NCBI GenBank assembly: GCA_009839925.1
Contig: VXOS01000142.1
Span: 3,039 to 67,038, forward strand
Origin: Chloroflexota bacterium
GTDB lineage: Bacteria > Chloroflexota > Dehalococcoidia > UBA2979
DNA: 64,000 nucleotides
Reading direction: 5' to 3'
Made by a program: the position numbers and the translations under genes. This document shows positions 1 to 64,000 of the stretch, piece by piece; the stretch's first letter is position 1; each line of letters begins with the position of its first letter. Below the pieces are notes generated by a model that was given only the letters and a program-made list of their open reading frames with translations, ran no database searches and had not been told where the DNA came from.

Positions 1-2
1 AC

Positions 3-869
3 CACCTCGACTTCCACGGCAGCGTCGAGGCCTACCGCGCGGCGAAGCTGCGGCTCTTCGAGCGGCTCTCTCGCGGCGCGGTCCTCAACGCCGACGACCC
101 GGAGTACGCGCGCTTCGCCGAGGCGAGCAGCGCGCCGGTGCTCAGCTACGCCCTCGAAGCGGCGTCGGCCGACCTGACCGCACGCCGCATCGACAACGTC
201 GGCGACGGCTCGACCTTCGAGCTGGTGACGCCGGAGGTCTCGCTGCACGCGCAGGTGCGTCTGCCCGGCCGCTTCAACGTCGCCAATGCGCTGGCGGCGT
301 TCGGCGCGGTGGTCGCGCTCGACCTCGATCCCTACATGGCGAGCGTCGGCATCTCGCAGACGCCCGGGGTACCGGGGCGGCTGCAGCGCGTGCTGACCAC
401 CCCGATCGGCGTCGTGGTGGATTACGCGCACACCGGCGACGCGCTGGCGAACGTCCTCGAGCTGCTGCGCGGGCTCACCGACGGGCGGCTGATCGCCGTC
501 TTCGGCGCGGCCGGCGAGCGCCCGCGAGCGCGGCGCACGGGCATGGCCGAGGCCGCCGCGCGCCAGGCCGACTACGCCGTGCTGACCGAGGAGGACTCCC
601 GCTCCGAACCCACCGACGAGATCATCGACGAGATCGCGCGGGCGATGACGGCCGAGGGCGCGGCGGAGGGGCGGCGCTTCGAGCGCGTACCGGACCGCGC
701 CGACGCGATCGCGCGCGCGATCGCGCTCGCCGAGCAGGGCGACGTGGTCCTGATCGCCGGCAAGGGCCACGAGCCGACGATCGAGCGCGCCGACGGCTCG
801 CACCCCTGGGACGACGCCGAGGCCGCACGCGAGGCGCTGCGCGAGCGCTTTGCCGAGCCCGACGATTGA
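3..869 (+). CDS. murE: UDP-N-acetylmuramoyl-L-alanyl-D-glutamate--2,6-diaminopimelate ligase (MurE), C-terminal part; the 5' end lies outside the window
   Basis: The frame is open from position 3 (HLDFHGSVEAYRAAKLRLF...). The Mur ligase C-terminal domain motifs GRFNVANALAA, VVDYAHTGDAL and GKGHE match the MurE C-terminus. Confidence 0.8.
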   Translation, partial: HLDFHGSVEAYRAAKLRLFERLSRGAVLNADDPEYARFAEASSAPVLSYALEAASADLTARRIDNVGDGSTFELVTPEVSLHAQVRLPGRFNVANALAAFGAVVALDLDPYMASVGISQTPGVPGRLQRVLTTPIGVVVDYAHTGDALANVLELLRGLTDGRLIAVFGAAGERPRARRTGMAEAAARQADYAVLTEEDSRSEPTDEIIDEIARAMTAEGAAEGRRFERVPDRADAIARAIALAEQGDVVLIAGKGHEPTIERADGSHPWDDAEAAREALRERFAEPDD

Positions 870-931
870 CCATAGGCTGACTCACGCTCGCGGGAGCACC
901 CCGCAGCGGCTGCGCGAAGGGAGCGCACGCG

Positions 932-2311
932 ATGACGACAGCAACGCAGTCCGGAGCGGGGAGCCTCGACGACCAGGCGATCGCCGGCCTCGAGGCGTCC
1001 GACCTCGCGCACCTGCTCCACCCGCAGTACTACGCGCCGGACCACACGCACCCGGTGATCTACGACCACGGCGAGGGCGTGTGGCTGACCGACGTGCGCG
1101 GGCGGAGCTACATCGACGGGCTCGCCTCGCTCTGGAACGTCGCGATCGGCCACGGCCGTGCCGAGCTGGCCGACGTGGCGGCGGAGCAGATGCGCAAGGC
1201 CGCCTTCGTCAACAACTACACCGGCTACTCGAACGTCCCCGCCATCGAACTCGCGGCGAAGCTCACCGGCGGCCTCGCTTACGACAACCTGCAGGGCGTG
1301 TTCTTCACCAACTCGGGTTCCGAGGCGAACGAGGGCGCGGCCAAGACGGCGCGCTTCTACTGGAACCTGCGCGGGCGGCCGGACAAGGTGAAGATCATCG
1401 CCCGTCCTCGCGCCTACCACGGCGGCACGCTGCTCACGACGGCAATGACGGGTCTGCCGCCGTTCTGGAAGTACTTCGGCCCCCTGCCCGCCGAGGTCGT
1501 CCATGCGACCGAGCCCGAGGACCCCTGCGAGTGCGTGCCCAACACGGACGGCGAGTGCGCCTGCTGGCTGGATACGGTGATCGAGCGCGAGGGCGCGGAG
1601 ACGATCGCGGCGCTGATCGCCGAGCCGGTCAAGGGCGCCGGCGGCGTCTGGGTGCCCTCCGACGAGTACTTCGCGCAGGTGCGCGAGATCTGCGATCGCA
1701 ACGAGATCCTGTTCATCGCCGACGAGGTGATCACCGGCTACGGGCGCACCGGCCACTGGTTCGCCCTCGAACACTGGGGCGTGCAGCCGGACATCATGAC
1801 GATGTCGAAGGCGATCACCTCCGGCTACGTGCCGCTCGGCGGCTTCCTCGTGAGCGGCGAGATCATGGACGCCCTGCAGGACCTGCCGCCGGACGCGCGC
1901 TTCATGCACGCCTACACCAACAGCGCGCACCCGACGGCCTGCGCCGTGGCCCTGCGCAACCTGCAGATCATCGAGGACGAGAACCTGGTCGAGGACGCCG
2001 CCGCGATGGGCGAACGCCTCGGCGAGGGTCTCGCCTCGGAGCTGGGCGACCACCCACACGTCGACAACATCCGCCGCCTCGGGCTGATGGCTGGGCTCTC
2101 GCTCGTGCGCGACCGCGCGAGCGGCGAGCGCTTCGACCCCTCCGAGGGCACGGGCGGCCGCGTCGCGCGCCACATGCGCGAGGAGGGCGCCGTCATCACC
2201 CGCTTCGTCGTCGACGAGATCGTCGTCGCCCCGCCGCTCGTGGTGCAGCCCGAGGAGATCGACCAGATCGTCGGCGCCATCTCGGCCGCCGTGCGCGCCG
2301 TGACGGAGTAG
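932..2311 (+). CDS. Class-III PLP-dependent aminotransferase (omega-transaminase family)
   Basis: 459 aa. Fold-type I class III signature, including the PLP-lysine region MSKAITSGYVPLGG, the FFTNSGSEANE block and ADEVITGYGRTG. Confidence 0.85.
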   Translation: MTTATQSGAGSLDDQAIAGLEASDLAHLLHPQYYAPDHTHPVIYDHGEGVWLTDVRGRSYIDGLASLWNVAIGHGRAELADVAAEQMRKAAFVNNYTGYSNVPAIELAAKLTGGLAYDNLQGVFFTNSGSEANEGAAKTARFYWNLRGRPDKVKIIARPRAYHGGTLLTTAMTGLPPFWKYFGPLPAEVVHATEPEDPCECVPNTDGECACWLDTVIEREGAETIAALIAEPVKGAGGVWVPSDEYFAQVREICDRNEILFIADEVITGYGRTGHWFALEHWGVQPDIMTMSKAITSGYVPLGGFLVSGEIMDALQDLPPDARFMHAYTNSAHPTACAVALRNLQIIEDENLVEDAAAMGERLGEGLASELGDHPHVDNIRRLGLMAGLSLVRDRASGERFDPSEGTGGRVARHMREEGAVITRFVVDEIVVAPPLVVQPEEIDQIVGAISAAVRAVTE

Positions 2312-2346
2312 CGGGGGACGCAGGCCCGGGCGACGAGGCCAGGGCG

Positions 2347-2763
2347 CTACTGGCGTCGCGCCCGCTCGATGGCCTCGGGCACTGAGACGGCGACGTCCGG
2401 GGCGCCTTCGACAATCGCGCCGTCGAGCGTCGCCAGAGGCACACCCAGCGTTCTAGCCAGAACGACGAACTCCGCGTCGTAGGCTGTAAGGCCGCACTCC
2501 AGCGCCGTGTCGATCACCCGATCGTGCGGCACATCCTCGACGCGATCACCAAGCGCCCGGGCGGCATCGTCACACATGGATTTGACATGATCCGGACCGA
2601 GGACTCCGCGGCGGACGAACCCGAGCAGCACGTTTCGCAACTCGCTCATGAGGATCGTCGGCGCGGCCCACTCCGGATCCTCCGCATAGAGCAGGGCCGC
2701 ATCGGCGCTGCCATCGTCGCCCACAACGAACTGAACCACGACGTTCGTATCCGCGACGATCAA
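2347..2763 (-). CDS. vapC: PIN-domain ribonuclease toxin VapC
   Basis: 138 aa. N-terminal MIVADTNVV is the PIN acidic-residue signature. Overlaps the upstream antitoxin gene by 4 nt. Confidence 0.8.
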   Translation of the reverse strand: MIVADTNVVVQFVVGDDGSADAALLYAEDPEWAAPTILMSELRNVLLGFVRRGVLGPDHVKSMCDDAARALGDRVEDVPHDRVIDTALECGLTAYDAEFVVLARTLGVPLATLDGAIVEGAPDVAVSVPEAIERARRQ

Positions 2764-3002
2764 GGCCGTCCTTCGTTCTTCAGCTTGTTGATGGTCTCAT
2801 TGCTGACGTCGATGTCTCCGAAGGTGTCGCGGCGTGCCCGGATCCGTTCCAGCAGCTCCGCGGTGTCAACCGTGCTGCCTCGAACCGAGGTTGTCAGCCT
2901 GGCCAGGATCTCTCCGTTCAGGCTGCGGTGGTTACGGCTCGCGGCAGACTTGAGCTCGCGATGCACGTCCTCGGGGAGACCTCGAAGCGCCACGTCCGGC
3001 AC
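2760..3002 (-). CDS. vapB: Ribbon-helix-helix antitoxin (VapB/FitA-like plasmid-stability family)
   Basis: 80 aa. The motif LRGLPEDVHRELKSAASRNHRSLNGEI is typical of Arc/CopG-like antitoxins. Translationally coupled to the VapC gene. Confidence 0.65.
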   Translation of the reverse strand: MPDVALRGLPEDVHRELKSAASRNHRSLNGEILARLTTSVRGSTVDTAELLERIRARRDTFGDIDVSNETINKLKNEGRP

Positions 3003-3075
3003 GACATCCTCCTCAGCGCGGTCGACATCGAAATGATATCAGAATGATGTCGCCTGGGCGGCAAGAGGCCGCCCG

Positions 3076-3345
3076 CTACCCCGCCGGCGCACCCTCCGTC
3101 ACCTCGAGGGCGAAGTCCTCGATGACCGGGTTGGCGAGGAGGCGCTCGCACATCTCGCGCGCGGCCGCCTCGGCGGCGCCGGCGTCGGCAGCCTCGAGGG
3201 TGATCTCGATGCGCTTGCCGACGCGGACCTCGCGCACGCCGTCGAAGCCGAGGTTGCGCAACCCGTCCGCGACGGCGAGGCCTTGCGGGTCGTTGACCAG
3301 CGGCTTCAGCATCACGTCGATGCGCGCGAGGTAGGACTGCGTCAC
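3076..3345 (-). CDS. purS: Phosphoribosylformylglycinamidine synthase subunit PurS
   Basis: 89 aa. KPLVNDPQG / GLRNLGF blocks are characteristic of PurS. Overlaps purC by 4 nt. Confidence 0.85.
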   Translation of the reverse strand: MTQSYLARIDVMLKPLVNDPQGLAVADGLRNLGFDGVREVRVGKRIEITLEAADAGAAEAAAREMCERLLANPVIEDFALEVTEGAPAG

Positions 3346-4247
3346 GCGCTCGTTCCCGGCAGGGGTTCGCCGGTGATCAGCCGGTACGCCTCGGTGTAGC
3401 GCTCCGCGCTGGCCGCGACGACCTCGGCCGGCAGCTCGGGGGCCGGAGGCTCGCGGTCCCAGCCGGCGTTGGTCAACCAGTCGCGTACGTACTGCTTGTC
3501 GAACGAGGGCTGATCGCGGCCGGCCTGGTACTGGTCGGCCGGCCAGAAGCGCGAGGAGTCCGGGGTCAGCACCTCGTCGATCAGCGTGATCTCGCCGTCG
3601 AGCAAGCCGAACTCGAACTTCGTGTCCGCGATGATCACGCCGCGCTCGCGCGCGACGCCGGCTGCGTAGCCGTAGAGCGCCAGCGATCGCAGCTTCAGCA
3701 CGTTCGCCGTGTCCGGGCCGACGAACTCCTCGACCTCCTCGTAGGTCATCGGCATGTCGTGGCCTTCGGCGGCCTTCGTGGTGGGGGTGAAGAGCGGATC
3801 AACCAGCTGCTGCGCCTCCTGCAGCCCCTCCGGCAGCTCGATGCCGCAGACGGAGCCGGAGCGCTGGTACTCGGCCCAGCCGGAGCCGACGAGGTAGCCG
3901 CGCACGACGCACTCGACCAGGATTGGTTCGGCCTTGCGCACGACCATCGATCGGCCGACCAACTGCGGGTCGTCGGGCGCGCCGTAGCTCGCCGCCTCGC
4001 CCGCCTCGAGGACCGCGACCATGTGGTTGGGCACGACCGAGGCGGTGCGGTCGAACCAGTGGGCGGAGAGCCGCGTCAGCACCTCGCCCTTGTGCGGGAT
4101 GCCGTTCGGCATCACCACGTCGTAGGCGGAGATGCGGTCCGTGGCGACCATCAACAGACGGTCGTCCGGGAGGTCGTAGAGCTCGCGCACCTTGCCTTCG
4201 TGCACCTTGCCCTCCAGGTCCGTCCCGAGCAGTGGAGCTGCTGTCAT
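3342..4247 (-). CDS. purC: SAICAR synthetase (phosphoribosylaminoimidazole-succinocarboxamide synthase)
   Basis: 301 aa. GKVRELYD...DRISAYD and IIADTKFEFG motifs. Confidence 0.9.
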   Translation of the reverse strand: MTAAPLLGTDLEGKVHEGKVRELYDLPDDRLLMVATDRISAYDVVMPNGIPHKGEVLTRLSAHWFDRTASVVPNHMVAVLEAGEAASYGAPDDPQLVGRSMVVRKAEPILVECVVRGYLVGSGWAEYQRSGSVCGIELPEGLQEAQQLVDPLFTPTTKAAEGHDMPMTYEEVEEFVGPDTANVLKLRSLALYGYAAGVARERGVIIADTKFEFGLLDGEITLIDEVLTPDSSRFWPADQYQAGRDQPSFDKQYVRDWLTNAGWDREPPAPELPAEVVAASAERYTEAYRLITGEPLPGTSA

Positions 4248-4272
4248 TCGTTACTCCGTTTCCCGTACCCGT

Positions 4273-5568
<1,296 letters not shown>

Positions 5569-5595
5569 CTGGTGACTCCGCTACCGCGAGAGGGA

Positions 5596-5934
5596 TCAGT
5601 CATCGGCGAAGTCCTCACGTACAGGCGAGAAGACCTCGATCAGCGTGGAGTCCTCGAGGGCCACGACGTGGTGCGGCACATCGCCGGGAATCAGGTACGA
5701 GGAGCCGGGGCCGAGCTCGGACTCGACGGCGCCGATCCGGAAGCGGACGCGCCCCGCGGCGACGTGGCCGGCCTGCTCGTGCGGGTGCGTGTGCTCCGGC
5801 ACCTCGGCGTCCGGCTGCAGCTGGATCTCGACGAAGGTAAGGCGGTCGCCGGAGACGAGCGTGCGGCGCGTCACGCCGGGAAACTGCGCGACGGGGCTGA
5901 GGTTCTCGTAGCTGCGGATCCGGATCTCGCTCAT
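5596..5934 (-). CDS. Cupin-domain protein
   Basis: Internal start MSEIRIRS. Cupin metal-site-like motif HTHPHEQAGHV...G. The ORF track extends it artificially to 5982. Confidence 0.6.
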   Translation of the reverse strand: MSEIRIRSYENLSPVAQFPGVTRRTLVSGDRLTFVEIQLQPDAEVPEHTHPHEQAGHVAAGRVRFRIGAVESELGPGSSYLIPGDVPHHVVALEDSTLIEVFSPVREDFADD

Positions 5935-5959
5935 CGCGCTGCTCCCGCCTCGCGCGCGG

Positions 5960-6430
5960 CTAGCGCCGCGCCTGCTCCTCACGATACGCCGCCAGTGTCG
6001 TTGCGATCTCCGGGTGCGAGAGCGCGAGGATGCGCGCGGCGTAGACGGCCGCGTTGCGCGCCCCCCAGCTGCCGATGCTCATCGCCGCTACGGGCACGCC
6101 GGGCGGCATCTGCGCGATCGCGTAGAGCGCGTCCACGCCGTTGAGCGGGGACGACGCGATCGGCACGCCGATCACGGGCAGCGGACTGTAGGCCGCTGCG
6201 ACGCCGGGCAGCGCCGCTGCTCCGCCCGCCGCCGCGATGAGCACCTCGAAGCCCGCATCGGCGGCGCCGAGGCAGAACTCGCGGACGGCGTCCGGCGTGC
6301 GGTGAGCCGACATCACGTGCTGCTCGTAGGGGATGCCGAGGCGTTCCAGCAACTGGCCGCAACCCGACATCTCGTCTTCGTCCGAGGCCGATCCCATCAC
6401 GATCGCGACCAGCGCACCGTCAGCCATCAA
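5960..6430 (-). CDS. purE: N5-carboxyaminoimidazole ribonucleotide mutase PurE
   Basis: 156 aa. VAIVMGSASDEDEM, AAGGAAALPGV and PVIGVPI motifs. Confidence 0.9.
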   Translation of the reverse strand: MMADGALVAIVMGSASDEDEMSGCGQLLERLGIPYEQHVMSAHRTPDAVREFCLGAADAGFEVLIAAAGGAAALPGVAAAYSPLPVIGVPIASSPLNGVDALYAIAQMPPGVPVAAMSIGSWGARNAAVYAARILALSHPEIATTLAAYREEQARR

Positions 6431-6488
6431 TCCGCCCTCCGTCTTCGGTTCTCGTCTGCCTCTTCATTCGCAGTCTCTCACGCTCGTC

Positions 6489-6926
6489 TCAGGCCGGCCG
6501 CATCGAGCCGCCGCCGAGGATCGGGTCCGGTCCGGCAATGACCTGCGCCAACTCGCGGCTCGCCGCCGAGCGCTCGTGGCGGTCGCCGACGGCCGCCCCC
6601 CGCCTGCCGCCGTCCTCGATCACGACGTGCAGCCGCTGCTGCACGATGCCGGCGAGCATCCCCAGGTCGGCGGCGCGGAGGCGGCGGCGGACCTCCTCGT
6701 CGCTCGCGCGCACGTTGCGGATCACGAACTCGCGATCGCCGTCGAGGCCGTAGATGATCGCCTCGACCATCGCCGCCTCGCTCTCGCCACCCTCGGGCCA
6801 GATCGCCACGAAGTGGATGCACGGCTCGCTCGTCCGCGTGCCCGTCGTCGACCAGAACTCGGACTCGAGGGCGCGGCGGCACTCGGGCATCGGGCAGCGC
6901 AGCGGGCTCGGGTCGCGCGTCGTCAT
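6489..6926 (-). CDS. Hypothetical protein, translationally coupled to purD
   Basis: 146-aa ORF starting MTTRDPSP. Its ATG overlaps the purD stop (ATGA). Non-repetitive composition (CPMPEC...VAIWPEGGESEAAMVEAIIYGLDG). The longer 325-aa version in the track is a GC-frame artefact. Confidence 0.45.
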   Translation of the reverse strand: MTTRDPSPLRCPMPECRRALESEFWSTTGTRTSEPCIHFVAIWPEGGESEAAMVEAIIYGLDGDREFVIRNVRASDEEVRRRLRAADLGMLAGIVQQRLHVVIEDGGRRGAAVGDRHERSAASRELAQVIAGPDPILGGGSMRPA

Positions 6927-8212
6927 GCACCGCCGTCCATCCCGCCCTCGCGTGCGCCGATGTCCGTGCGGTAGTGCGCGCCCTCGAAGCTGATCGCTCG
7001 CACCCGGTCGTAGGCGGTCGCGCGCGCCTCGGCGAGGCTGGCGCCGCTCGCGACGACGCAGAGCACGCGGCCCCCAGCGGTGCGCAGCACGCCGGCCTCG
7101 TCTCGCTGCGCGCCCGCGAGGAAGACCTGCACTCCGTAGTCCGAACCACCGACGCCGCTGATCGGGAGGCCGGTCTCGTAGCCGCCGGGGTATCCGCCCG
7201 AGGCCATCACCACGCCGACCGTGGCCTCGTCCGACCACTCGACCTTGACGTCCGCGAGGCGGCCATGCGCGACGGCCTCGCAGATCTCGAGCAGGTCCGA
7301 GCGCAGGCGCGGCAGTAGCGCCTCCGCCTCCGGGTCGCCGAAGCGGCAGTTGAACTCGATCACCCTCGGGCCGTCCGCGGTCATCATCATGCCGGGGTAG
7401 AGCACGCCCCGGTATTCGCGGCCGGAGGCGCTGAGGGCGGCGACGGCGCGCTCGGTCACCTCGCACTCGATCGCGCGCGCGTCCTCCTCGGCGAGCCAGC
7501 CGGGCGGTGAGTAGACGCCCATGCCGCCGGTGTTGGGGCCGCGGTCGCCGTCGAAGACCGGCTTGTGGTCGCAGCTGAACGGCATGTGCGCGACGCTCGT
7601 GCCGTCGGTGAAGGCGTGCGCCGAGGTCTCCGGACCGCGCAGCCGCTGCTCGACGAGGACGCGCGCGCCGGCCTCGCCGAAGACGCCTCCCACCATCGCC
7701 GCCTCGATCGCCGCGAGGGCTTCCCCGGGCGTGTCGCAGACGGCGACGCCCTTGCCGGCGGCGAGGCCGTCGGCCTTCACAACGTGCTCGCCGCCGAAGC
7801 GCCGCACGTAGTGCATTGCGGCCTCGGGGTCGTCGAAGGTGGCCGCGTGGCCGGTCTCGATGCCGGCGTCGTGCATCAGCTCCTTGGCGAAGGACTTCGA
7901 TGACTCGATCTTCGCCGCGGCTTGCGAGGGCCCGAAGACCGGGACGCCCTCGGCGCGCAGCGCGTCGGCGACGCCCGCCGCGAGCGGCGCCTCCGGCCCG
8001 ACGATCGCGAGCGCCTCGCGCAGCCGCGCGGCCGCCGCGACGACGGCGGCGCCGTCATTCTCATCGAGACCGGCGAGGTTCTCGCCGTACTGCGCCGTCC
8101 CGGCGTTGCCCGGCGCGCTGCTGAGGCTGCCGAGGCGCGGCGACTGCGCGAGCTTCCAGGCGATCGCGTGCTCGCGGCCGCCGCCGCCGAGCAGGAGGAC
8201 GTTCGTGCTCAT
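6923..8212 (-). CDS. purD: Phosphoribosylamine--glycine ligase
   Basis: 429 aa. ATP-grasp PurD signature [29 protein letters not shown] and [10 protein letters not shown]. Confidence 0.9.
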
Positions 8213-8233
8213 CGCGCCCTCCGGCTCACCGGC

Positions 8234-9913
8234 CTACTCCCACTCGATCGTGCCGGGGGGCTTCGAGGTGATGTCGTAGACGACGCGGTTGACCTCTGGA
8301 ACCTCGTTCACGATGCGGCGCGAGATGACCGAGAGCAGGTCGTAGGGGAGGCGCGCCCAGTCCGCCGTCATCGCGTCCTCGGCGGTGACGCAGCGCAGCG
8401 CGATGCAGAAGCCGTAGGTGCGGCCGTCGCCCTGCACGCCGACCGTGCGCGTGTCCGTCAGCACGGCGAACGACTGCCAGAGGTCGTAGTACACCGCTGC
8501 GTTCTTGATCTCGTCCATCACGATCCAGTCGGCGCGGCGCAGGATGTCGAGCTTGTCGCGCGTCACCTCGCCGATCACGCGGATCGCGAGGCCGGGACCG
8601 GGGAAGGGCTGGCGGTAGACCATCTCGTCGGGCAGACCCAGCTCCTTGCCGACGCGCCGCACCTCGTCCTTGAAGAGGTTGCGCAGCGGCTCGATCAGCG
8701 AGAGCTCCATGTCCTTCGGCAGGCCGCCCACGTTGTGGTGCGTCTTGATCTTCGCCGTCGCGTCCGTGCCGCTCGAGGCGGACTCGATCACGTCGGGGTA
8801 GGTGGTGCCCTGGACGATGTAGTTGACGTCGCCGATGCCGCGCGCCTGCTCCTCGAAGACGCGGATGAAGGTCTCGCCGATGCGGATCCGCTTCGTCTCC
8901 GGGTTCGTCACCTCGGCGAGGTCGGCGAGGAAGCGATCGGCGGCGTCGATGTGGCGCAGATCGATCGACATGTGGCCGCGGAAGGTGTTGACCACACGCT
9001 CCGGCTCCTCCGCGCGAAGCAGGCCGTTGTCGACGAAGATGCAGGTCAGCTGGTCGCCGACGGCGGCGTGCACCAGCGTCGCCGCCACGGCGGAGTCGAC
9101 GCCTCCGGAGAGCGCGCAGATCACCTGGCCGTCGCCAACCTGTTCGCGCGTCGTGCGGATCGACTCCTCGATGAAGTTGGCGGCGGTCCAGTCGCCCGAG
9201 CAGCCGGCGACCTCGAAGAGGAAATTGCGCAGCAGCTGACTGCCCTGCGGCGTGTGCACCACCTCCGGGTGGAACTGGATGCCGAGGCAGCCCGTGTCGT
9301 TCGACATCGCAGCGATCGGCGAGTCGTCCGAGTGGGCGACGGAGCGGAAGCCGGGCGGCAGCTCGACGATGCGGTCGGCGTGCGACATCCAGACGGGCAT
9401 CGTCGCCGGCAGGTCGTGCAGCAGACCGTGCGCGGGCTCGGAGAGCGTGATCACCGCGTGCCCGTACTCGCGCCGCGAGGCCGGGGCGACGCGCCCGCCG
9501 AGCGACTGCGCCAGCAGCTGCATCCCGTAGCAGATGCCGAGCACCGGCAGCCCCGATGCCACGACATAAGGCGGAAGGGTAGGCGCGCCCTCGTCGTAGA
9601 CGGAGGCCGGGCCGCCGGAGAGCACGAAGCCCTTGACCTTGAGGTGCGAGAGCTTCTCCGAGGGTGTGTCCCAGGGCGCGAGCTCGGCGTAGACGCCGGC
9701 CTCGCGGATGCGGCGCGTGATCAGCATCGAGAACTGCGAGCCGTAGTCGAGGACGACGATCGCCTCGGGGGCCTCGGGGGCGGGCGTCAGCAGCTGGCCG
9801 GGCTCGCGCGCCTCGGCGATCTCGAGGTAGGTGCTGACCTCGCTGTCGCCCGAGGTGCGGATGCGATCACCCGACCCTGCGACCGTCGCGGACGCTTCGC
9901 TCGTGTCGACCAT
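8234..9913 (-). CDS. guaA: GMP synthase (glutamine-hydrolysing)
   Basis: 559 aa. GATase domain GICYGMQ and ATP-PPase domain SGGVDSAV. The N-terminal ~50-aa extension suggests the true start may be internal. Confidence 0.9.
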
Positions 9914-10211
9914 CGCGCCCTTGGTGGGTGGGGAGTCCGTCAGAACGCGATCCTATCGGCGCGCCCGAGCCGGGTCAACGCGCGGGGGCCGCGCGGGCCT
10001 GCCGGCGTGGCGCTCCAGCGCGCCCTCCATGCCGATGTGCCGGGTGAGCGGCCCGCCGTTCGGGCCTCGAACGTTGTCGCTAGTGTAGGCGTGACCGCCT
10101 GGGAAGCTCTTGGGTCAGCTGCGCGCTCGTCCCGAACCCGCCGATACTCACCCTAGTCCCTATTCAGTAGGCCGGTGAGTGCCGTGCAGGGGCGGGTCAG
10201 AGAAGGCCTCG

Positions 10212-11603
10212 TCACTCGCTCGCACCCCAGCCGGGGATCTCCACGGACGCGATGATCTGATCGAAGAGGGCGTTGATCCCTGCCTTGTCGGCCGCGTCAT
10301 CCGGTATCCACCGGCCTGTCACGGCGCCGGTGTCGCTGTCGAAGGACAGACGGGCCCCAGTCTCCGCATCCACCACGGCAAGGGAGTAGACGCCACCGGC
10401 GTAGCCTCCCCCCCTCACTTCAATGGTCACGCCTGCCGGTATCCGGATGACGACCTCTGAAGCGCCATCCAGGCGGTAGCGCCCAGGTCCCGTGACCGGT
10501 TCGTTCTCTATCTGGCGGATGCCGTCGGGCCCCACATCCCACGGCGGCGGCCTCCAACGGAAGCTGAGGGGCTGGACCTCGTCCCTCAGCCGTGGCCCGT
10601 CGCAGTCGAACCGGATCAACTGCACTTCCTCGATCACCAGGAGCTTGCGCGCCGGCGTTCCCGGAGGATCCGGCTTCACCTCCAGCACCTTGAAGCGGTT
10701 GTAGCAGTCGTCCCCCCGCCACCAGTCGAAGGTGTCGCCCGCCACGACCGTGTCGTAGAACGCCGCCCGCGAGGCGCCGCCCGCATCGGACTGGTGGATC
10801 AGCAAGCCAAAGGAGCCATCAATGGGCCGTTCGAGCGTGCTCCCGAGGTCGTTCACGTCGGAGAGGAACGCGTAGCTGCCCTGCGCCGTCACCGCGCCCG
10901 TCGTGTGCAGGTTGTAAGGCAGGTTTGTCGTAGGAGGCGGGGCGCAGGTCTCCTCGAGCCCGAGGGAGGCGAGGTCGTGGCTGGCCACAGCCAGCAGGGC
11001 GACGGGGAGGCAGCCTGTGAGCTCGTTCTCGCCCAGGAACAGCGCCGAGAGGCTGGACAGGCTCACGAGCTCGGACGGGATGCCTCCGCCGAGCTTGTTC
11101 GAGCTCAGGTCCAGGATCGTCAGCGCCGTCAGCTTGCCGAGGGCGGGCGGCAGCCGGCCGTCGAGCCCGCGCGTCGCCAGCGCCAGCGCCGTCACGCGTG
11201 CGGGCGCGCCGCTCACCGTCACGCCCTCCCAGCTCGCGATCGTCAGCGTCGCGCTCCAATTGAGCGGGGCCGTGCCGCGCAGCTCGTCGCCCAGGCCGAG
11301 CAGCGCGGCGCAGTCCGAGGCGAGTGCGTCGCCGCCCGCGCCCACGGCGCCTCCGTCGATGCACTGCCGCCCGGGCGCAGCCTTGGGTGCGGCCTCGGGG
11401 GTCGCGCGGGCGGCTGTCTCCGGAGTCGGCCTCTCGGTGGCCTCGGGCGTGGCCGTCGCCGTCGGCGTGGGTGTCCCGCTGTCCTCGGTCGTCACCACGG
11501 GCGTCGCGGGCGTGGGTCGTGGCGCGTCGCCGCCCGTGCAGGCGAACGCCGCCGCCAGCAACAGCGGCGCGAGCGCGGCGAGGGCTGCGCGGCGCATCCG
11601 CAT
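10212..11603 (-). CDS. Secreted lipoprotein with leucine-rich repeats
   Basis: Start MRMRRAALAALAPLLLAAAFAC gives a signal peptide plus lipobox cysteine. A Pro/Thr-rich linker is followed by LRR units (LTALTILDLSSNKLGGGIPSEL, LSALFLGENELTG). Confidence 0.7.
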   Translation of the reverse strand: MRMRRAALAALAPLLLAAAFACTGGDAPRPTPATPVVTTEDSGTPTPTATATPEATERPTPETAARATPEAAPKAAPGRQCIDGGAVGAGGDALASDCAALLGLGDELRGTAPLNWSATLTIASWEGVTVSGAPARVTALALATRGLDGRLPPALGKLTALTILDLSSNKLGGGIPSELVSLSSLSALFLGENELTGCLPVALLAVASHDLASLGLEETCAPPPTTNLPYNLHTTGAVTAQGSYAFLSDVNDLGSTLERPIDGSFGLLIHQSDAGGASRAAFYDTVVAGDTFDWWRGDDCYNRFKVLEVKPDPPGTPARKLLVIEEVQLIRFDCDGPRLRDEVQPLSFRWRPPPWDVGPDGIRQIENEPVTGPGRYRLDGASEVVIRIPAGVTIEVRGGGYAGGVYSLAVVDAETGARLSFDSDTGAVTGRWIPDDAADKAGINALFDQIIASVEIPGWGASE

Positions 11604-11766
11604 GGCCTGCTCCCGGCGCCGCGTCCGCATCACGCGGACATTGCCTTGCATGATAGGCGGTGCGGCGTTCCCGCTGATGGTACGCACCCGGACCGCGCGC
11701 GGTTTCCCTGGAGGCCCGCGGGCTATACTCGCCCGTGAGACGAAGGCGCGCGGACGGGGGACGAGG

Positions 11767-12903
11767 ATGGCGAGCACGGCGCCGCAGACGGCTGAGCGCA
11801 TGACCGAGGCCGCGACCGACTTCCTCGAGGCCCTCGACGAGGACCAGCGTGCGCTCGCGATGCTGCCCTTCGACGACGAGGCGGAGCGCCAGACCTGGCA
11901 CTACACGCCGATCGAGCGCTGCGGCCTCACGCTCAACGAGATGCGCCCGCAGCAGCGCCGCCTGGCGATGCGGCTGATGGGCTCCGGCCTGAGCATGGGC
12001 GGCTTCGTCACCGCCAGCACGATCATCGGCCTCGAGGCCACCCTCGAGGGCCTCGACGGCTGGCCGGCGCGGGCCTACGCGGAGACGCGGCCGAACGTGC
12101 CGTTCCGCGATCCCGGCATGTACTACGCCGCCGTCTTCGGCGAGCCCGGTGGCGAGGCGCCGTGGGGCTGGCGGATCGGCGGCCACCACGTCGCGCTGCA
12201 GTACACGATCGCCGGCGGCCGGATCGTCAGCCCGACGCCGACCTTCTTCGGCGCCCACCCCGCAGAGGCGCGGCAGGTCGGCGCGCACTCGCTGCGCCCC
12301 CTCGCCGCCGAGGAGGACCTCGCGCGCGAGCTGCTGCACGCCCTCGACGAGGAGCAGCGCGCGAGCGCCGTGATCTCGCCCGCCGCGCCCACCGACATCG
12401 TGCAATCGAACCGCCCTCGCGTGCTCGACGGCGCCTACAACATCCCGCTCGCCGAGCTGATGGACCGCCAGGAGCCGGCGCGCACCGAGGCCTACGAGCG
12501 CGAGGCGCGGCAACGGGCCGCGCTCGGCCTCACCGACGAGCTGATCGAGGTGCTGCGCTACTCCTCGACGGACCCGCGCGGCCTCGTCGCGACCGCGATG
12601 AACGGCTCGCAGCGCGAGCTGCTGACCGCGCTCGTGCGCCAGTACGTCGACCGCATGCCCGAGGAGATCGCCGAGCTGGAGTGGGGCAAGATCGACGGGC
12701 CGACCTTCGACGCGATCCACTTCGCCTGGGCAGGTCCCGGTGACCCGCACAAGCCGCACTACTACCGGCTGCAGGCGCCGCGCTTCCTGATCGAGTTCGA
12801 CAACGTGCAGAGCGACGTGAACCACATCCACTCGGTCTGGCGCGACCCGGAGGGCGACTTCGGCGCGGACATCCTCGCGCAGCACTACGCGCACGCGCAC
12901 TAG
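11767..12903 (+). CDS. DUF3500 family protein
   Basis: 378 aa from MASTAPQT. The conserved WxWRIGGHHVALQYT block is typical of DUF3500. Upstream track extension (11017..) overlaps the lipoprotein gene and is an artefact. Confidence 0.7.
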   Translation: MASTAPQTAERMTEAATDFLEALDEDQRALAMLPFDDEAERQTWHYTPIERCGLTLNEMRPQQRRLAMRLMGSGLSMGGFVTASTIIGLEATLEGLDGWPARAYAETRPNVPFRDPGMYYAAVFGEPGGEAPWGWRIGGHHVALQYTIAGGRIVSPTPTFFGAHPAEARQVGAHSLRPLAAEEDLARELLHALDEEQRASAVISPAAPTDIVQSNRPRVLDGAYNIPLAELMDRQEPARTEAYEREARQRAALGLTDELIEVLRYSSTDPRGLVATAMNGSQRELLTALVRQYVDRMPEEIAELEWGKIDGPTFDAIHFAWAGPGDPHKPHYYRLQAPRFLIEFDNVQSDVNHIHSVWRDPEGDFGADILAQHYAHAH

Positions 12904-12911
12904 CCCGGCCC

Positions 12912-13526
12912 GTGAGCGCTCCGGACGACTCCGCCCGCGTCGAGGAGATCGCCGCCGCGATCCAGGCGGGCGAGGTCGTCGCGATCCCGACGGACACCGT
13001 CTACGGCCTCGCCGCGCTGCCCGACGACGAGGCGGCCCTGCGCGCGCTCGCGGAGCTGAAGGGGCGGCCGGAGGGCCAGCCGTTCGCCGTGCTGTTCGAC
13101 AACTTCGAGGCGATCCGCGCCTCGGTCGAGGAGCCGGACGCCCTCGACGCGCTCGATCCCTTCTGGCCGGGGCCGCTCACGGCGGTGGTGCGGGCGGCGC
13201 GCTCGTCGCCCCACGCCTTCGTCGAGCCCGCCGTCACGCCCGAGGGCACGATCGGGCTGCGCATGCCGGACGACGCGATCGCGCTCGCCGTGATCCGCGC
13301 CTGCGGCGGCGCGCTCGCCGTGACGAGCGCGAACCTCAGCGGCGAGCCGCCCGCCGAGAGCGCCGCCGAGGCCGCCGCGATGTTCGGCGACGCGCTCCCC
13401 ATCCTCGACGGCGGCCCGCGCCGCCGCCCGCCCTCGACGGTCATCGACCTGACGGCACGCCCGCCCGCCGTGCTGCGCGAGGGCCCGATCGACCCCGCGG
13501 CGCTGCTCGCCGCGCTGGAGGGGTAG
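12912..13526 (+). CDS. L-threonylcarbamoyladenylate synthase (TsaC/YrdC/Sua5 family)
   Basis: 204 aa. VVAIPTDTVYGLAA and AVTSANLSGEPP motifs. Confidence 0.85.
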   Translation: MSAPDDSARVEEIAAAIQAGEVVAIPTDTVYGLAALPDDEAALRALAELKGRPEGQPFAVLFDNFEAIRASVEEPDALDALDPFWPGPLTAVVRAARSSPHAFVEPAVTPEGTIGLRMPDDAIALAVIRACGGALAVTSANLSGEPPAESAAEAAAMFGDALPILDGGPRRRPPSTVIDLTARPPAVLREGPIDPAALLAALEG

Positions 13527-13530
13527 GCGC

Positions 13531-15231
<1,701 letters not shown>

Positions 15232-15277
15232 CCCTGCGGCCGCCCGGCCAACCGCGCTGCGGTACGCTCTCAGCACT

Positions 15278-17680
15278 GTGATTGGCCTCGAGGATCTGCG
15301 CTTGCTTCCGCAGCTCGCCGCCGGGGCGGCGCGTGCCCTCGCCGTCGCGAGCGGCGGGCGGGCGCATCCGCGCGTCGACGGCCGCGCCGAGGCGGGCGGA
15401 CTGCGCGAGCCGGTCAGCATCGTGCGCGACCGCTTCGGCGTCCCGCACGTCTACGCGAGCACGATGGCGGGCGCGATCTACGGGCAGGGCTTCGTGCACG
15501 CCCAGGACCGCCTCTTCCAGATCGACATCCAGCGGCGGCTTGCCTCGGGACGGCTCGCCGAGGCCGCCGGAGAGCGCGGGGTGGAGACCGACCGGCTGAT
15601 GCGGCGACTCGGCTTCGCCGACCGGGCCGCGCGCGACCTCGCGACGATCAGCGCCGAGGATCGGGAGCTGCTTCGCGCGTACTCGGCGGGGGTCAACGCC
15701 GGGATGCGCAGTCTGCGGGCGCTGCCGCCGGAGTACGCGCTGCTGCAGAGCCGGCCGGAGCCGTGGCATCCGGAGCACTCGCTGCTGCTCGGACGCTTCC
15801 TGATGTTCAGCTTCGCCCCGAACTGGGACACCGAGCTGCAGAGAATGCAGCTGCTCGAGGCGATCGGCCCCGATCGCACCGCCTTCGTTGACGTCGCCTA
15901 CCCCGAGGACGCGCCCACTGCGACAGGCGAACCGTACCCCGATGCGGCGCGGCGGCTGCTCGAGGCGTACGGGCGAGCGATCGAGGCGGGCGCGCCGGCG
16001 GGCGGCGCTTCGAATGCCTGGGCGCTGACGGGCCAGCACACGGCCACGGGCGCCCCGCTGCTCGCCTGCGACCCGCACCTGCGGCCGGCCATTCCCACGC
16101 TCTTCCACGTCGCGCAGGTCTCGGGCGGCGAGCTCGACGTGATCGGTGCGGGCGTGCCCGGCCTGCCGGGCGTGATCGCCGGGCACAACCGCGACATCGC
16201 CTGGGGCCTCACCGCCGGCATGGCCGACGTCAGCGACTGCTACCTCACGACCATCGACCCGGACGACCCCGGCCGCTACCGCACGCCCGAGGGCTGGGCG
16301 CGCGGCCGCGTGCGCATCGAGCGCATCGCCGTGCGCGAGGGCAAAACCGTCGAGGAGCGTGTGCTGGAGACCCGCCACGGCCCGGTGATCGGTCCGGCGC
16401 CCGGCGGCGATCGCGCGATCGCGCTGCGCTCGACGGCCCTCGACAGCGGCGAGACGGTGGGACCGCTGCTCGGCCTGGCGCTCGCCCGGACGGTCGAGGA
16501 GTTCGACGCGGCGCTGACGCTCTGGCCGGGCGCTACCTTCAACTTTGTCTTCGCCTCGCGCGAGGGCGGGGGCGAGGGCCGGGTCGGGTACCGCCTCGCC
16601 GGCGCGGTCCCGGCGCGCGCACGCGGCGAGGGGTTGCTCCCCGCCGACGGCGACGCCTCGGACGATCCGCCCCCGCCGATCCCCGGCGCCGAGCTGCCGG
16701 GCCTGCTCGACCCGCCGGCCGGCGTCGTCGTCTCGGCGAACCAGCACCCGGGCGGCGCGCTGGAGCTGGGCGACGAGTTCACGGAGGCCTGGCGTGCGCT
16801 ACGCATCGCGGAGCTGCTGGCGGCGGACGGCCGACACACGGTGGCCTCAATGCGGGCGATCCAGAACGACCTGCACAGCAAGCCGCTGTGCCGCCTCCGC
16901 GACCTCTCTGTCGCCCTCGGGGTGATCGCAGATGGAGACGCCGCGCGTGTTGTGGCGGTCTGGGACGGGCAGGTCCGCGCGGAGAGCGCCGGCGCCGCGC
17001 TGCTGGAGACGGCGTACCAGCAGATCCTGCGACGGCTCGTGCGGCGCGTTGCCGGCCCCAGCGCCTCGCTCGTGCTCGGCGAGCGCGTGGAGGGCCCGGC
17101 CGGGGTCTTCACCCCGGAAAGCCGTTTCCACTACCGCCTGCAGGGTCCGCTGATCGAGGCCTGCGAGCGGTCGGCCTCGCCCTGGTTCGACGGCGAGGCG
17201 GATCGCGACCGCCTGCTGCGCGCCGCCTGGTGGAGCGCCCTCGAGGATCTGCGCGAGCGGCTTGGGCCCGACCCCGACGGCTGGAGCTGGGGCGCCGTGC
17301 ACCGCCAGCTGCTGGAGCACACGCTGGCGGCGATTCCGGTCGTCGGCCGTGCCTTCTCGCGCGGTCCCTACCCCGCGGGTGGCGACGTGAACACTGTCTG
17401 GCAAGGCGCATACGCAGCGACGCGCGACGGGCCGTCGCTCGCCGGCTTCAGCCCCGGCTACCGCCAGGTGCTGGACCTCGGGCGCTGGGATCGCTCCACC
17501 TTCCAACTGCCGACGGGCGTCTCGGGCATCCCCGGCCACCCCCGCTACGACGACTCGATCGAGGAGTTCCGCGCCGGGCGCCAGCGCCCGCTGCTGTACT
17601 CTCGCGAGGCCGTCGAGGCACACGCGGAGCACCGGCTGCTGCTCCAGCCTGCGGCGACGGAGGAAGAGGCGGAGCGATGA
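15278..17680 (+). CDS. Penicillin acylase family Ntn-hydrolase (penicillin amidase / AHL acylase-like)
   Basis: 800 aa. GVPHVYA and the beta-subunit N-terminal nucleophile GGASNAWAL. Confidence 0.85.
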   Translation: MIGLEDLRLLPQLAAGAARALAVASGGRAHPRVDGRAEAGGLREPVSIVRDRFGVPHVYASTMAGAIYGQGFVHAQDRLFQIDIQRRLASGRLAEAAGERGVETDRLMRRLGFADRAARDLATISAEDRELLRAYSAGVNAGMRSLRALPPEYALLQSRPEPWHPEHSLLLGRFLMFSFAPNWDTELQRMQLLEAIGPDRTAFVDVAYPEDAPTATGEPYPDAARRLLEAYGRAIEAGAPAGGASNAWALTGQHTATGAPLLACDPHLRPAIPTLFHVAQVSGGELDVIGAGVPGLPGVIAGHNRDIAWGLTAGMADVSDCYLTTIDPDDPGRYRTPEGWARGRVRIERIAVREGKTVEERVLETRHGPVIGPAPGGDRAIALRSTALDSGETVGPLLGLALARTVEEFDAALTLWPGATFNFVFASREGGGEGRVGYRLAGAVPARARGEGLLPADGDASDDPPPPIPGAELPGLLDPPAGVVVSANQHPGGALELGDEFTEAWRALRIAELLAADGRHTVASMRAIQNDLHSKPLCRLRDLSVALGVIADGDAARVVAVWDGQVRAESAGAALLETAYQQILRRLVRRVAGPSASLVLGERVEGPAGVFTPESRFHYRLQGPLIEACERSASPWFDGEADRDRLLRAAWWSALEDLRERLGPDPDGWSWGAVHRQLLEHTLAAIPVVGRAFSRGPYPAGGDVNTVWQGAYAATRDGPSLAGFSPGYRQVLDLGRWDRSTFQLPTGVSGIPGHPRYDDSIEEFRAGRQRPLLYSREAVEAHAEHRLLLQPAATEEEAER

Positions 17681-18693
17681 CGGCCCTCGACGACCGGCTG
17701 GCGATCTACCGTCCGCACATCGTCCGCGAGATGCGCGAGATCGTCGGCGAGGACCGCGCCCGGCTCTATTCGTGGATGCGCTACCACCTCGGCTGGGAGG
17801 ATCCTGAGGGCAACCCCGCCGAGACCTCGCCGGGCAAGCTGCTGCGCCCCGCCTCGCTGCTGCTCGCCGCCGAGGCGCTTGGCGGCAAGCTCGATCAGGC
17901 CCTCCCGGCGGCGGCCGCCGTGCAGCTCGTCCATGACTTCTCGCTGCTGCACGACGACATCGAGGACGAGAGCGAGACCCGCCGCGGCCGCGCGACGCTC
18001 TGGACGATCACCGGCATCGCGCAGGCGATCAACAGCGGCGACGGCATGTACACGCTGTCCCGCATCGCGCTGCTGCGTCTGCGTGACCGCGGCGTCGACG
18101 CGCAGCGCACGCTTGACGTGATCAGCGAACTCGAACAGGCCTGCCTGCGGCTGATCGAGGGCCAGCAACTCGACATCTCCTTCGAGGATCGCAGCTCCGT
18201 CACCCGCGACGAGTACCTCGCGATGATCGAGGGCAAGACGGCGGCCCTGCTCGCGGCCTGCTTCGCGATCGGGGCGCGCGTCGCCGGCGCGCCGGAGCAG
18301 TCCGTGGACGCGATGCGCGAGTTCGGTCGCCGCTGCGGGCTCGCCTTCCAGGCGGCCGACGACCTGCTCGGCATCTGGGGCGACCCCGCGGTCACCGGCA
18401 AGCCCGTGGGCGACGACCTGATCTCGCGCAAGCAGACCTACCCCGTGATTGCCGCCATCGAGAGCGGCGAGGCGCCCGCGCTCCAGGCGGCCTACCGCGA
18501 GCGCGCGGGGGCGTCGATCGATATCGCCGCACTCGCCGCGGAGATCGAGGCGGCGGGCGCCCGCGCCGCCACCGAGGAACTCGCCGCCGAGCAGGTCGAG
18601 GCGGCGCTGGCCGCCCTCGCGTTACTCTCGCTCGGAGACGATCGCACGCTGTTCGGTGACCTGGCGGAGCTGCTTGCCGCGCGGGACGCGTAG
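17677..18693 (+). CDS. Polyprenyl diphosphate synthase (trans-isoprenyl diphosphate synthase)
   Basis: 339 aa from MTALDDRLAIY. First DDxxD VHDFSLLHDDIED and second DDxxD FQAADDLLG. Start ATG overlaps the acylase stop (ATGA). Confidence 0.85.
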   Translation: MTALDDRLAIYRPHIVREMREIVGEDRARLYSWMRYHLGWEDPEGNPAETSPGKLLRPASLLLAAEALGGKLDQALPAAAAVQLVHDFSLLHDDIEDESETRRGRATLWTITGIAQAINSGDGMYTLSRIALLRLRDRGVDAQRTLDVISELEQACLRLIEGQQLDISFEDRSSVTRDEYLAMIEGKTAALLAACFAIGARVAGAPEQSVDAMREFGRRCGLAFQAADDLLGIWGDPAVTGKPVGDDLISRKQTYPVIAAIESGEAPALQAAYRERAGASIDIAALAAEIEAAGARAATEELAAEQVEAALAALALLSLGDDRTLFGDLAELLAARDA

Positions 18694-18702
18694 CGGGAGC
18701 GA

Positions 18703-19938
18703 TTGCCCGCCCCGGACGCCGCACCTATCATCCCGGCCGTGAGCCCGGCACACTCAAAGCGCACCATCCGCGACATCGACCTCCAGGGGCGCCGGGTCTT
18801 CCTCCGCGTCGACTACAACGTCCAGCTCGACGAGCACGGCTTCGTCTTCGACGACCTGCGCCTACGCGAATCGCTCCCGACGATCGAGTACCTGCGCGAG
18901 GCCGGCGCTCGCATCGTGATCTGCTCGCATCGTGGTCGCCCGCGCGGGGAGGTGGTCGAGACGCTGCGGAACGCTCCGGTCGCCCGACACCTCGGCAGCC
19001 TGCTCGGCGCTCCCGTCGCCTCAACGGAGGACTGCATCGGACTCGAGGCCTATGCAGCGGTCGAGGCGCTTAAGCCGGGTGACGTGCTGCTGCTGGAGAA
19101 CGTGCGCTTCCACCCCGGTGAAGAGGCGAACGATCCGGAGTTCGCCTGGCAGCTTGCCTCCCTCGCCGACGTCTACGTTGGCGACGCGTTCGGCACGGCG
19201 CACCGCGCGCACGCCTCGATCGTCGGCGTGCCGGAGTATCTGCCTGCCGTCGCCGGACTGCTGATGGACCGCGAGATCGACTACCTCCGGAGGCTCTCGG
19301 ACAACCCCGAGCACCCCTTTGCGCTGGTGCTCGGTGGCGCGAAGGTCGCCGACAAGATCGGCATCCTCAATCACCTGTGCGGCGAATCGAACGTGATCTG
19401 CGTCGGCGGCGGGGTGGCGAATACCTTCCTCAGCACGCAGGGCATCGACATCGCCGACTCGTTGTGGGACGCCGAGGGCGTCCCGGACGCCAGGCACGTG
19501 TTCGAGCAGGTGGAGGCGCGGCCCGATTTGCGGCTCTACCTGCCGGTAGACGCGATCGTCGGCTTCGGCGCCGCCGACCGCGATCACGTGCGCCGTGCGC
19601 CGGTCGACCACGTGCCCTCGGGCTGGCGCATCCTCGACATCGGCCCGGCGACGATCGAGCTGTTCCGCAGCGCGCTCGAGCCGATGCGCACGGTCGTCTG
19701 GAACGGGCCGCTCGGCTGGTTCGAGCGCGAGCCGTTCGACCACGGCTCGCTGGCGATGGCGGAGATGCTGGCCGACCTCGACGGCACCGTGGTGGTCGGC
19801 GGTGGCGAGACCGCGGCCGTGGTTCAGCGGGCGGGGGTGGCCGACCGCATCAACCACGTCTCGACGGGCGGGGCGGCCTCGCTGGCGATGTTGCAGGGGA
19901 AGCCACTGCCGGGCGAGGCGGCGCTCGACGACGCCTGA
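18703..19938 (+). CDS. pgk: Phosphoglycerate kinase
   Basis: 411 aa. KRTIRDIDLQGRRVFLRVDYNV, GGAKVADKI and GGGETAA. True start may be the downstream GTG (VSPAHSK). Confidence 0.9.
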   Translation: MPAPDAAPIIPAVSPAHSKRTIRDIDLQGRRVFLRVDYNVQLDEHGFVFDDLRLRESLPTIEYLREAGARIVICSHRGRPRGEVVETLRNAPVARHLGSLLGAPVASTEDCIGLEAYAAVEALKPGDVLLLENVRFHPGEEANDPEFAWQLASLADVYVGDAFGTAHRAHASIVGVPEYLPAVAGLLMDREIDYLRRLSDNPEHPFALVLGGAKVADKIGILNHLCGESNVICVGGGVANTFLSTQGIDIADSLWDAEGVPDARHVFEQVEARPDLRLYLPVDAIVGFGAADRDHVRRAPVDHVPSGWRILDIGPATIELFRSALEPMRTVVWNGPLGWFEREPFDHGSLAMAEMLADLDGTVVVGGGETAAVVQRAGVADRINHVSTGGAASLAMLQGKPLPGEAALDDA

Positions 19939-19959
19939 GTTCGTCGCGCGAGTTGCGGC

Positions 19960-20382
19960 TCAGGCCGCGGGCGACAACGCGACGAGCGGGATCCGCCGGG
20001 ACGTTTTCTCCTGGTAAGCCCCGTATGAGGAGTACAGCGCGAGCAGGCGTTGCCAGGCCGCTTCCCGCTCCTCGCCCTCCAGTTCGGACGCGACCATCAC
20101 CTCGGCGCCCCGCTTCGCCGACCAGATCCGGCAGCGCGGGTTCGCGAGCAGGTTCTTCCACCACTGCGGATGCTCGGAGTGTCCCCCGTACGACGCGACC
20201 ACGACGACTCGCGGCCCATCGTCGAGGTAGAGCAGCAGTACCGAGCGCTCCCGGCCCGATGTGCGCCCCATCGTCCAGAGCCGCAGCGTCGGCGGCCCCT
20301 GCCAGCGCCCGCGCATCAGCGTGAAGAGCGGCTGCTGGATCCGGGTCAGCACCCTGATCAATCGTGGTCCCATACCCCGCAT
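19960..20382 (-). CDS. Deazaflavin (F420)-dependent nitroreductase-family protein
   Basis: EHPQWWKNLLANP and the hydrophobic core match the DUF385/F420H2-dependent reductase family. Start chosen at the internal Met. Confidence 0.6.
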   Translation of the reverse strand: MRGMGPRLIRVLTRIQQPLFTLMRGRWQGPPTLRLWTMGRTSGRERSVLLLYLDDGPRVVVVASYGGHSEHPQWWKNLLANPRCRIWSAKRGAEVMVASELEGEEREAAWQRLLALYSSYGAYQEKTSRRIPLVALSPAA

Positions 20383-20525
20383 CGTACACGTGCCGGCGGG
20401 TCTCCCCATCTTGCGATGATCAGGTCATACAGGTCATACTGGTCAGACAGCACAGAATCCAGCCGGCGACCAGGGCCCCGCTCGCGCAGGCCCGGCAGCC
20501 CTCGAGTTGGTGAGGGGGTGAGGCA

Positions 20526-20888
20526 GTGACGGAAACACCGGCAGGCTACGGTGAGAACGAAGAGCTCGGCCCGCGGCACATCGGCGTCGCCGAGGCGAAG
20601 GCGACCTTCTCGGCGATGATCGAGGGCGTCCAGCATCGCTCGGAGCGCTACGTCATCGAGCGCCACGGCAAGCCCGCCGCCGCCCTCGTCAGTCTCGAGG
20701 AACTCGAGCGCCTCGAAGCCGACCAGGCTGCACCGGCAGGGCACACTGGAGGAGCAGGGCTGATCGGTCTATTCAAGGGCTTGCTCACCAACGAGGAGAT
20801 CGATGAGATGGTCGACCACATCTACGCCGCTCGTGATCGCGATCGCTACTCGCCTGCGCGCGTGGACTTCAGCGACGTCGTCGACTGA
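20526..20888 (+). CDS. Phd/YefM-family antitoxin
   Basis: 120 aa. The IGVAEAKATFSAMIEGVQH...RYVIERHGKPAAALVS block is the Phd/YefM N-terminal fold. Confidence 0.7.
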   Translation: MTETPAGYGENEELGPRHIGVAEAKATFSAMIEGVQHRSERYVIERHGKPAAALVSLEELERLEADQAAPAGHTGGAGLIGLFKGLLTNEEIDEMVDHIYAARDRDRYSPARVDFSDVVD

Positions 20889-21295
20889 TGTACCTCCTGG
20901 ACACCGACACGATCAGTGCCCTGACCAAGCCCGCGCCTTCCTCGACGCTGCTCCTGCGAATCGCGATGACGGCTCCGCAGGACCGTGCGACCTCGACCGT
21001 CACGCTCGGTGAGTTGTTGTTCGGTGCGCATCGGGCCGGGTCGCGGTCGGCGGAGTTGCTTGAACTCACCCGCCGAACGGTACCCGGCGAGATTCCCCTG
21101 TTGCCTTTCGATCAGGCTGCCGCGGAAGAGTACGGGTGGCTGCGCGGCTACCTGGAGGAGCGAGGGACGCCGATCGGCCATGAAGACACGCAGATCGCGG
21201 CGATCGCGCTCGCGAACGACCTCACCGTCGTCACCGGCAACACCCGCCACTTCGAGCGCGTCCCCGGCCTCAACGTCGAGAACTGGCTCGAGTAG
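20888..21295 (+). CDS. vapC: PIN-domain toxin VapC
   Basis: 135 aa. MYLLDTDT start, IAAIALANDLTVVTGNTRHF C-terminal PIN motif. ATG overlaps the antitoxin stop. Confidence 0.8.
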   Translation: MYLLDTDTISALTKPAPSSTLLLRIAMTAPQDRATSTVTLGELLFGAHRAGSRSAELLELTRRTVPGEIPLLPFDQAAAEEYGWLRGYLEERGTPIGHEDTQIAAIALANDLTVVTGNTRHFERVPGLNVENWLE

Positions 21296-21362
21296 CCCCG
21301 TCACGCCCGCACGCTTCGAGGCGCAACGCGCGCGATAGCGGCGCGCCCGATAGCATGTAGCC

Positions 21363-22574
21363 ATGGACCCCGATCTGATCCGCCGGCTGTCGATACCGGG
21401 TGAGAGCAAGGTGCTGCTCTGTGTCCTCGACGGCCTCGGTGGGCTGCCGGGGCCACTCGGCCGCAGCGAGCTGGAGTCGGCGGATTGCCGCCACCTCGAC
21501 CGCCTCGCCACGGACGGCGCGCTCGGCCAGACGATCCCCGTCGGCCACGGCATCACCCCCGGCTCCGGCCCCGGCCACTTCGCGCTCTTCGGCTACGACC
21601 CGCTCGTCTACGAGGTCGGGCGCGGCGTCCTCGAGGGCACTGGCATCGACATCGAACTGCAGCCCTCGGATCTCGCAGCGCGCGGCAACCTCTGCACCGT
21701 CGACGCCGACGGCCGGATCAGCGACCGCCGCGCCGGCCGCGTGGCCACCGAGGTGACTGCGGAGCTCGCGGCGGAGCTCTCGACCATCGAGTTGCCGGGC
21801 TGCGAGGTCGTCGTCCACGCGGTGCGCGAGCACCGCTTCGTGCTCGTGCTGCGCGCCACGGAAGGCAGCCTGCCGCTGAGCGACGCGATCAGCGAGACCG
21901 ACCCGCAGGCCGAGGGCGTCCCGCCGCTCGACGCCGTCGCCACCGGCCCCGAGGGCGAGCACACCGCCGCGCTCGTCAACCAGTTCGCGCGGGAGGCGCG
22001 GGCGCGCCTCGCGGGCCGCGAAACGGCGAACGCCGTGCTGCTGCGCGGCTGGTCGACGCTGCCCGATCTGCCACAGCTGCCAGAGCTGTGGAAGCTCCGC
22101 GCCGCCGCGATTGCCGTCTACCCGATGTACCGAGGGCTCGCGCGGCTGGTCGGCATGGACGTGCTCGACGCGGGCGAATCGTTCGAGACGGCGGTCGCGA
22201 GGGTGCGCGCTGCCTGGGACGACTACGACTTCTTCTTCCTGCACTACAAGCCGACCGACGCCGCCGGCGAGGACGGCGACTTCGCGCGCAAGCGGCAGGC
22301 GCTGCGCGACTTCGACGCCTGCGTGCCGGAGCTGCTGGCCCTCAACCCCAACGTGCTGATCGTCGCCGGGGACCACTCGACCCCGGCGATGATGGCGGCG
22401 CACTCCTGGCACCCGGTCCCGCTGCTGCTCTGGGGCGACAACGTGCGCACGGACGCCTCGCACCACTTCGACGAGGGCGAGTGCTCGGTCGGGGGCCTCG
22501 GCACGATACCGGCGAAGGAGTTGCTGCCGCTCGCCTTTGCCCACGCCATGCGCCTCGCCAAGTTCGGCGCCTGA
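21363..22574 (+). CDS. apgM: 2,3-bisphosphoglycerate-independent phosphoglycerate mutase, archaeal-type (ApgM)
   Basis: 403 aa. VLLCVLDGLGG and GDHSTPA motifs of the ApgM cofactor-independent mutase family. Confidence 0.8.
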   Translation: MDPDLIRRLSIPGESKVLLCVLDGLGGLPGPLGRSELESADCRHLDRLATDGALGQTIPVGHGITPGSGPGHFALFGYDPLVYEVGRGVLEGTGIDIELQPSDLAARGNLCTVDADGRISDRRAGRVATEVTAELAAELSTIELPGCEVVVHAVREHRFVLVLRATEGSLPLSDAISETDPQAEGVPPLDAVATGPEGEHTAALVNQFAREARARLAGRETANAVLLRGWSTLPDLPQLPELWKLRAAAIAVYPMYRGLARLVGMDVLDAGESFETAVARVRAAWDDYDFFFLHYKPTDAAGEDGDFARKRQALRDFDACVPELLALNPNVLIVAGDHSTPAMMAAHSWHPVPLLLWGDNVRTDASHHFDEGECSVGGLGTIPAKELLPLAFAHAMRLAKFGA

Positions 22575-22585
22575 GAGGAGCGGCC

Positions 22586-23353
22586 GTGGCTACGCGAACG
22601 CCGATCGTCGGCGGCAACTGGAAGATGCACCTCGACCGCGCCGGCGCCCGCGACCTCCTGCGCGAGCTGCGCGGGCAACTCGACGGCCTCGCGGGCGTCG
22701 AGGTCGTGATCTTCCCGCCCGCTGCGTGGCTTGGCGATGCTGCCGACGCGCTCGAGGGCAGCACGCTGCGGGTGGGCGCGCAGAACGCCTACTGGCTGCC
22801 GCACGGCGCGTACACCGGCGAGGTCGGTGCGGCGATGCTCGTCGGCACCGCCGACTACGTGCTCGTCGGCCACTCCGAGCGCCGCCACGTCTTCGGCGAG
22901 AGCGACGAGGACACGGCCCGCAAGCTCGACGCCGTCCTCGGGCTGGCGTTGCAGCCGATCCTCGCGGTCGGCGAGCAGCAGGAGGAGCGCGAGGGCGGGC
23001 GCACCGCCGAGGTGCTGCGCCGCCAGCTTGACGCCGCCTTCGCAGACATCGACCGGCTGCCGGAGGGCTTCACGATCGCCTACGAGCCGGTCTGGGCGAT
23101 TGGCACCGGGTTGACCGCGACGCCCGAGATCGCGCAGGCCACCGTCGCCGAGATCCGGCGCATGGTCGCCGACCGCTTCGGCGCCGCGAGCGCCGAGGCC
23201 TGCCGCATCCAGTACGGCGGCTCGGTCAACGCCGGCAACGTCGCCGACCTCGCGAGCCAGCCGGACATCGACGGCGCGCTCGTCGGCGGCGCCTCGCTCG
23301 ACGCCGAGGCGTTCGCGACGATCTGCCGCGCCGTCGCGGCTGCCGCGGAGTAG
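22586..23353 (+). CDS. tpiA: Triosephosphate isomerase
   Basis: GTG start after a GAGGAG RBS. IVGGNWKMH, VGHSERR, AYEPVWAIGTG and YGGSV motifs. Confidence 0.9.
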   Translation: MATRTPIVGGNWKMHLDRAGARDLLRELRGQLDGLAGVEVVIFPPAAWLGDAADALEGSTLRVGAQNAYWLPHGAYTGEVGAAMLVGTADYVLVGHSERRHVFGESDEDTARKLDAVLGLALQPILAVGEQQEEREGGRTAEVLRRQLDAAFADIDRLPEGFTIAYEPVWAIGTGLTATPEIAQATVAEIRRMVADRFGAASAEACRIQYGGSVNAGNVADLASQPDIDGALVGGASLDAEAFATICRAVAAAAE

Positions 23354-23357
23354 CCCG

Positions 23358-24278
23358 CTGAGCACGCCCGGCGTCGTCGCGCTGGTCGGTCCGACCGCCT
23401 CGGGCAAGACGGCGGCCGCCGTCGCCATCGCCGAACGGCTGCCGATTGAGGTCGTCTCCGCCGACTCGCGCCAGATCCGGCGAGGGATGCGCATCGGCAC
23501 GGCCGCACCCAGCGACGAGGAGCTGGCCGCCGTCCCGCACCACCTCGTCGGCGTGGCCGAGCCGGACGCGCCGTGGACGCTCGCCGACTTCCTCGGGGGC
23601 GCGCACGCCGCGATCGAGGGCATCCACGCGCGCGGGAGGTTGCCGCTGATCGCGGGCGGCGCCGGGCAGTACGTCTGGGCGCTGCTCGAGGGCGTGCAAC
23701 CGCCCGCCGTACCGCCGGACCCGGCACTGCGCGCGCGCCTTGAGGCCGAGGCGCGGGAGCAGGGCGGCGAGGCGCTGCACGCCCGCCTCGCCGCGCTCGA
23801 CCCGCCCTCGGCGGAGCGGATCGACCCGCGCAACCGCCGCCGCCTGATCCGCGCGCTCGAGATCATCGAGGCGACCGGCGAGCCGATCGCTCCGCTCGCG
23901 CGCGTGCCGCCACCCTGGCCGTGGCGCGTCATCGGCCTCGAGTGGTCGCGGAGCGCGCTCTTCCGCCGCGCCGACGAGCGCGCCGCGCGCATGTACGCCG
24001 CGGGCCTCGTCGAGGAGACGCGCGCGCTGGTCGACCGCTGCGGCGAGGACTTCGAGGCGCTCAGCTCGATCGGCTACGCCGAAGCGCTCGGGGTGCTGCA
24101 CGGCGAGTGGGACGAGGCAGAGGCGATCGAGCGCACGCAGGCCGCGACCCGCCGCCTGATCCGCCGCCAGGCCGCCTGGTTCCGCCCCGCCGACTCCCGC
24201 ATCAACTGGCTCGACGGCTCAGACCTCGCTGGCGTCGTGTCCGCGGCCGAGGCCGCGTTCGAGGAGCTACGCGCGTAG
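23358..24278 (+). CDS. miaA: tRNA dimethylallyltransferase
   Basis: P-loop ALVGPTASGKT lies upstream of the first ATG (23487), so the gene uses a non-ATG start near 23358 (start uncertain). DSRQIRRGMRIGTAAPS follows. Confidence 0.8.
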   Translation: MSTPGVVALVGPTASGKTAAAVAIAERLPIEVVSADSRQIRRGMRIGTAAPSDEELAAVPHHLVGVAEPDAPWTLADFLGGAHAAIEGIHARGRLPLIAGGAGQYVWALLEGVQPPAVPPDPALRARLEAEAREQGGEALHARLAALDPPSAERIDPRNRRRLIRALEIIEATGEPIAPLARVPPPWPWRVIGLEWSRSALFRRADERAARMYAAGLVEETRALVDRCGEDFEALSSIGYAEALGVLHGEWDEAEAIERTQAATRRLIRRQAAWFRPADSRINWLDGSDLAGVVSAAEAAFEELRA

Positions 24279-25445
24279 CTACTCCGGGCCGTCGAGCGCG
24301 GCGCGGGCGATGGTTTCGAGGGCGCGCGCCTCGATTGGGGGGTTGACGAGGCCGCTGCGGACGTCGCGGAAGTAGCGCTCGATGGGCTCGGAGCGGTGCA
24401 GGGCGACGCCGCCGACGATGCGCATCGCCGTCTCGGCGACCTCGACGGCGCTGTTGGTGGCGAGGCGCTTCGCGGCGGCGACCTGCGGGCCCAGCCGGAC
24501 GCGCTCCTCGGGGTGCTGCTCCCAGTCCTCGGCGGTCTGCAGCAGCAGGGCGCGGGCGGCCAGCACCGTCGCGTCGATGCGGCCGATCTGCTCGCGGACG
24601 TGGGGGATGGTGGCGAGCGGCGCCGCGTCGCCGAGTGGCTGGCGCTCGCGCGCGAAGCGGACGGCGTAGTCGCGCGCGGCCTCGGCGACGCCGAGGCTCG
24701 TCGCGCCGACGAGGATCGGGAACCAGGCGTTCGCGCCCGCCTCGCGGCGCGCCCCGCCGCCACTGCGCGAGAGGAAGTCGTCGTCGCTCACCATAACGCC
24801 GTCGAAGTGGACGTCATGGGAGCCGCTGGCGCGCATGCCGAGGGCGTCCCACGTCTCCTCGACGCGCACACCGGGCAGATCGCGCTGCGCGGCGAGGCGC
24901 GCCGTGTCGCCCGAGCCGTCCTCGACGGCGACGTAGGTGACGAAGTACGTGAGCACGGGCGCGAGCGTGGTGAAGGTCTTGTGCCCGCTGAGCCGCCAGC
25001 GGCCCGGCCCCTCGGGCGTCACGGTCGTCTGAGGTCGCCCGCCGCCCTGGGGCGAGCCGAGCTCGGGCTCGGCGGCGGCGTTGTTGATCAGCGCGCCGTC
25101 GCGCACGACCTCGTCGAAGATGCGAGCGCGGGCGGCCTCCGGCCAGGCGCGGGCCTGCCCCTCGCCGCCGCAGAGCATGAGGTGCATCGCCAGCCCGATC
25201 GCCGTCGAGCCGTCGCCCTTCGCGAGAGCGAGGTGGGCGAGCGCGACATCGTCGAGCCCGTAGCCCCCGCCGCCGTACTCGGCGGGGACCGACGCAGCCG
25301 TGTACCCGCTACGCCGCAGCCCCTCGAAGTTCTCGAACGGGAACGAGCCGTCACGGTCGTGCTCGGCAGCCCGCTCCGCGAACGCGGGCGCGAGCGATTG
25401 CGCGAGCGCGAGCAGGGCAGCTTGCCGTTCGGTCTTCGGCCACAT
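24279..25445 (-). CDS. Acyl-CoA dehydrogenase family protein
   Basis: Start MWPKTERQ. ACAD fold blocks include GSHDVHFDGV, the C-terminal QIGRID...A helices and YFRDVRSG. Confidence 0.85.
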   Translation of the reverse strand: MWPKTERQAALLALAQSLAPAFAERAAEHDRDGSFPFENFEGLRRSGYTAASVPAEYGGGGYGLDDVALAHLALAKGDGSTAIGLAMHLMLCGGEGQARAWPEAARARIFDEVVRDGALINNAAAEPELGSPQGGGRPQTTVTPEGPGRWRLSGHKTFTTLAPVLTYFVTYVAVEDGSGDTARLAAQRDLPGVRVEETWDALGMRASGSHDVHFDGVMVSDDDFLSRSGGGARREAGANAWFPILVGATSLGVAEAARDYAVRFARERQPLGDAAPLATIPHVREQIGRIDATVLAARALLLQTAEDWEQHPEERVRLGPQVAAAKRLATNSAVEVAETAMRIVGGVALHRSEPIERYFRDVRSGLVNPPIEARALETIARAALDGPE

Positions 25446-26088
25446 CGCCGGCGAGCGTAGCACCGATGGGGGTGGGGGCTGGGGAGCAAGTGCTCCCGGT
25501 CGGTAGAGGAGGATTCGGCTGCGGTGATGCCGAAAATGTTCAGGCGCGCAGCTCCTACGCCTAACACGTCCGCGTGCTAGAGTGGAAAGTCCACGAGCGC
25601 CCGCCTGGAAGGCACCATGTCGCAGGCGAAACCGAAACCAAGTTCGTCACCGAATACCACACCTCCTGCGAAGCCCCCGGGCGACCGCCCGCAACCGCTG
25701 CCCCCTGGGTACAGCGAGCGAGGTGCATCAGCGACGCTGCGACGGATTCGATAGGCCTGTCCATACTGAGAACGTGAGGGAATCGAGTGCCGAAGGAACC
25801 AAGCCCGCCACCACCACCTCAGCGCGAACGCCCCGCGCCGCCGCAGCCTGGGCGAAGGGAGTCGACCTATCCGGTACCGAGACGACCAGCCCGGAGTTGA
25901 CACCGGCCGACTGGAGCAGGAGCGAAGCACCCCTCGTAGCAGTCCGAGACCACCGAGCCGAGTCCCACCCCGCCCAGCTTCACCCCCCGAGCGCCCGCGC
26001 CCCTTGCCTCCGGAGCGCGTAGAGAAGGGCAGGTGATTGGGCGGGATCGGCACGAGTTGATGATCTTGTAGTGGGTCTGCTATCGACT

Positions 26089-26787
26089 TCATGGGCCGAG
26101 GTGCGCCGCGAACGCCGCAAGGACGAGCACAGCTCCCGCCATCATTGAGGAGTAGGTGAGTTTTACGGTAGCGACGCGAGCCTTCATGACCCGCTCGTTC
26201 ACCCCGACTGCTTGTTCTATCGACACGGAAATTGACCAGTGGACATCGTCATCCGTCGCATCAGTGGCGGCGAGCCTGCGGATGTCACCGAGGCTCGGTA
26301 GGTCTCTGTAGGTTCGAGGCCACAGGCCCCGAACGCTGTTCAAGAACGCGAAGCACAGCGCAGTCGCGCCAGCGATGAGGAGTCCGATCTCAGCGTCTCC
26401 AAGTTCCTGCGCCGAGCCGAAGAGTGAAAGGGCTGCGAGAATCAGCGCCGCTCCCGCGAGCGCAGCACCTCCGGCGACAGCCAACTTGTTGTCGATGATT
26501 GCCGCCTCTGAGTTCTGGCTCTCCAGCTTCGCGATGCCAGCTTGGAAGTGAAGGGCTGCCAGTCGCGTCGGATAGTCTTCAGGCCCGATCTTCGGCAACT
26601 TCTCGATATCGACTCGTTGCCACGTGAGTGAGAGCCAGTCGACAACTGTTCGCGCTGACGTGGTGAGGCGGTCTTGGGTTGCGCGGCCGTACGTTCCCGT
26701 GCCTACAAGCGGATCGCGAGCAGGTCGGACCCCGGCAGCCCACTTCGCTGCTGCCAGCACCCCCGAAGTCAACCGATCGAGTTGCAT
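26089..26787 (-). CDS. Hypothetical membrane protein
   Basis: 232 aa. Two strongly hydrophobic segments (GGAALAGAALILAALSLFG; MMAGAVLVLAAFAAHL). No recognisable domain. Confidence 0.5.
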   Translation of the reverse strand: MQLDRLTSGVLAAAKWAAGVRPARDPLVGTGTYGRATQDRLTTSARTVVDWLSLTWQRVDIEKLPKIGPEDYPTRLAALHFQAGIAKLESQNSEAAIIDNKLAVAGGAALAGAALILAALSLFGSAQELGDAEIGLLIAGATALCFAFLNSVRGLWPRTYRDLPSLGDIRRLAATDATDDDVHWSISVSIEQAVGVNERVMKARVATVKLTYSSMMAGAVLVLAAFAAHLGP

Positions 26788-26882
26788 TGGACCGCCTCAT
26801 CAGATCTGGCTACCCCCAGATGGTAAGGGAGACTTGTTCCCGCCTGTTGAGCCCGCCGCGCGGGCGACCGTACGATTACTGG

Positions 26883-27755
26883 ATGAACGAGTTGCTGTTC
26901 TGGAAGATGCACGGCGCCGGCAACGACTTCGTCGTGCACGACGCCGGCGAGGGCGCAACGCGCTCCGACGAGGCGTGGGCCGCGCTCGCCGAGCGCGTCT
27001 GCGACCGGCACTTCGGGGTCGGCGCGGACGGGCTGATCGCCGTGCTGCCCTCGGATGTCGCGGACCGGCGGATGCGGATCTTCAACCCCGACGGCTCCGA
27101 GGCGGAGATGTGCGGCAACGGTATCCGCTGCCTCGTCAAGTTCGCCCTCGACCAGGACGAGGCGCTGCGCTCGCGCGGCGGGCTGCGCGTCGAGACGCTC
27201 GCCGGCGTGCTCGACGCCGTAGCGACCTTCGGCGCGGACGGCACGGTCGATCGCGTGCGCGTCAGCATGGGCGCGCCCCGCTTCGAACCCGAGGCGATCG
27301 GCGCGCTTGTCGAGCAGGCCCCGCCGGTGCTCGACCTGCCGCTCGAGGCGGCCGGCGAGGAACACCGCGTGACGCTGGTTTCGATGGGCAACCCGCACGC
27401 CGTCATGTTCGGCAGTGAGCCGGTCGAGGCGTTCGACCTCGAGCGGGTCGGGCCGGCGATCGAGCATCACCCGCTGTTCGCGAACCGCACCAACGTCGAG
27501 ATCGTGCGCGTGCGCGATCGCGGCGCGATCGAGATGCGTGTCTGGGAGCGCGGCGTGGGCGAGACCCTCGCCTGCGGCTCCGGCGCCTGCGCGGCCGTCG
27601 TCGCCGCGCGCCTGCACGGCCTCACGGACGGTGAGGTCGCCGTGCGCGTTGCGGGCGGCGTGCTCGGCATCGGCTGGGACGGCGCGGGCGAGGTGACGCT
27701 CGAGGGCCCGGCCGTCAAGGTCTTCGAATCGACCTGGCACGAGCCGGGACCGTAA
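26883..27755 (+). CDS. dapF: Diaminopimelate epimerase
   Basis: Start MNELLFWKMHGAGNDFVV. Catalytic cysteines in CGNGIRC and ACGSGACA. Confidence 0.9.
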   Translation: MNELLFWKMHGAGNDFVVHDAGEGATRSDEAWAALAERVCDRHFGVGADGLIAVLPSDVADRRMRIFNPDGSEAEMCGNGIRCLVKFALDQDEALRSRGGLRVETLAGVLDAVATFGADGTVDRVRVSMGAPRFEPEAIGALVEQAPPVLDLPLEAAGEEHRVTLVSMGNPHAVMFGSEPVEAFDLERVGPAIEHHPLFANRTNVEIVRVRDRGAIEMRVWERGVGETLACGSGACAAVVAARLHGLTDGEVAVRVAGGVLGIGWDGAGEVTLEGPAVKVFESTWHEPGP

Positions 27756-27815
27756 CGCGAGAGCAAGCAAAGATAGGGCCGCGGCACGGCGCCGCGCAGC
27801 CAGGGAGACGCAGCC

Positions 27816-28703
27816 ATGACGCAGCCACGGACCGGAGGGCAACTCGGCGACGCGCTGCAGACGCGCAACGCGCCTCGGAGCATCGATGAGTGGGAGGCGC
27901 TGCTCGACAGCGACGCGGCCGAGGTGGTGGAAACCGACATCGGCGAGATGGCGATCGTGCGCGAGCGCGGCCAACTGCACCTCCACTACGCCTTCGACGA
28001 CCTCGAGGCGTTGACTGCCGCCTGGCATCCCTGCTTCGACGCGCTGCGCGAGCGGATCGGCGGCTCCGGCTTCCCCTACGTGACGATCGACCTCGTCGAG
28101 CACATCAACCGGCGCTGGATCGAGAACCTGCTCGCCGAGTGCGACTTCCAGGAGATGGGGGAGTGGCTCGAGCTGGTGCATCCCGGCCTGCGCGACGTCG
28201 TCCCGCCCGAGATCCCCGAGGGCCTGACGATGCGGCGTGCTCAGCCCGACGACGCGGACGCGATCGTCGCGATCGAGGGCGCCGCCTACGGCGAGTGGAC
28301 CGACGGCGAGGCGGCCACCCTCGCACGCATCGAGGCGGCCGGCTGGACCGGCGTGCTCGAGCGCGACGGCGAGGTGATCGCCTACGCGATCAACACACCG
28401 GTCGGGGACGGGCGCGGCGAGGTCATGTCCTGCGCCGTGACGCCCGACGCGCAGGGCGGCGGCATCGGCAAGGTGATCCTCGGCGCGGCCACCTACCAGC
28501 TGGCCGCCTCGGACGGTCGCGAGGCCGCCGTGCGCGTGCGTCCCGACATCCCGCAGGCGGCTCGCACCGCTACGGCGGTCGGCTACCTCGTGGGCCGGCG
28601 CGGCATCGAGCTGCGGCGCGACTCGGACGAGGAAGTGCTGCGCCAGGCGCGCGACGACGCGCGGGTCCGCGGCATGAAGGTTCGCTTCGGCGGCTGGCGC
28701 TAG
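27816..28703 (+). CDS. GNAT-family N-acetyltransferase with N-terminal extension
   Basis: 295 aa. The C-terminal half carries an acetyl-CoA binding motif, VMSCAVTPDAQGGGIGKVIL. Confidence 0.6.
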   Translation: MTQPRTGGQLGDALQTRNAPRSIDEWEALLDSDAAEVVETDIGEMAIVRERGQLHLHYAFDDLEALTAAWHPCFDALRERIGGSGFPYVTIDLVEHINRRWIENLLAECDFQEMGEWLELVHPGLRDVVPPEIPEGLTMRRAQPDDADAIVAIEGAAYGEWTDGEAATLARIEAAGWTGVLERDGEVIAYAINTPVGDGRGEVMSCAVTPDAQGGGIGKVILGAATYQLAASDGREAAVRVRPDIPQAARTATAVGYLVGRRGIELRRDSDEEVLRQARDDARVRGMKVRFGGWR

Positions 28704-28707
28704 CCGG

Positions 28708-29877
28708 ATGAGACTCGCGCGCCGCGTCGAGCAGCTCCCGCCCTACCTCTTCGCTCGCATCTCCGAGCTGATCGCCGAGCAGCAGGCCGCCGGCGTCGAC
28801 GTCATCTCGCTCGGCATCGGTGACCCCGACCTGCCGACGCCCGACCACATCCTCGACGCACTGCGCGAGGCTGCGGGTGATCCCGCCAACCACCGCTACC
28901 CGGAGACCGAGGGCCTGCCCGAGTTCCGCGAGGCCGTCGCGCGCTGGTACGACACGCGCCACGGCGTGGCGCTCGACCCGGAGACCGAGGTCGTCTCGCT
29001 GATCGGCTCGAAGGAGGGCCTCGGCCACCTCCCGCTTTGCCTGATCGATCCGGGCGACCTCGCGATCGGTACACAGCCCGGCTATCCGGTCTACGACATC
29101 GCGACGATGTTCGCCGGCGGCGAGACCCTCTCGCTGCAGCTGCGCGAGGAGGACGGCTGGCTGCCGCGCCTCGAGGACGTCCCCGCCGCCGAGGCGGAGC
29201 GCGCCCGCCTGCTCTGGCTCAACTACCCGAACAACCCGACCGGCGCGATCGCCGACGAGGCCTTCTTCGCCCGCGCAATCGCCTGGGCGCGTGACCACGA
29301 CGTGGTGATCGCGCACGACCTCGCCTACTCGGACGTCTGCTACGACGGCTACCAGGCGCCCTCGATCCTCGAGGTGGAGGGCGCGCGCGATGTCGCGATT
29401 GAGTTCAACTCGCTCTCCAAGACCTTCAACATGACCGGCTGGCGGATCGGCATGGCGGTCGGCAACGCCGACCTCGTGGGCGTGCTGCGGCGCGTCAAGT
29501 CGAACCTCGACAGCGGCGTGCCGCAGGCGGTGCAGCAGATGGCGATCACCGCGCTGGACGACCCGCGCGACTCGATTGAGCGACATAACGAGATATACCA
29601 GCGTCGCCGCGACCGCGTCGTCGAGGTGCTGCGCGAGCTGGGTCTGCACGTCGACCCGCCGAAGGCCTCGCTCTACGTCTGGGCGCGGCTGCCGGAGGGG
29701 GAGCGCTCCTCGGCGGCGTACGCGCAGCAACTCGTCGAGGCCACCGGTGTGGTCGTCACGCCGGGCACGGGCTACGGTGACGGCGGCGAGGGCTACATCC
29801 GCATCTCAATCACGATCGCCGACGAGCGCCTCGAGGAGGCCCTGTCACGGCTGAGCGCCTTCGCGCGCGGCCAGTAG
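28708..29877 (+). CDS. Class I/II PLP aminotransferase (LL-diaminopimelate or succinyl-DAP aminotransferase-like)
   Basis: 389 aa. LGIGDPDLPTP, NYPNNPTG and the PLP-lysine SKTFNMTGWRIG. Lies next to dapF. Confidence 0.75.
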   Translation: MRLARRVEQLPPYLFARISELIAEQQAAGVDVISLGIGDPDLPTPDHILDALREAAGDPANHRYPETEGLPEFREAVARWYDTRHGVALDPETEVVSLIGSKEGLGHLPLCLIDPGDLAIGTQPGYPVYDIATMFAGGETLSLQLREEDGWLPRLEDVPAAEAERARLLWLNYPNNPTGAIADEAFFARAIAWARDHDVVIAHDLAYSDVCYDGYQAPSILEVEGARDVAIEFNSLSKTFNMTGWRIGMAVGNADLVGVLRRVKSNLDSGVPQAVQQMAITALDDPRDSIERHNEIYQRRRDRVVEVLRELGLHVDPPKASLYVWARLPEGERSSAAYAQQLVEATGVVVTPGTGYGDGGEGYIRISITIADERLEEALSRLSAFARGQ

Positions 29878-29888
29878 GGGCGGCGGCG

Positions 29889-30125
29889 ATGGCGCGCCGC
29901 CCGGTGCAGCCGATGCCGAAGGCAGTCCTCGAAGCCCTCGAGGCGCGCGGTGTACGCGAGGACTACGAGGCGCGCCCGTTCTACCAGCGCAACGACTACC
30001 TCGCGTGGATCGCCCGGGCGAAGCTGCCGGAGACGCGCGAGCGGCGCATCGCGCAGCTGCTCGACGAGCTGGAGCGAGGGGGCGTCTACATGAAGATGGC
30101 GCACGCGCCCAGCCGCAAGGACTAA
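29889..30125 (+). CDS. YdeI/OmpD-associated family small protein
   Basis: 78 aa. RPFYQRNDYLAWIARAKLPETRERR is typical of the YdeI-like family. Confidence 0.5.
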   Translation: MARRPVQPMPKAVLEALEARGVREDYEARPFYQRNDYLAWIARAKLPETRERRIAQLLDELERGGVYMKMAHAPSRKD

Positions 30126-30186
30126 CTCCCGCAGCACGCGCGTGCCGCGCGCGCTATCATCGCCTCCCTCCCCCGGAACCACTGCG

Positions 30187-31140
30187 ATGACCACCACCGC
30201 CGTCCCGAGGACCGTGAGCGCCGATCCGGCGTCGTCGGCGCCGGGTGTCTTCTCCTCGCGGATGCTGCGCGAGGCGATCCGCTCCGGGCGCATCTCGCCG
30301 AAGCGGATCGCGGCGGCGCAGATCCAGCCGGCGAGCATCGATCTGCGGCTGGGCGCGAAGGCCTACCGGCTGCGCAGCAGCTTCCTGCCCGGGCCGAACG
30401 CCCGCGTGCGGGATCGGCTGCCGGAGCTGCAGATGGGCGCGCCGCTCGACCTCGCGGACCCGGAAGGCGTGGTCCTCGAGCCGGGCCGGCCCTACCTCGT
30501 GAAGCTGATGGAGAGCGTGCGGCTGCCTGAGGGCGCGATCGGGCGCACCAACCCGCGCAGCTCCACCGGCCGGCTCGACGTCTTTACGCGTGTGATCAGC
30601 GACCACGGGACGCAGTTCGACGAGGTCGAGCCGGGCTACGAGGGTCCGCTCTGGCTCGAGGTCTACTCCAACACCTTCACCGTGAACGTGCGCCAGGGCC
30701 TCGCGCTGACGCAGCTGCGGATCTCCTCGGGCGACTCGTGGCTGGACGCCGCCGCGATCCGCGAACTGCACGCGCGCGAGGGCCTCGTCTTCGAGCGCGG
30801 GCGGTCCGCACGTGCGCCTCGCGAGCCTGTCGAGGAGCCGAGGATCGGCCAGCGCGGGTTGCTCGTCAGCGTCGATCTGCCGGGCGGGCAGTTCTGCGGC
30901 TGGCGGGCGAAGCGCAACAGTGCGCTGCTCGACCTCGCGAGCACCGACGCCTACGACCCGTTCGACTACTGGGAGCCGGTCTTCGCCGAGCCGGGCGGGC
31001 GGCTGGTCATCCAGCCGGGCGACTTCCACCTGCTGATCACCCGGGAGTTCGTGAGCATCCCGCCCGAGGTCGCGGCGGAGATGGTGGCCTACGACCCGAC
31101 CAACGGCGAGCTGCGCACGCACTACGCCGGTTGTCGTTAG
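30187..31140 (+). CDS. 2'-deoxycytidine 5'-triphosphate deaminase, long DCD family
   Basis: Start MTTTAVPR. QIQPASIDLRLG and GRTNPRSSTGRLDV are dUTPase-fold dCTP deaminase motifs, duplicated in a ~318-aa protein. Confidence 0.65.
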   Translation: MTTTAVPRTVSADPASSAPGVFSSRMLREAIRSGRISPKRIAAAQIQPASIDLRLGAKAYRLRSSFLPGPNARVRDRLPELQMGAPLDLADPEGVVLEPGRPYLVKLMESVRLPEGAIGRTNPRSSTGRLDVFTRVISDHGTQFDEVEPGYEGPLWLEVYSNTFTVNVRQGLALTQLRISSGDSWLDAAAIRELHAREGLVFERGRSARAPREPVEEPRIGQRGLLVSVDLPGGQFCGWRAKRNSALLDLASTDAYDPFDYWEPVFAEPGGRLVIQPGDFHLLITREFVSIPPEVAAEMVAYDPTNGELRTHYAGCR

Positions 31141-31563
31141 GGTTTCTCAGTGTTGATCCTCTTTCCTCCGAACGAGCTTAAGTACAGCAAGAGATCCGGT
31201 TTCAGCTTGATCTTCGGGGCGAGCACCTTATGTAGTGCCAAGAATTTTTGAAATTCGCGGAGGCCGTTTGGGATGGGTTGGCGGGGCTCTAGGGGAGGGG
31301 CGTTGGCTGGCAGCGAGGCTGGCGGTCGCGTCCGGCGCAGTTGGTGGCGCGGGTGCCGCAGCTCCAGCTAGGTTCCTCCGTCTGCACCGCGCGCGGGCGT
31401 GCCCAGCGCCTCAGATCCAACACGCGGTCGCGCACACTCTCGCGCTCACGTCGCAGGGTAGCCGGATGCAAGGAATGCGCCGCCTCGACGAGCTCTGGGC
31501 TGTAGAGCCAACCTCAACTAACTCAGCACCCGGCGGATGCGTGTCAACCGGCGGAACTCAGTT

Positions 31564-31598
31564 GGAAGGGGTCGCCCAGCGACCCCTTCCCTTTCTCC
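31564..31598 (+). terminator. Perfect 12-bp GC-rich hairpin (GGAAGGGGTCGC-CCA-GCGACCCCTTCC) followed by CTTTCTCC. Terminator-like or 5'-leader regulatory stem ~50 nt upstream of the CoiA-like gene.
   Basis: Inverted repeat read directly from the sequence, 31564-31590, plus a pyrimidine-rich tail. Confidence 0.3.
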
Positions 31599-31641
31599 CC
31601 CTGCGCAACCCAGCACCCGGCGCAGCAGTACCCTCTTGACC

Positions 31642-32730
31642 ATGCCGCAGATTCAGTACCCGGTCGCTCTGGACGGGCGGTTCGCCGTAACTATCCGAGC
31701 AGCTATGTCTGGTCACAGCTACCGTTGCCCTGGCTGCGAAGAGCGCATGGTTGCCCGCCAGGGGGCTCGGCGCCAATGGCACTTTGCGCATCACCGATCG
31801 GTTGCGGCGTGCGAGCCGGATCGCGCGCTTCATCAATCAGCGCAGGTATTGATCGCGACATCGCTCGAGGCAGCGCTCCGTGCAGGGACGCGATACCACG
31901 TGCTGCTCCAATGTCCCGGCTGCGGCGATCGACAAGCCCGGAATCTCGCCCAGTCCGGCTCCCGAGTCGAGTGCGAGGCAACCATCGTGCCGCGCGTCCG
32001 TACGGATGTCGCGATCCTGCGCGATTCGGCCTTGCCGATCGCGATCGAAGTGGTGGTGACGCACGGCATCGAGCCGGAAACACGCCAGCGCTACAAGGAC
32101 GCCAGGATCGCCGTCATCGTCGTCGAGCCAACGTGGGACACGTTGCCCGAATTGCGTTCCAGAATCGTGCCTGCGCGGACCCTGAATGTCCCATCCTGGC
32201 AATGCACGTCGTGCACCGTGGCGGAAGAGCGCCGTGACGCAGCGCATCGGCGCGCCGATGCGCTTCTGGGGTGTCTCGACAATCGCGTGCCTCACCACGG
32301 TGAGGAGCTGCCGTTCCACCCGTGGCGACACGATCGCTTCGAGCGCGCCTTGCGGCCGTTGGTCCGTGCGCGTACCCACGCAGGCGCCCTGATACTCAGC
32401 GAGCTCGGGTTCCGGCAGTCCCGAGCCAAACCGTGGCTGTTTCTCCTCGAGTTGGAGCGCGGACGGACGGTGTTCGTCAACTACGGGTCAACCGCCGAGA
32501 TCCCCATCTGGGAAGACACGGCAGGGGTCCTCTCCTGGGTGTTTCGGAAGCAGGTCACGCCCGAGGAGGAAGCGGCCATCATCGCCGGAGTCCTGGAACG
32601 ATGCCGTCGCGCCGGCGTGGATCTCCGTGTGAGCTTCTACCGAGGGAGTTTCGACCCGGGCAGGCCGGAGAGGCCGACCGACCCGCGGGCACTCGTCGAC
32701 CGAGCGGTGCTTGCGCGCGTTCTCCGATGA
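31642..32730 (+). CDS. CoiA-like competence-family protein (Zn-finger + putative PD-(D/E)xK nuclease)
   Basis: Start MPQIQYPV. CPGCEERMVARQGARRQWHFAHH matches the CoiA N-terminal CxxC...HFAH signature. A second CPGC follows, with RTDVAIL...IAIEVV nuclease-like strands. Confidence 0.55.
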   Translation: MPQIQYPVALDGRFAVTIRAAMSGHSYRCPGCEERMVARQGARRQWHFAHHRSVAACEPDRALHQSAQVLIATSLEAALRAGTRYHVLLQCPGCGDRQARNLAQSGSRVECEATIVPRVRTDVAILRDSALPIAIEVVVTHGIEPETRQRYKDARIAVIVVEPTWDTLPELRSRIVPARTLNVPSWQCTSCTVAEERRDAAHRRADALLGCLDNRVPHHGEELPFHPWRHDRFERALRPLVRARTHAGALILSELGFRQSRAKPWLFLLELERGRTVFVNYGSTAEIPIWEDTAGVLSWVFRKQVTPEEEAAIIAGVLERCRRAGVDLRVSFYRGSFDPGRPERPTDPRALVDRAVLARVLR

Positions 32731-32808
32731 GGCCGGCCTTCGGGCCGGCGGTGTGGCCAGTGCTGCCCAGCGGTGTTGCGGAAGCGGTTACATCGCTGAT
32801 CCGGCAAT

Positions 32809-35800
32809 ATGGGCAGAGACGCGCCGACATCGGTCCTGTCCGCATGCCAGTGGTGCTCCGTGGATGCAATCCTGCCTGCTGACGTTCTTCCGCTACTCAT
32901 TCAGCTCGTGCCTGACGGGATCCGCGCGCTGCGCGCTCGTGATCCCGATGTCGTGGAGTCGGCGATAGTCGCCACGTCTGGGGTGTACCCGTCGATCGAA
33001 ATCGACGCGGCACTCCGGAAGTGGGCGGAGACTGCAGGTTTCGACGCTCTCATCGATCGGCTCGAGCAGGGCCAACGTAACGTTATTGATGCGGACGTGG
33101 TCCGTTCGTTCGTTGAAGAGGGCGACTTCTACCTGCCCGATGCTGAGGATCGAGACGACACGGCGGCGTCCGTGCTCTCTACACTCGCCCACCACTTGGT
33201 GGATGCACTGCTCCAGAGCAGCGGCGGACTAGCAGTGCTGGCAAATCGCATCGAGAAGCTCAGTGCTGAGAGTCAGGAGGCAACTACTACCCACATCGAC
33301 GCGGGCTTCGCTGCCATACAGGATCAACAGGAACAACTCCTCGCGGTGCTTCAGTCGTCCGCTGCGGTAGCCCTGCCGGGGGAGTCGGATGACGAGGCGG
33401 CGGCCGACCCGGAGTACGGCAACCTCGCAGCGCAACTCGAATCAGCGCGGGAACTGATCGCATCGGGAAAGGCCGCTTCGGCGCGTCCTCTCCTCGAGCT
33501 ACTCAAAGGCAGCGCTCAGGATGCGCCAGAGGACCTCCAATCCCGCGTTCTCACAAGCCTCGGAGCCTGCGCGCTCACACGCGGCGACATCGAGGAGGGC
33601 TGCACCTACTTGGAGGAGGCGCACAGGCTCCGCCCGGACAAGCCGGAAGCCCTCGCGAATGCCGCAGTGGCTGCCCGGCTTCGAGGCGATTCTCATCGCG
33701 CCATCGAATTGGCCCAACGATCACTCGAACTGAAGCCACAAGACGCACACGCCGCGTCCGTCCTAGCGGAATCCCTCTGGACGGCCCGCGAGAGCGAGCG
33801 ACTCGATGAGTTGGTCGTTGCTGAGAACTGGATGGTTGACGAGCCGCAATGCGCGGTCGCGCTCGCAGCGATCTGGACCGAACAGGGTCGCTTCGATGAA
33901 GCGATCGGTCTCTCACGGCGAATCGCCAAGCGCGAGGCGGAGGACTATGAAGCACGCCTTGTGCTCGCGGCGAGCCTGCTCACGGCTTCCCAGGCCCGCC
34001 AGGCCGCCGACACCGTCGCCTGGTGCCGTGAAGCGGAGTGCCAGGCCACTGGGGCGCTCAGGTTGCTGGAAGACAAGGAACTTCCGACGCAACGTCTCCA
34101 GGCTCTGAGCATCCGGGCCGGGGCCCGGCTGCTTCTTGGTGATCACGAAGGAGCCTTGAGTGATATCGACGCCGCACTCCGCGATGTCCCGGACGACTCG
34201 GGCGCGCTCCTTAACAAGGGTTTGGTATTCCTCGAGGCCGGCCGGTTCCCGGAGGCGCGAGCCTCGTTCGAACTCATCACGGACCCCGGTCTTGCCGCCA
34301 GGGCTCTCGTGCCCCACGCGACCGCATGCCACTGGTCAGGTGACGCGGCCGCGGCGGCCGGGTTGCTTCGTGGTCAGTTCTCCCTCAACCGGGGCGACTG
34401 GAACGACATCCACCGGGCCGAGCTGCTGTGCGAGGCTGAGGCGGCGCTCGGCGGTGAGGACTCGGTCCGGAGCTTGCTTGAACAAGCTCTGGAACAGAGG
34501 CCCGGGGACCCACGGCTGTTTGCCGTGGTCGCAACGCGCCATGAACTTCGTGGTGAGTACGACGCTGCGGAGGCCTCGCTCATGCAGGCGGTCGACCTCG
34601 CATCGGAGCCGGATCGCCACGAGCTCGTATGGCGGATCGCCAACTTCCACGCACGGCGGGAGCGCTACTCTGATGCGGCTGACGGGTACATCGAGGTTGT
34701 TGGAGGCGATGCCTCACATACGGCAGCGCTGGCACTCCTTCGCAGTCTCCAGAGCAGCGGAAGGTTACGCGAGGCACTCTCGTGGGCCCGAACGATTCGC
34801 GAGTCGCAGCACCTGCCGGCAAAGCTGGTCGTCGAAACCGAGGCGCAAGTCCTCAACTACGTGGGCGATGTCTCGGCGGCCGCCGAGCGCTGGGCCGACA
34901 TCTGTTCGCGCCCCGACGCAACGATGCTGGACGAAACGAGGCTAGCGCAGGCGTTGCTGTGGAGCGGGGAGCACGACTCGGCGACCGCTGCCGTTCGGGC
35001 AATCGACGCCTCGGAACTCCGGGACCATCCGCGAGAACTGCTCAACCTGGCGCGACTCAAGCACCTCCTTGGTGAAGAGGGCTACCTGGAGGACGCGTAC
35101 GCCGCCCTCCGGTACGGGCCCGACGATCCATCGATCCACCTCGGCTACTTCGCGCTGTGCCTCAACGAGGAAGATGATGCTCCTGGACCGGAGACGGTCG
35201 AGCCCGGTTACGCTGTGTTGCTCCGAGAAGGCTCCGAAGAGCGATGGTGGCGCATCCTCGAACACGGCGAAGAGCGACGTTCGGAGCACGAACTACTGCC
35301 CACCGAAGACCTAGCGCGTGCTCTCGTGGGCCGTGGGCGCGGTGATTCGGTGGTGCTTCAGGAGGGGATCGGGGCGCTCTCTGCCGAGGTCGTGGACATC
35401 CAGACCAAGTACGTTCGGGCGGCTCAGGAATCCACCGAAGCGTTCTCGACGCGATTCCCGGGCAACACCGACCTGACGCGCGTCCCCGTCGATGTCGATG
35501 ACTTGTCCAACATTCGCAGCCTCGTCAGTCAACGGGATGAGTTCGGTCGCGAGATCCTGAAGCTATATCAGGCGGACAAGGTGCCATTCGCCTTCCTGTG
35601 CGCCAAGCTCGGACGCCCGACGCCTGAAATCTGGCGCGCGAGCACCGCGAGCGGCGAGATCAGGATCCGCATTGGTGATGGGACTGAGATCGAATCTGCG
35701 CGGGCGGCCGAGTCGCTGCGCCGCGCCGACAGTATCGTGCTGGATATGGTCGCCCTGCTTACGATGCATGCGCTCGACCTGGGGGAATGCCTGCGCGCGC

Positions 35801-36660
35801 GGTTCGATCGCATCGGCGTGCCTCAGCAAGTTCTCGATGAAGTCCGGACGCTACTGTACGAAGTCACCCTGGGGAAGCGACCTCGAGCGACCCTCGCCAG
35901 GAACACCGACGGCTCGCCCGTGTTGCTCGAGGTTTCCGATCAGGAGTGGGCCGACCGCCAGGAGTTCGCCCGATCGCTTCTCGAGTTCGCCTCATCGTTC
36001 GAGACGATCGCGTCGTACCCCGTTCTCGATGTCGAACCGGATCACCTCGAAGCGCTTGCCGATCTAGTTACTCAGTCTGGTGTAGGGGCCCTCTACGCCG
36101 GCGATGAAGCCGCCCCCGAACGGCCGCTTCTCGTCTCGGACGATCTTGGGCTGGCCAATCTGACTCGCGCACTCGGGGGCGAGGCTGTGAACACACAGGC
36201 GGTGCTGCTGGAGCTGCACCGCGAGCGCATCCTGACGGACATGGAGTACTCCGGGCTCATCGCCCGCCTCGCTCAGTTGGGGTACCGGTTCGTCCGTCTG
36301 GACGCGGAGGACATCCTGCGGCTTCTGGAAGCCAACGGCTACATGACCGATGAGGCGACACGCGCATTGCTCGCGACAATCGAGGATCCGGAGTGCTCCA
36401 ACGAATCCGCGGTGTCTGTCACAGCCGAATTGATCGCGGCGCTGAGCGCACGGGGTCTTCCGCAACAGCAGGAGACGCTCCTCATCTCAGTGATTCTTGG
36501 GCATCTCCACGGCGGGCGCAGGACCACGCGGGCGCTGTACGAGTGCCTGTCCCAGCTCGAGATCAGGCTTGGACACGTTCCTACGGTGAGGGGGCGGGTC
36601 CTCGCTTCGGTGACCGACTACATTCGAATTGTGATGGGTGATCCGGATCTTGCGCTGTGA
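32809..36660 (+). CDS. Very large (1,283 aa) TPR-repeat protein with unknown N- and C-terminal domains
   Basis: Continuous ORF. Central region has repeated A/L-rich helical TPR-like units. C-terminal ~450 aa has Asp-containing blocks (SIVLDMVALL, PLLVSDDLGLANL) that could be PIN-like. Start codon uncertain. Confidence 0.6.
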   Translation: MGRDAPTSVLSACQWCSVDAILPADVLPLLIQLVPDGIRALRARDPDVVESAIVATSGVYPSIEIDAALRKWAETAGFDALIDRLEQGQRNVIDADVVRSFVEEGDFYLPDAEDRDDTAASVLSTLAHHLVDALLQSSGGLAVLANRIEKLSAESQEATTTHIDAGFAAIQDQQEQLLAVLQSSAAVALPGESDDEAAADPEYGNLAAQLESARELIASGKAASARPLLELLKGSAQDAPEDLQSRVLTSLGACALTRGDIEEGCTYLEEAHRLRPDKPEALANAAVAARLRGDSHRAIELAQRSLELKPQDAHAASVLAESLWTARESERLDELVVAENWMVDEPQCAVALAAIWTEQGRFDEAIGLSRRIAKREAEDYEARLVLAASLLTASQARQAADTVAWCREAECQATGALRLLEDKELPTQRLQALSIRAGARLLLGDHEGALSDIDAALRDVPDDSGALLNKGLVFLEAGRFPEARASFELITDPGLAARALVPHATACHWSGDAAAAAGLLRGQFSLNRGDWNDIHRAELLCEAEAALGGEDSVRSLLEQALEQRPGDPRLFAVVATRHELRGEYDAAEASLMQAVDLASEPDRHELVWRIANFHARRERYSDAADGYIEVVGGDASHTAALALLRSLQSSGRLREALSWARTIRESQHLPAKLVVETEAQVLNYVGDVSAAAERWADICSRPDATMLDETRLAQALLWSGEHDSATAAVRAIDASELRDHPRELLNLARLKHLLGEEGYLEDAYAALRYGPDDPSIHLGYFALCLNEEDDAPGPETVEPGYAVLLREGSEERWWRILEHGEERRSEHELLPTEDLARALVGRGRGDSVVLQEGIGALSAEVVDIQTKYVRAAQESTEAFSTRFPGNTDLTRVPVDVDDLSNIRSLVSQRDEFGREILKLYQADKVPFAFLCAKLGRPTPEIWRASTASGEIRIRIGDGTEIESARAAESLRRADSIVLDMVALLTMHALDLGECLRARFDRIGVPQQVLDEVRTLLYEVTLGKRPRATLARNTDGSPVLLEVSDQEWADRQEFARSLLEFASSFETIASYPVLDVEPDHLEALADLVTQSGVGALYAGDEAAPERPLLVSDDLGLANLTRALGGEAVNTQAVLLELHRERILTDMEYSGLIARLAQLGYRFVRLDAEDILRLLEANGYMTDEATRALLATIEDPECSNESAVSVTAELIAALSARGLPQQQETLLISVILGHLHGGRRTTRALYECLSQLEIRLGHVPTVRGRVLASVTDYIRIVMGDPDLAL

Positions 36661-36834
36661 GAGGGGAGCGGCCGCGCGTGTTCAGGATTTGGGCGAGGCG
36701 GTCGAGCAGCGCCATGGTCAGCTTCTCGTCGCCGAAGACCGGCACCCACTCGCTGGAGGGGCCGGGTTGGATGTGCGATCCGCAGAGATTCGGCCCCAAC
36801 GTTAGGACCTTTACGGCACGGTGGCCGATGCTGC

Positions 36835-37401
36835 TTAGCGGTGGTAGTCGGTGTGGCCGCGGCTCGCGGTCGGGCCCGTCTGGCCTTGGTACTTCGAGCG
36901 CAACTCGGGGGAGCCATACGGCCGCTCCGAGGGGGTCGTGAGTTCGAGGAAGGAGAGCTGGCCGATCTTCATTCCGTAGTAGAGCCGGATCGGCAGGTTC
37001 GCGACGTTCGAGAGCTCCATCGTCAGGTGACCGTCCCAACCCGAGTCGACGTATCCGGCTGTGCTGTGGATCAAAAGCCCTAGCCGGCCCAACGATGACT
37101 TGCCCTCGACTCGCGCGACGATGTCATCGCCGAGTGTCACGCGCTCAAGGGTGGAACCCAGCACGAATTCGCCCGGGTGCAAGACGAACGGTTCGTCGTC
37201 TCCGACCGTTTCCAGTTCGGTGAGATTCGCGGTCGATTCGCGCACGTCGATGTACGAGTCGCGGTGGTTGCGGAAGACGCGGAACTGGCGGTCGAGACGG
37301 ATGTCCACAGAGGCTGGCTGCAACGCGTCTTCGGCGAGCGGTTCGATGACGATCCTGCCCGATCCGAGCGCTTCGCGGATCGATCGGTCGGAGAGAACCA
37401 C
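36835..37401 (-). CDS. dcd: dCTP deaminase (canonical short form)
   Basis: 188 aa. [23 protein letters not shown] and [20 protein letters not shown] motifs. Confidence 0.85.
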
Positions 37402-37755
37402 AGGTCATTCCTCGAATCGGGGGAGCCCACAGATGCTACCGCGTGGACCATCGTGTGAACAGGCTAGAGGCCGACGATGAACGATCGCTGCACCTACCGC
37501 GTCGCCTGGTCAGGATAGGGAGAGTGCGTGGACCCGGGCCTGGAGTTACCCGCTCCTCGGCTGGCCGGCGCCGCGACCAACAGGCGCGCTCGCTAGGCGA
37601 GAGCCGAGAACCGATCAGGAGGATCCGGGGCCCGGGCGGGGACGGCGACTGCGGGGCGATCATCCTTGATGCTAGGCTTGCGGCGGAGTGAGGCGGTTCG
37701 AGATGAGACACCGTCGGCGGCATCACCAAGCGCATAGACGTACCGGGGCGAGCTG

Positions 37756-38013
37756 ATGCTGGAGCACAAGGGTTACGTCGGCGAAGTCGTGTACGACGAC
37801 CAGGCGGAGGTGCTGCACGTCCGCGTGACAAACAGCGGTTCCTACCCGATCGCGAACGCCGAGGCGACCGACGTCAAGGGCGTCACGCGGGAGTTCTGGC
37901 GGTCCATCGACGAGTACCTCGACGGATGCATGGAACTCGGCATCGACCCCGCGGCACCCACGCAGGTTCCGCCCAGACACGAGCGGGCTGATTGGCTGGT
38001 GGCGCCCGAGTAG
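37756..38013 (+). CDS. HicB-family antitoxin N-terminal-domain protein; no HicA partner nearby
   Basis: 85 aa. KGYVGEVVYDDQAEVLHVRVTN...EFWRSIDEYLDGC matches the HicB-like (DUF1902) fold. Confidence 0.55.
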   Translation: MLEHKGYVGEVVYDDQAEVLHVRVTNSGSYPIANAEATDVKGVTREFWRSIDEYLDGCMELGIDPAAPTQVPPRHERADWLVAPE

Positions 38014-38192
38014 CCCGCGGTGTGATGGCGCCGGCCGCTCTCGTGGCAACAGATTCAATAATGCGATCCGAGCGATGCGGGTCGGCCCCGCTCACACGTA
38101 TGATGCGCCGGACGATGTGAGAGTGGGTTGCGTTCTCTAGGGGGCGACCCACCAAGCACGGTCCGGTCACGGAGGCATCGGGAGGAGGCGCC

Positions 38193-38696
38193 TTGTCCAT
38201 CTTCAGGTTCGGGAAAGCTGCTTGGTTCACGCTAGTGACCCTGGGATACCTCTACGTTGGCGGGGCAGTGACTCTTGGCTGGTGGCCCGTTGGGGCACCG
38301 GCCGACCCGGGAATCGGGGTCTGGTTCTGCTGCTGGGCAGCGGGCGGACTCGGCGCGACCTTGGATGCAGTGCGGGGCCTGTACTGGTCGGTTGGCCTTG
38401 AACGGGCCGGTCGTCCACTTCCCATTCTCGATCCGTCGTCGACCTGGTGGTATGTCGTGCGCCCCCTGGCCGGCAGCCTCCTCGGCCTAGTGGGCTACGT
38501 CGCCGTGCGCCTGGTGCTGAGTCCGCTCAACGTACCCGCACCGGTCGATGAGCAATCGATGTTGCCGTTCGTTGCCGTCGCGTTCGCCGCTGGGTTCGGC
38601 TTGATGCGACTCATCGAGTGGCGCGACCGGACGGTAGACAACCTGTTCAGCGAGAGCGAGCGGTTGCTCAGTGATGAAATCGTCCTTCGACGCTGA
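38193..38696 (+). CDS. Hypothetical integral membrane protein (about 4 TM helices)
   Basis: 167 aa with four hydrophobic stretches rich in W/G. Confidence 0.5.
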   Translation: MSIFRFGKAAWFTLVTLGYLYVGGAVTLGWWPVGAPADPGIGVWFCCWAAGGLGATLDAVRGLYWSVGLERAGRPLPILDPSSTWWYVVRPLAGSLLGLVGYVAVRLVLSPLNVPAPVDEQSMLPFVAVAFAAGFGLMRLIEWRDRTVDNLFSESERLLSDEIVLRR

Positions 38697-39181
38697 GCTC
38701 GGATCACTGTGACCGCCTGCTGAAGGGGAGGTTCGGGAACTCGAGCGACGCTCTTGAGGACCGAGGAACACTCACCTCGACCCTTCGCATTGCAGCGCCT
38801 TCCGGCCAGCGAGCCCGCGAGATCGACGCTGCGGTCGGGACCGGCGCCTCTTACATCGCGATACCCGCCCCGTGGCCGCGGGAGGTGGGAGTTGAACCGT
38901 TCGGCGCGCGGGGGCTGCTGCTTGCCAATGGACGGCACGACCGCGCGGACATCGGGCAAGCGCCGGCAACGTTCCGGCGCTCAAGGCGTCAGGCTGGTGA
39001 GGACCGACCCGACTGCCGCCGCCCGGCGGACCCAGCCAATAGTTACTTCCGGTGCTCAGCCAGCGCACCCTGCACACTCGATGCGAGGGCGGCCCGAAGC
39101 GGAATCGAACCGTCCGTAGGTCAGAGAATCAAAAGGGTCTCGGCCGCGGTGACGAACCGCACGACAGTCTGCCCAGGCTGA
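38678..39181 (+). pseudogene. Retropepsin-like (clan AA) aspartic protease remnant; no start codon and active-site Asp replaced
   Basis: The frame reads EIDAAVGTGASYIAIP...LLLANGR...IGQAP, which resembles bacterial retropepsin-like proteases (DTGAS becomes GTGAS). No ATG/GTG/TTG start in frame. Confidence 0.3.
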
Positions 39182-39384
39182 AGCCCCTCCTCGACGAGAC
39201 AAGAAAGGACGGTTTCGAAGTCAGGATCGTGAGCGACCACCTCGCCATCCCACACGGCGATCCACTGCTCGGGGTACTGCTCAGTCAGGCGCGGCTCCAT
39301 CTCTGAGAACGCCGCGGCGTCGGCGCTGAACCGGCGCAGATTCTCGGATGCAGTCTCGAGCGAAAGGACCTGTTCCAGCGTCAT
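39121..39384 (-). CDS. Small hypothetical protein (DUF5678-like)
   Basis: 87 aa. QWIAVWDGEVVAHDPDFETV...GQTVVRFV resembles small antitoxin-like DUF5678 proteins. Confidence 0.4.
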   Translation of the reverse strand: MTLEQVLSLETASENLRRFSADAAAFSEMEPRLTEQYPEQWIAVWDGEVVAHDPDFETVLSCLVEEGLQPGQTVVRFVTAAETLLIL

Positions 39385-39541
39385 GCGCGCGCTCCTTGCC
39401 GGGGCGAGGCTACCAGGCCGCAGAGGCCGCGGTGAGCAGGGCGAGGCCGGCCTTGAACGTGTCGGCTATCGGGAATTCCATTCGTCAGTCTCGGGAGCAC
39501 CTGAGGTGCATCCGGGTAGATGGACCCGCTCGACGGAAGGG

Positions 39542-39841
39542 TCAGCGTTCCCACGACGCCTTCTCCTCGTCCAGATACGCCTTGACCTCCTCGCCCGTCT
39601 GGAGCAGGTGGTCCTCAGGGCCACTGTTCAGGATCTCCATGATGGAGCGGCTCTTCGTGACGCTGGACTCGTGCAATATAACGATGTCGGCCGTCTGGCC
39701 CGCCTCCAGATCCTCGCTAACGATCTCGAGCTTGCCGCCCGGGCGCACAGTCAACGTCACTTCAGTGCCCTCTTCGATGTCGAGGGGCTCCGAGGGCGTA
39801 AGCACGCCATTGGCGTAGGTGGCCTTGACGGTGGTGGTCAT
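39542..39841 (-). CDS. DUF104/AF2212-like putative antitoxin
   Basis: 99 aa. The N-terminal VKATYANGVLTPSEPLDIEEGTEVTLTV matches the DUF104 antitoxin fold. Confidence 0.5.
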   Translation of the reverse strand: MTTTVKATYANGVLTPSEPLDIEEGTEVTLTVRPGGKLEIVSEDLEAGQTADIVILHESSVTKSRSIMEILNSGPEDHLLQTGEEVKAYLDEEKASWER

Positions 39842-40212
39842 CAGCCGGCCCTCCCGGTGCGCGCGTCACCACTCCCTATCCTATCGCGCCCGTCGACGCG
39901 GGCCGCTTCCAAGACGATGTTCGCGCCGAGCCGGTCAGTCTCGGCAAGGAGCAGGCGGGAACGCTCCGGCGTGCGCTTCGTCCAGCAGAAACGGGGCCAC
40001 CGGAACGTTCGTATCGACGGCTGAGATCACCGGCCGCGCATCTCTTCGATCAGTTCGTCTGTGCTGTCGTACCCCAGGTGGCTCCAGCGGCCTCCCCACT
40101 TGTCGAGCGGGTTCTCACCCACGTCCTTTCTCAGGACAGAATCCGGCGATGGCGGGCTGTGAATTCGCCTGACCTTGCCTCCTCCATCCCGCTCCGAACT
40201 TTGTACCTGCAC

Positions 40213-40250
40213 AATTTCAATCCCGGCAACTGGCCTCACGATCGTTCCGA
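40213..40250 (+). repeat. 38-bp direct repeat, left copy (ATTTCAATCCCGGCAACTGGCCTCACGATCGTTCCGAC). CRISPR-repeat-like: GTTTCAATCC... at the 5' end and ...GTTGCGAC at the 3' end.
   Basis: Matches the 41230-41266 copy at about 32 of 38 positions. 1,017 bp apart, bracketing the HsdS fragment and the DUF433/DUF5615 cassette. Confidence 0.5.
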
Positions 40251-40257
40251 CGAATGA

Positions 40258-40532
40258 CCAAGGCAACTGGCCGACAAGAGCGTACTAGATTCAATCCCGC
40301 GGCTCACACCTCCAGTTCCAGAACAAACCGCCATCGTTCGTTACCTCGACCACGAGATCGCAGTCACCGCTACGGGCATTGACCGCCCGCGCCGCATGAT
40401 CGAGTTGCTCGGCGAGTATCGCACCCGCCTCGTCGCCGACATAGTCACTGTAAGATTGACGTACGCGAGGCGGCGTCGCGTCTGCCGGACGAGGAAGGCA
40501 GCGGCCGCGGTTACAAAGAGCCCGGTGAGTGA
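40258..40532 (+). pseudogene. hsdS: Type I restriction-modification specificity subunit (HsdS) C-terminal fragment, frameshifted
   Basis: Reads ...IPRLTPPVPEQTAIVRYLDHEIAVTATGIDRPRRMIELLGEYRTRLVADIVT, then after a 1-nt frameshift (G)KIDVREAA. This is the conserved HsdS C-terminal coiled-coil with the TGKIDVRE tail. No target-recognition domain or start codon. Confidence 0.45.
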
Positions 40533-40558
40533 TCGGTGATCGAGAGCGAGGTGACGGC

Positions 40559-40780
40559 ATGACAGATTGGGAGAGCTGCCCCGCGGTCGAGAATGTGCCT
40601 GGCAGGGTCAGTGGCGCCTCCGTCTTCTCAGGGACACGGGTGCCCGTCGCGGCTCTGTTCGAGAACTTGGCGAGCGGGGCCACGGTGGAGGAGTTCCTAG
40701 ACTGGTTCCCGGGCGTCGAGGAGTGGCAGGTGCGCGCCGTTCTCGAGCACGGGGCGAATTCCCTCCGTGTACCCGCCTAG
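40559..40780 (+). CDS. DUF433-family antitoxin-like protein
   Basis: Start MTDWESCP. SGTRVPVAALFENLASGATVEEFLDWFPGV matches the DUF433 fold. Confidence 0.7.
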   Translation: MTDWESCPAVENVPGRVSGASVFSGTRVPVAALFENLASGATVEEFLDWFPGVEEWQVRAVLEHGANSLRVPA

Positions 40781-40782
40781 TC

Positions 40783-41133
40783 GTGAGGATCCTGTTCGAT
40801 CAAGGCACGCCCGCTCCTCTCCGGCGACACCTGGGCGACCATGAGGTCGATACGGTGGCGGAGCTGGGGTGGTCGGAGTTGGCTAACGGTGACTTGATCG
40901 CGACGGCCGAGGACGAGGGCTACGACATCGTCATCACCACCGATCAGAGCATGCGCTACCAGCAGAACCTCACCGGCCGGCGGCTGGCGATCGTGGTATT
41001 GCTGTCCACCGCATGGCCGTACGTGCGCTTGCGGACCGAGGAGATTCGCGAGGCCCTCGCTCAGGTACGCCCGGCCGAGTTCAGGGAAGTCGCCATTCCC
41101 CACGCGGACGCATCATCTGATCCGCCGGGCTAG
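40783..41133 (+). CDS. DUF5615-family PIN-like (Mut7-C-like) putative toxin
   Basis: GTG start 3 nt after the DUF433 stop. VRILFDQGTP...GDLIATAEDEGYDIVITTDQSMRYQQNL...AIVVL matches DUF5615. DUF433+DUF5615 is a recurrent two-gene cassette. Confidence 0.7.
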   Translation: MRILFDQGTPAPLRRHLGDHEVDTVAELGWSELANGDLIATAEDEGYDIVITTDQSMRYQQNLTGRRLAIVVLLSTAWPYVRLRTEEIREALAQVRPAEFREVAIPHADASSDPPG

Positions 41134-41229
41134 TCGCGCTCAGCGATTGGGCTCCCCGCTGGGGGCGGCGTCCACTGGCTGCGCTCGACGAAGGCCGGGG
41201 GTTGCTGAAGTCTCACAACGCAACGACCC

Positions 41230-41266
41230 GTTTCAATCCCCGCGGCCGCCTCACGATCGTTGCGAC
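41230..41266 (+). repeat. 37-bp direct repeat, right copy (GTTTCAATCCCCGCGGCCGCCTCACGATCGTTGCGAC)
   Basis: See the left copy at 40213-40250. Confidence 0.5.
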
Positions 41267-41301
41267 AACGATGTAGGCGGCGAACCCAGTCAACCCTGCG
41301 A

Positions 41302-41395
41302 GTTTCAATCCCGCGGCGAGCGGCCGCGCTACGGCGGGCAACATGCGCTGCTGAATGAGTTTCGACCCCGCACTTCTGCCCGCCCGCAGAAAGTT
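41302..41395 (+). repeat. Two further degenerate partial copies of the GTTTC(A/G)A(T/C)CCCGC... repeat (at 41302 and 41359). A shorter copy (GATTCAATCCCGCGGCTCAC) lies at 40288.
   Basis: Shared 5' core GTTTCAATCCCGCGGC. Unit spacing 72 and 57 bp downstream of the 41230 copy. Confidence 0.35.
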
Positions 41396-41636
41396 GGCAC
41401 ACTCACCGTGTCTGGCACCGATCCCGGTCCGCCCTGGTCCCGATCGCCACGTGCACCAAGAAGGGACCGACCATGTCCGGCACGTAGGCCGCGCCTTCTG
41501 GTTGCGGTCGTGGCGCAGGAGAGGGGATCCAGCGTCTGGGGGTGACCGGCTGGCAGCCAGACCGCAGCGCATCAAACGGGACGTAGTCCTCCTCGTCGGA
41601 GGCAGCGCGTGCCGCCCGGACCGCCGAGACGCAGGC

Positions 41637-42275
41637 TCAGGCGCCGGCGATGTCGAGCGGCCAGACCCTCACGACCTTGCCGTCCTCGACCTCGAAGCGC
41701 CATTCATCCCCCTCCCGACACTCGCCGTTCGGGCAAATGCCGAGGAACCGCATCTCTCGCTGGCGGCCGGACACGCCGCGCAGCTCCGCGACGGGCTCGT
41801 TCGTCTGGTAGGAGTGGACGTTGGAGCCCGTCTCGCCCATGAAGTAGACCTGGAACTCGCCCTGGTACTCGGTCCCGCAGTGCGGACAGGTCACGTCGGC
41901 GAGCAGCATCCAGTACTTCTCGAGCTCCGCGAGTTCGTGCTCCAGATCGACCTCGAGCACGCTGAAGCTCGTCTCGATCGCGTCGGCCGGCGGGTCGATC
42001 CCCTCCGCGGCCAGCCTGGCTTCCATCTCCCCGCGGAGGGGATCAGCCAGGATCCGGGCGTGCTCCACCATCGCGTCGGCGACGGAGCTCGTTGCGGGCG
42101 GAACGGGGTCGCCGTCATCCATCAGGGCCTCGATGTGGATGGCGATGGCCTCGCGCATCATGCGGTTCATGTCCTCCAGGTCGTCGCCCACGCTGATGCA
42201 GCCGGGGAGATCCGGGACATACCCGCAGTAGTTCTCATCACCGCGCTCGTACACGACCACGTACTGGACCTTCAT
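41637..42275 (-). CDS. HicB-family N-domain fused to a C-terminal Cys-rich (zinc-ribbon-like) domain
   Basis: Start MKVQYVVVYERGDENYCGYVPDLPGCISVGDDLEDMNRMMREAIAIHIEAL (HicB/UPF0150 fold). C-terminus has CPHCGTEY...CPNGEC. Divergent from the STAND gene. Confidence 0.6.
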   Translation of the reverse strand: MKVQYVVVYERGDENYCGYVPDLPGCISVGDDLEDMNRMMREAIAIHIEALMDDGDPVPPATSSVADAMVEHARILADPLRGEMEARLAAEGIDPPADAIETSFSVLEVDLEHELAELEKYWMLLADVTCPHCGTEYQGEFQVYFMGETGSNVHSYQTNEPVAELRGVSGRQREMRFLGICPNGECREGDEWRFEVEDGKVVRVWPLDIAGA

Positions 42276-42429
42276 CGGGATTCTCCCTTGCAGTCCAGCA
42301 TGCCCAGCACGTTGCTGTGCGCCCCTCGGACGCCGCATCATCGGGGTCGGCATCCTAGCAGTTCGCCTCGGGGCGGTGACATGATACGGTTCAAATGTTC
42401 TAGAGGGAGCCAGAAGTTCCGAGGGTAAA

Positions 42430-45400
42430 GTGACCAGGGCACGAACGAGAACGGCCGCCAGGCGATCCGGTGATGACTATCAGGATCTGGTGGCGGCGGA
42501 AGCCATGCTCCGCGTCCTCAGGCATCCGTCACGGTACCGCTGGGTCAAGCTTGAGGCCCGCGAAGCCGGCCGATTGGACGACGTCTTCGTCTATCGCATC
42601 GACGGTACCGTTGAGGCGACACAGGTCAAGTTCTCCACGGACGCTCTGCGCCCTGGCGATCCTTGGACGTGGGACAAACTCCTCGAGGAGACGAATGGCC
42701 GACCATCTCTGATCCGCGCTTGGTACGAGTCGGTTGTAGGCCTGGACCCCACACATCAGGCGACGGAGCCGCGGCTTGTCTCGAATCGACTTGGGGGAGA
42801 CGACCTACTGCTCACTGAGGACGGCTATGTCGACCGCAATCGCACCGCTCCTGTGGTCCTGGAGAGACTGCGCGCTCAGCTGGGTGACGGCAGCGATGAC
42901 TTCCTCCGACGGTTCCGCTTCGAGGTTGGAGAGCAAGACCTACGAGACTTGAACGATCGGCTCGCACGGGAATTCCGGGCCCTTGGGCTGCTTGAGCAGA
43001 ACTGGGTGGCTCTCAAGGACGCCATCAGAGGGTGGATCCGCGGTGAAGGATTGCCGGAGACGGGTGAAATCAGCACTGAGCACATCAGGTCAGCGTCCGG
43101 GTGGCGGCAACTCTCGCCGTTGCCGCAGGGCCTAGAGATCCCGCGCGACTACACACTTCCGCTCCAAGGGTTCCACGACGACTTCCTCAGCAGTGTCACG
43201 CAGGGCGCCGGATCTGCAATCGTCCTGACTGCAGGCCCCGGCATGGGGAAGAGCACTTACCTCAGTTACCTGGTTGAGAAGCTCCACGAACAAGAACAAC
43301 CAGTTGTCAGGCACCACTACTCGTTGCGGGCCAGCGGCGATCGCCCAGAACGCCTCGAGGCGAGGCGTGCAGCTGAGTCTCTCGTGGCAGACATCGAGAC
43401 TTGCCTAAGTCCTTACGTCCACGAACTTCCCACCCAGAATCCCGATCCTGGCGCGCTGCGAGCTTGGCTTGATGGCGTCGGGGCGCAGCTCGCCGATGAG
43501 GGCAAGTTCCTGGTGGTGGTGGTTGATGGCTTGGACCACGTGTGGCGGGCAAGGAACTCCCGTGAAGAGCTCCAGAAGTTGTTCGACCAACTCCTTCCAG
43601 CACCTCCGGGCATCGTGGTAGTCGTTGGCACGCAGCCGGTTGAGGATCAGCAGCTTCCGCCTTCGCTACTTCGATTCGCACCCAGAGAGCAGTGGATCGA
43701 GTTGCCCCGACTCGATAGGCAAGCCATCCGTGAGTGGTTGACTCATCATCGCGACCTCATGCCAGCGGAGTGGGCCCCGCGCGGCATGGGCTGGCACCAC
43801 GCAGAACTGGCAAGAGTGCTCCATGCTCGGACACGAGGCCATCCCCTCTTGATGCGCTACACCGTCGAGCAGGTCGCAAGCCGAGGCGAGAGCCTGACGA
43901 CGAACTCAATCCGTGTAATCCCCGAAGCGCCAGCGGGCACAGTCGAGGACTACTACCGAGCTCTTTGGGTGAGTCTCCCGGACGCGGCTAGAGACGTCGT
44001 CTTCCTGTTGGCCGTGGCGAGGTTTCCTTGGCCAGAAGGAGGTCTCCATGAGTGCCTCCGGCTTGTCGGCTATGAGCAGGCCAGCGCTTCGATGGCGGTC
44101 AGTGCGACCCGTCACCTTCTCGCCGACGACGGACTTGGATGGTCGCCCTTCCATAGCAGTCTTCTCCTGTACGCGGGGCAGCAGGCGGCGTTCGTGGAGC
44201 GCGAGCCCGCACTCCGCCAGGCGGCAATCGAATGGCTGGAAGGCGCGGCATCGGAGTACTGGCGAAGATCCCATCTCTGGCTTCTACAGCTCGATGCGGG
44301 CGATGCCGACCACCTGATGGCGGGTTCCGCTCGTGAGTGGGTCGTCGAGGCCGTTGCTGCCAGCCATCCGCTGGGCGAGATCGAAGATGTACTACGGGCA
44401 GCTGCCTTCGAGGCAATTGAGCAGGCAGACCTGACGACATACGTGGACCGGGGCATTCTGGCCGATACCGTGGACAGAAGCGCCAGCGACGAGGACGCGT
44501 TGCGGTGGATGTTCGCCGCGCAACTCTCGCTCGGGGCAGACGACTTCTTGGAGCCGCGAGCGATTGCGAGACTGAGCGAGCTGAGCGACCGGCACGTGAT
44601 CGCGTTGGCGCGGCATCTGCACCTTTCAGGGAGACCAGAGGCGGTCGAGAGGTGTTTCGATGAGCTTAAGCGGCGGCTTGCGCGAGAGGCCGCCGATCTT
44701 CGGTGGTTCGGGGAGCAACGAGAGCGGAGAGAGACCGTCGCTGAACTCGCTGGGCTTGCTGGAATCGAGCCCGAGAGGTTCGCGAGGTTTGCGGCCAGCC
44801 TTGGGTCCGAAGACATGCAGGCATCTCTGGCGACCAACTGGGTCGCGGGACTACGCCGCGCCCGCGAGGTCCGGTTCGCCCTTCGAGCCCTGGCCGAACC
44901 GCTCAGCGCCGCTGCCGCGCGCCGCCTATCCTGCCATGTGGCAATGGTTGGGGCTGACGAGGGGATCGCGCTGTCGGAGCCCGACTGCCAGTTGCTCGCT
45001 TCGCCCTACGCCTGGGTGTATCGCATGTTCCATGAAGGAGACCCCGGAGGGGTTGCGACAGAGGAGCCGCCCGCTCCAGCGGCTGGAAGAGACTACGCGT
45101 TCGAGCAGTATCCCGGAGTCGTTGCGCGATACGCGCATGACTTGTTCTTCTTCATCGTAGTCCGCGAGTTCCAGTCGCCTGGCTTTGCCGGCCGGTGGGC
45201 ACCGCCGGCAACTCTTCGCTCGTGGCTGACATCGTCGCTAGAAGCTCTCGCGCAGGGCGCAGTCGCGGTGGCGGAAGCCTGGAAGCACTCTCAGGAAGTC
45301 GATGTGGTTGCAGGCTACGAGGCCACCCGGCCGCTGAAGACCCCACCCTGGGACGACGGAATGGAGGACCGAGAAAGCTCAACGGGTATACGACGAGCGC

Positions 45401-46806
45401 TCCGCACAATCACCGAAGACCTTCTGGTCTTGCGGCGCGCAGCCGGGGGAAGCGCCGAGCTCCACTGGGAGGAAGTAGCGTCAGTCGCCTCTCACACATT
45501 CGCCGACCACGGACAGATCCTTCGGTGGGTTGCGGAAGGAACGGCTGACATCGATATCGGGGCGCTTCGCGGCCTCTCTAAGTCCGTCGACGATGAACTT
45601 GCCGGACGAATCGCGCCGTTCGACTCGAGGGCTAACACCTTCGCGCTTCTTGCTGCGGCATGCGCGCGCTATGGCCTGCGCCAGGATGCAGAACAACACC
45701 TGCGCCAGGCCGCAGAGAACCTTGTCGCGTACGGCTCTCACAAGGACATTCTGCTGCACTCGGCGCTGAACGCGATCGAAGCAGGGGCAGACCGGTTCGA
45801 CGGACGTCGGCAGCTTTGGATCGGGTTGGCGCCCGCGATCGCGGCCGTGCTTGAGTTCACGGACGGCGATGAAACTTCGCACTTGGCGGCGCGTTTCGGG
45901 GCGCTCCTGTTGCGCTTCGACGCGGACCTCGCGATCCGGTACATGAAGGCGCTCATGGATTCCGAGCGGTACCAAGATGTGGATGGGGTGTTACGTGATC
46001 TCGTGAGGAGCGCCGATCTAGCGAATCCCGAGCTGCGGGATCTCGTCAGCACGTGCATCGATCCCGACTCAATCCGGTTCCTCGAGGATCGGGCACGCAA
46101 CTCTGATCAGTCTGCAAGCGAGCTGCTGGAACTCAGCCCACGGTACTCCAGCAGCCTCGCAGAAGTGGACGCGGGGTCGGTGACAAGCACGACCGGCGAC
46201 GACATCGCCCGAGTAGCGTCCGACTCAGGCCGTGCTCATCGACATGTCGATTTCCCTCCCGAGCGGCTCGCCGACCTAGTCAGGTCAGAGGCGCTCGCTT
46301 GGCCCCTTGATCGAGAACGCGAGTTGTCGGCGTGGTTGGACAGTTGGGCGGACACGGAGCGAGCGGCCGACGCTCTCGACGCTGCCGAACTGTACTTCTT
46401 CGGGGATGACCGGCTGAGCGTAAGCAATCAGACAGTAGCCGCAGCGAGGCGGATCGGTGGGCGCAGCGGAAGTTATCGCTGGCTCGTGCGAGCCCAGCAA
46501 ACCAACAATGGCTGGCGCGAGTATTGGACCAGCTTCGAGGATGCCAAGGAGCGATGGCGCTGGGTAAAGCGAGACTTCCCGAGCCGTTGGCGCGACTTCC
46601 TCACCGAATCGCTACGGCCTCTACCGGGAGTCCAGCCTCACTTCGGCATGACGATCGCACGCATTGTTGAGTACCTCATCTACTTCGAACGCTGGCAGGA
46701 CGCCGCCGCCGTCACGTCGCAACTCGTCGCCACACTTCGTGATCAGGTGTCAGGTCAAGCGCTCCCGATGCCAGACTGGGCTGAGCACTCGGCGGAGAGC
46801 ACATGA
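42430..46806 (+). CDS. STAND/NACHT-like P-loop NTPase (Avs-like antiviral STAND candidate) with N-terminal Cap4/DUF4297-like PD-(D/E)xK nuclease domain and C-terminal helical-repeat region
   Basis: 1,458 aa. N-terminus DDYQDLVAAEAMLRVL...E...DDVFVYRIDGTVEATQVKFS fits the DUF4297/Cap4 nuclease signature (YQ...E...DDV...QVK). Walker A LTAGPGMGKST. Walker B FLVVVVDGLDHV. About 1,000 aa of alpha-helical repeats follow. Lower GC than the core genome. Confidence 0.7.
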   Translation: MTRARTRTAARRSGDDYQDLVAAEAMLRVLRHPSRYRWVKLEAREAGRLDDVFVYRIDGTVEATQVKFSTDALRPGDPWTWDKLLEETNGRPSLIRAWYESVVGLDPTHQATEPRLVSNRLGGDDLLLTEDGYVDRNRTAPVVLERLRAQLGDGSDDFLRRFRFEVGEQDLRDLNDRLAREFRALGLLEQNWVALKDAIRGWIRGEGLPETGEISTEHIRSASGWRQLSPLPQGLEIPRDYTLPLQGFHDDFLSSVTQGAGSAIVLTAGPGMGKSTYLSYLVEKLHEQEQPVVRHHYSLRASGDRPERLEARRAAESLVADIETCLSPYVHELPTQNPDPGALRAWLDGVGAQLADEGKFLVVVVDGLDHVWRARNSREELQKLFDQLLPAPPGIVVVVGTQPVEDQQLPPSLLRFAPREQWIELPRLDRQAIREWLTHHRDLMPAEWAPRGMGWHHAELARVLHARTRGHPLLMRYTVEQVASRGESLTTNSIRVIPEAPAGTVEDYYRALWVSLPDAARDVVFLLAVARFPWPEGGLHECLRLVGYEQASASMAVSATRHLLADDGLGWSPFHSSLLLYAGQQAAFVEREPALRQAAIEWLEGAASEYWRRSHLWLLQLDAGDADHLMAGSAREWVVEAVAASHPLGEIEDVLRAAAFEAIEQADLTTYVDRGILADTVDRSASDEDALRWMFAAQLSLGADDFLEPRAIARLSELSDRHVIALARHLHLSGRPEAVERCFDELKRRLAREAADLRWFGEQRERRETVAELAGLAGIEPERFARFAASLGSEDMQASLATNWVAGLRRAREVRFALRALAEPLSAAAARRLSCHVAMVGADEGIALSEPDCQLLASPYAWVYRMFHEGDPGGVATEEPPAPAAGRDYAFEQYPGVVARYAHDLFFFIVVREFQSPGFAGRWAPPATLRSWLTSSLEALAQGAVAVAEAWKHSQEVDVVAGYEATRPLKTPPWDDGMEDRESSTGIRRALRTITEDLLVLRRAAGGSAELHWEEVASVASHTFADHGQILRWVAEGTADIDIGALRGLSKSVDDELAGRIAPFDSRANTFALLAAACARYGLRQDAEQHLRQAAENLVAYGSHKDILLHSALNAIEAGADRFDGRRQLWIGLAPAIAAVLEFTDGDETSHLAARFGALLLRFDADLAIRYMKALMDSERYQDVDGVLRDLVRSADLANPELRDLVSTCIDPDSIRFLEDRARNSDQSASELLELSPRYSSSLAEVDAGSVTSTTGDDIARVASDSGRAHRHVDFPPERLADLVRSEALAWPLDRERELSAWLDSWADTERAADALDAAELYFFGDDRLSVSNQTVAAARRIGGRSGSYRWLVRAQQTNNGWREYWTSFEDAKERWRWVKRDFPSRWRDFLTESLRPLPGVQPHFGMTIARIVEYLIYFERWQDAAAVTSQLVATLRDQVSGQALPMPDWAEHSAEST

Positions 46807-48263
46807 TCGAACTGCTTGTTGACCGCCTGCGATGGCCAGCCCCGCTCGTTCGCGAACGTGCGGCATCGCAGCTCGGCGACCGTATAGCGGCCGGCGACGA
46901 TGGGGCCGTTCAAGCGCTGCTCGTCTGGATCGCCGACCAAGAGCTCGAGAGTCTCGCAGCGATCGGCCTGCTTCCGTTCCTACACGCAGCGGGGAGGGCG
47001 GACGCAAACTCGCCGTCAACAAGTAGGATCGCTTCGGCCGTTAGGGCCCGCTCCGTCTTGTCGGAGCTGTACCTCGGTCACCTCGACCCCTCCTACACGA
47101 GTAACCCGAGCCTCGGTCGGCACTCTGGATTGCCGCCCAGTTCGTGGGTGCCCCCAAGGACGAGTGCCGGCGCCCGAGAGGTATTCTTCGAAGAGATGAT
47201 CCGGGAACGCTTGGAGAGGGCCGCCCGGGTCTTCCAGGCACCTCTGGAAAGGCAGTTTGATTTTGAACTCTCGGTCTTGAGTGGCCGCCACGGCGAGTCG
47301 CCCGCGAGCGCTTACAGTGCAGCTGGACCCTACGAGAGTGGCTACCACCCCGGCTGGCGGCCTATCTCTGCGGAAACCCGCACTTCGGCATACCTGCGCG
47401 CCCTAGCGTGGGCAGCCTCGCACACGAGCGCGCCCGCGGATTGGCTCCTCGGCGCTGCAGCCAAGGTCTCCCCGGCCGATCTAGGCCTCTGGGGCGTGAG
47501 GCCGACTAAGGCTCCAGGCTGGTGGCCAAGCCTCGACACCCACGGCGACGCAAACGAGATCGATTCCGAAGTCGCGACAACGCTACGCAAGGTGAACGCG
47601 GCCGTGCAGGCGTGGCGGTCTGACGGCCACGCAGTACTCGCAGCGAGCGGATGCATCTCTCACACGAACCGCACGCAACATGATCTGGAAATCCGCGCGT
47701 TCTTCCAACGGACTGATGGGCCAAGCCGGCCGGGGAGCGAGCAACTGTTCGAGTACCTCAAATCAGTCCGATCGCCGTTTAGGCAGCGGCCGTCGCCGCT
47801 GCGGTTCGAAGGAGCGATCGGCGCGAATGGAGGTGCACAGGAACTCGCCGACTGGGTTGTAGTGCCTTGCTCGGGCTCGACCGGACCTCTCGCATTCATT
47901 GTCTGGCAGGGATGGCGTGGGCTTCGCGGCTTCCAATGCCCGTCGCCGGAATTGGTAGATGCAGAGATCCGAGCGATTTGCCGGCAGGACTCGGTCGACT
48001 ACGAGTGCGCCGGGGAACTCGTAGCCCAATGGACCGATTGGTCGGGGAGCCTCTCCGCGACCGCGGTGAGGGATCTCCTGCCTGCAAGTGGATGGGTTCT
48101 CGTCGCGCCTCAGGCCGTTGTCGACAGGTTCACGAGTGAAACTGGTATGGCGCTGGCCTGGGCGTGGGAGGTCACGAGTCGCTTCCGTGACTACGCCCAT
48201 GGAGAGTTCATAGTGCACCGGGCGCACGGCGATCATGGCACGACCATGGTAATCCGACCGTGA
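46803..48263 (+). CDS. Hypothetical 486-aa protein translationally coupled (ATGA overlap) to the STAND NTPase
   Basis: Start ATG overlaps the STAND stop. No recognisable motif. Non-repetitive composition. Confidence 0.5.
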   Translation: MIELLVDRLRWPAPLVRERAASQLGDRIAAGDDGAVQALLVWIADQELESLAAIGLLPFLHAAGRADANSPSTSRIASAVRARSVLSELYLGHLDPSYTSNPSLGRHSGLPPSSWVPPRTSAGAREVFFEEMIRERLERAARVFQAPLERQFDFELSVLSGRHGESPASAYSAAGPYESGYHPGWRPISAETRTSAYLRALAWAASHTSAPADWLLGAAAKVSPADLGLWGVRPTKAPGWWPSLDTHGDANEIDSEVATTLRKVNAAVQAWRSDGHAVLAASGCISHTNRTQHDLEIRAFFQRTDGPSRPGSEQLFEYLKSVRSPFRQRPSPLRFEGAIGANGGAQELADWVVVPCSGSTGPLAFIVWQGWRGLRGFQCPSPELVDAEIRAICRQDSVDYECAGELVAQWTDWSGSLSATAVRDLLPASGWVLVAPQAVVDRFTSETGMALAWAWEVTSRFRDYAHGEFIVHRAHGDHGTTMVIRP

Positions 48264-48388
48264 TCGGCGATCGGCTGCCCAGCGTCGGAACAGCCCGAGT
48301 CAGGAACGGTGTAGGGCAGTGGCACTGTTACAGAAGACGTCATCGGGCTCTTCGATTGGCAAGCTCGATCGGCCACGCATAGGGGGAA

Positions 48389-51300
48389 CTAAGCTAGGCC
48401 GTCCGAGCAGACGATGCGGATCACCTCAGGCTCCGGCGGCCGGGCCGTCTCGGAATCGTCGGGGACGCTGAGGCGGTAGCGCTCGCGCAGGGCCTCGAGG
48501 CGGATGCGCAGCACTCGGCCCTCGAGCTGCAAGCTCCGAATCTCGCCGAGGGCGTTCTCGGCCGGCGGGGGCAGGTCGCCGTTGAAGATTCGACGGAGCA
48601 CTTCGAGACGCCGCATCTCAGCCGGGTCGTCGGCGGCGGCATGGACGGCAAGGTTGAGCTGCCGGGACATGTAGCGCCGAGCCCTCGTGTTGCGCGGCCG
48701 GCGGGCCCGGCCCAGCCGTTGCCCGAACTCCGTCCTGAACGCTTCGAACGCCGCCATCACGCGCTCGTTCGTGTCCTCCGAGAGCGCCTCCGCTGGCGTG
48801 TCGGGGGTGCACTCGGCGGCCGCGACAAACTGGGCGGGGCTGATGGGCCGGGGCTCGAGACCCGACCCCACGGCGTAGCAGCCATGCACCTCGCCGGCGC
48901 CGAGGAGCACCAGCGTCTCGCCGGGCACCGGGTCATCGAAGGCCGCCGGGGGCGCGGCCCGGATGTTCGCCGGCGACATTAGCGGAGCCTGCGCGCCCTC
49001 GAGAGGCATCACATCCTGCACGTAGATGTCGTCAGGGGCGTCCTCGCGCGCTGGCCTCGGCGCCCGCACGGCGAGAGCAGACCGGATGCCATCCGGCAGG
49101 GATGTGATGGTCTCCCAGAGCTCCGGGTTGTCTTCGCGGATCCGCTGGAGCAGGGCGACGGCGCGCTGGTGCGCGGCCACCTCGTCGAGCCCGTCGTCGG
49201 CCTCCGGCATGCGCTGCTCGCCGTAGATGCGGTACATCGCGTCGGCGTTCAGGCGCTCGGCCTCCGACAGGAGCCTGTTGTCGAGGCCGATCAAGTCGTG
49301 GAACGACTGGATACGGCGGCCCAGCCGCTCGGTCAGCTCCAGCCCCTCATCGACCGCGGTGTCCGGCCACATGCTGTGCAGGTCGATGACGTCGTGCTCT
49401 GTCCCGATGCGATCGACGCGGCCGAAGCGCTGGATCAGCCGCACGGGGTTCCAGTGGAGGTCGTAGTTCAGGACCCGCGCGCAGTCCTGCAGGTTCTGGC
49501 CCTCCGACACGATATCCGTGGCCAGCAGCACGCGGATCTCAAGGCCGGGAACCTGGCGCCCAGTGGTCAGGTTCGCGCGCGGCGAGAACCGGGTCACGAT
49601 GGTCTCGGCGTTGTCGCGGTTGCCGCCACTGAGGTGAGCGATCTCCGGGTCGTGGCCGCCGGGATTCAACTGCTCGTAGAGGTAGTCGATGGTCGTCTCG
49701 GCCTCGGAGAAGATGAGCACCTTGTCGGCACGGACCGCGGGCTGGTCGAGGAACTCCCGGAGCGCTCGGAGCTTGTCGTCGTCGTCCGGAGCGATGTCCG
49801 CTATCCGCTCGAAGAGGCCACCGAGCACCTCGTAGTCCGCGTCGAGATCGGCGATCCAGCGTTCGGTTTCGAAGTGCGCGGCAGGATACGCCGCACTGCG
49901 GGCGTGGCCGCGCGCCTCCTCCTGCTGGAGGACTTCCAGCAGTTCGTCGGCGTCGAACTCGTGACCCGCCAGGAGGCGGGTTGCCGTAGCGCCGACGGGC
50001 ACGAATCCGGCTTCCAGCGACTCCCGGAAGTTCCGGTTGCTATTGATGAGCGTTTCGAGCGTGGACCGGAACGCCGCGACGCTCGACTCGAGCCGCTTCA
50101 GGAGCAGCACCTTCATCAGGCCGGCGATCCGGTCCCTCGCGCGCAGCAGCCCTCGGTATTCGGCCCGCGTCTTGAAGTCGTCGCCCAGGTACTCGGAGGC
50201 GCGATACCGCGAGGCCTCGTGTTGTGCCAGCGCCTCCGTGATCTCCTGGAACTCCCCGGCCCGGGCGTACACGCGGTCAAGCCGGTAGTGGACATTCTCG
50301 AGCACTGGATCCGGGAAGCGCACGGGCTGGCCCCCGACCATCGCGGTATCGCCGTAGAGGTCGAGGATGTCGCGTCGCCGGCGGCGGATGAACAAGGGCG
50401 ACAGCACCTGCGTGATGTCGGCTCGCGGCACTGTTGGTTGTGATGGTGGCACCGGCGGCGTGCGTGTGGGGCGCTCTCGCTCCCAGGCCTCGTACTCGGC
50501 CTCGTAGTTGGTCTTTGCCGCGTGGTAGTCGAGCCAGCGTTCCGCGTTCCGGAAATACTCCTGCAGGTCGAGGGGCTCGATCGGCAGGCCGTGACTGGTG
50601 TCGTCCAGGAACAGGCTGAGCTGGCGGTAGATGTCCAGCGGGCCGAGGTTCTGGGGCGTGGCGCTGAGCAGCACCACCTTGTGGTCGCCGGACTCAAGGT
50701 ACTCCTCCAGGCCCGCGTAGCGCTGGTTTCGATTGCGGAAGTTGTGCGCCTCGTCCACCAGCACGGGGCCCCGGTCTGGGTACATCTGATTGAGGACGAC
50801 GCCTCGCTCGGGGGGCGCCGCGTCGATGTAGCGGCCGAGCTCCTCGTCGAACTCAGCCTCACCGGACGGGGCGATCATGCTGTGCGAGATCACCTCGGCG
50901 CCCAGCTGGAAGCGCTCGTTGAACGACTCCCACATCGGCTTCAGGCCGGCAGGGCAGAGGATGAGCGGGCGGCCGTCGTTCGGATAGCTGAACTGGAGCT
51001 GGCGCAGCAGCTCTGCGCCGATGAAGGTCTTGCCGAGCCCCACGACGTCGCCGATGTAGCAGCCGCCGTGGACATCGATCATCGCCAGACCGCGGCGTAC
51101 CGCGTCCAGCTGGAAGTTGGCCAGCTCACCGTCCTGCGGCTCGAGCGGTAGCTCGCTCGCCCCGGCGCCGCCGCTGTAGAGCTCGTGGAGGGCCTTCAGG
51201 TAGACGTGGTAGGGCGGCGTCTTCGCAAGCGCCCAGGAGAGCTCCAGCGTGACCTGCAACTCCTCGCTGATGTCCTCCGAGTCCTCCCAGAGGGCGTCGA

Positions 51301-51880
51301 ACCAGTCGCGCAGGGCGGCCATCTCAGCGTCGCCGGTGACCCGCACGTTGAGCTCGGTGTTGCCGCTGAAGCCGGCCAGCGTGAGGTTCGAGGAGCCGAC
51401 GACAGCCGAGCCGGGCTCGGCGTGGTCGTCGTACCAGCAGAGGTATGCCTTGGCGTGCAGCGGGCTGCGCCGGTAGGCCCGGACTTCCGCCTTGCCCGAG
51501 GCGACCATGTCCCGGAGCAGGCTCACCGCGTTCTGGGCGTCCTCCGTCTGCGGCAAGAGGGACACCCCGTCAGCGATGCGGTCGACGGAGTCCCGCGCCA
51601 CCGCGGCGCGCTCGCGCCGCTGCACAAGCCCATCGGAGTGCAGCCGCGCCCGCAGCGCGTCCGGCTGCTGTAGCCCCGCAGCGACCGCCTCGATCACCTG
51701 CCGGTCGGCACGGCCGACGAGGATGCGCACCTTGTCCAGCCGCGCCAGTTCTTCGCTGACCGCGCCGAAGCCAGACATGAAGAAGTAGCCGACGGCGATG
51801 TCGGCCCGGGCCGAACTACCGAGCATCTCCTGCAGCCGGGTCAGCAGGTCAGGGTCAGTGAAGGCGTGGAGGATGTTCAA
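48389..51880 (-). CDS. Phospholipase-D-family nuclease domain fused to SNF2/SF2 helicase (candidate ATP-dependent restriction or defence nuclease-helicase)
   Basis: 1,163 aa. N-terminal HKD motif PLHAKAYLC...VVGSSNLTLAG. Helicase motif I DVVGLGKT, motif II VLVDEAHNFRN, motif VI QRFGRVDRIG. Confidence 0.8.
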   Translation of the reverse strand: MNILHAFTDPDLLTRLQEMLGSSARADIAVGYFFMSGFGAVSEELARLDKVRILVGRADRQVIEAVAAGLQQPDALRARLHSDGLVQRRERAAVARDSVDRIADGVSLLPQTEDAQNAVSLLRDMVASGKAEVRAYRRSPLHAKAYLCWYDDHAEPGSAVVGSSNLTLAGFSGNTELNVRVTGDAEMAALRDWFDALWEDSEDISEELQVTLELSWALAKTPPYHVYLKALHELYSGGAGASELPLEPQDGELANFQLDAVRRGLAMIDVHGGCYIGDVVGLGKTFIGAELLRQLQFSYPNDGRPLILCPAGLKPMWESFNERFQLGAEVISHSMIAPSGEAEFDEELGRYIDAAPPERGVVLNQMYPDRGPVLVDEAHNFRNRNQRYAGLEEYLESGDHKVVLLSATPQNLGPLDIYRQLSLFLDDTSHGLPIEPLDLQEYFRNAERWLDYHAAKTNYEAEYEAWERERPTRTPPVPPSQPTVPRADITQVLSPLFIRRRRRDILDLYGDTAMVGGQPVRFPDPVLENVHYRLDRVYARAGEFQEITEALAQHEASRYRASEYLGDDFKTRAEYRGLLRARDRIAGLMKVLLLKRLESSVAAFRSTLETLINSNRNFRESLEAGFVPVGATATRLLAGHEFDADELLEVLQQEEARGHARSAAYPAAHFETERWIADLDADYEVLGGLFERIADIAPDDDDKLRALREFLDQPAVRADKVLIFSEAETTIDYLYEQLNPGGHDPEIAHLSGGNRDNAETIVTRFSPRANLTTGRQVPGLEIRVLLATDIVSEGQNLQDCARVLNYDLHWNPVRLIQRFGRVDRIGTEHDVIDLHSMWPDTAVDEGLELTERLGRRIQSFHDLIGLDNRLLSEAERLNADAMYRIYGEQRMPEADDGLDEVAAHQRAVALLQRIREDNPELWETITSLPDGIRSALAVRAPRPAREDAPDDIYVQDVMPLEGAQAPLMSPANIRAAPPAAFDDPVPGETLVLLGAGEVHGCYAVGSGLEPRPISPAQFVAAAECTPDTPAEALSEDTNERVMAAFEAFRTEFGQRLGRARRPRNTRARRYMSRQLNLAVHAAADDPAEMRRLEVLRRIFNGDLPPPAENALGEIRSLQLEGRVLRIRLEALRERYRLSVPDDSETARPPEPEVIRIVCSDGLA

Positions 51881-51892
51881 TGCTGGACCAGC

Positions 51893-52150
51893 CTAAGGTG
51901 GGTCGTTCCAGTGCGAGGCACGCCAGAGCACGAGTGCATCCACGACGCGCGCGCTGTGCTCCTCGGAGCCCCGATCCACGGCGGCGGCGTGGCGTCCGTC
52001 CCACCAATCATCTCCGACATCGAGCACGATACTCGTGACGGACACCCGCTCGGACTCGACGTCGTCGAAGCCGCTTTCGTACCCGTTCACAACCACGCGC
52101 AGGTCAGGCGGGTAGGTCGCCAGGAGCGTCATCAACTGTCGCACGTTCAT
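51893..52150 (-). CDS. Small hypothetical protein immediately upstream (12-nt gap) of the PLD-SNF2 gene
   Basis: 85-aa ORF with non-GC-artefact composition (MNVRQLMTLLATYPPDLRVVVNGYESGFDD...). Confidence 0.35.
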   Translation of the reverse strand: MNVRQLMTLLATYPPDLRVVVNGYESGFDDVESERVSVTSIVLDVGDDWWDGRHAAAVDRGSEEHSARVVDALVLWRASHWNDPP

Positions 52151-52563
52151 GGCGTCGCCACCTTCCTGCTCGGGGGCGGAACCGTGGGCCTGCCCGACCC
52201 GGGCCCGACCTCAATGGTACGTCGGGATGTCGCTGTATGCCCTGCGGGGTCGCAGCAGTGGTTCTGTTGTGAGCCGCGTAGCGCTCCCTGGCGGCCCGGA
52301 CTCGCTGGTGCTCCATCGATTGAGTCGAGCGACCCGTCTCGGCGAAGACATGCCAGCGGCATTCTGATTAGTTGAGCCGCTCGCCGAATGATCAGGCCTC
52401 GGGAGGGGCTGTAGCGTGGTGGGCGAACGGGCCGGCGCTGCGGCGGCTTGGCGGCCTCCCGCCGGTCAGCCGTGTCTCACACCTCTACAGTCTCGGCAAC
52501 GATGCGCAGCCCCCTAGGCCAATCTAGGAGACAGAATTGCCGACGGCGCAGGAGTCGGCGCTC

Positions 52564-54750
52564 TCACGTGGGCGTACCGGGTCGGCGCTGTCGTTCTCTG
52601 GCGCTGCCGTCGATCCAGTCGTCGAGGGCCATCCGCTGTAGATCGCTGGGGACGAGATCTCCACCCTGAATCGCAGCGTTGAGTCGCCGACCTAGTGTCT
52701 TACCCGATTTGGTTCGGACACTCTCACTCACGGTGCGAGCCAACACGGACGTGTCGCTGACCGCCTCGAGAAAACCCGCTACGGGCCAATCCCGCTGCCC
52801 GAATGCCTCGACGAGTGCTCTTCTCAGGACTTGCCCTCTTCCGACCCCACCGCGACGGATGAGTCTCCGCAATGACCGCGGCGACCTTGGGAAGGCGCGT
52901 TTCAGCTTGTTCCAGTCATCATTACTGAGTCGACCTGCCTCGGCGGCGTCGTGGACGGTCTGGAAGACTTGGGCTACGAGGTGGCTCGCGGACGGGCGCT
53001 CATCGCCGAACCCAACGCCGAGTGCAAATGCACGAACCGAGGTCCCTGCAGCGGTGGAAGGGTCAGTTTGGTTGACGATCTCGCTCCAACGCTTGTTCTC
53101 AAGAGCACGGAGCCGCCGATCCCCCGGAGGGAACTGCTCGAGGACGAGCTTGGCGAGCGCTGTAGATGGCATCTCGCTCCTGCCAAGCCACAAAATGCCT
53201 CGCTTAGGATGTGTGCGCAGGGTTGCTGCCCATTCGGGACGCGCCGGCAGAACCTCCTCCTGATCCACGCGTTCCCCCAGCACGTCGAAGGCAGCTTCGA
53301 TCGCACGGCTCCCCAGTTCGCCAGCGAGGTCACTTAAGGCAACGGACGGCCCCGCAGCGATCACGGCACGCACTATCGCGACGATCTGAGAGTCATCCAA
53401 GTCAGCTCCACGGAGCCAGGCAAGAGCACGGGGCTTAGCGTTGTCCGATCTCCAGAGTGTCGGGTCCGCGACAATCGAAGGCCTGAGATCGAGTGCGCTC
53501 GACGTGACCACATCTGGCCACGACCCAAGGAGCTCAACAAACGTCTCGGTTTCGAGATCTTCGGCCGCGAGCCGCACGAGCGCATTGCGCGCATCCGCTG
53601 TCGCGAACGTTGGGAACTCTCGCAGGAACACCCGCAACTCTGGTTCATCGACTGACATCGCTTGCAGGAACGCGCTGCTCAGGGAGCGCCACCATCCGGG
53701 GAAGGCAGATCCGGCCGCCGAGCGCGACAGGACGGAGAGCCGATCCAGACTTGTGAGCGGTTCAGTGAGGCTCGATCCGGATTCGTCGAGTGCCCAAGAC
53801 TTCAATGCCTCGGCGGCCGCCCGTCGCGGATACCACGCACCGACCCTCTCCAGCAGCGACTGCCAATCAGTGCGATCCGACAGGCCCCGAGCGATCGAGT
53901 GAAGTTCTGCTACACGCCCGAACGACAACCGGTCGGGGGCAAGTCGCGGTCCGAATTGCCACGCGAAGTTCCTCAGCTCGCGCAAGGCGGCGGCATCTGG
54001 TCGAAGACCGGTGGCCCATGTAGCTGAGTGTGAGTGAGCGCGGTGCCCAGCACCCAGGAGGATCACCTCCTGAGCGGCGAGCCGCTCGATCGTCGTTGAG
54101 CGATCTTGAGGGATGACCTGTAGATCGAAGGGGCGGCCAGCGACTTGGCGGAAGGATAGAGCTCCAGTGCAGAACGAGAAGTGCTCGCGGAGCTCAGGCC
54201 ACTGAATGGACCAGACATCAAGCAGGACTTCCTCGTAGTCAGCGGCGGATGCCGCCGGCAGGAGAATCGCGTGATTCGCACTGTCGCTCTGGTACAGAGC
54301 TCCGATGATATCGGCTAGACGGATGTTGTTGTCAGTCGACTGCGAGCGTGTAGGCGGATGTGGAGGCTCAGCGATATCGTGTTCATCGATCTCAAGCGGG
54401 CTCCCGTACTCAATCGCCTGATCGACGGATCGCGGCCTCCGGAACCAATCCGCCAGACTCGCTACATTCGGCAGCGCGATCTGCTCAGGCGTGAGAAGCA
54501 ACGTATGGGTCCACACCGAACCCGGCCTTGCGCCACCGTCCGCCAACCACGTCCGCGCAAACGCGTAGAGGCGTTCGCCCGGCACCGGGTATCCCGATAT
54601 GTAGCTCTCGAACCCGCGAGTCCTAGAGGCCGACCCGGAGAGATCAGACAGCTCGAGGAGGGCTCGCTCCCCCTCCCTGGATAGCCGACGAGAACTCGCC
54701 AATAGGTCGTGCCCGCTGCGGTACCCATGGAGGGCTTGAGCGACTCGCAT
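52564..54750 (-). CDS. Large (729 aa) hypothetical protein, last gene of the tandem-GTPase operon
   Basis: Start MRVAQALHGYRSGHDLL chosen 22 nt after the GTPase stop (alternatives 54789 or 54822). Mostly alpha-helical, Leu/Ala/Arg-rich. No known motif. Confidence 0.5.
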   Translation of the reverse strand: MRVAQALHGYRSGHDLLASSRRLSREGERALLELSDLSGSASRTRGFESYISGYPVPGERLYAFARTWLADGGARPGSVWTHTLLLTPEQIALPNVASLADWFRRPRSVDQAIEYGSPLEIDEHDIAEPPHPPTRSQSTDNNIRLADIIGALYQSDSANHAILLPAASAADYEEVLLDVWSIQWPELREHFSFCTGALSFRQVAGRPFDLQVIPQDRSTTIERLAAQEVILLGAGHRAHSHSATWATGLRPDAAALRELRNFAWQFGPRLAPDRLSFGRVAELHSIARGLSDRTDWQSLLERVGAWYPRRAAAEALKSWALDESGSSLTEPLTSLDRLSVLSRSAAGSAFPGWWRSLSSAFLQAMSVDEPELRVFLREFPTFATADARNALVRLAAEDLETETFVELLGSWPDVVTSSALDLRPSIVADPTLWRSDNAKPRALAWLRGADLDDSQIVAIVRAVIAAGPSVALSDLAGELGSRAIEAAFDVLGERVDQEEVLPARPEWAATLRTHPKRGILWLGRSEMPSTALAKLVLEQFPPGDRRLRALENKRWSEIVNQTDPSTAAGTSVRAFALGVGFGDERPSASHLVAQVFQTVHDAAEAGRLSNDDWNKLKRAFPRSPRSLRRLIRRGGVGRGQVLRRALVEAFGQRDWPVAGFLEAVSDTSVLARTVSESVRTKSGKTLGRRLNAAIQGGDLVPSDLQRMALDDWIDGSARERQRRPGTPT

Positions 54751-54772
54751 CGCCTCGCCACCGCGACTGGTA

Positions 54773-55633
54773 TCACCCCGTATCGACATCGACGACCCAC
54801 CGGAGGGGCTCGGTAATGTCATGCGATTCTGCGTTCGCGTCGCGCGCGACGCGTATCCGCTCAGAAGCGCTGAGGAGGGACTTGAGGCGATCGCTGTCCT
54901 GAGGGAGCTCACCGCCCTGCGCGGAGACTCCGTAAACGCGAACATCAAAGCGCGAGTGGTCGTGGCTTCTCAGGAACTGATCAACCAGTGGGAGCTCCTT
55001 GGCCAACCACTCTGACGGGGTGCCTTGTTCTTCCACCAGATCCCACGCAGACACGATCACGGCGAGCCTGAAGTGTCCCGCCGCAATCTCCGTGCAAAGA
55101 AGCTGGAGTAGGTCGACGAGCTGCACGTCCGTCGGTACTTGCTCAGCGCTCCATTCACTCTCGGTTGGCGCGTCCGCCGCGCCAGATTCCTGAGATGGCA
55201 GTGCTTCCTCGCCCGCGATCTCCATTGCGTCGAGAATCGGCCATGGCTCGCTTGTCTCCTTCGGGTGAACGAAGAGCAACACGCCCGTGGAATCGTGCAC
55301 GTAGTCCCGGAAGCTAGTTGGCCATTGGCGATCCGCAAGGCTCCGCTTGATTGATTCGCCGGCGAGGTCGGGTACGACGATCTCAGTGATGGAGTCCGCG
55401 TCGCTGGGCTTGATTCTGATCGTGGCAATCTGCTCGGCGTCGATACTCGTTCGGTTGGCCACCTCGAACCGTAGCCAGCGACCCGTCAGGTCGTTCAGGT
55501 GGTCCACGGGCGCCTCCAGAACTTCTAGCTCGAGGGCGCCATCAACATCCCGGCTAACGATGACTTGCCACAAGGCTGCGAGGAACGTCGTCTTGCCGGA
55601 TGACGGCAGACCGACGAGCAACGCTTGGTGCAT
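54773..55633 (-). CDS. TRAFAC-class P-loop GTPase (GTPase 2 of tandem pair)
   Basis: 286 aa. G1 GLPSSGKTT, G3 VPDLAGES, degenerate G4 VSAWD. Start shares 1 nt with the upstream stop (TGATG). Confidence 0.7.
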   Translation of the reverse strand: MHQALLVGLPSSGKTTFLAALWQVIVSRDVDGALELEVLEAPVDHLNDLTGRWLRFEVANRTSIDAEQIATIRIKPSDADSITEIVVPDLAGESIKRSLADRQWPTSFRDYVHDSTGVLLFVHPKETSEPWPILDAMEIAGEEALPSQESGAADAPTESEWSAEQVPTDVQLVDLLQLLCTEIAAGHFRLAVIVSAWDLVEEQGTPSEWLAKELPLVDQFLRSHDHSRFDVRVYGVSAQGGELPQDSDRLKSLLSASERIRVARDANAESHDITEPLRWVVDVDTG

Positions 55634-56529
55634 CAGTCGACCCTCTGCGGCGGGCGAGACCGAAAGCGATCGAATTCGCGCACCTCTTGGACCCCGGGGG
55701 GCAGAGAGGCCTCAAGCGGTCGGCGAGCGGAACGAAGCCAGATTCGGAGGACTTCATCCAGGTTCTTCCCGCGGCACAGCTCGGAGCCAGATTCCGGACG
55801 AGCCGCTGTCCAAATGAACTGAAGCTCACCCGTGCGGGCCTCGTGCTTGCGGCGGATCTCCTCTTCGAACCTCTTGACGAAGTCCTCGAGTTGATCAGCG
55901 CCGTCTCCCCTCAACGCTGCGTCCCACTTCGTGTAGATGACCGACTTCACAGCTCTATCGACGCCCGCGTCGAGAATGCTCTGGATCAACATTTCGGTTT
56001 CGTGTTGAGCCTCTTGCCGCAGTGCTTGTGTTCCGAAGCGCTCGCCATCCACAAGGAAGGCGATGTGGTCAGCCCGGTAGAGAAACGGGTGTGCTCTGGC
56101 TGTCTGTACGTCGTCCCGCATCGCTCGGAACTCCTCGCCTGGCCAATCGGCGATCAAGATGTCTCGCGCTGGCGCCACGCCGTCGTGGGCGGCGAGTCGG
56201 AGATGCAAGAACACGTCGCGGTCAGCGAGAGGCGTCCTAGGCGTCTCTGGGGTCGCCCGGCCGGAAGCTATCCGCGCATGATGCGAGCGCTGCTCGAACC
56301 CGTGAAGCGTTCGGGACCACGCGTATTGATGGCCAGCAAACGGGCCCTGAAGGAATTTGCCGTATATCTCGGTAAGCAACGTCGTCTTCCCGACGCCAGC
56401 GAGGCCCACGGGGATAATGACTCGCGTTACTGAGGAACGGGTGGTCTGGTTCGCCTCCTCGATTGTCAGTGCGTCCGCAGACGGTAGCGCGACGAAGCCC
56501 GCCGCAGTGTCGTTCGGAGTCATGGCCAC
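55633..56529 (-). CDS. TRAFAC-class P-loop GTPase (GTPase 1 of tandem pair)
   Basis: 298 aa. G1 GLAGVGKTT, G3 IADWPGEE, G4 YTKWD. Confidence 0.7.
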   Translation of the reverse strand: MAMTPNDTAAGFVALPSADALTIEEANQTTRSSVTRVIIPVGLAGVGKTTLLTEIYGKFLQGPFAGHQYAWSRTLHGFEQRSHHARIASGRATPETPRTPLADRDVFLHLRLAAHDGVAPARDILIADWPGEEFRAMRDDVQTARAHPFLYRADHIAFLVDGERFGTQALRQEAQHETEMLIQSILDAGVDRAVKSVIYTKWDAALRGDGADQLEDFVKRFEEEIRRKHEARTGELQFIWTAARPESGSELCRGKNLDEVLRIWLRSARRPLEASLPPGVQEVREFDRFRSRPPQRVD

Positions 56530-56541
56530 GTCCTGCCCCAG

Positions 56542-57654
56542 CTAGGAGTTGCCAAGGCACCGGGTGAGCAACAGTTCCCGTAGGAGCTGCAGCCCGACTT
56601 CCTCCGGAGCGTCAGCGAAGTCCGCCCCGAGCCCCGTCCGGTCCCGAAGTGCCTGATTCCAATCTCCAGCAGCAGGTGTCTCGCCCATGATCCGCAAGCC
56701 AGCAAGCAGCGGCAAGACGTGGCCTGGGGCCTCTTCAGGTAAGGCGGCCGTCGCCGAGTCTCGCCAGTCCGGGGTGGTTGCCTCCATGGCTTCCGCGACG
56801 GTGAGTTGTATTGGCGCCTCCCCTTCGGCAGACGCCAACGCGTGTCGCAGATATTCGATCGAAGCCGTCGGCGGCACGTCGTGTGTGACAAGGCTTGCCA
56901 GCTCATAGGCTGAAGGGAGGACCAGTCCCTGGGGTGACGCTTGTCCGCGTGGCCTGCTCAACTCTCGTGAGTAGTCGTTGATGACCCACCAGAGAATATC
57001 GTTCTCTTCCGAGAGCGCAGCTAGGCTCTGGACTAGTTGATTGCGAGCAGTGACGTCGGACGCCGCAACGTTCTCGAGGCGCTTCGCGAGGTTCGAAACA
57101 GCGCCGTTCAGGGCTGTCACCGCTGCTGCGTAGTCATTCTGACCGAGCGCCTCCTCGACCTGGTTGGACAGCTTGGTTCCCACACCCATCTGAGCAGGAG
57201 TAAGGGCGGACGTATGCAGTGGTTCCTCGTGGGGCCGGATGCTCACCGCTCGACGGCTGAGATAGTCGTGCGCGAGGGAATCCAGATCGGGTGTCGCTTC
57301 CGGTGCGCGGTCGCCGAATGTGCCGGTAGCCACGCAGAGCGCTGCCGTATCGGTAGCCAGTCCTTCCTCTTCGAACAACGCGACGATCGTCGAGGCCGCG
57401 AGAACCTGCATTTCCGCGTCGTTGTCGATCGTCGAGAACGCTACATCGCCGCTTTGGAGCACCCCAGATATCTCCCGAAGCCACTCCTTCGGAGCCGATG
57501 CAGCCGCAACGGCGCACGCCGAGAGACGGAGCGCCCTCTGTGGCTCCGTGGTCCAGCGAGCCAATGCCTCGACCGCCCCCCATCGGCTCTCGGCGACCTC
57601 GCTCGTCAGACCTACGTTCACACCTCCGAGCCAGTAGGAAAAATGTTGATGCAT
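56542..57654 (-). CDS. Hypothetical 370-aa protein (GTPase-operon component)
   Basis: All-alpha composition. Start ATG shares 1 nt with the upstream stop. Confidence 0.5.
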   Translation of the reverse strand: MHQHFSYWLGGVNVGLTSEVAESRWGAVEALARWTTEPQRALRLSACAVAAASAPKEWLREISGVLQSGDVAFSTIDNDAEMQVLAASTIVALFEEEGLATDTAALCVATGTFGDRAPEATPDLDSLAHDYLSRRAVSIRPHEEPLHTSALTPAQMGVGTKLSNQVEEALGQNDYAAAVTALNGAVSNLAKRLENVAASDVTARNQLVQSLAALSEENDILWWVINDYSRELSRPRGQASPQGLVLPSAYELASLVTHDVPPTASIEYLRHALASAEGEAPIQLTVAEAMEATTPDWRDSATAALPEEAPGHVLPLLAGLRIMGETPAAGDWNQALRDRTGLGADFADAPEEVGLQLLRELLLTRCLGNS

Positions 57655-58262
57655 CAGGTTGCTGCTCCAAGTCCATCCGGCGGTCGGTCGGGGATACCCT
57701 TGCTCTCTTGAGCCGTCTCGCTCCAGAGCTCCGCGAGCCGATTAGCTGCGCGGGCTCGCTCGAAGACCGCACGCGCAAAGCCCTTGCGAGAAAGAGCGTC
57801 GTCTCCCTCATGGAAGAGGTCAAGACGGACTGCGATGGCGCGACGTGTCGTGCTCGGCAGTGCCAGGAAAGCGTAGGCAAGCCTCGTCCGGGGCGGGGCG
57901 GCCTCAAGCTGCTCCTGCAAACTCTGGATCGCATCCTCTAGCGCTGCGCACACGCGCTCTGCCGATTCTGCAACGACGGCAGCAACACTAGGCGAGACGC
58001 TTCGGCCGTGGGCTACGGGGTCCGTCGCTCCGAGCACGTCGCGAATCGCGCGCACAGTCTTCGTGTCAAAGCCACTCTGAGACTTCAGCACGTTGAGGGC
58101 GGACTCGGATGATCCGAGGCGATGCCTATCGGGAGCGAGGTAGCTCGCCAACCACTCGAGGCGTGCCTCAATCGCCCTCCGAGCGAGGACCAGAGCCACC
58201 TCCGGCTGGTCGTCCAGTTCCAGATCTCGGAGTTGGAATGAGGGGAGCTGCGGTCTAACCAT
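57654..58262 (-). CDS. Hypothetical ~202-aa protein (GTPase-operon component)
   Basis: Start MVRPQLPS overlaps the upstream membrane-protein stop by 8 nt. A longer alternative start lies at 58346. Confidence 0.45.
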   Translation of the reverse strand: MVRPQLPSFQLRDLELDDQPEVALVLARRAIEARLEWLASYLAPDRHRLGSSESALNVLKSQSGFDTKTVRAIRDVLGATDPVAHGRSVSPSVAAVVAESAERVCAALEDAIQSLQEQLEAAPPRTRLAYAFLALPSTTRRAIAVRLDLFHEGDDALSRKGFARAVFERARAANRLAELWSETAQESKGIPDRPPDGLGAAT

Positions 58263-58629
58263 CCCCGTCCTCGTCTTCCCACTCCGAGCCCAACGGAGGA
58301 AGCTCGAGGGTCGGCACCGCCTGCGTGATGCCCTGCTCCGCAGCACGACCCGACTCGCGCGTCCCTTCAGTGTTGAATTCGACTACGCCCCCGCCAGGGA
58401 GCAGCAGCCTTTGGGCGAATGGAAGGAGCGGTGCGACAAGCAGTCCCGCGAGCAGCATGAGGGTTTCGGTCGTCGGCTCGACTTCCTTACCGAAGTCGAG
58501 CGAGCGTATGACCACCGACGCGGCGAACAGAGTTACGGCCAACGCCCACACGAAGTAGATCCACCCGAGGAGCTTCCTGAGCCATCTAGGGAATTCGGCT
58601 AGTCTTAGCACGTTTTCCGGCTCTCCCAC
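58255..58629 (-). CDS. Small membrane protein (2 TM), first gene of the GTPase operon
   Basis: 124 aa. LLGWIYFVWALAVTLFAASVVI and LMLLAGLLVAPLLPF hydrophobic helices. Confidence 0.45.
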   Translation of the reverse strand: MGEPENVLRLAEFPRWLRKLLGWIYFVWALAVTLFAASVVIRSLDFGKEVEPTTETLMLLAGLLVAPLLPFAQRLLLPGGGVVEFNTEGTRESGRAAEQGITQAVPTLELPPLGSEWEDEDGDG

Positions 58630-58808
58630 TCGTTCCCGAGTCTACGTGGCACCTGAATGCCCTGGCTAGGCGTACTCACCACGGAGGAGTGATCCAGAGC
58701 TGGCGGAAGCGAGGTCGCCGAGCGAGCAGTGGGGACGACGCTATGGTACCACCCGAGCCATCCGGCGGGGGAGTGCATACGTGCGCGCTTCGTCGCGTAG
58801 ACGAACTC

Positions 58809-59249
58809 CTAGGCCCAACCCCGCCGCAGGATCTGGATGAAGCGCTCCGCCTTGAACGCCGGCTGCTCGGAGGTGCGATCCCAGAAGCAACTGATCTTCC
58901 CCAGGGGCCACCGCACCGCCCGGAGCCAGCGAGCGGCCCGCGACGAGCTCGCAGGTACTCGGCTTGCCGGGTCAGGACAGGTCCTTCCGCGCAGGTCGGG
59001 CCAGAGTTCGGGCGGGAGGATCCTGGCGATGGCGGCCCTGATTCGCTCGTCGAGGTCGCGCCGCTCCTCGTGCGCCCAGGCTTGGGGGCCGCCGTCTGCG
59101 GCGACGACGCCGAGGCCGAGATCGACGAGCAACCGAAGCGTCTTGGCGTAGTCGCTCTCGCGGAGCCGCGCGAACTCGGCTATTGCGGCGTGCTGAGCCT
59201 CCGAGATACGCAGGCCGACGTGGTGCGGGTACCGGGACTGCCGTGTCAT
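58809..59249 (-). CDS. Putative ribbon-helix-helix-like DNA-binding protein upstream of the GTPase operon
   Basis: The N-terminal 45 aa ([36 protein letters not shown]) resemble CopG/RHH. The remainder is low-complexity, so the true C-terminus may be shorter. Confidence 0.35.
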
Positions 59250-59261
59250 TTCGTCAGGCTA

Positions 59262-59471
59262 TCACTGGTTATCGGCAGCGTGCGCTACAAGCTCCGGGCA
59301 CGGCCCTAGCGGATCTCCGCTGGGTGGAGTCGTAGTGGCGGGCCCGGCGTGGTCGGCCAGCAGCTGTTCTCTCTCGGCGCCGAGCGATCGGAGCGTTGCC
59401 AGCTGGCGAGAAGGCCCGTCGAGGGGCTGCCCAGCGGCCCAGGAACTCCCGCGCGCGCGGATCGCCGACAC
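59262..59471 (-). pseudogene. Fragmentary duplicate of the 253-aa gene at 60426-61187
   Basis: Encodes ...[20 protein letters not shown]..., paralogous to ...[21 protein letters not shown]... in the downstream gene. About 95 bp of near-identical DNA (59361-59455 vs 60961-61055). Confidence 0.4.
59361..59455. repeat. ~95-bp direct repeat, copy 1; copy 2 at 60961-61055
   Basis: GCTCTCGGCGCCGAGCGATCGGAG(C/G)GTTGC...AGGAACTCCCGC is about 85% identical between the two loci, 1.6 kb apart. Confidence 0.55.
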
Positions 59472-59586
59472 CTACCACGCGTGGCGGGGCGCGGAGGGCG
59501 CGGGCGGATACCCCGACGAGCCGGGCTTCTGCAAGTCAGCGGAGCCGTAGGGGGCGCTGACCGCAGCTGCGGCCAGTCTCGGCGTG

Positions 59587-60429
59587 TCACGCGGATCCTT
59601 CGAGTCGCGGGGTTTCGAACGACACGCCGAGTTCACACCTGGCCAGGAGGACCTGCTCGCGGACGCTGTCCCACTGTTGGAAGGCCTGCTCGATTGTCAG
59701 ACGGCTCTTCGCTCCGGAGGGACTTTGACCGCTCGCCGGATTGATGTAGCCGGGGAGGGAAACGGTTGGCCTGGCGAAGCGCGCATCCGGGCGTGCAGCA
59801 TCACGGCAGGGGACGTACGAGTACATCCCCTTCATTGGCTTGTCGAAGGTGGCGCCCCGGTAGAGTGTGAACCGATACTCGCCGCTCCCGTCGGTAGTGA
59901 GAGACTCGATGGTGCAGACGCGAAACGCCTCGTCGGTCTCGGGAGGGTGGTGCGGGGCGTAACATTCGGCCTCCTCGACGACGAATACCGTGTCGAGAAC
60001 GAACTCTCCGCGAAGCTTCGAGCCGAAGAGGATCACTGATCCCGGCGTCAGCTCCTGCAGGGCGGACGGGTTCTTGTAGCTGGTCAGCTGCTTGCAGTTG
60101 CTGTATCGGAAGGCCTCGCCGAAGACCCATGGATCCGTGTTCAGGCGGTAGTTCGATGTCGGCGGGCGCTCCCAGACCGGAACCTGGAGTGCCCGTGGAA
60201 GCTGCCCCTCGCGCGGCCACCGCTCAACGACCCAGGAGGGTGCCTCCCACTCTCCCCAGAAGACGAGGGGCTTGCCCCTTGCCTGCTCCTGCGAGTCCAA
60301 GGAGCGCCCGGCGCTGAGGAGGAACTTCCGCCCGTGATCGCCCGTGTTCCACGGCATCCGGTCGCCATGGCGAAGGATGCGCTCGCCGCCCGGATGCGGG
60401 AACTGCACCACGAAGACCGAGGCGCTCAT
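59587..60429 (-). CDS. Hypothetical 280-aa protein, ATGA-coupled to the upstream 253-aa gene
   Basis: Start MSASVFVVQF. No recognisable motif. Confidence 0.5.
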   Translation of the reverse strand: MSASVFVVQFPHPGGERILRHGDRMPWNTGDHGRKFLLSAGRSLDSQEQARGKPLVFWGEWEAPSWVVERWPREGQLPRALQVPVWERPPTSNYRLNTDPWVFGEAFRYSNCKQLTSYKNPSALQELTPGSVILFGSKLRGEFVLDTVFVVEEAECYAPHHPPETDEAFRVCTIESLTTDGSGEYRFTLYRGATFDKPMKGMYSYVPCRDAARPDARFARPTVSLPGYINPASGQSPSGAKSRLTIEQAFQQWDSVREQVLLARCELGVSFETPRLEGSA

Positions 60430-61187
60430 GAGCTGCTGCTTCTCTGCTGTCGTGCCACGCTCGCGACCCACGCAGCGAGGCGGCTCTTGAACTCATTGGT
60501 CACACCGCGACTGCCCTGCAGGTTCGTCGACCAGCCCACGTACTGCACCCCTTCGCCGTCCCCCATGTAGAGCGAGCACGTCGTGTGGCCCATCGGCATC
60601 GTTCCGCAGTCGCTCAGCTCCACCAGCCCGACGGACTTGACGTGGTCCAGCACCTGGCGGCCGTTAAGCAAGACAAGGGTGGTCTTGCCGAAGGTGAACA
60701 GCGCCCGGAGGTGTGGCAGCCCCTCGGCCAGGAGCTGCTCCCTCGTGCGCTCGGCCAGCTCGCCCCAGATTGGGTCCGTCGCCCATTGAACAAGATCGAG
60801 GTGGCAGGCGCTCCCGGTGTAGTAGCTTGCGCCGACGCTGGCGCGGAGCACCATGTCGAGCGAGTTGAACCACCGGCCGTAGGGGTTCCTGTCTGCGTCG
60901 AAATAGCGCGCACAGTCCTCGACGACCTCCAGCACCTGCGCGTCGGTGAGTGATTCGAGACTCTCGGCGCCGAGCGATCGGAGGGTTGCGAGCCGGCGAG
61001 ACGACCCGTCGAGGAGCTTCCCGCGGCCTAGGAACTCCCGCAAGCTCGGATTGATGCCCAGCGTGGCCACGGTGGCGACGAACGGATCCCCGAACGCGAC
61101 CACAGGCGTCGATTCCGGTACGACCTCCGCGACCGGTGCCTCTCGGCGGACCATGTCGACGAGGTACCTCGGGATAGGTGGTGTCAT
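60426..61187 (-). CDS. Hypothetical 253-aa protein, possibly uracil-DNA-glycosylase-superfamily fold
   Basis: VVAFGDPFVATVATLGINPSLREF resembles the MUG/TDG GINPG motif. A weak second motif lies near WSTNLQGSRG. Low confidence on the fold. Confidence 0.5.
   Translation of the reverse strand: MTPPIPRYLVDMVRREAPVAEVVPESTPVVAFGDPFVATVATLGINPSLREFLGRGKLLDGSSRRLATLRSLGAESLESLTDAQVLEVVEDCARYFDADRNPYGRWFNSLDMVLRASVGASYYTGSACHLDLVQWATDPIWGELAERTREQLLAEGLPHLRALFTFGKTTLVLLNGRQVLDHVKSVGLVELSDCGTMPMGHTTCSLYMGDGEGVQYVGWSTNLQGSRGVTNEFKSRLAAWVASVARQQRSSSS
60961..61055. repeat. ~95-bp direct repeat, copy 2 (inside the 253-aa gene)
   Basis: See copy 1. Confidence 0.55.
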
Positions 61188-61278
61188 CGTCAGCGCCTTG
61201 CTAGGCGGTCACTACCCGCGATGCGGTGGTCCATCTCCGCTGGCAGCATGATGACGCTGAAGACGTCAAAGAGGTGGC

Positions 61279-63978
61279 TCAGGGCAAGCTGTGCTCGACA
61301 GCCGCCGTCTCCTCTGTTGTCAGGCCGTACAGGTCGTAAACGAGCCCGTCTAGCGTGCGCTCCCACTCGTTCACGTCGGATCCTGCATCCGACGCCTTTG
61401 CGTCGATGATGCGGTCCACCAACTCCACGAACGGCCGCTGCTCCTCTACGCTAATCCGCGGCACAGGGATTGGGGCGACCGTGAGGCGCTCCCACTGGAT
61501 GAGCCCCATACCTGTGGTGAATGCGGTGCGTTCCATGAACCACTTGACAAGCGTACTGTTGAGAATCGCGGCAAGGTACTTCAGGGAAGGACCCGTAAGA
61601 ACATACCCTTTCTGGTTGCAGAACTCGTCGCTGTCCGAGTACGCGAACCGCCCCTCCGGTGACATAGTCGCCCAGAAGAGTTTCGGATTCTCGAAGGCCC
61701 GATATGCACCCGATCTGTAGTAGTCAACCTGAAGTTGCCACCAGTCATACGGTACGCGCCCCGTCCGAGGATTCGCGCCACCTCGGCGGCTCGCGAGTCG
61801 CTCTTTGTGAGTGAGTAGGTGCCTGCGTACTGCCGGATAGTCGTGCTCAGCCACCCCACTGTGACTGTAAATCAGCCACTTGTCCGCCCACTCCGCCTGC
61901 CAGCGACGGATGTCGCGACCCCGCAGAATCGGCTTGATGATCTCCGCCGACTTAGGATCCTCGACGACGAGGGCGTCTCGAGCGGCACTGTCGATGATGA
62001 ATGCCTCGTTGTACCCGGTCTTGATGCCATAGTTGAGCTTGACGCCGTCCCACTGCGCGAGCGGCGTCCCACGTGCACTCATCTTCGCCATCACCTCGTG
62101 CTCGGTGAGCGAGAGGATGCTCCACGGTGCCTCGGGTTCCGTGCGAATGAGGCCCCAGTCCTCCTCGGGTGGCGGGAAGGCGACTCCGGGCACTCGATCC
62201 ATGTCGACTGCGGGGAAAGGAGTAGACTCGCCTCCGGTGCGAAGCAGCAACACACCGCTGTCGACGATCGCGCTTTCGAAGACGTCCTTGCCGAGGTCGA
62301 GCCAGCGCAGCGGCTTGTGACTTCCGGCGAAGAAGCGGCGCAGGCGCTTACCGTAGGCCGCGCGCATCCAGCTGTTGGAGGTGATGTAGGCCAGTACCCC
62401 ACCGTCGGGCTTGAGCAGATCGCAACCGCGCTCGTAGAACAACTGGTAGATGTCACCGCTCCGAACGAAGGTCGTGTAGCCGGCGTCGCGATAGAGGTTG
62501 GCGAGCCGCCCGCCGTCGCGCTGCAACTGGTGGTACGGCGGGTTGGCGAGCACAATGTCAAAGCCGCCACCACGTGCGTCGCGGGCCTCGAACACCTCCG
62601 GGAAGGCCGAACGCCACTCGACGCCGCCGCCGGCGTCCGCCGCTCCCGAGCCGCCGTAGCGCTCCCGCAACCTGCGGTTGATTTCCGCGATCTGTGCGCG
62701 CAGAGCCGCCTTGGCGGGTCCGGCGAACTCGTGCATGTAGCGCGCCTTGAGCTCCTGCAGCTCCACTGTCTGGTCCCCGAAAGTCCCTTGGACGCCGCCC
62801 TCCCCTCCGTGCGCCGCCAGCAGGCTGTCCCCTGTCAGGATCCCTAGATCGAGGTTTGGTAGCGGCGGAACGGGCGGGGGGCCGTCGTACTCGATTGCGA
62901 GCGACAGCCACAGCCGCAACTGCGCGATGTGGACAGCAAACGGATCGATGTCCGCGCCGCGCAGGTTGCGCTCGATGATCTCGAGCTTGAGCGTATGGAG
63001 CGACTTGTCGTCTGCGCCGACGTTGAACAGCACGGTCTGGAGTTCGACCAACTCCTGCATCATCCCGAGCAGGTAGGCGCCGGAGCCGCAGGCCGGGTCG
63101 ACGACCGTAACCTCGCTCAGCGCGTCCGCAACCTTGCGCGCCGCCGGGACGTCTATGTCGTCGGTACGGTGCTTGTCCACGAATGCGGCGATCGCGTCGG
63201 GTGTTAGTCCGGTGTCGCGCGCATCGAGGTAGCCCTTGAGCGCCTCGCGGCACATGAACGACACGACCTGCCGCGGCGTGTAGTAGGAGCCGGACTGCTG
63301 GCGGCCCGTCACCAGTTCCTCGAAGACCTTCCCAAGCATCTCGGGATCGACGGCCACCTCGATGTCGAAGGGAGTCGACTCCATCACGGTGAAGTTGAAG
63401 CGCTCGAACAGGCTGGTTAGCACAGCCTCTACGGCGTCGTCGGGCACCGTGACGCCCTCGCGATTGTCGAGGTCGCCCTGCTCGAACAGACCGCCGTTGA
63501 GGAATTGGACCTCGCCGATCAGCGGGTTCGTTCCGTCCGTCAAGTCGCGGGAGTCGGGGTTGTTGAGCCCCACAAAGAACAGGGTCCTGAGCCGACTGAC
63601 GTGGAAGTTGTCACCCTCGCGGTGGTTCTGCCGGTAGTCGTTCCACAGCGCCTTGAGGTAGTCCGTGTCACCGCGGAACTTGAGCCAGCCCTTGCGCTGC
63701 AGGAAGTAGACGAACATCAGCCGGTTGAACAGCGTCTGGACGAACAGCCGACGCTCCTCGTCCTCGCCCTCGGCAAACCCCGTCACGCTCTGCTCGACCT
63801 GCTCGAAGACCCGCTTGTACTCCTGGAAGAACCGCTTGGTGACGGGCTCGACATCGAAGGCCTCGGTGAGTGCAACGCGGACGCTCCGGGTGTCCCGTGG
63901 ACCCCTGTAGATCTTCGAGAGCTGTTCGACGGGAGTTCGATTGTGCTCGCCACGCTCGAACACGAGGCGCCGCAGCAC
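61279..63978 (-). CDS. N6-adenine DNA methyltransferase, PglX/Eco57I-like (type IIG/BREX-type gamma-class). The N-terminus may extend beyond the window end.
   Basis: 899+ aa. N-terminal helical FxxxFNRLMFVYFLQRKGWL region. SAM motif VVDPACGSGAYL. Catalytic LANPPYHQL. The large C-terminal region serves as target-recognition domain. No stop occurs before the window edge. Confidence 0.85.
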   Translation of the reverse strand: MLRRLVFERGEHNRTPVEQLSKIYRGPRDTRSVRVALTEAFDVEPVTKRFFQEYKRVFEQVEQSVTGFAEGEDEERRLFVQTLFNRLMFVYFLQRKGWLKFRGDTDYLKALWNDYRQNHREGDNFHVSRLRTLFFVGLNNPDSRDLTDGTNPLIGEVQFLNGGLFEQGDLDNREGVTVPDDAVEAVLTSLFERFNFTVMESTPFDIEVAVDPEMLGKVFEELVTGRQQSGSYYTPRQVVSFMCREALKGYLDARDTGLTPDAIAAFVDKHRTDDIDVPAARKVADALSEVTVVDPACGSGAYLLGMMQELVELQTVLFNVGADDKSLHTLKLEIIERNLRGADIDPFAVHIAQLRLWLSLAIEYDGPPPVPPLPNLDLGILTGDSLLAAHGGEGGVQGTFGDQTVELQELKARYMHEFAGPAKAALRAQIAEINRRLRERYGGSGAADAGGGVEWRSAFPEVFEARDARGGGFDIVLANPPYHQLQRDGGRLANLYRDAGYTTFVRSGDIYQLFYERGCDLLKPDGGVLAYITSNSWMRAAYGKRLRRFFAGSHKPLRWLDLGKDVFESAIVDSGVLLLRTGGESTPFPAVDMDRVPGVAFPPPEEDWGLIRTEPEAPWSILSLTEHEVMAKMSARGTPLAQWDGVKLNYGIKTGYNEAFIIDSAARDALVVEDPKSAEIIKPILRGRDIRRWQAEWADKWLIYSHSGVAEHDYPAVRRHLLTHKERLASRRGGANPRTGRVPYDWWQLQVDYYRSGAYRAFENPKLFWATMSPEGRFAYSDSDEFCNQKGYVLTGPSLKYLAAILNSTLVKWFMERTAFTTGMGLIQWERLTVAPIPVPRISVEEQRPFVELVDRIIDAKASDAGSDVNEWERTLDGLVYDLYGLTTEETAAVEHSLP

Positions 63979-64000
63979 GGGCCGTGTACCAGTGAGGTCG

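What the first reader, a model, noticed from the sequence alone, without database searches (positions are those of the whole stretch)
59587..63978. PglX/Eco57I-like adenine MTase followed by two unknown co-transcribed genes (one possibly UDG-fold), not a canonical BREX layout
The MTase has the PglX-type N-terminal helical region, the SAM-binding motif and NPPY. It is followed on the same strand by a 253-aa protein carrying a GINPS motif reminiscent of MUG/TDG-family glycosylases, and by an ATGA-coupled 280-aa unknown.

No pglZ, brxL or brxC lies downstream, where BREX type 1 would place them. This therefore looks like either a type IIG/IIL-like enzyme with novel accessory genes, or a non-canonical methylation-based system. 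A glycosylase-fold partner of an MTase would be unusual.
Basis: partly seen in the sequence, partly recalled or inferred. Interest (0 to 1): 0.55.

Follow-up and report, generated by a model that had tools for sequence, protein, structure and literature searches.

The report
Brig3/BapA-like glycosylase cassette inside RM operon
The two "unknown" genes behind the methyltransferase are very probably relatives of the recently described Brig3/BapA anti-phage pair, and they sit as a passenger cassette inside a methyltransferase-helicase restriction operon rather than serving the methyltransferase.

Summary
A truncated N6-adenine methyltransferase with DPACGSG and NPPY motifs is followed by a 253-aa protein carrying GINPS and an ATGA-coupled 280-aa protein. 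No BREX genes are present.

The 253-aa protein (A) does have a UDG fold. Its invariant residues reproduce, with identical spacing, the residues shown to matter in Brig3, a 5-hydroxymethylcytosine DNA glycosylase described in a February 2026 preprint. The 280-aa protein (B) matches Brig3's overlapping partner BapA in layout, ASCH-like beta-barrel fold and an invariant Asp. BapA removes glucose from glucosyl-5hmC.

The A+B pair travels on its own. It occurs next to a type I RM system, next to helicases, and among metabolic genes, and A and B also occur fused. The methyltransferase accompanies it only in near-identical islands.

The methyltransferase's conserved partner is the HKD(PLD)-SNF2 helicase at 48389-51880. 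These two genes are adjacent in at least 14 plasmids from bacteria and archaea. A close relative keeps a duplicated helicase 5' end directly after the methyltransferase stop codon, which marks where the cassette was inserted.

Verdict: a new member of known kinds, nested one in the other.

The parts
61279..64000 (-). C-terminal 906 residues of a 1,237-aa gamma-class N6-adenine DNA methyltransferase with its own target-recognition domain. Motif I DPACGSG lies at 63079-63099 and NPPY at 62533-62544. The gene is cut by the window end.
   Evidence: Pfam finds Eco57I, MmeI_Mtase and TaqI_C. PADLOC type IIG scores 454 bits against 73 bits for PglX. The protein is below all BREX PglX cut-offs. The full length comes from contig L002, which is 100% identical to the window over 13,575 nt. 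The N-terminal 370 residues are not covered by the type IIG profile and carry only a weak XRE-like HTH match.
60426..61187 (-). Gene A: 253-aa UDG-fold protein, Brig3-like, a putative 5-hydroxymethylcytosine DNA glycosylase. Key residues are N46-P47-S48-x-x-E51, Y103-x-x-W106-F107, H129-x-D131 and N222.
   Evidence: AlphaFold2 model pLDDT 95.7. The top 50 Foldseek PDB matches are all UDG superfamily, the best being 4zby at E 7e-5. The Brig3 residues N50/P51/S52/E55, Y97/W100/F101, H125/D127 and N225 come from the preprint. The motif set is present in 168 of 199 family members. There is no Pfam, NCBIfam, PADLOC or PDB-sequence match.
59587..60429 (-). Gene B: 280-aa beta-rich protein, BapA-like, a putative glucosyl-5hmC deglucosylase. 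It is ATGA-coupled to A and has an invariant D99 in the motif NTDPW.
   Evidence: AlphaFold2 model pLDDT 94.6. The best Foldseek matches are weak and are to the ASCH/PUA-like barrels YqfB and ZmASCH (5y6b, 5guq), with E 0.36 and probability 0.66. The preprint describes BapA as two beta-barrels, ASCH-like against ZmASCH 5GUQ, with an essential D101 and an ORF overlapping brig3. Natural fusions occur in the orders A-B, A-CTD-B and B-A.
59371..59462 (.). A 92-nt degenerate, frameshifted copy of part of gene A (60961-61051). It is a relic of a second Brig3-like gene.
   Evidence: Direct repeats D1 and D3 are 84-89% identical. Supporting evidence comes from blastn and from the sequence itself.
52245..59557 (-). 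A second embedded block, absent from relative L004. It holds a 146-aa ORF, a 118/124-aa ORF and a GAAD/GASH/DO-GTPase2/DO-GTPase1/GAP1-N1 conflict system.
   Evidence: In blastn, L004 11630 joins to 11671 where the window holds 7.3 kb. L003 carries a different 5.7-kb insert at the same junction.
51893..52150 (-). An 85-aa gene immediately upstream of the helicase. It is conserved (87% identity) in L004. Its function is unknown.
   Evidence: No Pfam match at E<=1.
48389..51880 (-). A 1,163-aa HKD(PLD)-SNF2 helicase-nuclease, the inferred restriction partner of the methyltransferase. It carries LHAKAY...GSSNLT at 51380-51460, GLGKT at 51026-51040 and DEAH at 50744-50755.
   Evidence: Pfam finds PLDc_2, RE_NgoFVII, SNF2-rel_dom and Helicase_C. 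The motifs are shown. Homologous helicases lie next to homologous methyltransferases in at least 14 plasmids. A duplicate of the helicase 5' end lies after the methyltransferase stop in L004.

Best explanation
The flagged stretch is a composite of two independent defence modules, one nested inside the other.

(1) The methyltransferase is the modification and sequence-recognition half of an ATP-dependent, type I/III-like restriction-modification pair. It is a 1,237-aa enzyme of Eco57I/MmeI type with a TaqI_C target-recognition domain. Its other half is the HKD(PLD)-SNF2 helicase-nuclease at 48389-51880. By inference, the methyltransferase marks host DNA on adenine at an asymmetric site and directs the helicase-nuclease to unmarked DNA. 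In the ancestor of this locus the two genes were translationally coupled, with the methyltransferase stop and the helicase start sharing TTGA.

(2) Genes A and B are relatives of Brig3 and BapA. By inference from the published system, B removes glucose from glucosyl-5-hydroxymethylcytosine in phage DNA. A then flips out the exposed 5hmC, or a similar 5-substituted pyrimidine, and excises it, leaving abasic sites that block phage replication. This attacks hypermodified phages, which are the ones that escape methylation-based restriction.

The A+B cassette was inserted between the methyltransferase and helicase genes. In this genome a GTPase-based conflict system was later inserted behind it.

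What is shown: the folds, the motifs, the gene linkage and the insertion scars. What is inferred: the enzymatic activities and the substrate.
For: A = Brig3-like:
- UDG fold.
- The family's invariant residues N46-P47-S48-x-x-E51, Y103-x-x-W106-F107, H129-x-D131 and N222 match Brig3's N50-P51-S52-x-x-E55, Y97-x-x-W100-F101, H125-x-D127 and N225. The spacing within each motif is identical, the order is the same, and positions are shifted by no more than 6 residues.
- N50A, E55A, W100A, D127A/N and N225A all abolish Brig3 defence.
- The topology also matches: six strands, a beta4-beta5 hairpin near residue 200, and the Asn loop between the last strand and the last helix.

B = BapA-like:
- ATGA overlap with A.
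- ASCH-like best Foldseek matches, including ZmASCH, the same comparator the preprint uses.
- Invariant D99 against the essential D101 of BapA.
- A and B occur fused in both orders.

The cassette is autonomous:
- B follows A in 21 of 80 genome loci from many phyla, and none of these has a methyltransferase homologue.
- The pair lies next to a DUF4011 helicase, next to a type I RM system, and among metabolic genes.

Methyltransferase-helicase pair:
- At least 10 of the 15 best plasmid relatives of the methyltransferase have a homologous helicase adjacent on the same strand. They come from Cyanobacteria, Deinococcus, Lactococcus and haloarchaea.
- The helicases are 28-31% identical over about 900 aa, with E from 1e-76 to 1e-112.
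- In L004 a truncated copy of the helicase N-terminus starts at a TTGA overlap with the methyltransferase stop.
- The methyltransferase recognition domain has diverged to 12-37% identity between the window and L004, while the helicase stays 91% identical.
- The Deinococcus pair likewise has a DUF262 (GmrSD-like) gene embedded between its two genes.
- Embedding of defence genes within multi-gene systems is a described phenomenon.
Against: - The Brig3 and BapA sequences (GenBank PX942695) could not be obtained, so no alignment or E-value supports membership.
- Brig3's essential R197 has no conserved Arg counterpart in family A.
- The spacing from the intercalating Asn to the following Gly differs (6 residues against 4).
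- The ASCH similarity of B is weak (E 0.36).
- Some solo A homologues in Dehalococcoidia lie among housekeeping genes. The family may therefore include repair enzymes, and the substrate here is not known.
- The methyltransferase and the helicase are 9.4 kb apart in this genome, and nothing shows that they still cooperate.
- No DUF499 ATPase or DUF3780 protein is present, unlike the characterised MANTIS system, so the mode of activation may differ.
- The N-terminal 370 residues of the methyltransferase are uncharacterised.
Confidence: 0.75

Rival explanations
1. A and B are dedicated accessory subunits of the methyltransferase. Together they would form a new methylation-based system in which a glycosylase-fold protein reads or acts on the methyl mark.
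For: The three genes lie on the same strand. The gap between the methyltransferase and A is only 91 nt, and no terminator is predicted. The same order is seen in L003 and L004.
Against: L003 and L004 are close relatives (A is 87% identical), so shared gene order carries little weight. No methyltransferase homologue lies near A in any of the 80 genome loci or in L005 and L086-L093. The helicase 5' duplicate after the methyltransferase stop shows that A+B arrived by insertion. A's invariant residues match those of a 5hmC glycosylase, not a reader of methyladenine.
Confidence: 0.06
2. The methyltransferase is a self-contained type IIG restriction-modification enzyme with a cryptic nuclease domain in residues 200-370. 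Its adjacency to the helicase would then be a coincidence of two separate systems.
For: The best profile matches are PADLOC type IIG models. Residues 213-370 are conserved with the Calothrix and Haloferax homologues. A PD...E-x-P string there resembles a degenerate PD-(D/E)xK motif; this is my own reading of the sequence.
Against: The type IIG profile match starts at profile position 194, so the part of the profile I take to be the nuclease is not matched. Pfam finds no nuclease domain. The candidate motif lacks the Lys. The same conserved region occurs in homologues that are themselves paired with the helicase.
Confidence: 0.1
3. A, with B, is a housekeeping base-excision repair enzyme rather than a defence module. 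It might, for example, remove oxidised or deaminated 5-substituted pyrimidines.
For: Solo A homologues in several Dehalococcoidia genomes sit between FabI-like, transaldolase, dipeptidase and glutamine synthetase genes. One A+B pair lies among metabolic genes. Brig3 keeps residual activity on uracil.
Against: Here the pair lies in a low-GC island packed with defence genes. The family has a patchy distribution across more than 10 phyla. The A+B pair is often next to RM systems, helicases, integrases or CBASS. The Glu that reads the hydroxymethyl group in Brig3 is invariant in the family.
Confidence: 0.08
4. The locus is a divergent BREX or DISARM system.
For: There are weak PglX and DrmMI matches for the methyltransferase and weak DrmD matches for the helicase.
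Against: All scores are far below the curated cut-offs: PglX 80 against 400, DrmD 152 against 610. No PglZ, BrxC, BrxL, DrmA or DrmB is found in the window or its extension.
Confidence: 0.01

Closest known systems
Brig3-BapA (Mejia-Pitta et al., bioRxiv 10.64898/2026.02.25.707755)
   Same: Both are two overlapping genes in a defence island. Gene 1 is a single-domain UDG-superfamily protein of about 250 aa carrying N-P-S-x-x-E, Y-x-x-W-F, H-x-D and a C-terminal intercalating Asn. Gene 2 is a protein of about 280 aa with two beta-barrels, ASCH-like, with an essential or invariant Asp near residue 100.
   Different: Brig3's essential R197 is not conserved. The Asn-loop spacing differs by two residues. 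The source here is a high-GC genome, whereas the origin of the published cosmid is unknown. Most relatives of A that are paired with B carry an extra C-terminal domain of about 135 aa, which is not reported for Brig3.
Brig1 (Hossain et al., Nature 2024, PMC11078745)
   Same: Both have a UDG fold with the same best structural match (S. tokodaii family 4 UDG, 4ZBY). Both have a G-[IL]-N-P motif, an aromatic Y/W pair, and an acidic residue at the end of the second core strand.
   Different: There is no significant sequence similarity (hhalign probability 0.3%). Brig1 acts alone on alpha-glucosyl-5hmC. It has a larger pocket and no BapA-like partner.
MANTIS / Gao_RL / type-2 BREX-related system (bioRxiv 10.64898/2026.09.23.753747; PMC12839542)
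   Same: An N6-adenine methyltransferase with its own recognition domain is paired with an N-terminal HKD(PLD) nuclease fused to a SNF2/SF2 helicase.
   Different: There is no DUF499 AAA+ ATPase (MtsA) and no DUF3780 small protein (MtsB), both of which MANTIS requires. The system here has two genes, plus a small 85-aa gene and an upstream HTH protein.
Type IIG enzymes (MmeI, Eco57I, BpuSI)
   Same: The methyltransferase and TaqI_C-type recognition-domain architecture is shared, and the best profile matches are to this group.
   Different: No recognisable N-terminal PD-(D/E)xK nuclease domain is present. An XRE-like HTH occupies the N-terminus instead, and the nuclease is supplied in trans by the helicase protein.
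Defence genes embedded within multi-gene systems (Payne et al., bioRxiv 10.1101/2024.01.29.577857)
   Same: An enzyme that targets modified DNA is nested between the core genes of a methylation-based system. In the Deinococcus relative a DUF262 (GmrSD-like) gene occupies the same position.
   Different: The host operon here is a methyltransferase plus HKD-SNF2 helicase pair, and the cargo is a glycosylase pair. The insertion scars are still visible: a duplicated helicase 5' end and a relic of a second glycosylase gene.

Membership tests
Brig3 (UDG-superfamily 5hmC DNA glycosylase) | UDG alpha/beta fold, single domain of about 250 aa with six strands | tested here: met
   pLDDT 95.7, six strands. 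All 50 best PDB matches are UDG-superfamily enzymes, with probability 1.0 for the top ones.
Brig3 (UDG-superfamily 5hmC DNA glycosylase) | N50-P51-S52 with E55 five residues after the Asn. The Asn positions the water or metal, and the Glu reads the hydroxymethyl group. | tested here: met
   N46-P47-S48-x-x-E51 are all invariant in 61 sequences and present in 195 of 199 family members.
Brig3 (UDG-superfamily 5hmC DNA glycosylase) | Aromatic cage Y97, W100, F101, H125 and the catalytic-pocket residue D127 | tested here: met
   Y103 (at least 90% conserved), W106, F107, H129 and D131 (all invariant), with the same internal spacing.
Brig3 (UDG-superfamily 5hmC DNA glycosylase) | Intercalating Asn (N225) in the loop before the last helix, and the essential R197 in the beta4-beta5 hairpin | tested here: inconclusive
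   N222 is invariant and lies in the loop between the last strand and the last helix. However, the Asn-to-Gly spacing is 6 rather than 4, and the hairpin (G200/H201) has no conserved Arg.
Brig3 (UDG-superfamily 5hmC DNA glycosylase) | Significant sequence similarity to Brig3 itself, and 5hmC excision activity | not testable with these tools
   The sequence (GenBank PX942695) is absent from the held text and supplements. No PDB chain matched the family profile.
BapA (Brig-associated deglucosylase) | ORF overlapping the 3' end of the glycosylase gene | tested here: met
   ATGA overlap at 60426-60429. The preprint states that ORF1 and ORF2 overlap.
BapA (Brig-associated deglucosylase) | Two beta-barrels, ASCH-like | tested here: inconclusive
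   The model is beta-rich with pLDDT 94.6. The best matches are the ASCH/PUA-like barrels YqfB and ZmASCH, but they are weak (E 0.36-0.7, TM 0.4-0.5 over 92-157 columns).
BapA (Brig-associated deglucosylase) | Essential Asp (D101) in a long linker | tested here: met
   D99 is invariant in NTDPW and lies within the coil spanning residues 87-122.
BREX PglX | Score above the NCBIfam BREX methyltransferase cut-offs, with PglZ and BrxC neighbours | tested here: not met
   Best score 80 bits against a cut-off of 400. No PglZ, BrxC or BrxL found.
Type IIG restriction-modification enzyme | Gamma-class N6A methyltransferase plus recognition domain in one chain | tested here: met
   Eco57I, MmeI_Mtase, TaqI_C, and the DPACGSG and NPPY motifs. 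PADLOC type IIG scores 454 bits.
Type IIG restriction-modification enzyme | Nuclease domain in the same polypeptide | tested here: not met
   The profile match begins at profile position 194 and protein residue 371. Pfam finds only a weak HTH_31 match in residues 1-370. The fold of this region was not modelled.
MANTIS / type-2 BREX-related system | N6A methyltransferase plus HKD-SF2 helicase effector | tested here: met
   Conserved adjacency in at least 14 plasmids and an ancestral TTGA coupling. The HKD, GLGKT and DEAH motifs are intact.
MANTIS / type-2 BREX-related system | DUF499 AAA+ ATPase (MtsA) and DUF3780 protein (MtsB) | tested here: not met
   Neither appears in the Pfam lists of L002-L004 or in my scans of the window ORFs, the 85-aa gene, the 214-aa gene or the 229-aa gene.
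DISARM | DrmA and DrmB (DUF1998) core genes, and DrmD above cut-off | tested here: not met
   DrmD scores 152 bits against a cut-off of 610. No DrmA or DrmB found.

The most novel reading that the evidence does not exclude
The glycosylase pair may not be a mere passenger. This clade of Brig3/BapA relatives could have a substrate other than 5hmC or glucosyl-5hmC, for example another hypermodified pyrimidine of actinophages. Many members of the clade carry an uncharacterised 135-aa C-terminal domain or are fused into one chain. The pair could also cooperate mechanistically with the surrounding methyltransferase / HKD-SNF2 helicase system, for example if abasic sites or stripped bases give the helicase-nuclease access to DNA that hypermodification would otherwise protect. 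Under this reading, the junction between the methyltransferase and helicase genes is a dedicated recombination hot spot for swapping such backup modules.
Probability: 0.2. Interest if true: 0.6.

Novelty: new member of a known kind. Interest (0 to 1): 0.35.

Why it matters
Brig3/BapA was described in 2026 from a single soil cosmid, with no survey of relatives. Pfam, NCBIfam and PADLOC have no model for either protein, so genome annotation leaves them as hypothetical proteins.

This locus and the searches around it add four points:
- The glycosylase belongs to a large family: 2,170 representative clusters, in more than ten phyla.
- A subclade of that family is stably paired with, or fused to, the BapA-like protein.
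- The pair moves as a cassette.
- It can be nested inside a methyltransferase-helicase restriction operon, where it would cover the hypermodified phages that escape methylation-based restriction.

The locus also gives a clean example, with insertion scars still visible, of how defence operons acquire embedded cargo. None of this changes the known picture of how such systems work.

Tried and rejected
- Sequence libraries for A and B (Pfam, NCBIfam, PADLOC, PDB sequences) gave nothing, even at E<=10.
- Brig1 as a direct relative of A: the Brig1 sequence was recovered from the paper's supplement. Similarity is not significant (hhalign probability 0.3%; BLASTP E 0.17).
- Obtaining the Brig3 and BapA sequences: they are not in the preprint text or in the PMC supplement. 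An exact-position residue match against all collected family members found no protein with Brig3 numbering.
Its reported taxonomic spread (mostly Pseudomonadota and Bacillota) differs from that of family A, but this was not tested further.
- Foldseek of B against viral structures gave only noise.
- The C-terminal domain of long A proteins, and other fusion partners of A, gave no Pfam match apart from weak LRV/HEAT repeat hits in one 830-aa fusion (P0376). No copy of the C-terminal domain is present in the window.
- Promoter and terminator scans between the genes found nothing in either direction. They are uninformative in this high-GC DNA.
- Phage genomes contain no copy of A. Plasmids hold only one distant copy of A and one of B.
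- The 85-aa gene as a conserved third component: it shows no similarity to the small genes in the Deinococcus or Calothrix loci.
- BREX and DISARM were rejected on cut-offs and missing core genes.

Full report
**Observation**

On the minus strand the window holds three consecutive genes.
- An ORF ends at 61279 and runs off the window at 64000. No in-frame stop precedes the listed GTG at 63978.
- A 253-aa ORF lies at 60426-61187. I call it A.
- A 280-aa ORF lies at 59587-60429. I call it B. Its ATG overlaps the stop codon of A as ATGA.

The first ORF carries DPACGSG and NPPY and matches Pfam Eco57I, MmeI_Mtase and TaqI_C. A has GINPS at residues 44-48.

Both small ORFs are real genes. Searches found 944 and 745 homologous clusters respectively. 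Alignments of members that are 48-87% identical show 36 and 43 invariant columns, many of them polar.

**Extending the contig**

A metagenome contig (L002) is 100% identical to window 50426-64000 and continues 7.2 kb further.

It shows that the methyltransferase is 1,237 aa long. It is preceded by an overlapping 229-aa protein with a sigma-70 region 4-like HTH. Before that, on the other strand, lie a tyrosine recombinase and two large unknown proteins. No BREX gene is present there or anywhere in the window from 31.5 to 64 kb.

**The methyltransferase is not PglX**

It scores 454 and 400 bits on two PADLOC type IIG profiles against 73 bits on the best PglX profile. It scores 80 bits against a cut-off of 400 on the best NCBIfam BREX model.

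It is also not a demonstrable type IIG enzyme. The type IIG profile match starts at profile position 194 and protein residue 371, so the part of the profile I take to be the nuclease domain is not matched. Pfam finds only a weak XRE-type HTH in the first 370 residues.

**Protein A**

None of Pfam, NCBIfam, PADLOC or a profile search of PDB sequences finds anything for A.

An AlphaFold2 model built on 61 sequences is confident (pLDDT 95.7). All 50 best Foldseek matches in the PDB are UDG-superfamily enzymes: family 4 UDG, TDG, UdgX and SMUG1. The best is S. tokodaii UDG 4zby at E 7e-5.

**Protein B**

B likewise has no sequence-library match. Its model is confident (pLDDT 94.6).

Its only structural matches are weak ones to ASCH/PUA-like barrels, namely E. 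coli YqfB and Zymomonas ZmASCH (E 0.36-0.7). The viral structure library gave only noise.

**Literature link**

A full-text search for glycosylase-based phage defence led to a February 2026 preprint on Brig3 and BapA.

Brig3 is a UDG-superfamily protein from a soil cosmid that excises 5-hydroxymethylcytosine. Its gene overlaps a second ORF, bapA, described as 'of unknown structure and function'. The BapA protein is modelled as two beta-barrels resembling ZmASCH (5GUQ). It removes glucose from glucosyl-5hmC and depends on D101.

The crystal structures and mutants in the preprint name these Brig3 residues: N50, P51, S52, E55, Y97, W100, F101, H125, D127 and N225.

Family A's invariant or near-invariant residues are N46-P47-S48-x-x-E51, Y103-x-x-W106-F107, H129-x-D131 and N222. 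These are the same residues, with the same spacing within each motif, in the same order, and shifted by no more than six positions.

The described topology also fits the model of A:
- six strands;
- an essential residue in the beta4-beta5 hairpin near position 197;
- the Asn loop next to the last helix.

The full motif string is present in 168 of 199 collected family members. B has an invariant D99 in a long coil, which compares with D101 of BapA.

Brig1, whose sequence I recovered from its supplement and checked against the published residue numbers, shows no significant similarity to A. However, the structural equivalences given in the preprint (Brig1 E147 = Brig3 D127; Brig1 W122 = Brig3 W100) are consistent with the motif alignment.

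I could not obtain the Brig3 and BapA sequences themselves. Membership therefore rests on motifs, fold, topology and operon layout.

Two details do not fit. Brig3's essential R197 has no conserved Arg counterpart in family A, and the Asn-to-Gly spacing differs by two residues.

**Is the pair tied to the methyltransferase?**

No. Evidence from the distribution of A and B:
- A scan of one genome per species found 122 relatives of A. Of the 80 loci kept, 21 have B directly downstream and none has a homologue of the methyltransferase.
- The methyltransferase accompanies the pair only in L001-L004, which are the same island or close relatives of it (A 87-100% identical).
- Elsewhere the pair lies next to a DUF4011 helicase, a type I RM system or metabolic genes.
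- A gene with a truncated B-like ORF lies beside CBASS, EVE and integrase genes.
- An exhaustive profile search found 2,170 representative clusters at E<=1e-3.
- Among these are natural fusions in the orders A-CTD-B, A-B and B-A. These tie A to B, not to a methyltransferase.
- More distant A homologues (35-48% identical) are mostly solo genes. In several Dehalococcoidia genomes they lie among housekeeping genes. This keeps open the possibility that some family members have a repair role.

**The methyltransferase's real partner**

Evidence from plasmid relatives:
- At least 10 of the 15 best plasmid relatives of the methyltransferase have a large helicase gene adjacent on the same strand. Examples are Calothrix, three Nostoc plasmids, Microcystis, Planktothrix, Deinococcus, Haloferax, Halorussus and Lactococcus. 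Thermus, Natrinema, Lactiplantibacillus and Prevotella appear further down the list.
- These helicases are full-length homologues of the window's 1,163-aa protein at 48389-51880 (28-31% identity over about 900 aa, E 1e-76 to 1e-112).
- The window's helicase has an intact HKD motif, GLGKT and DEAH.

Evidence from the close relatives of this locus:
- In relative L004, only A, B and an 85-aa gene separate the methyltransferase from this helicase.
- Directly after the L004 methyltransferase stop codon, sharing TTGA with it, lies a truncated duplicate of the helicase's first ~37 codons. The ancestral operon was therefore methyltransferase-helicase, translationally coupled, and the cassette was inserted into it.
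- Compared with L004, the window carries a further 7.3 kb between B and the 85-aa gene (59557-52245). This block holds a GAAD/GASH/double-GTPase/GAP1 conflict system.
- L003 carries a different 5.7-kb insert at the same junction.
- The window block begins with a 92-nt frameshifted relic of a second A-like gene at 59371-59462.
- The methyltransferase's recognition domain has been replaced between the window and L004 (12-37% identity), whereas the rest of the protein is 64-89% identical and the helicase 91%. This is the pattern expected if the methyltransferase is the specificity subunit and the helicase a constant effector.

**Comparison with known systems**

The methyltransferase plus HKD-SNF2 helicase pair resembles the MtsC and MtsD components of MANTIS (Gao_RL, type-2 BREX-related). 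It lacks the DUF499 ATPase and the DUF3780 protein that MANTIS needs (absence shown). It is best described as a two-gene, type I/III-like ATP-dependent RM module.

Nesting of extra defence genes inside multi-gene systems has been described. In the Deinococcus relative, a DUF262 (GmrSD-like) gene sits in the same position. I take that gene to be another enzyme aimed at modified DNA.

**Mechanism**

Shown: the folds, the conserved residues, the gene linkage, the fusions and the insertion scars.

Inferred:
- The methyltransferase marks host DNA and guides the helicase-nuclease to unmarked DNA.
- B strips sugars from hypermodified cytosines.
- A excises the exposed base, leaving abasic sites that stop phage replication.
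- The nested arrangement gives one locus activity against both unmodified and hypermodified phage DNA.

**Verdict**

The finding is real and was worth checking, but it resolves into new members of two known kinds, one nested in the other. It is not a new methylation-based system. Interest is moderate to low (0.35). The value lies in the family-wide view of Brig3/BapA, which current annotation libraries miss, and in the clear insertion history of this locus.

Noticed in passing
window 59371-59462 (compare 60961-61051): A 92-nt degenerate, frameshifted copy of part of the Brig3-like gene A lies just downstream of B. It sits at the edge of the 7.3-kb block that is absent from relative L004. It looks like a relic of a second glycosylase gene and may mark how cassettes are exchanged.
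   Followed up: partly
L004 and L003 9750-9904 (equivalent to window 51725-51880): A truncated duplicate of the helicase gene's 5' end sits directly after the methyltransferase stop codon, sharing TTGA with it. It is an insertion scar showing that the two genes were once translationally coupled.
   Followed up: yes
window 52564-58346 (-): A complete GTPase-associated conflict system is present: GAAD, GASH, DO-GTPase2, DO-GTPase1 and GAP1-N1. It is preceded by two small ORFs (58809-59249 and 58255-58629). It is inserted at the same junction where L003 carries an N6_N4 methyltransferase and a faint DndB-like hit.
   Followed up: partly
window 42430-46806 (+) and 46803-48263 (+): A 1,458-aa NACHT/Avs-like STAND protein has an N-terminal region that matches PADLOC endonuclease-effector models. 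It is followed by an overlapping 486-aa ORF with no family match.
   Followed up: no
window 32809-36660 (+) and 31537-32730 (+): A 1,283-aa TPR protein carries a PIN-TPR-GreABC-type PIN domain and lies next to a protein with a CoiA_N domain. GC content drops from about 0.71 to about 0.65 here, which probably marks the inner border of the defence island.
   Followed up: no
L002 1-4937 (7 kb beyond window position 64000): A tyrosine recombinase and two large proteins (618 and 701 aa) without family matches lie here. They are conserved in L003 and L004. One of the large proteins has a very weak integrase SAM-like hit. This may be the mobility module of the island.
   Followed up: partly
proteins P0024, P0030, P0068 and others; loci L007-L012, L014-L017, L020, L025, L026, L029, L030, L040, L048, L072, L075, L077: Most relatives of A that are paired with B carry an extra C-terminal domain of about 135 aa with no Pfam match. 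The window's A lacks it. Single-chain fusions A-CTD-B, A-B and B-A also exist (P0248, P0256, P0263, P0275, P0326, P0293).
   Followed up: partly
L028, L031, L049, L055; L038, L046, L047: Solo homologues of A in Dehalococcoidia genomes sit in conserved neighbourhoods of housekeeping genes: a FabI-like reductase, transaldolase, M19 dipeptidase, glutamine synthetase, CoA-transferase and enoyl-CoA hydratase. This hints that part of the family may be ordinary repair enzymes.
   Followed up: partly
window 61279-62200 compared with L004 8200-9753: The methyltransferase's recognition domain is only 12-37% identical between the window and its close relative, whereas the rest of the locus is 64-91% identical. 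This looks like a swap of the specificity domain.
   Followed up: partly
L097 (Deinococcus radiophilus pRadio5) 9923-12833: A DUF262 (GmrSD-like) gene and two hypothetical genes are embedded between the homologous methyltransferase and helicase genes. This is the same position that the glycosylase pair occupies in the window.
   Followed up: no
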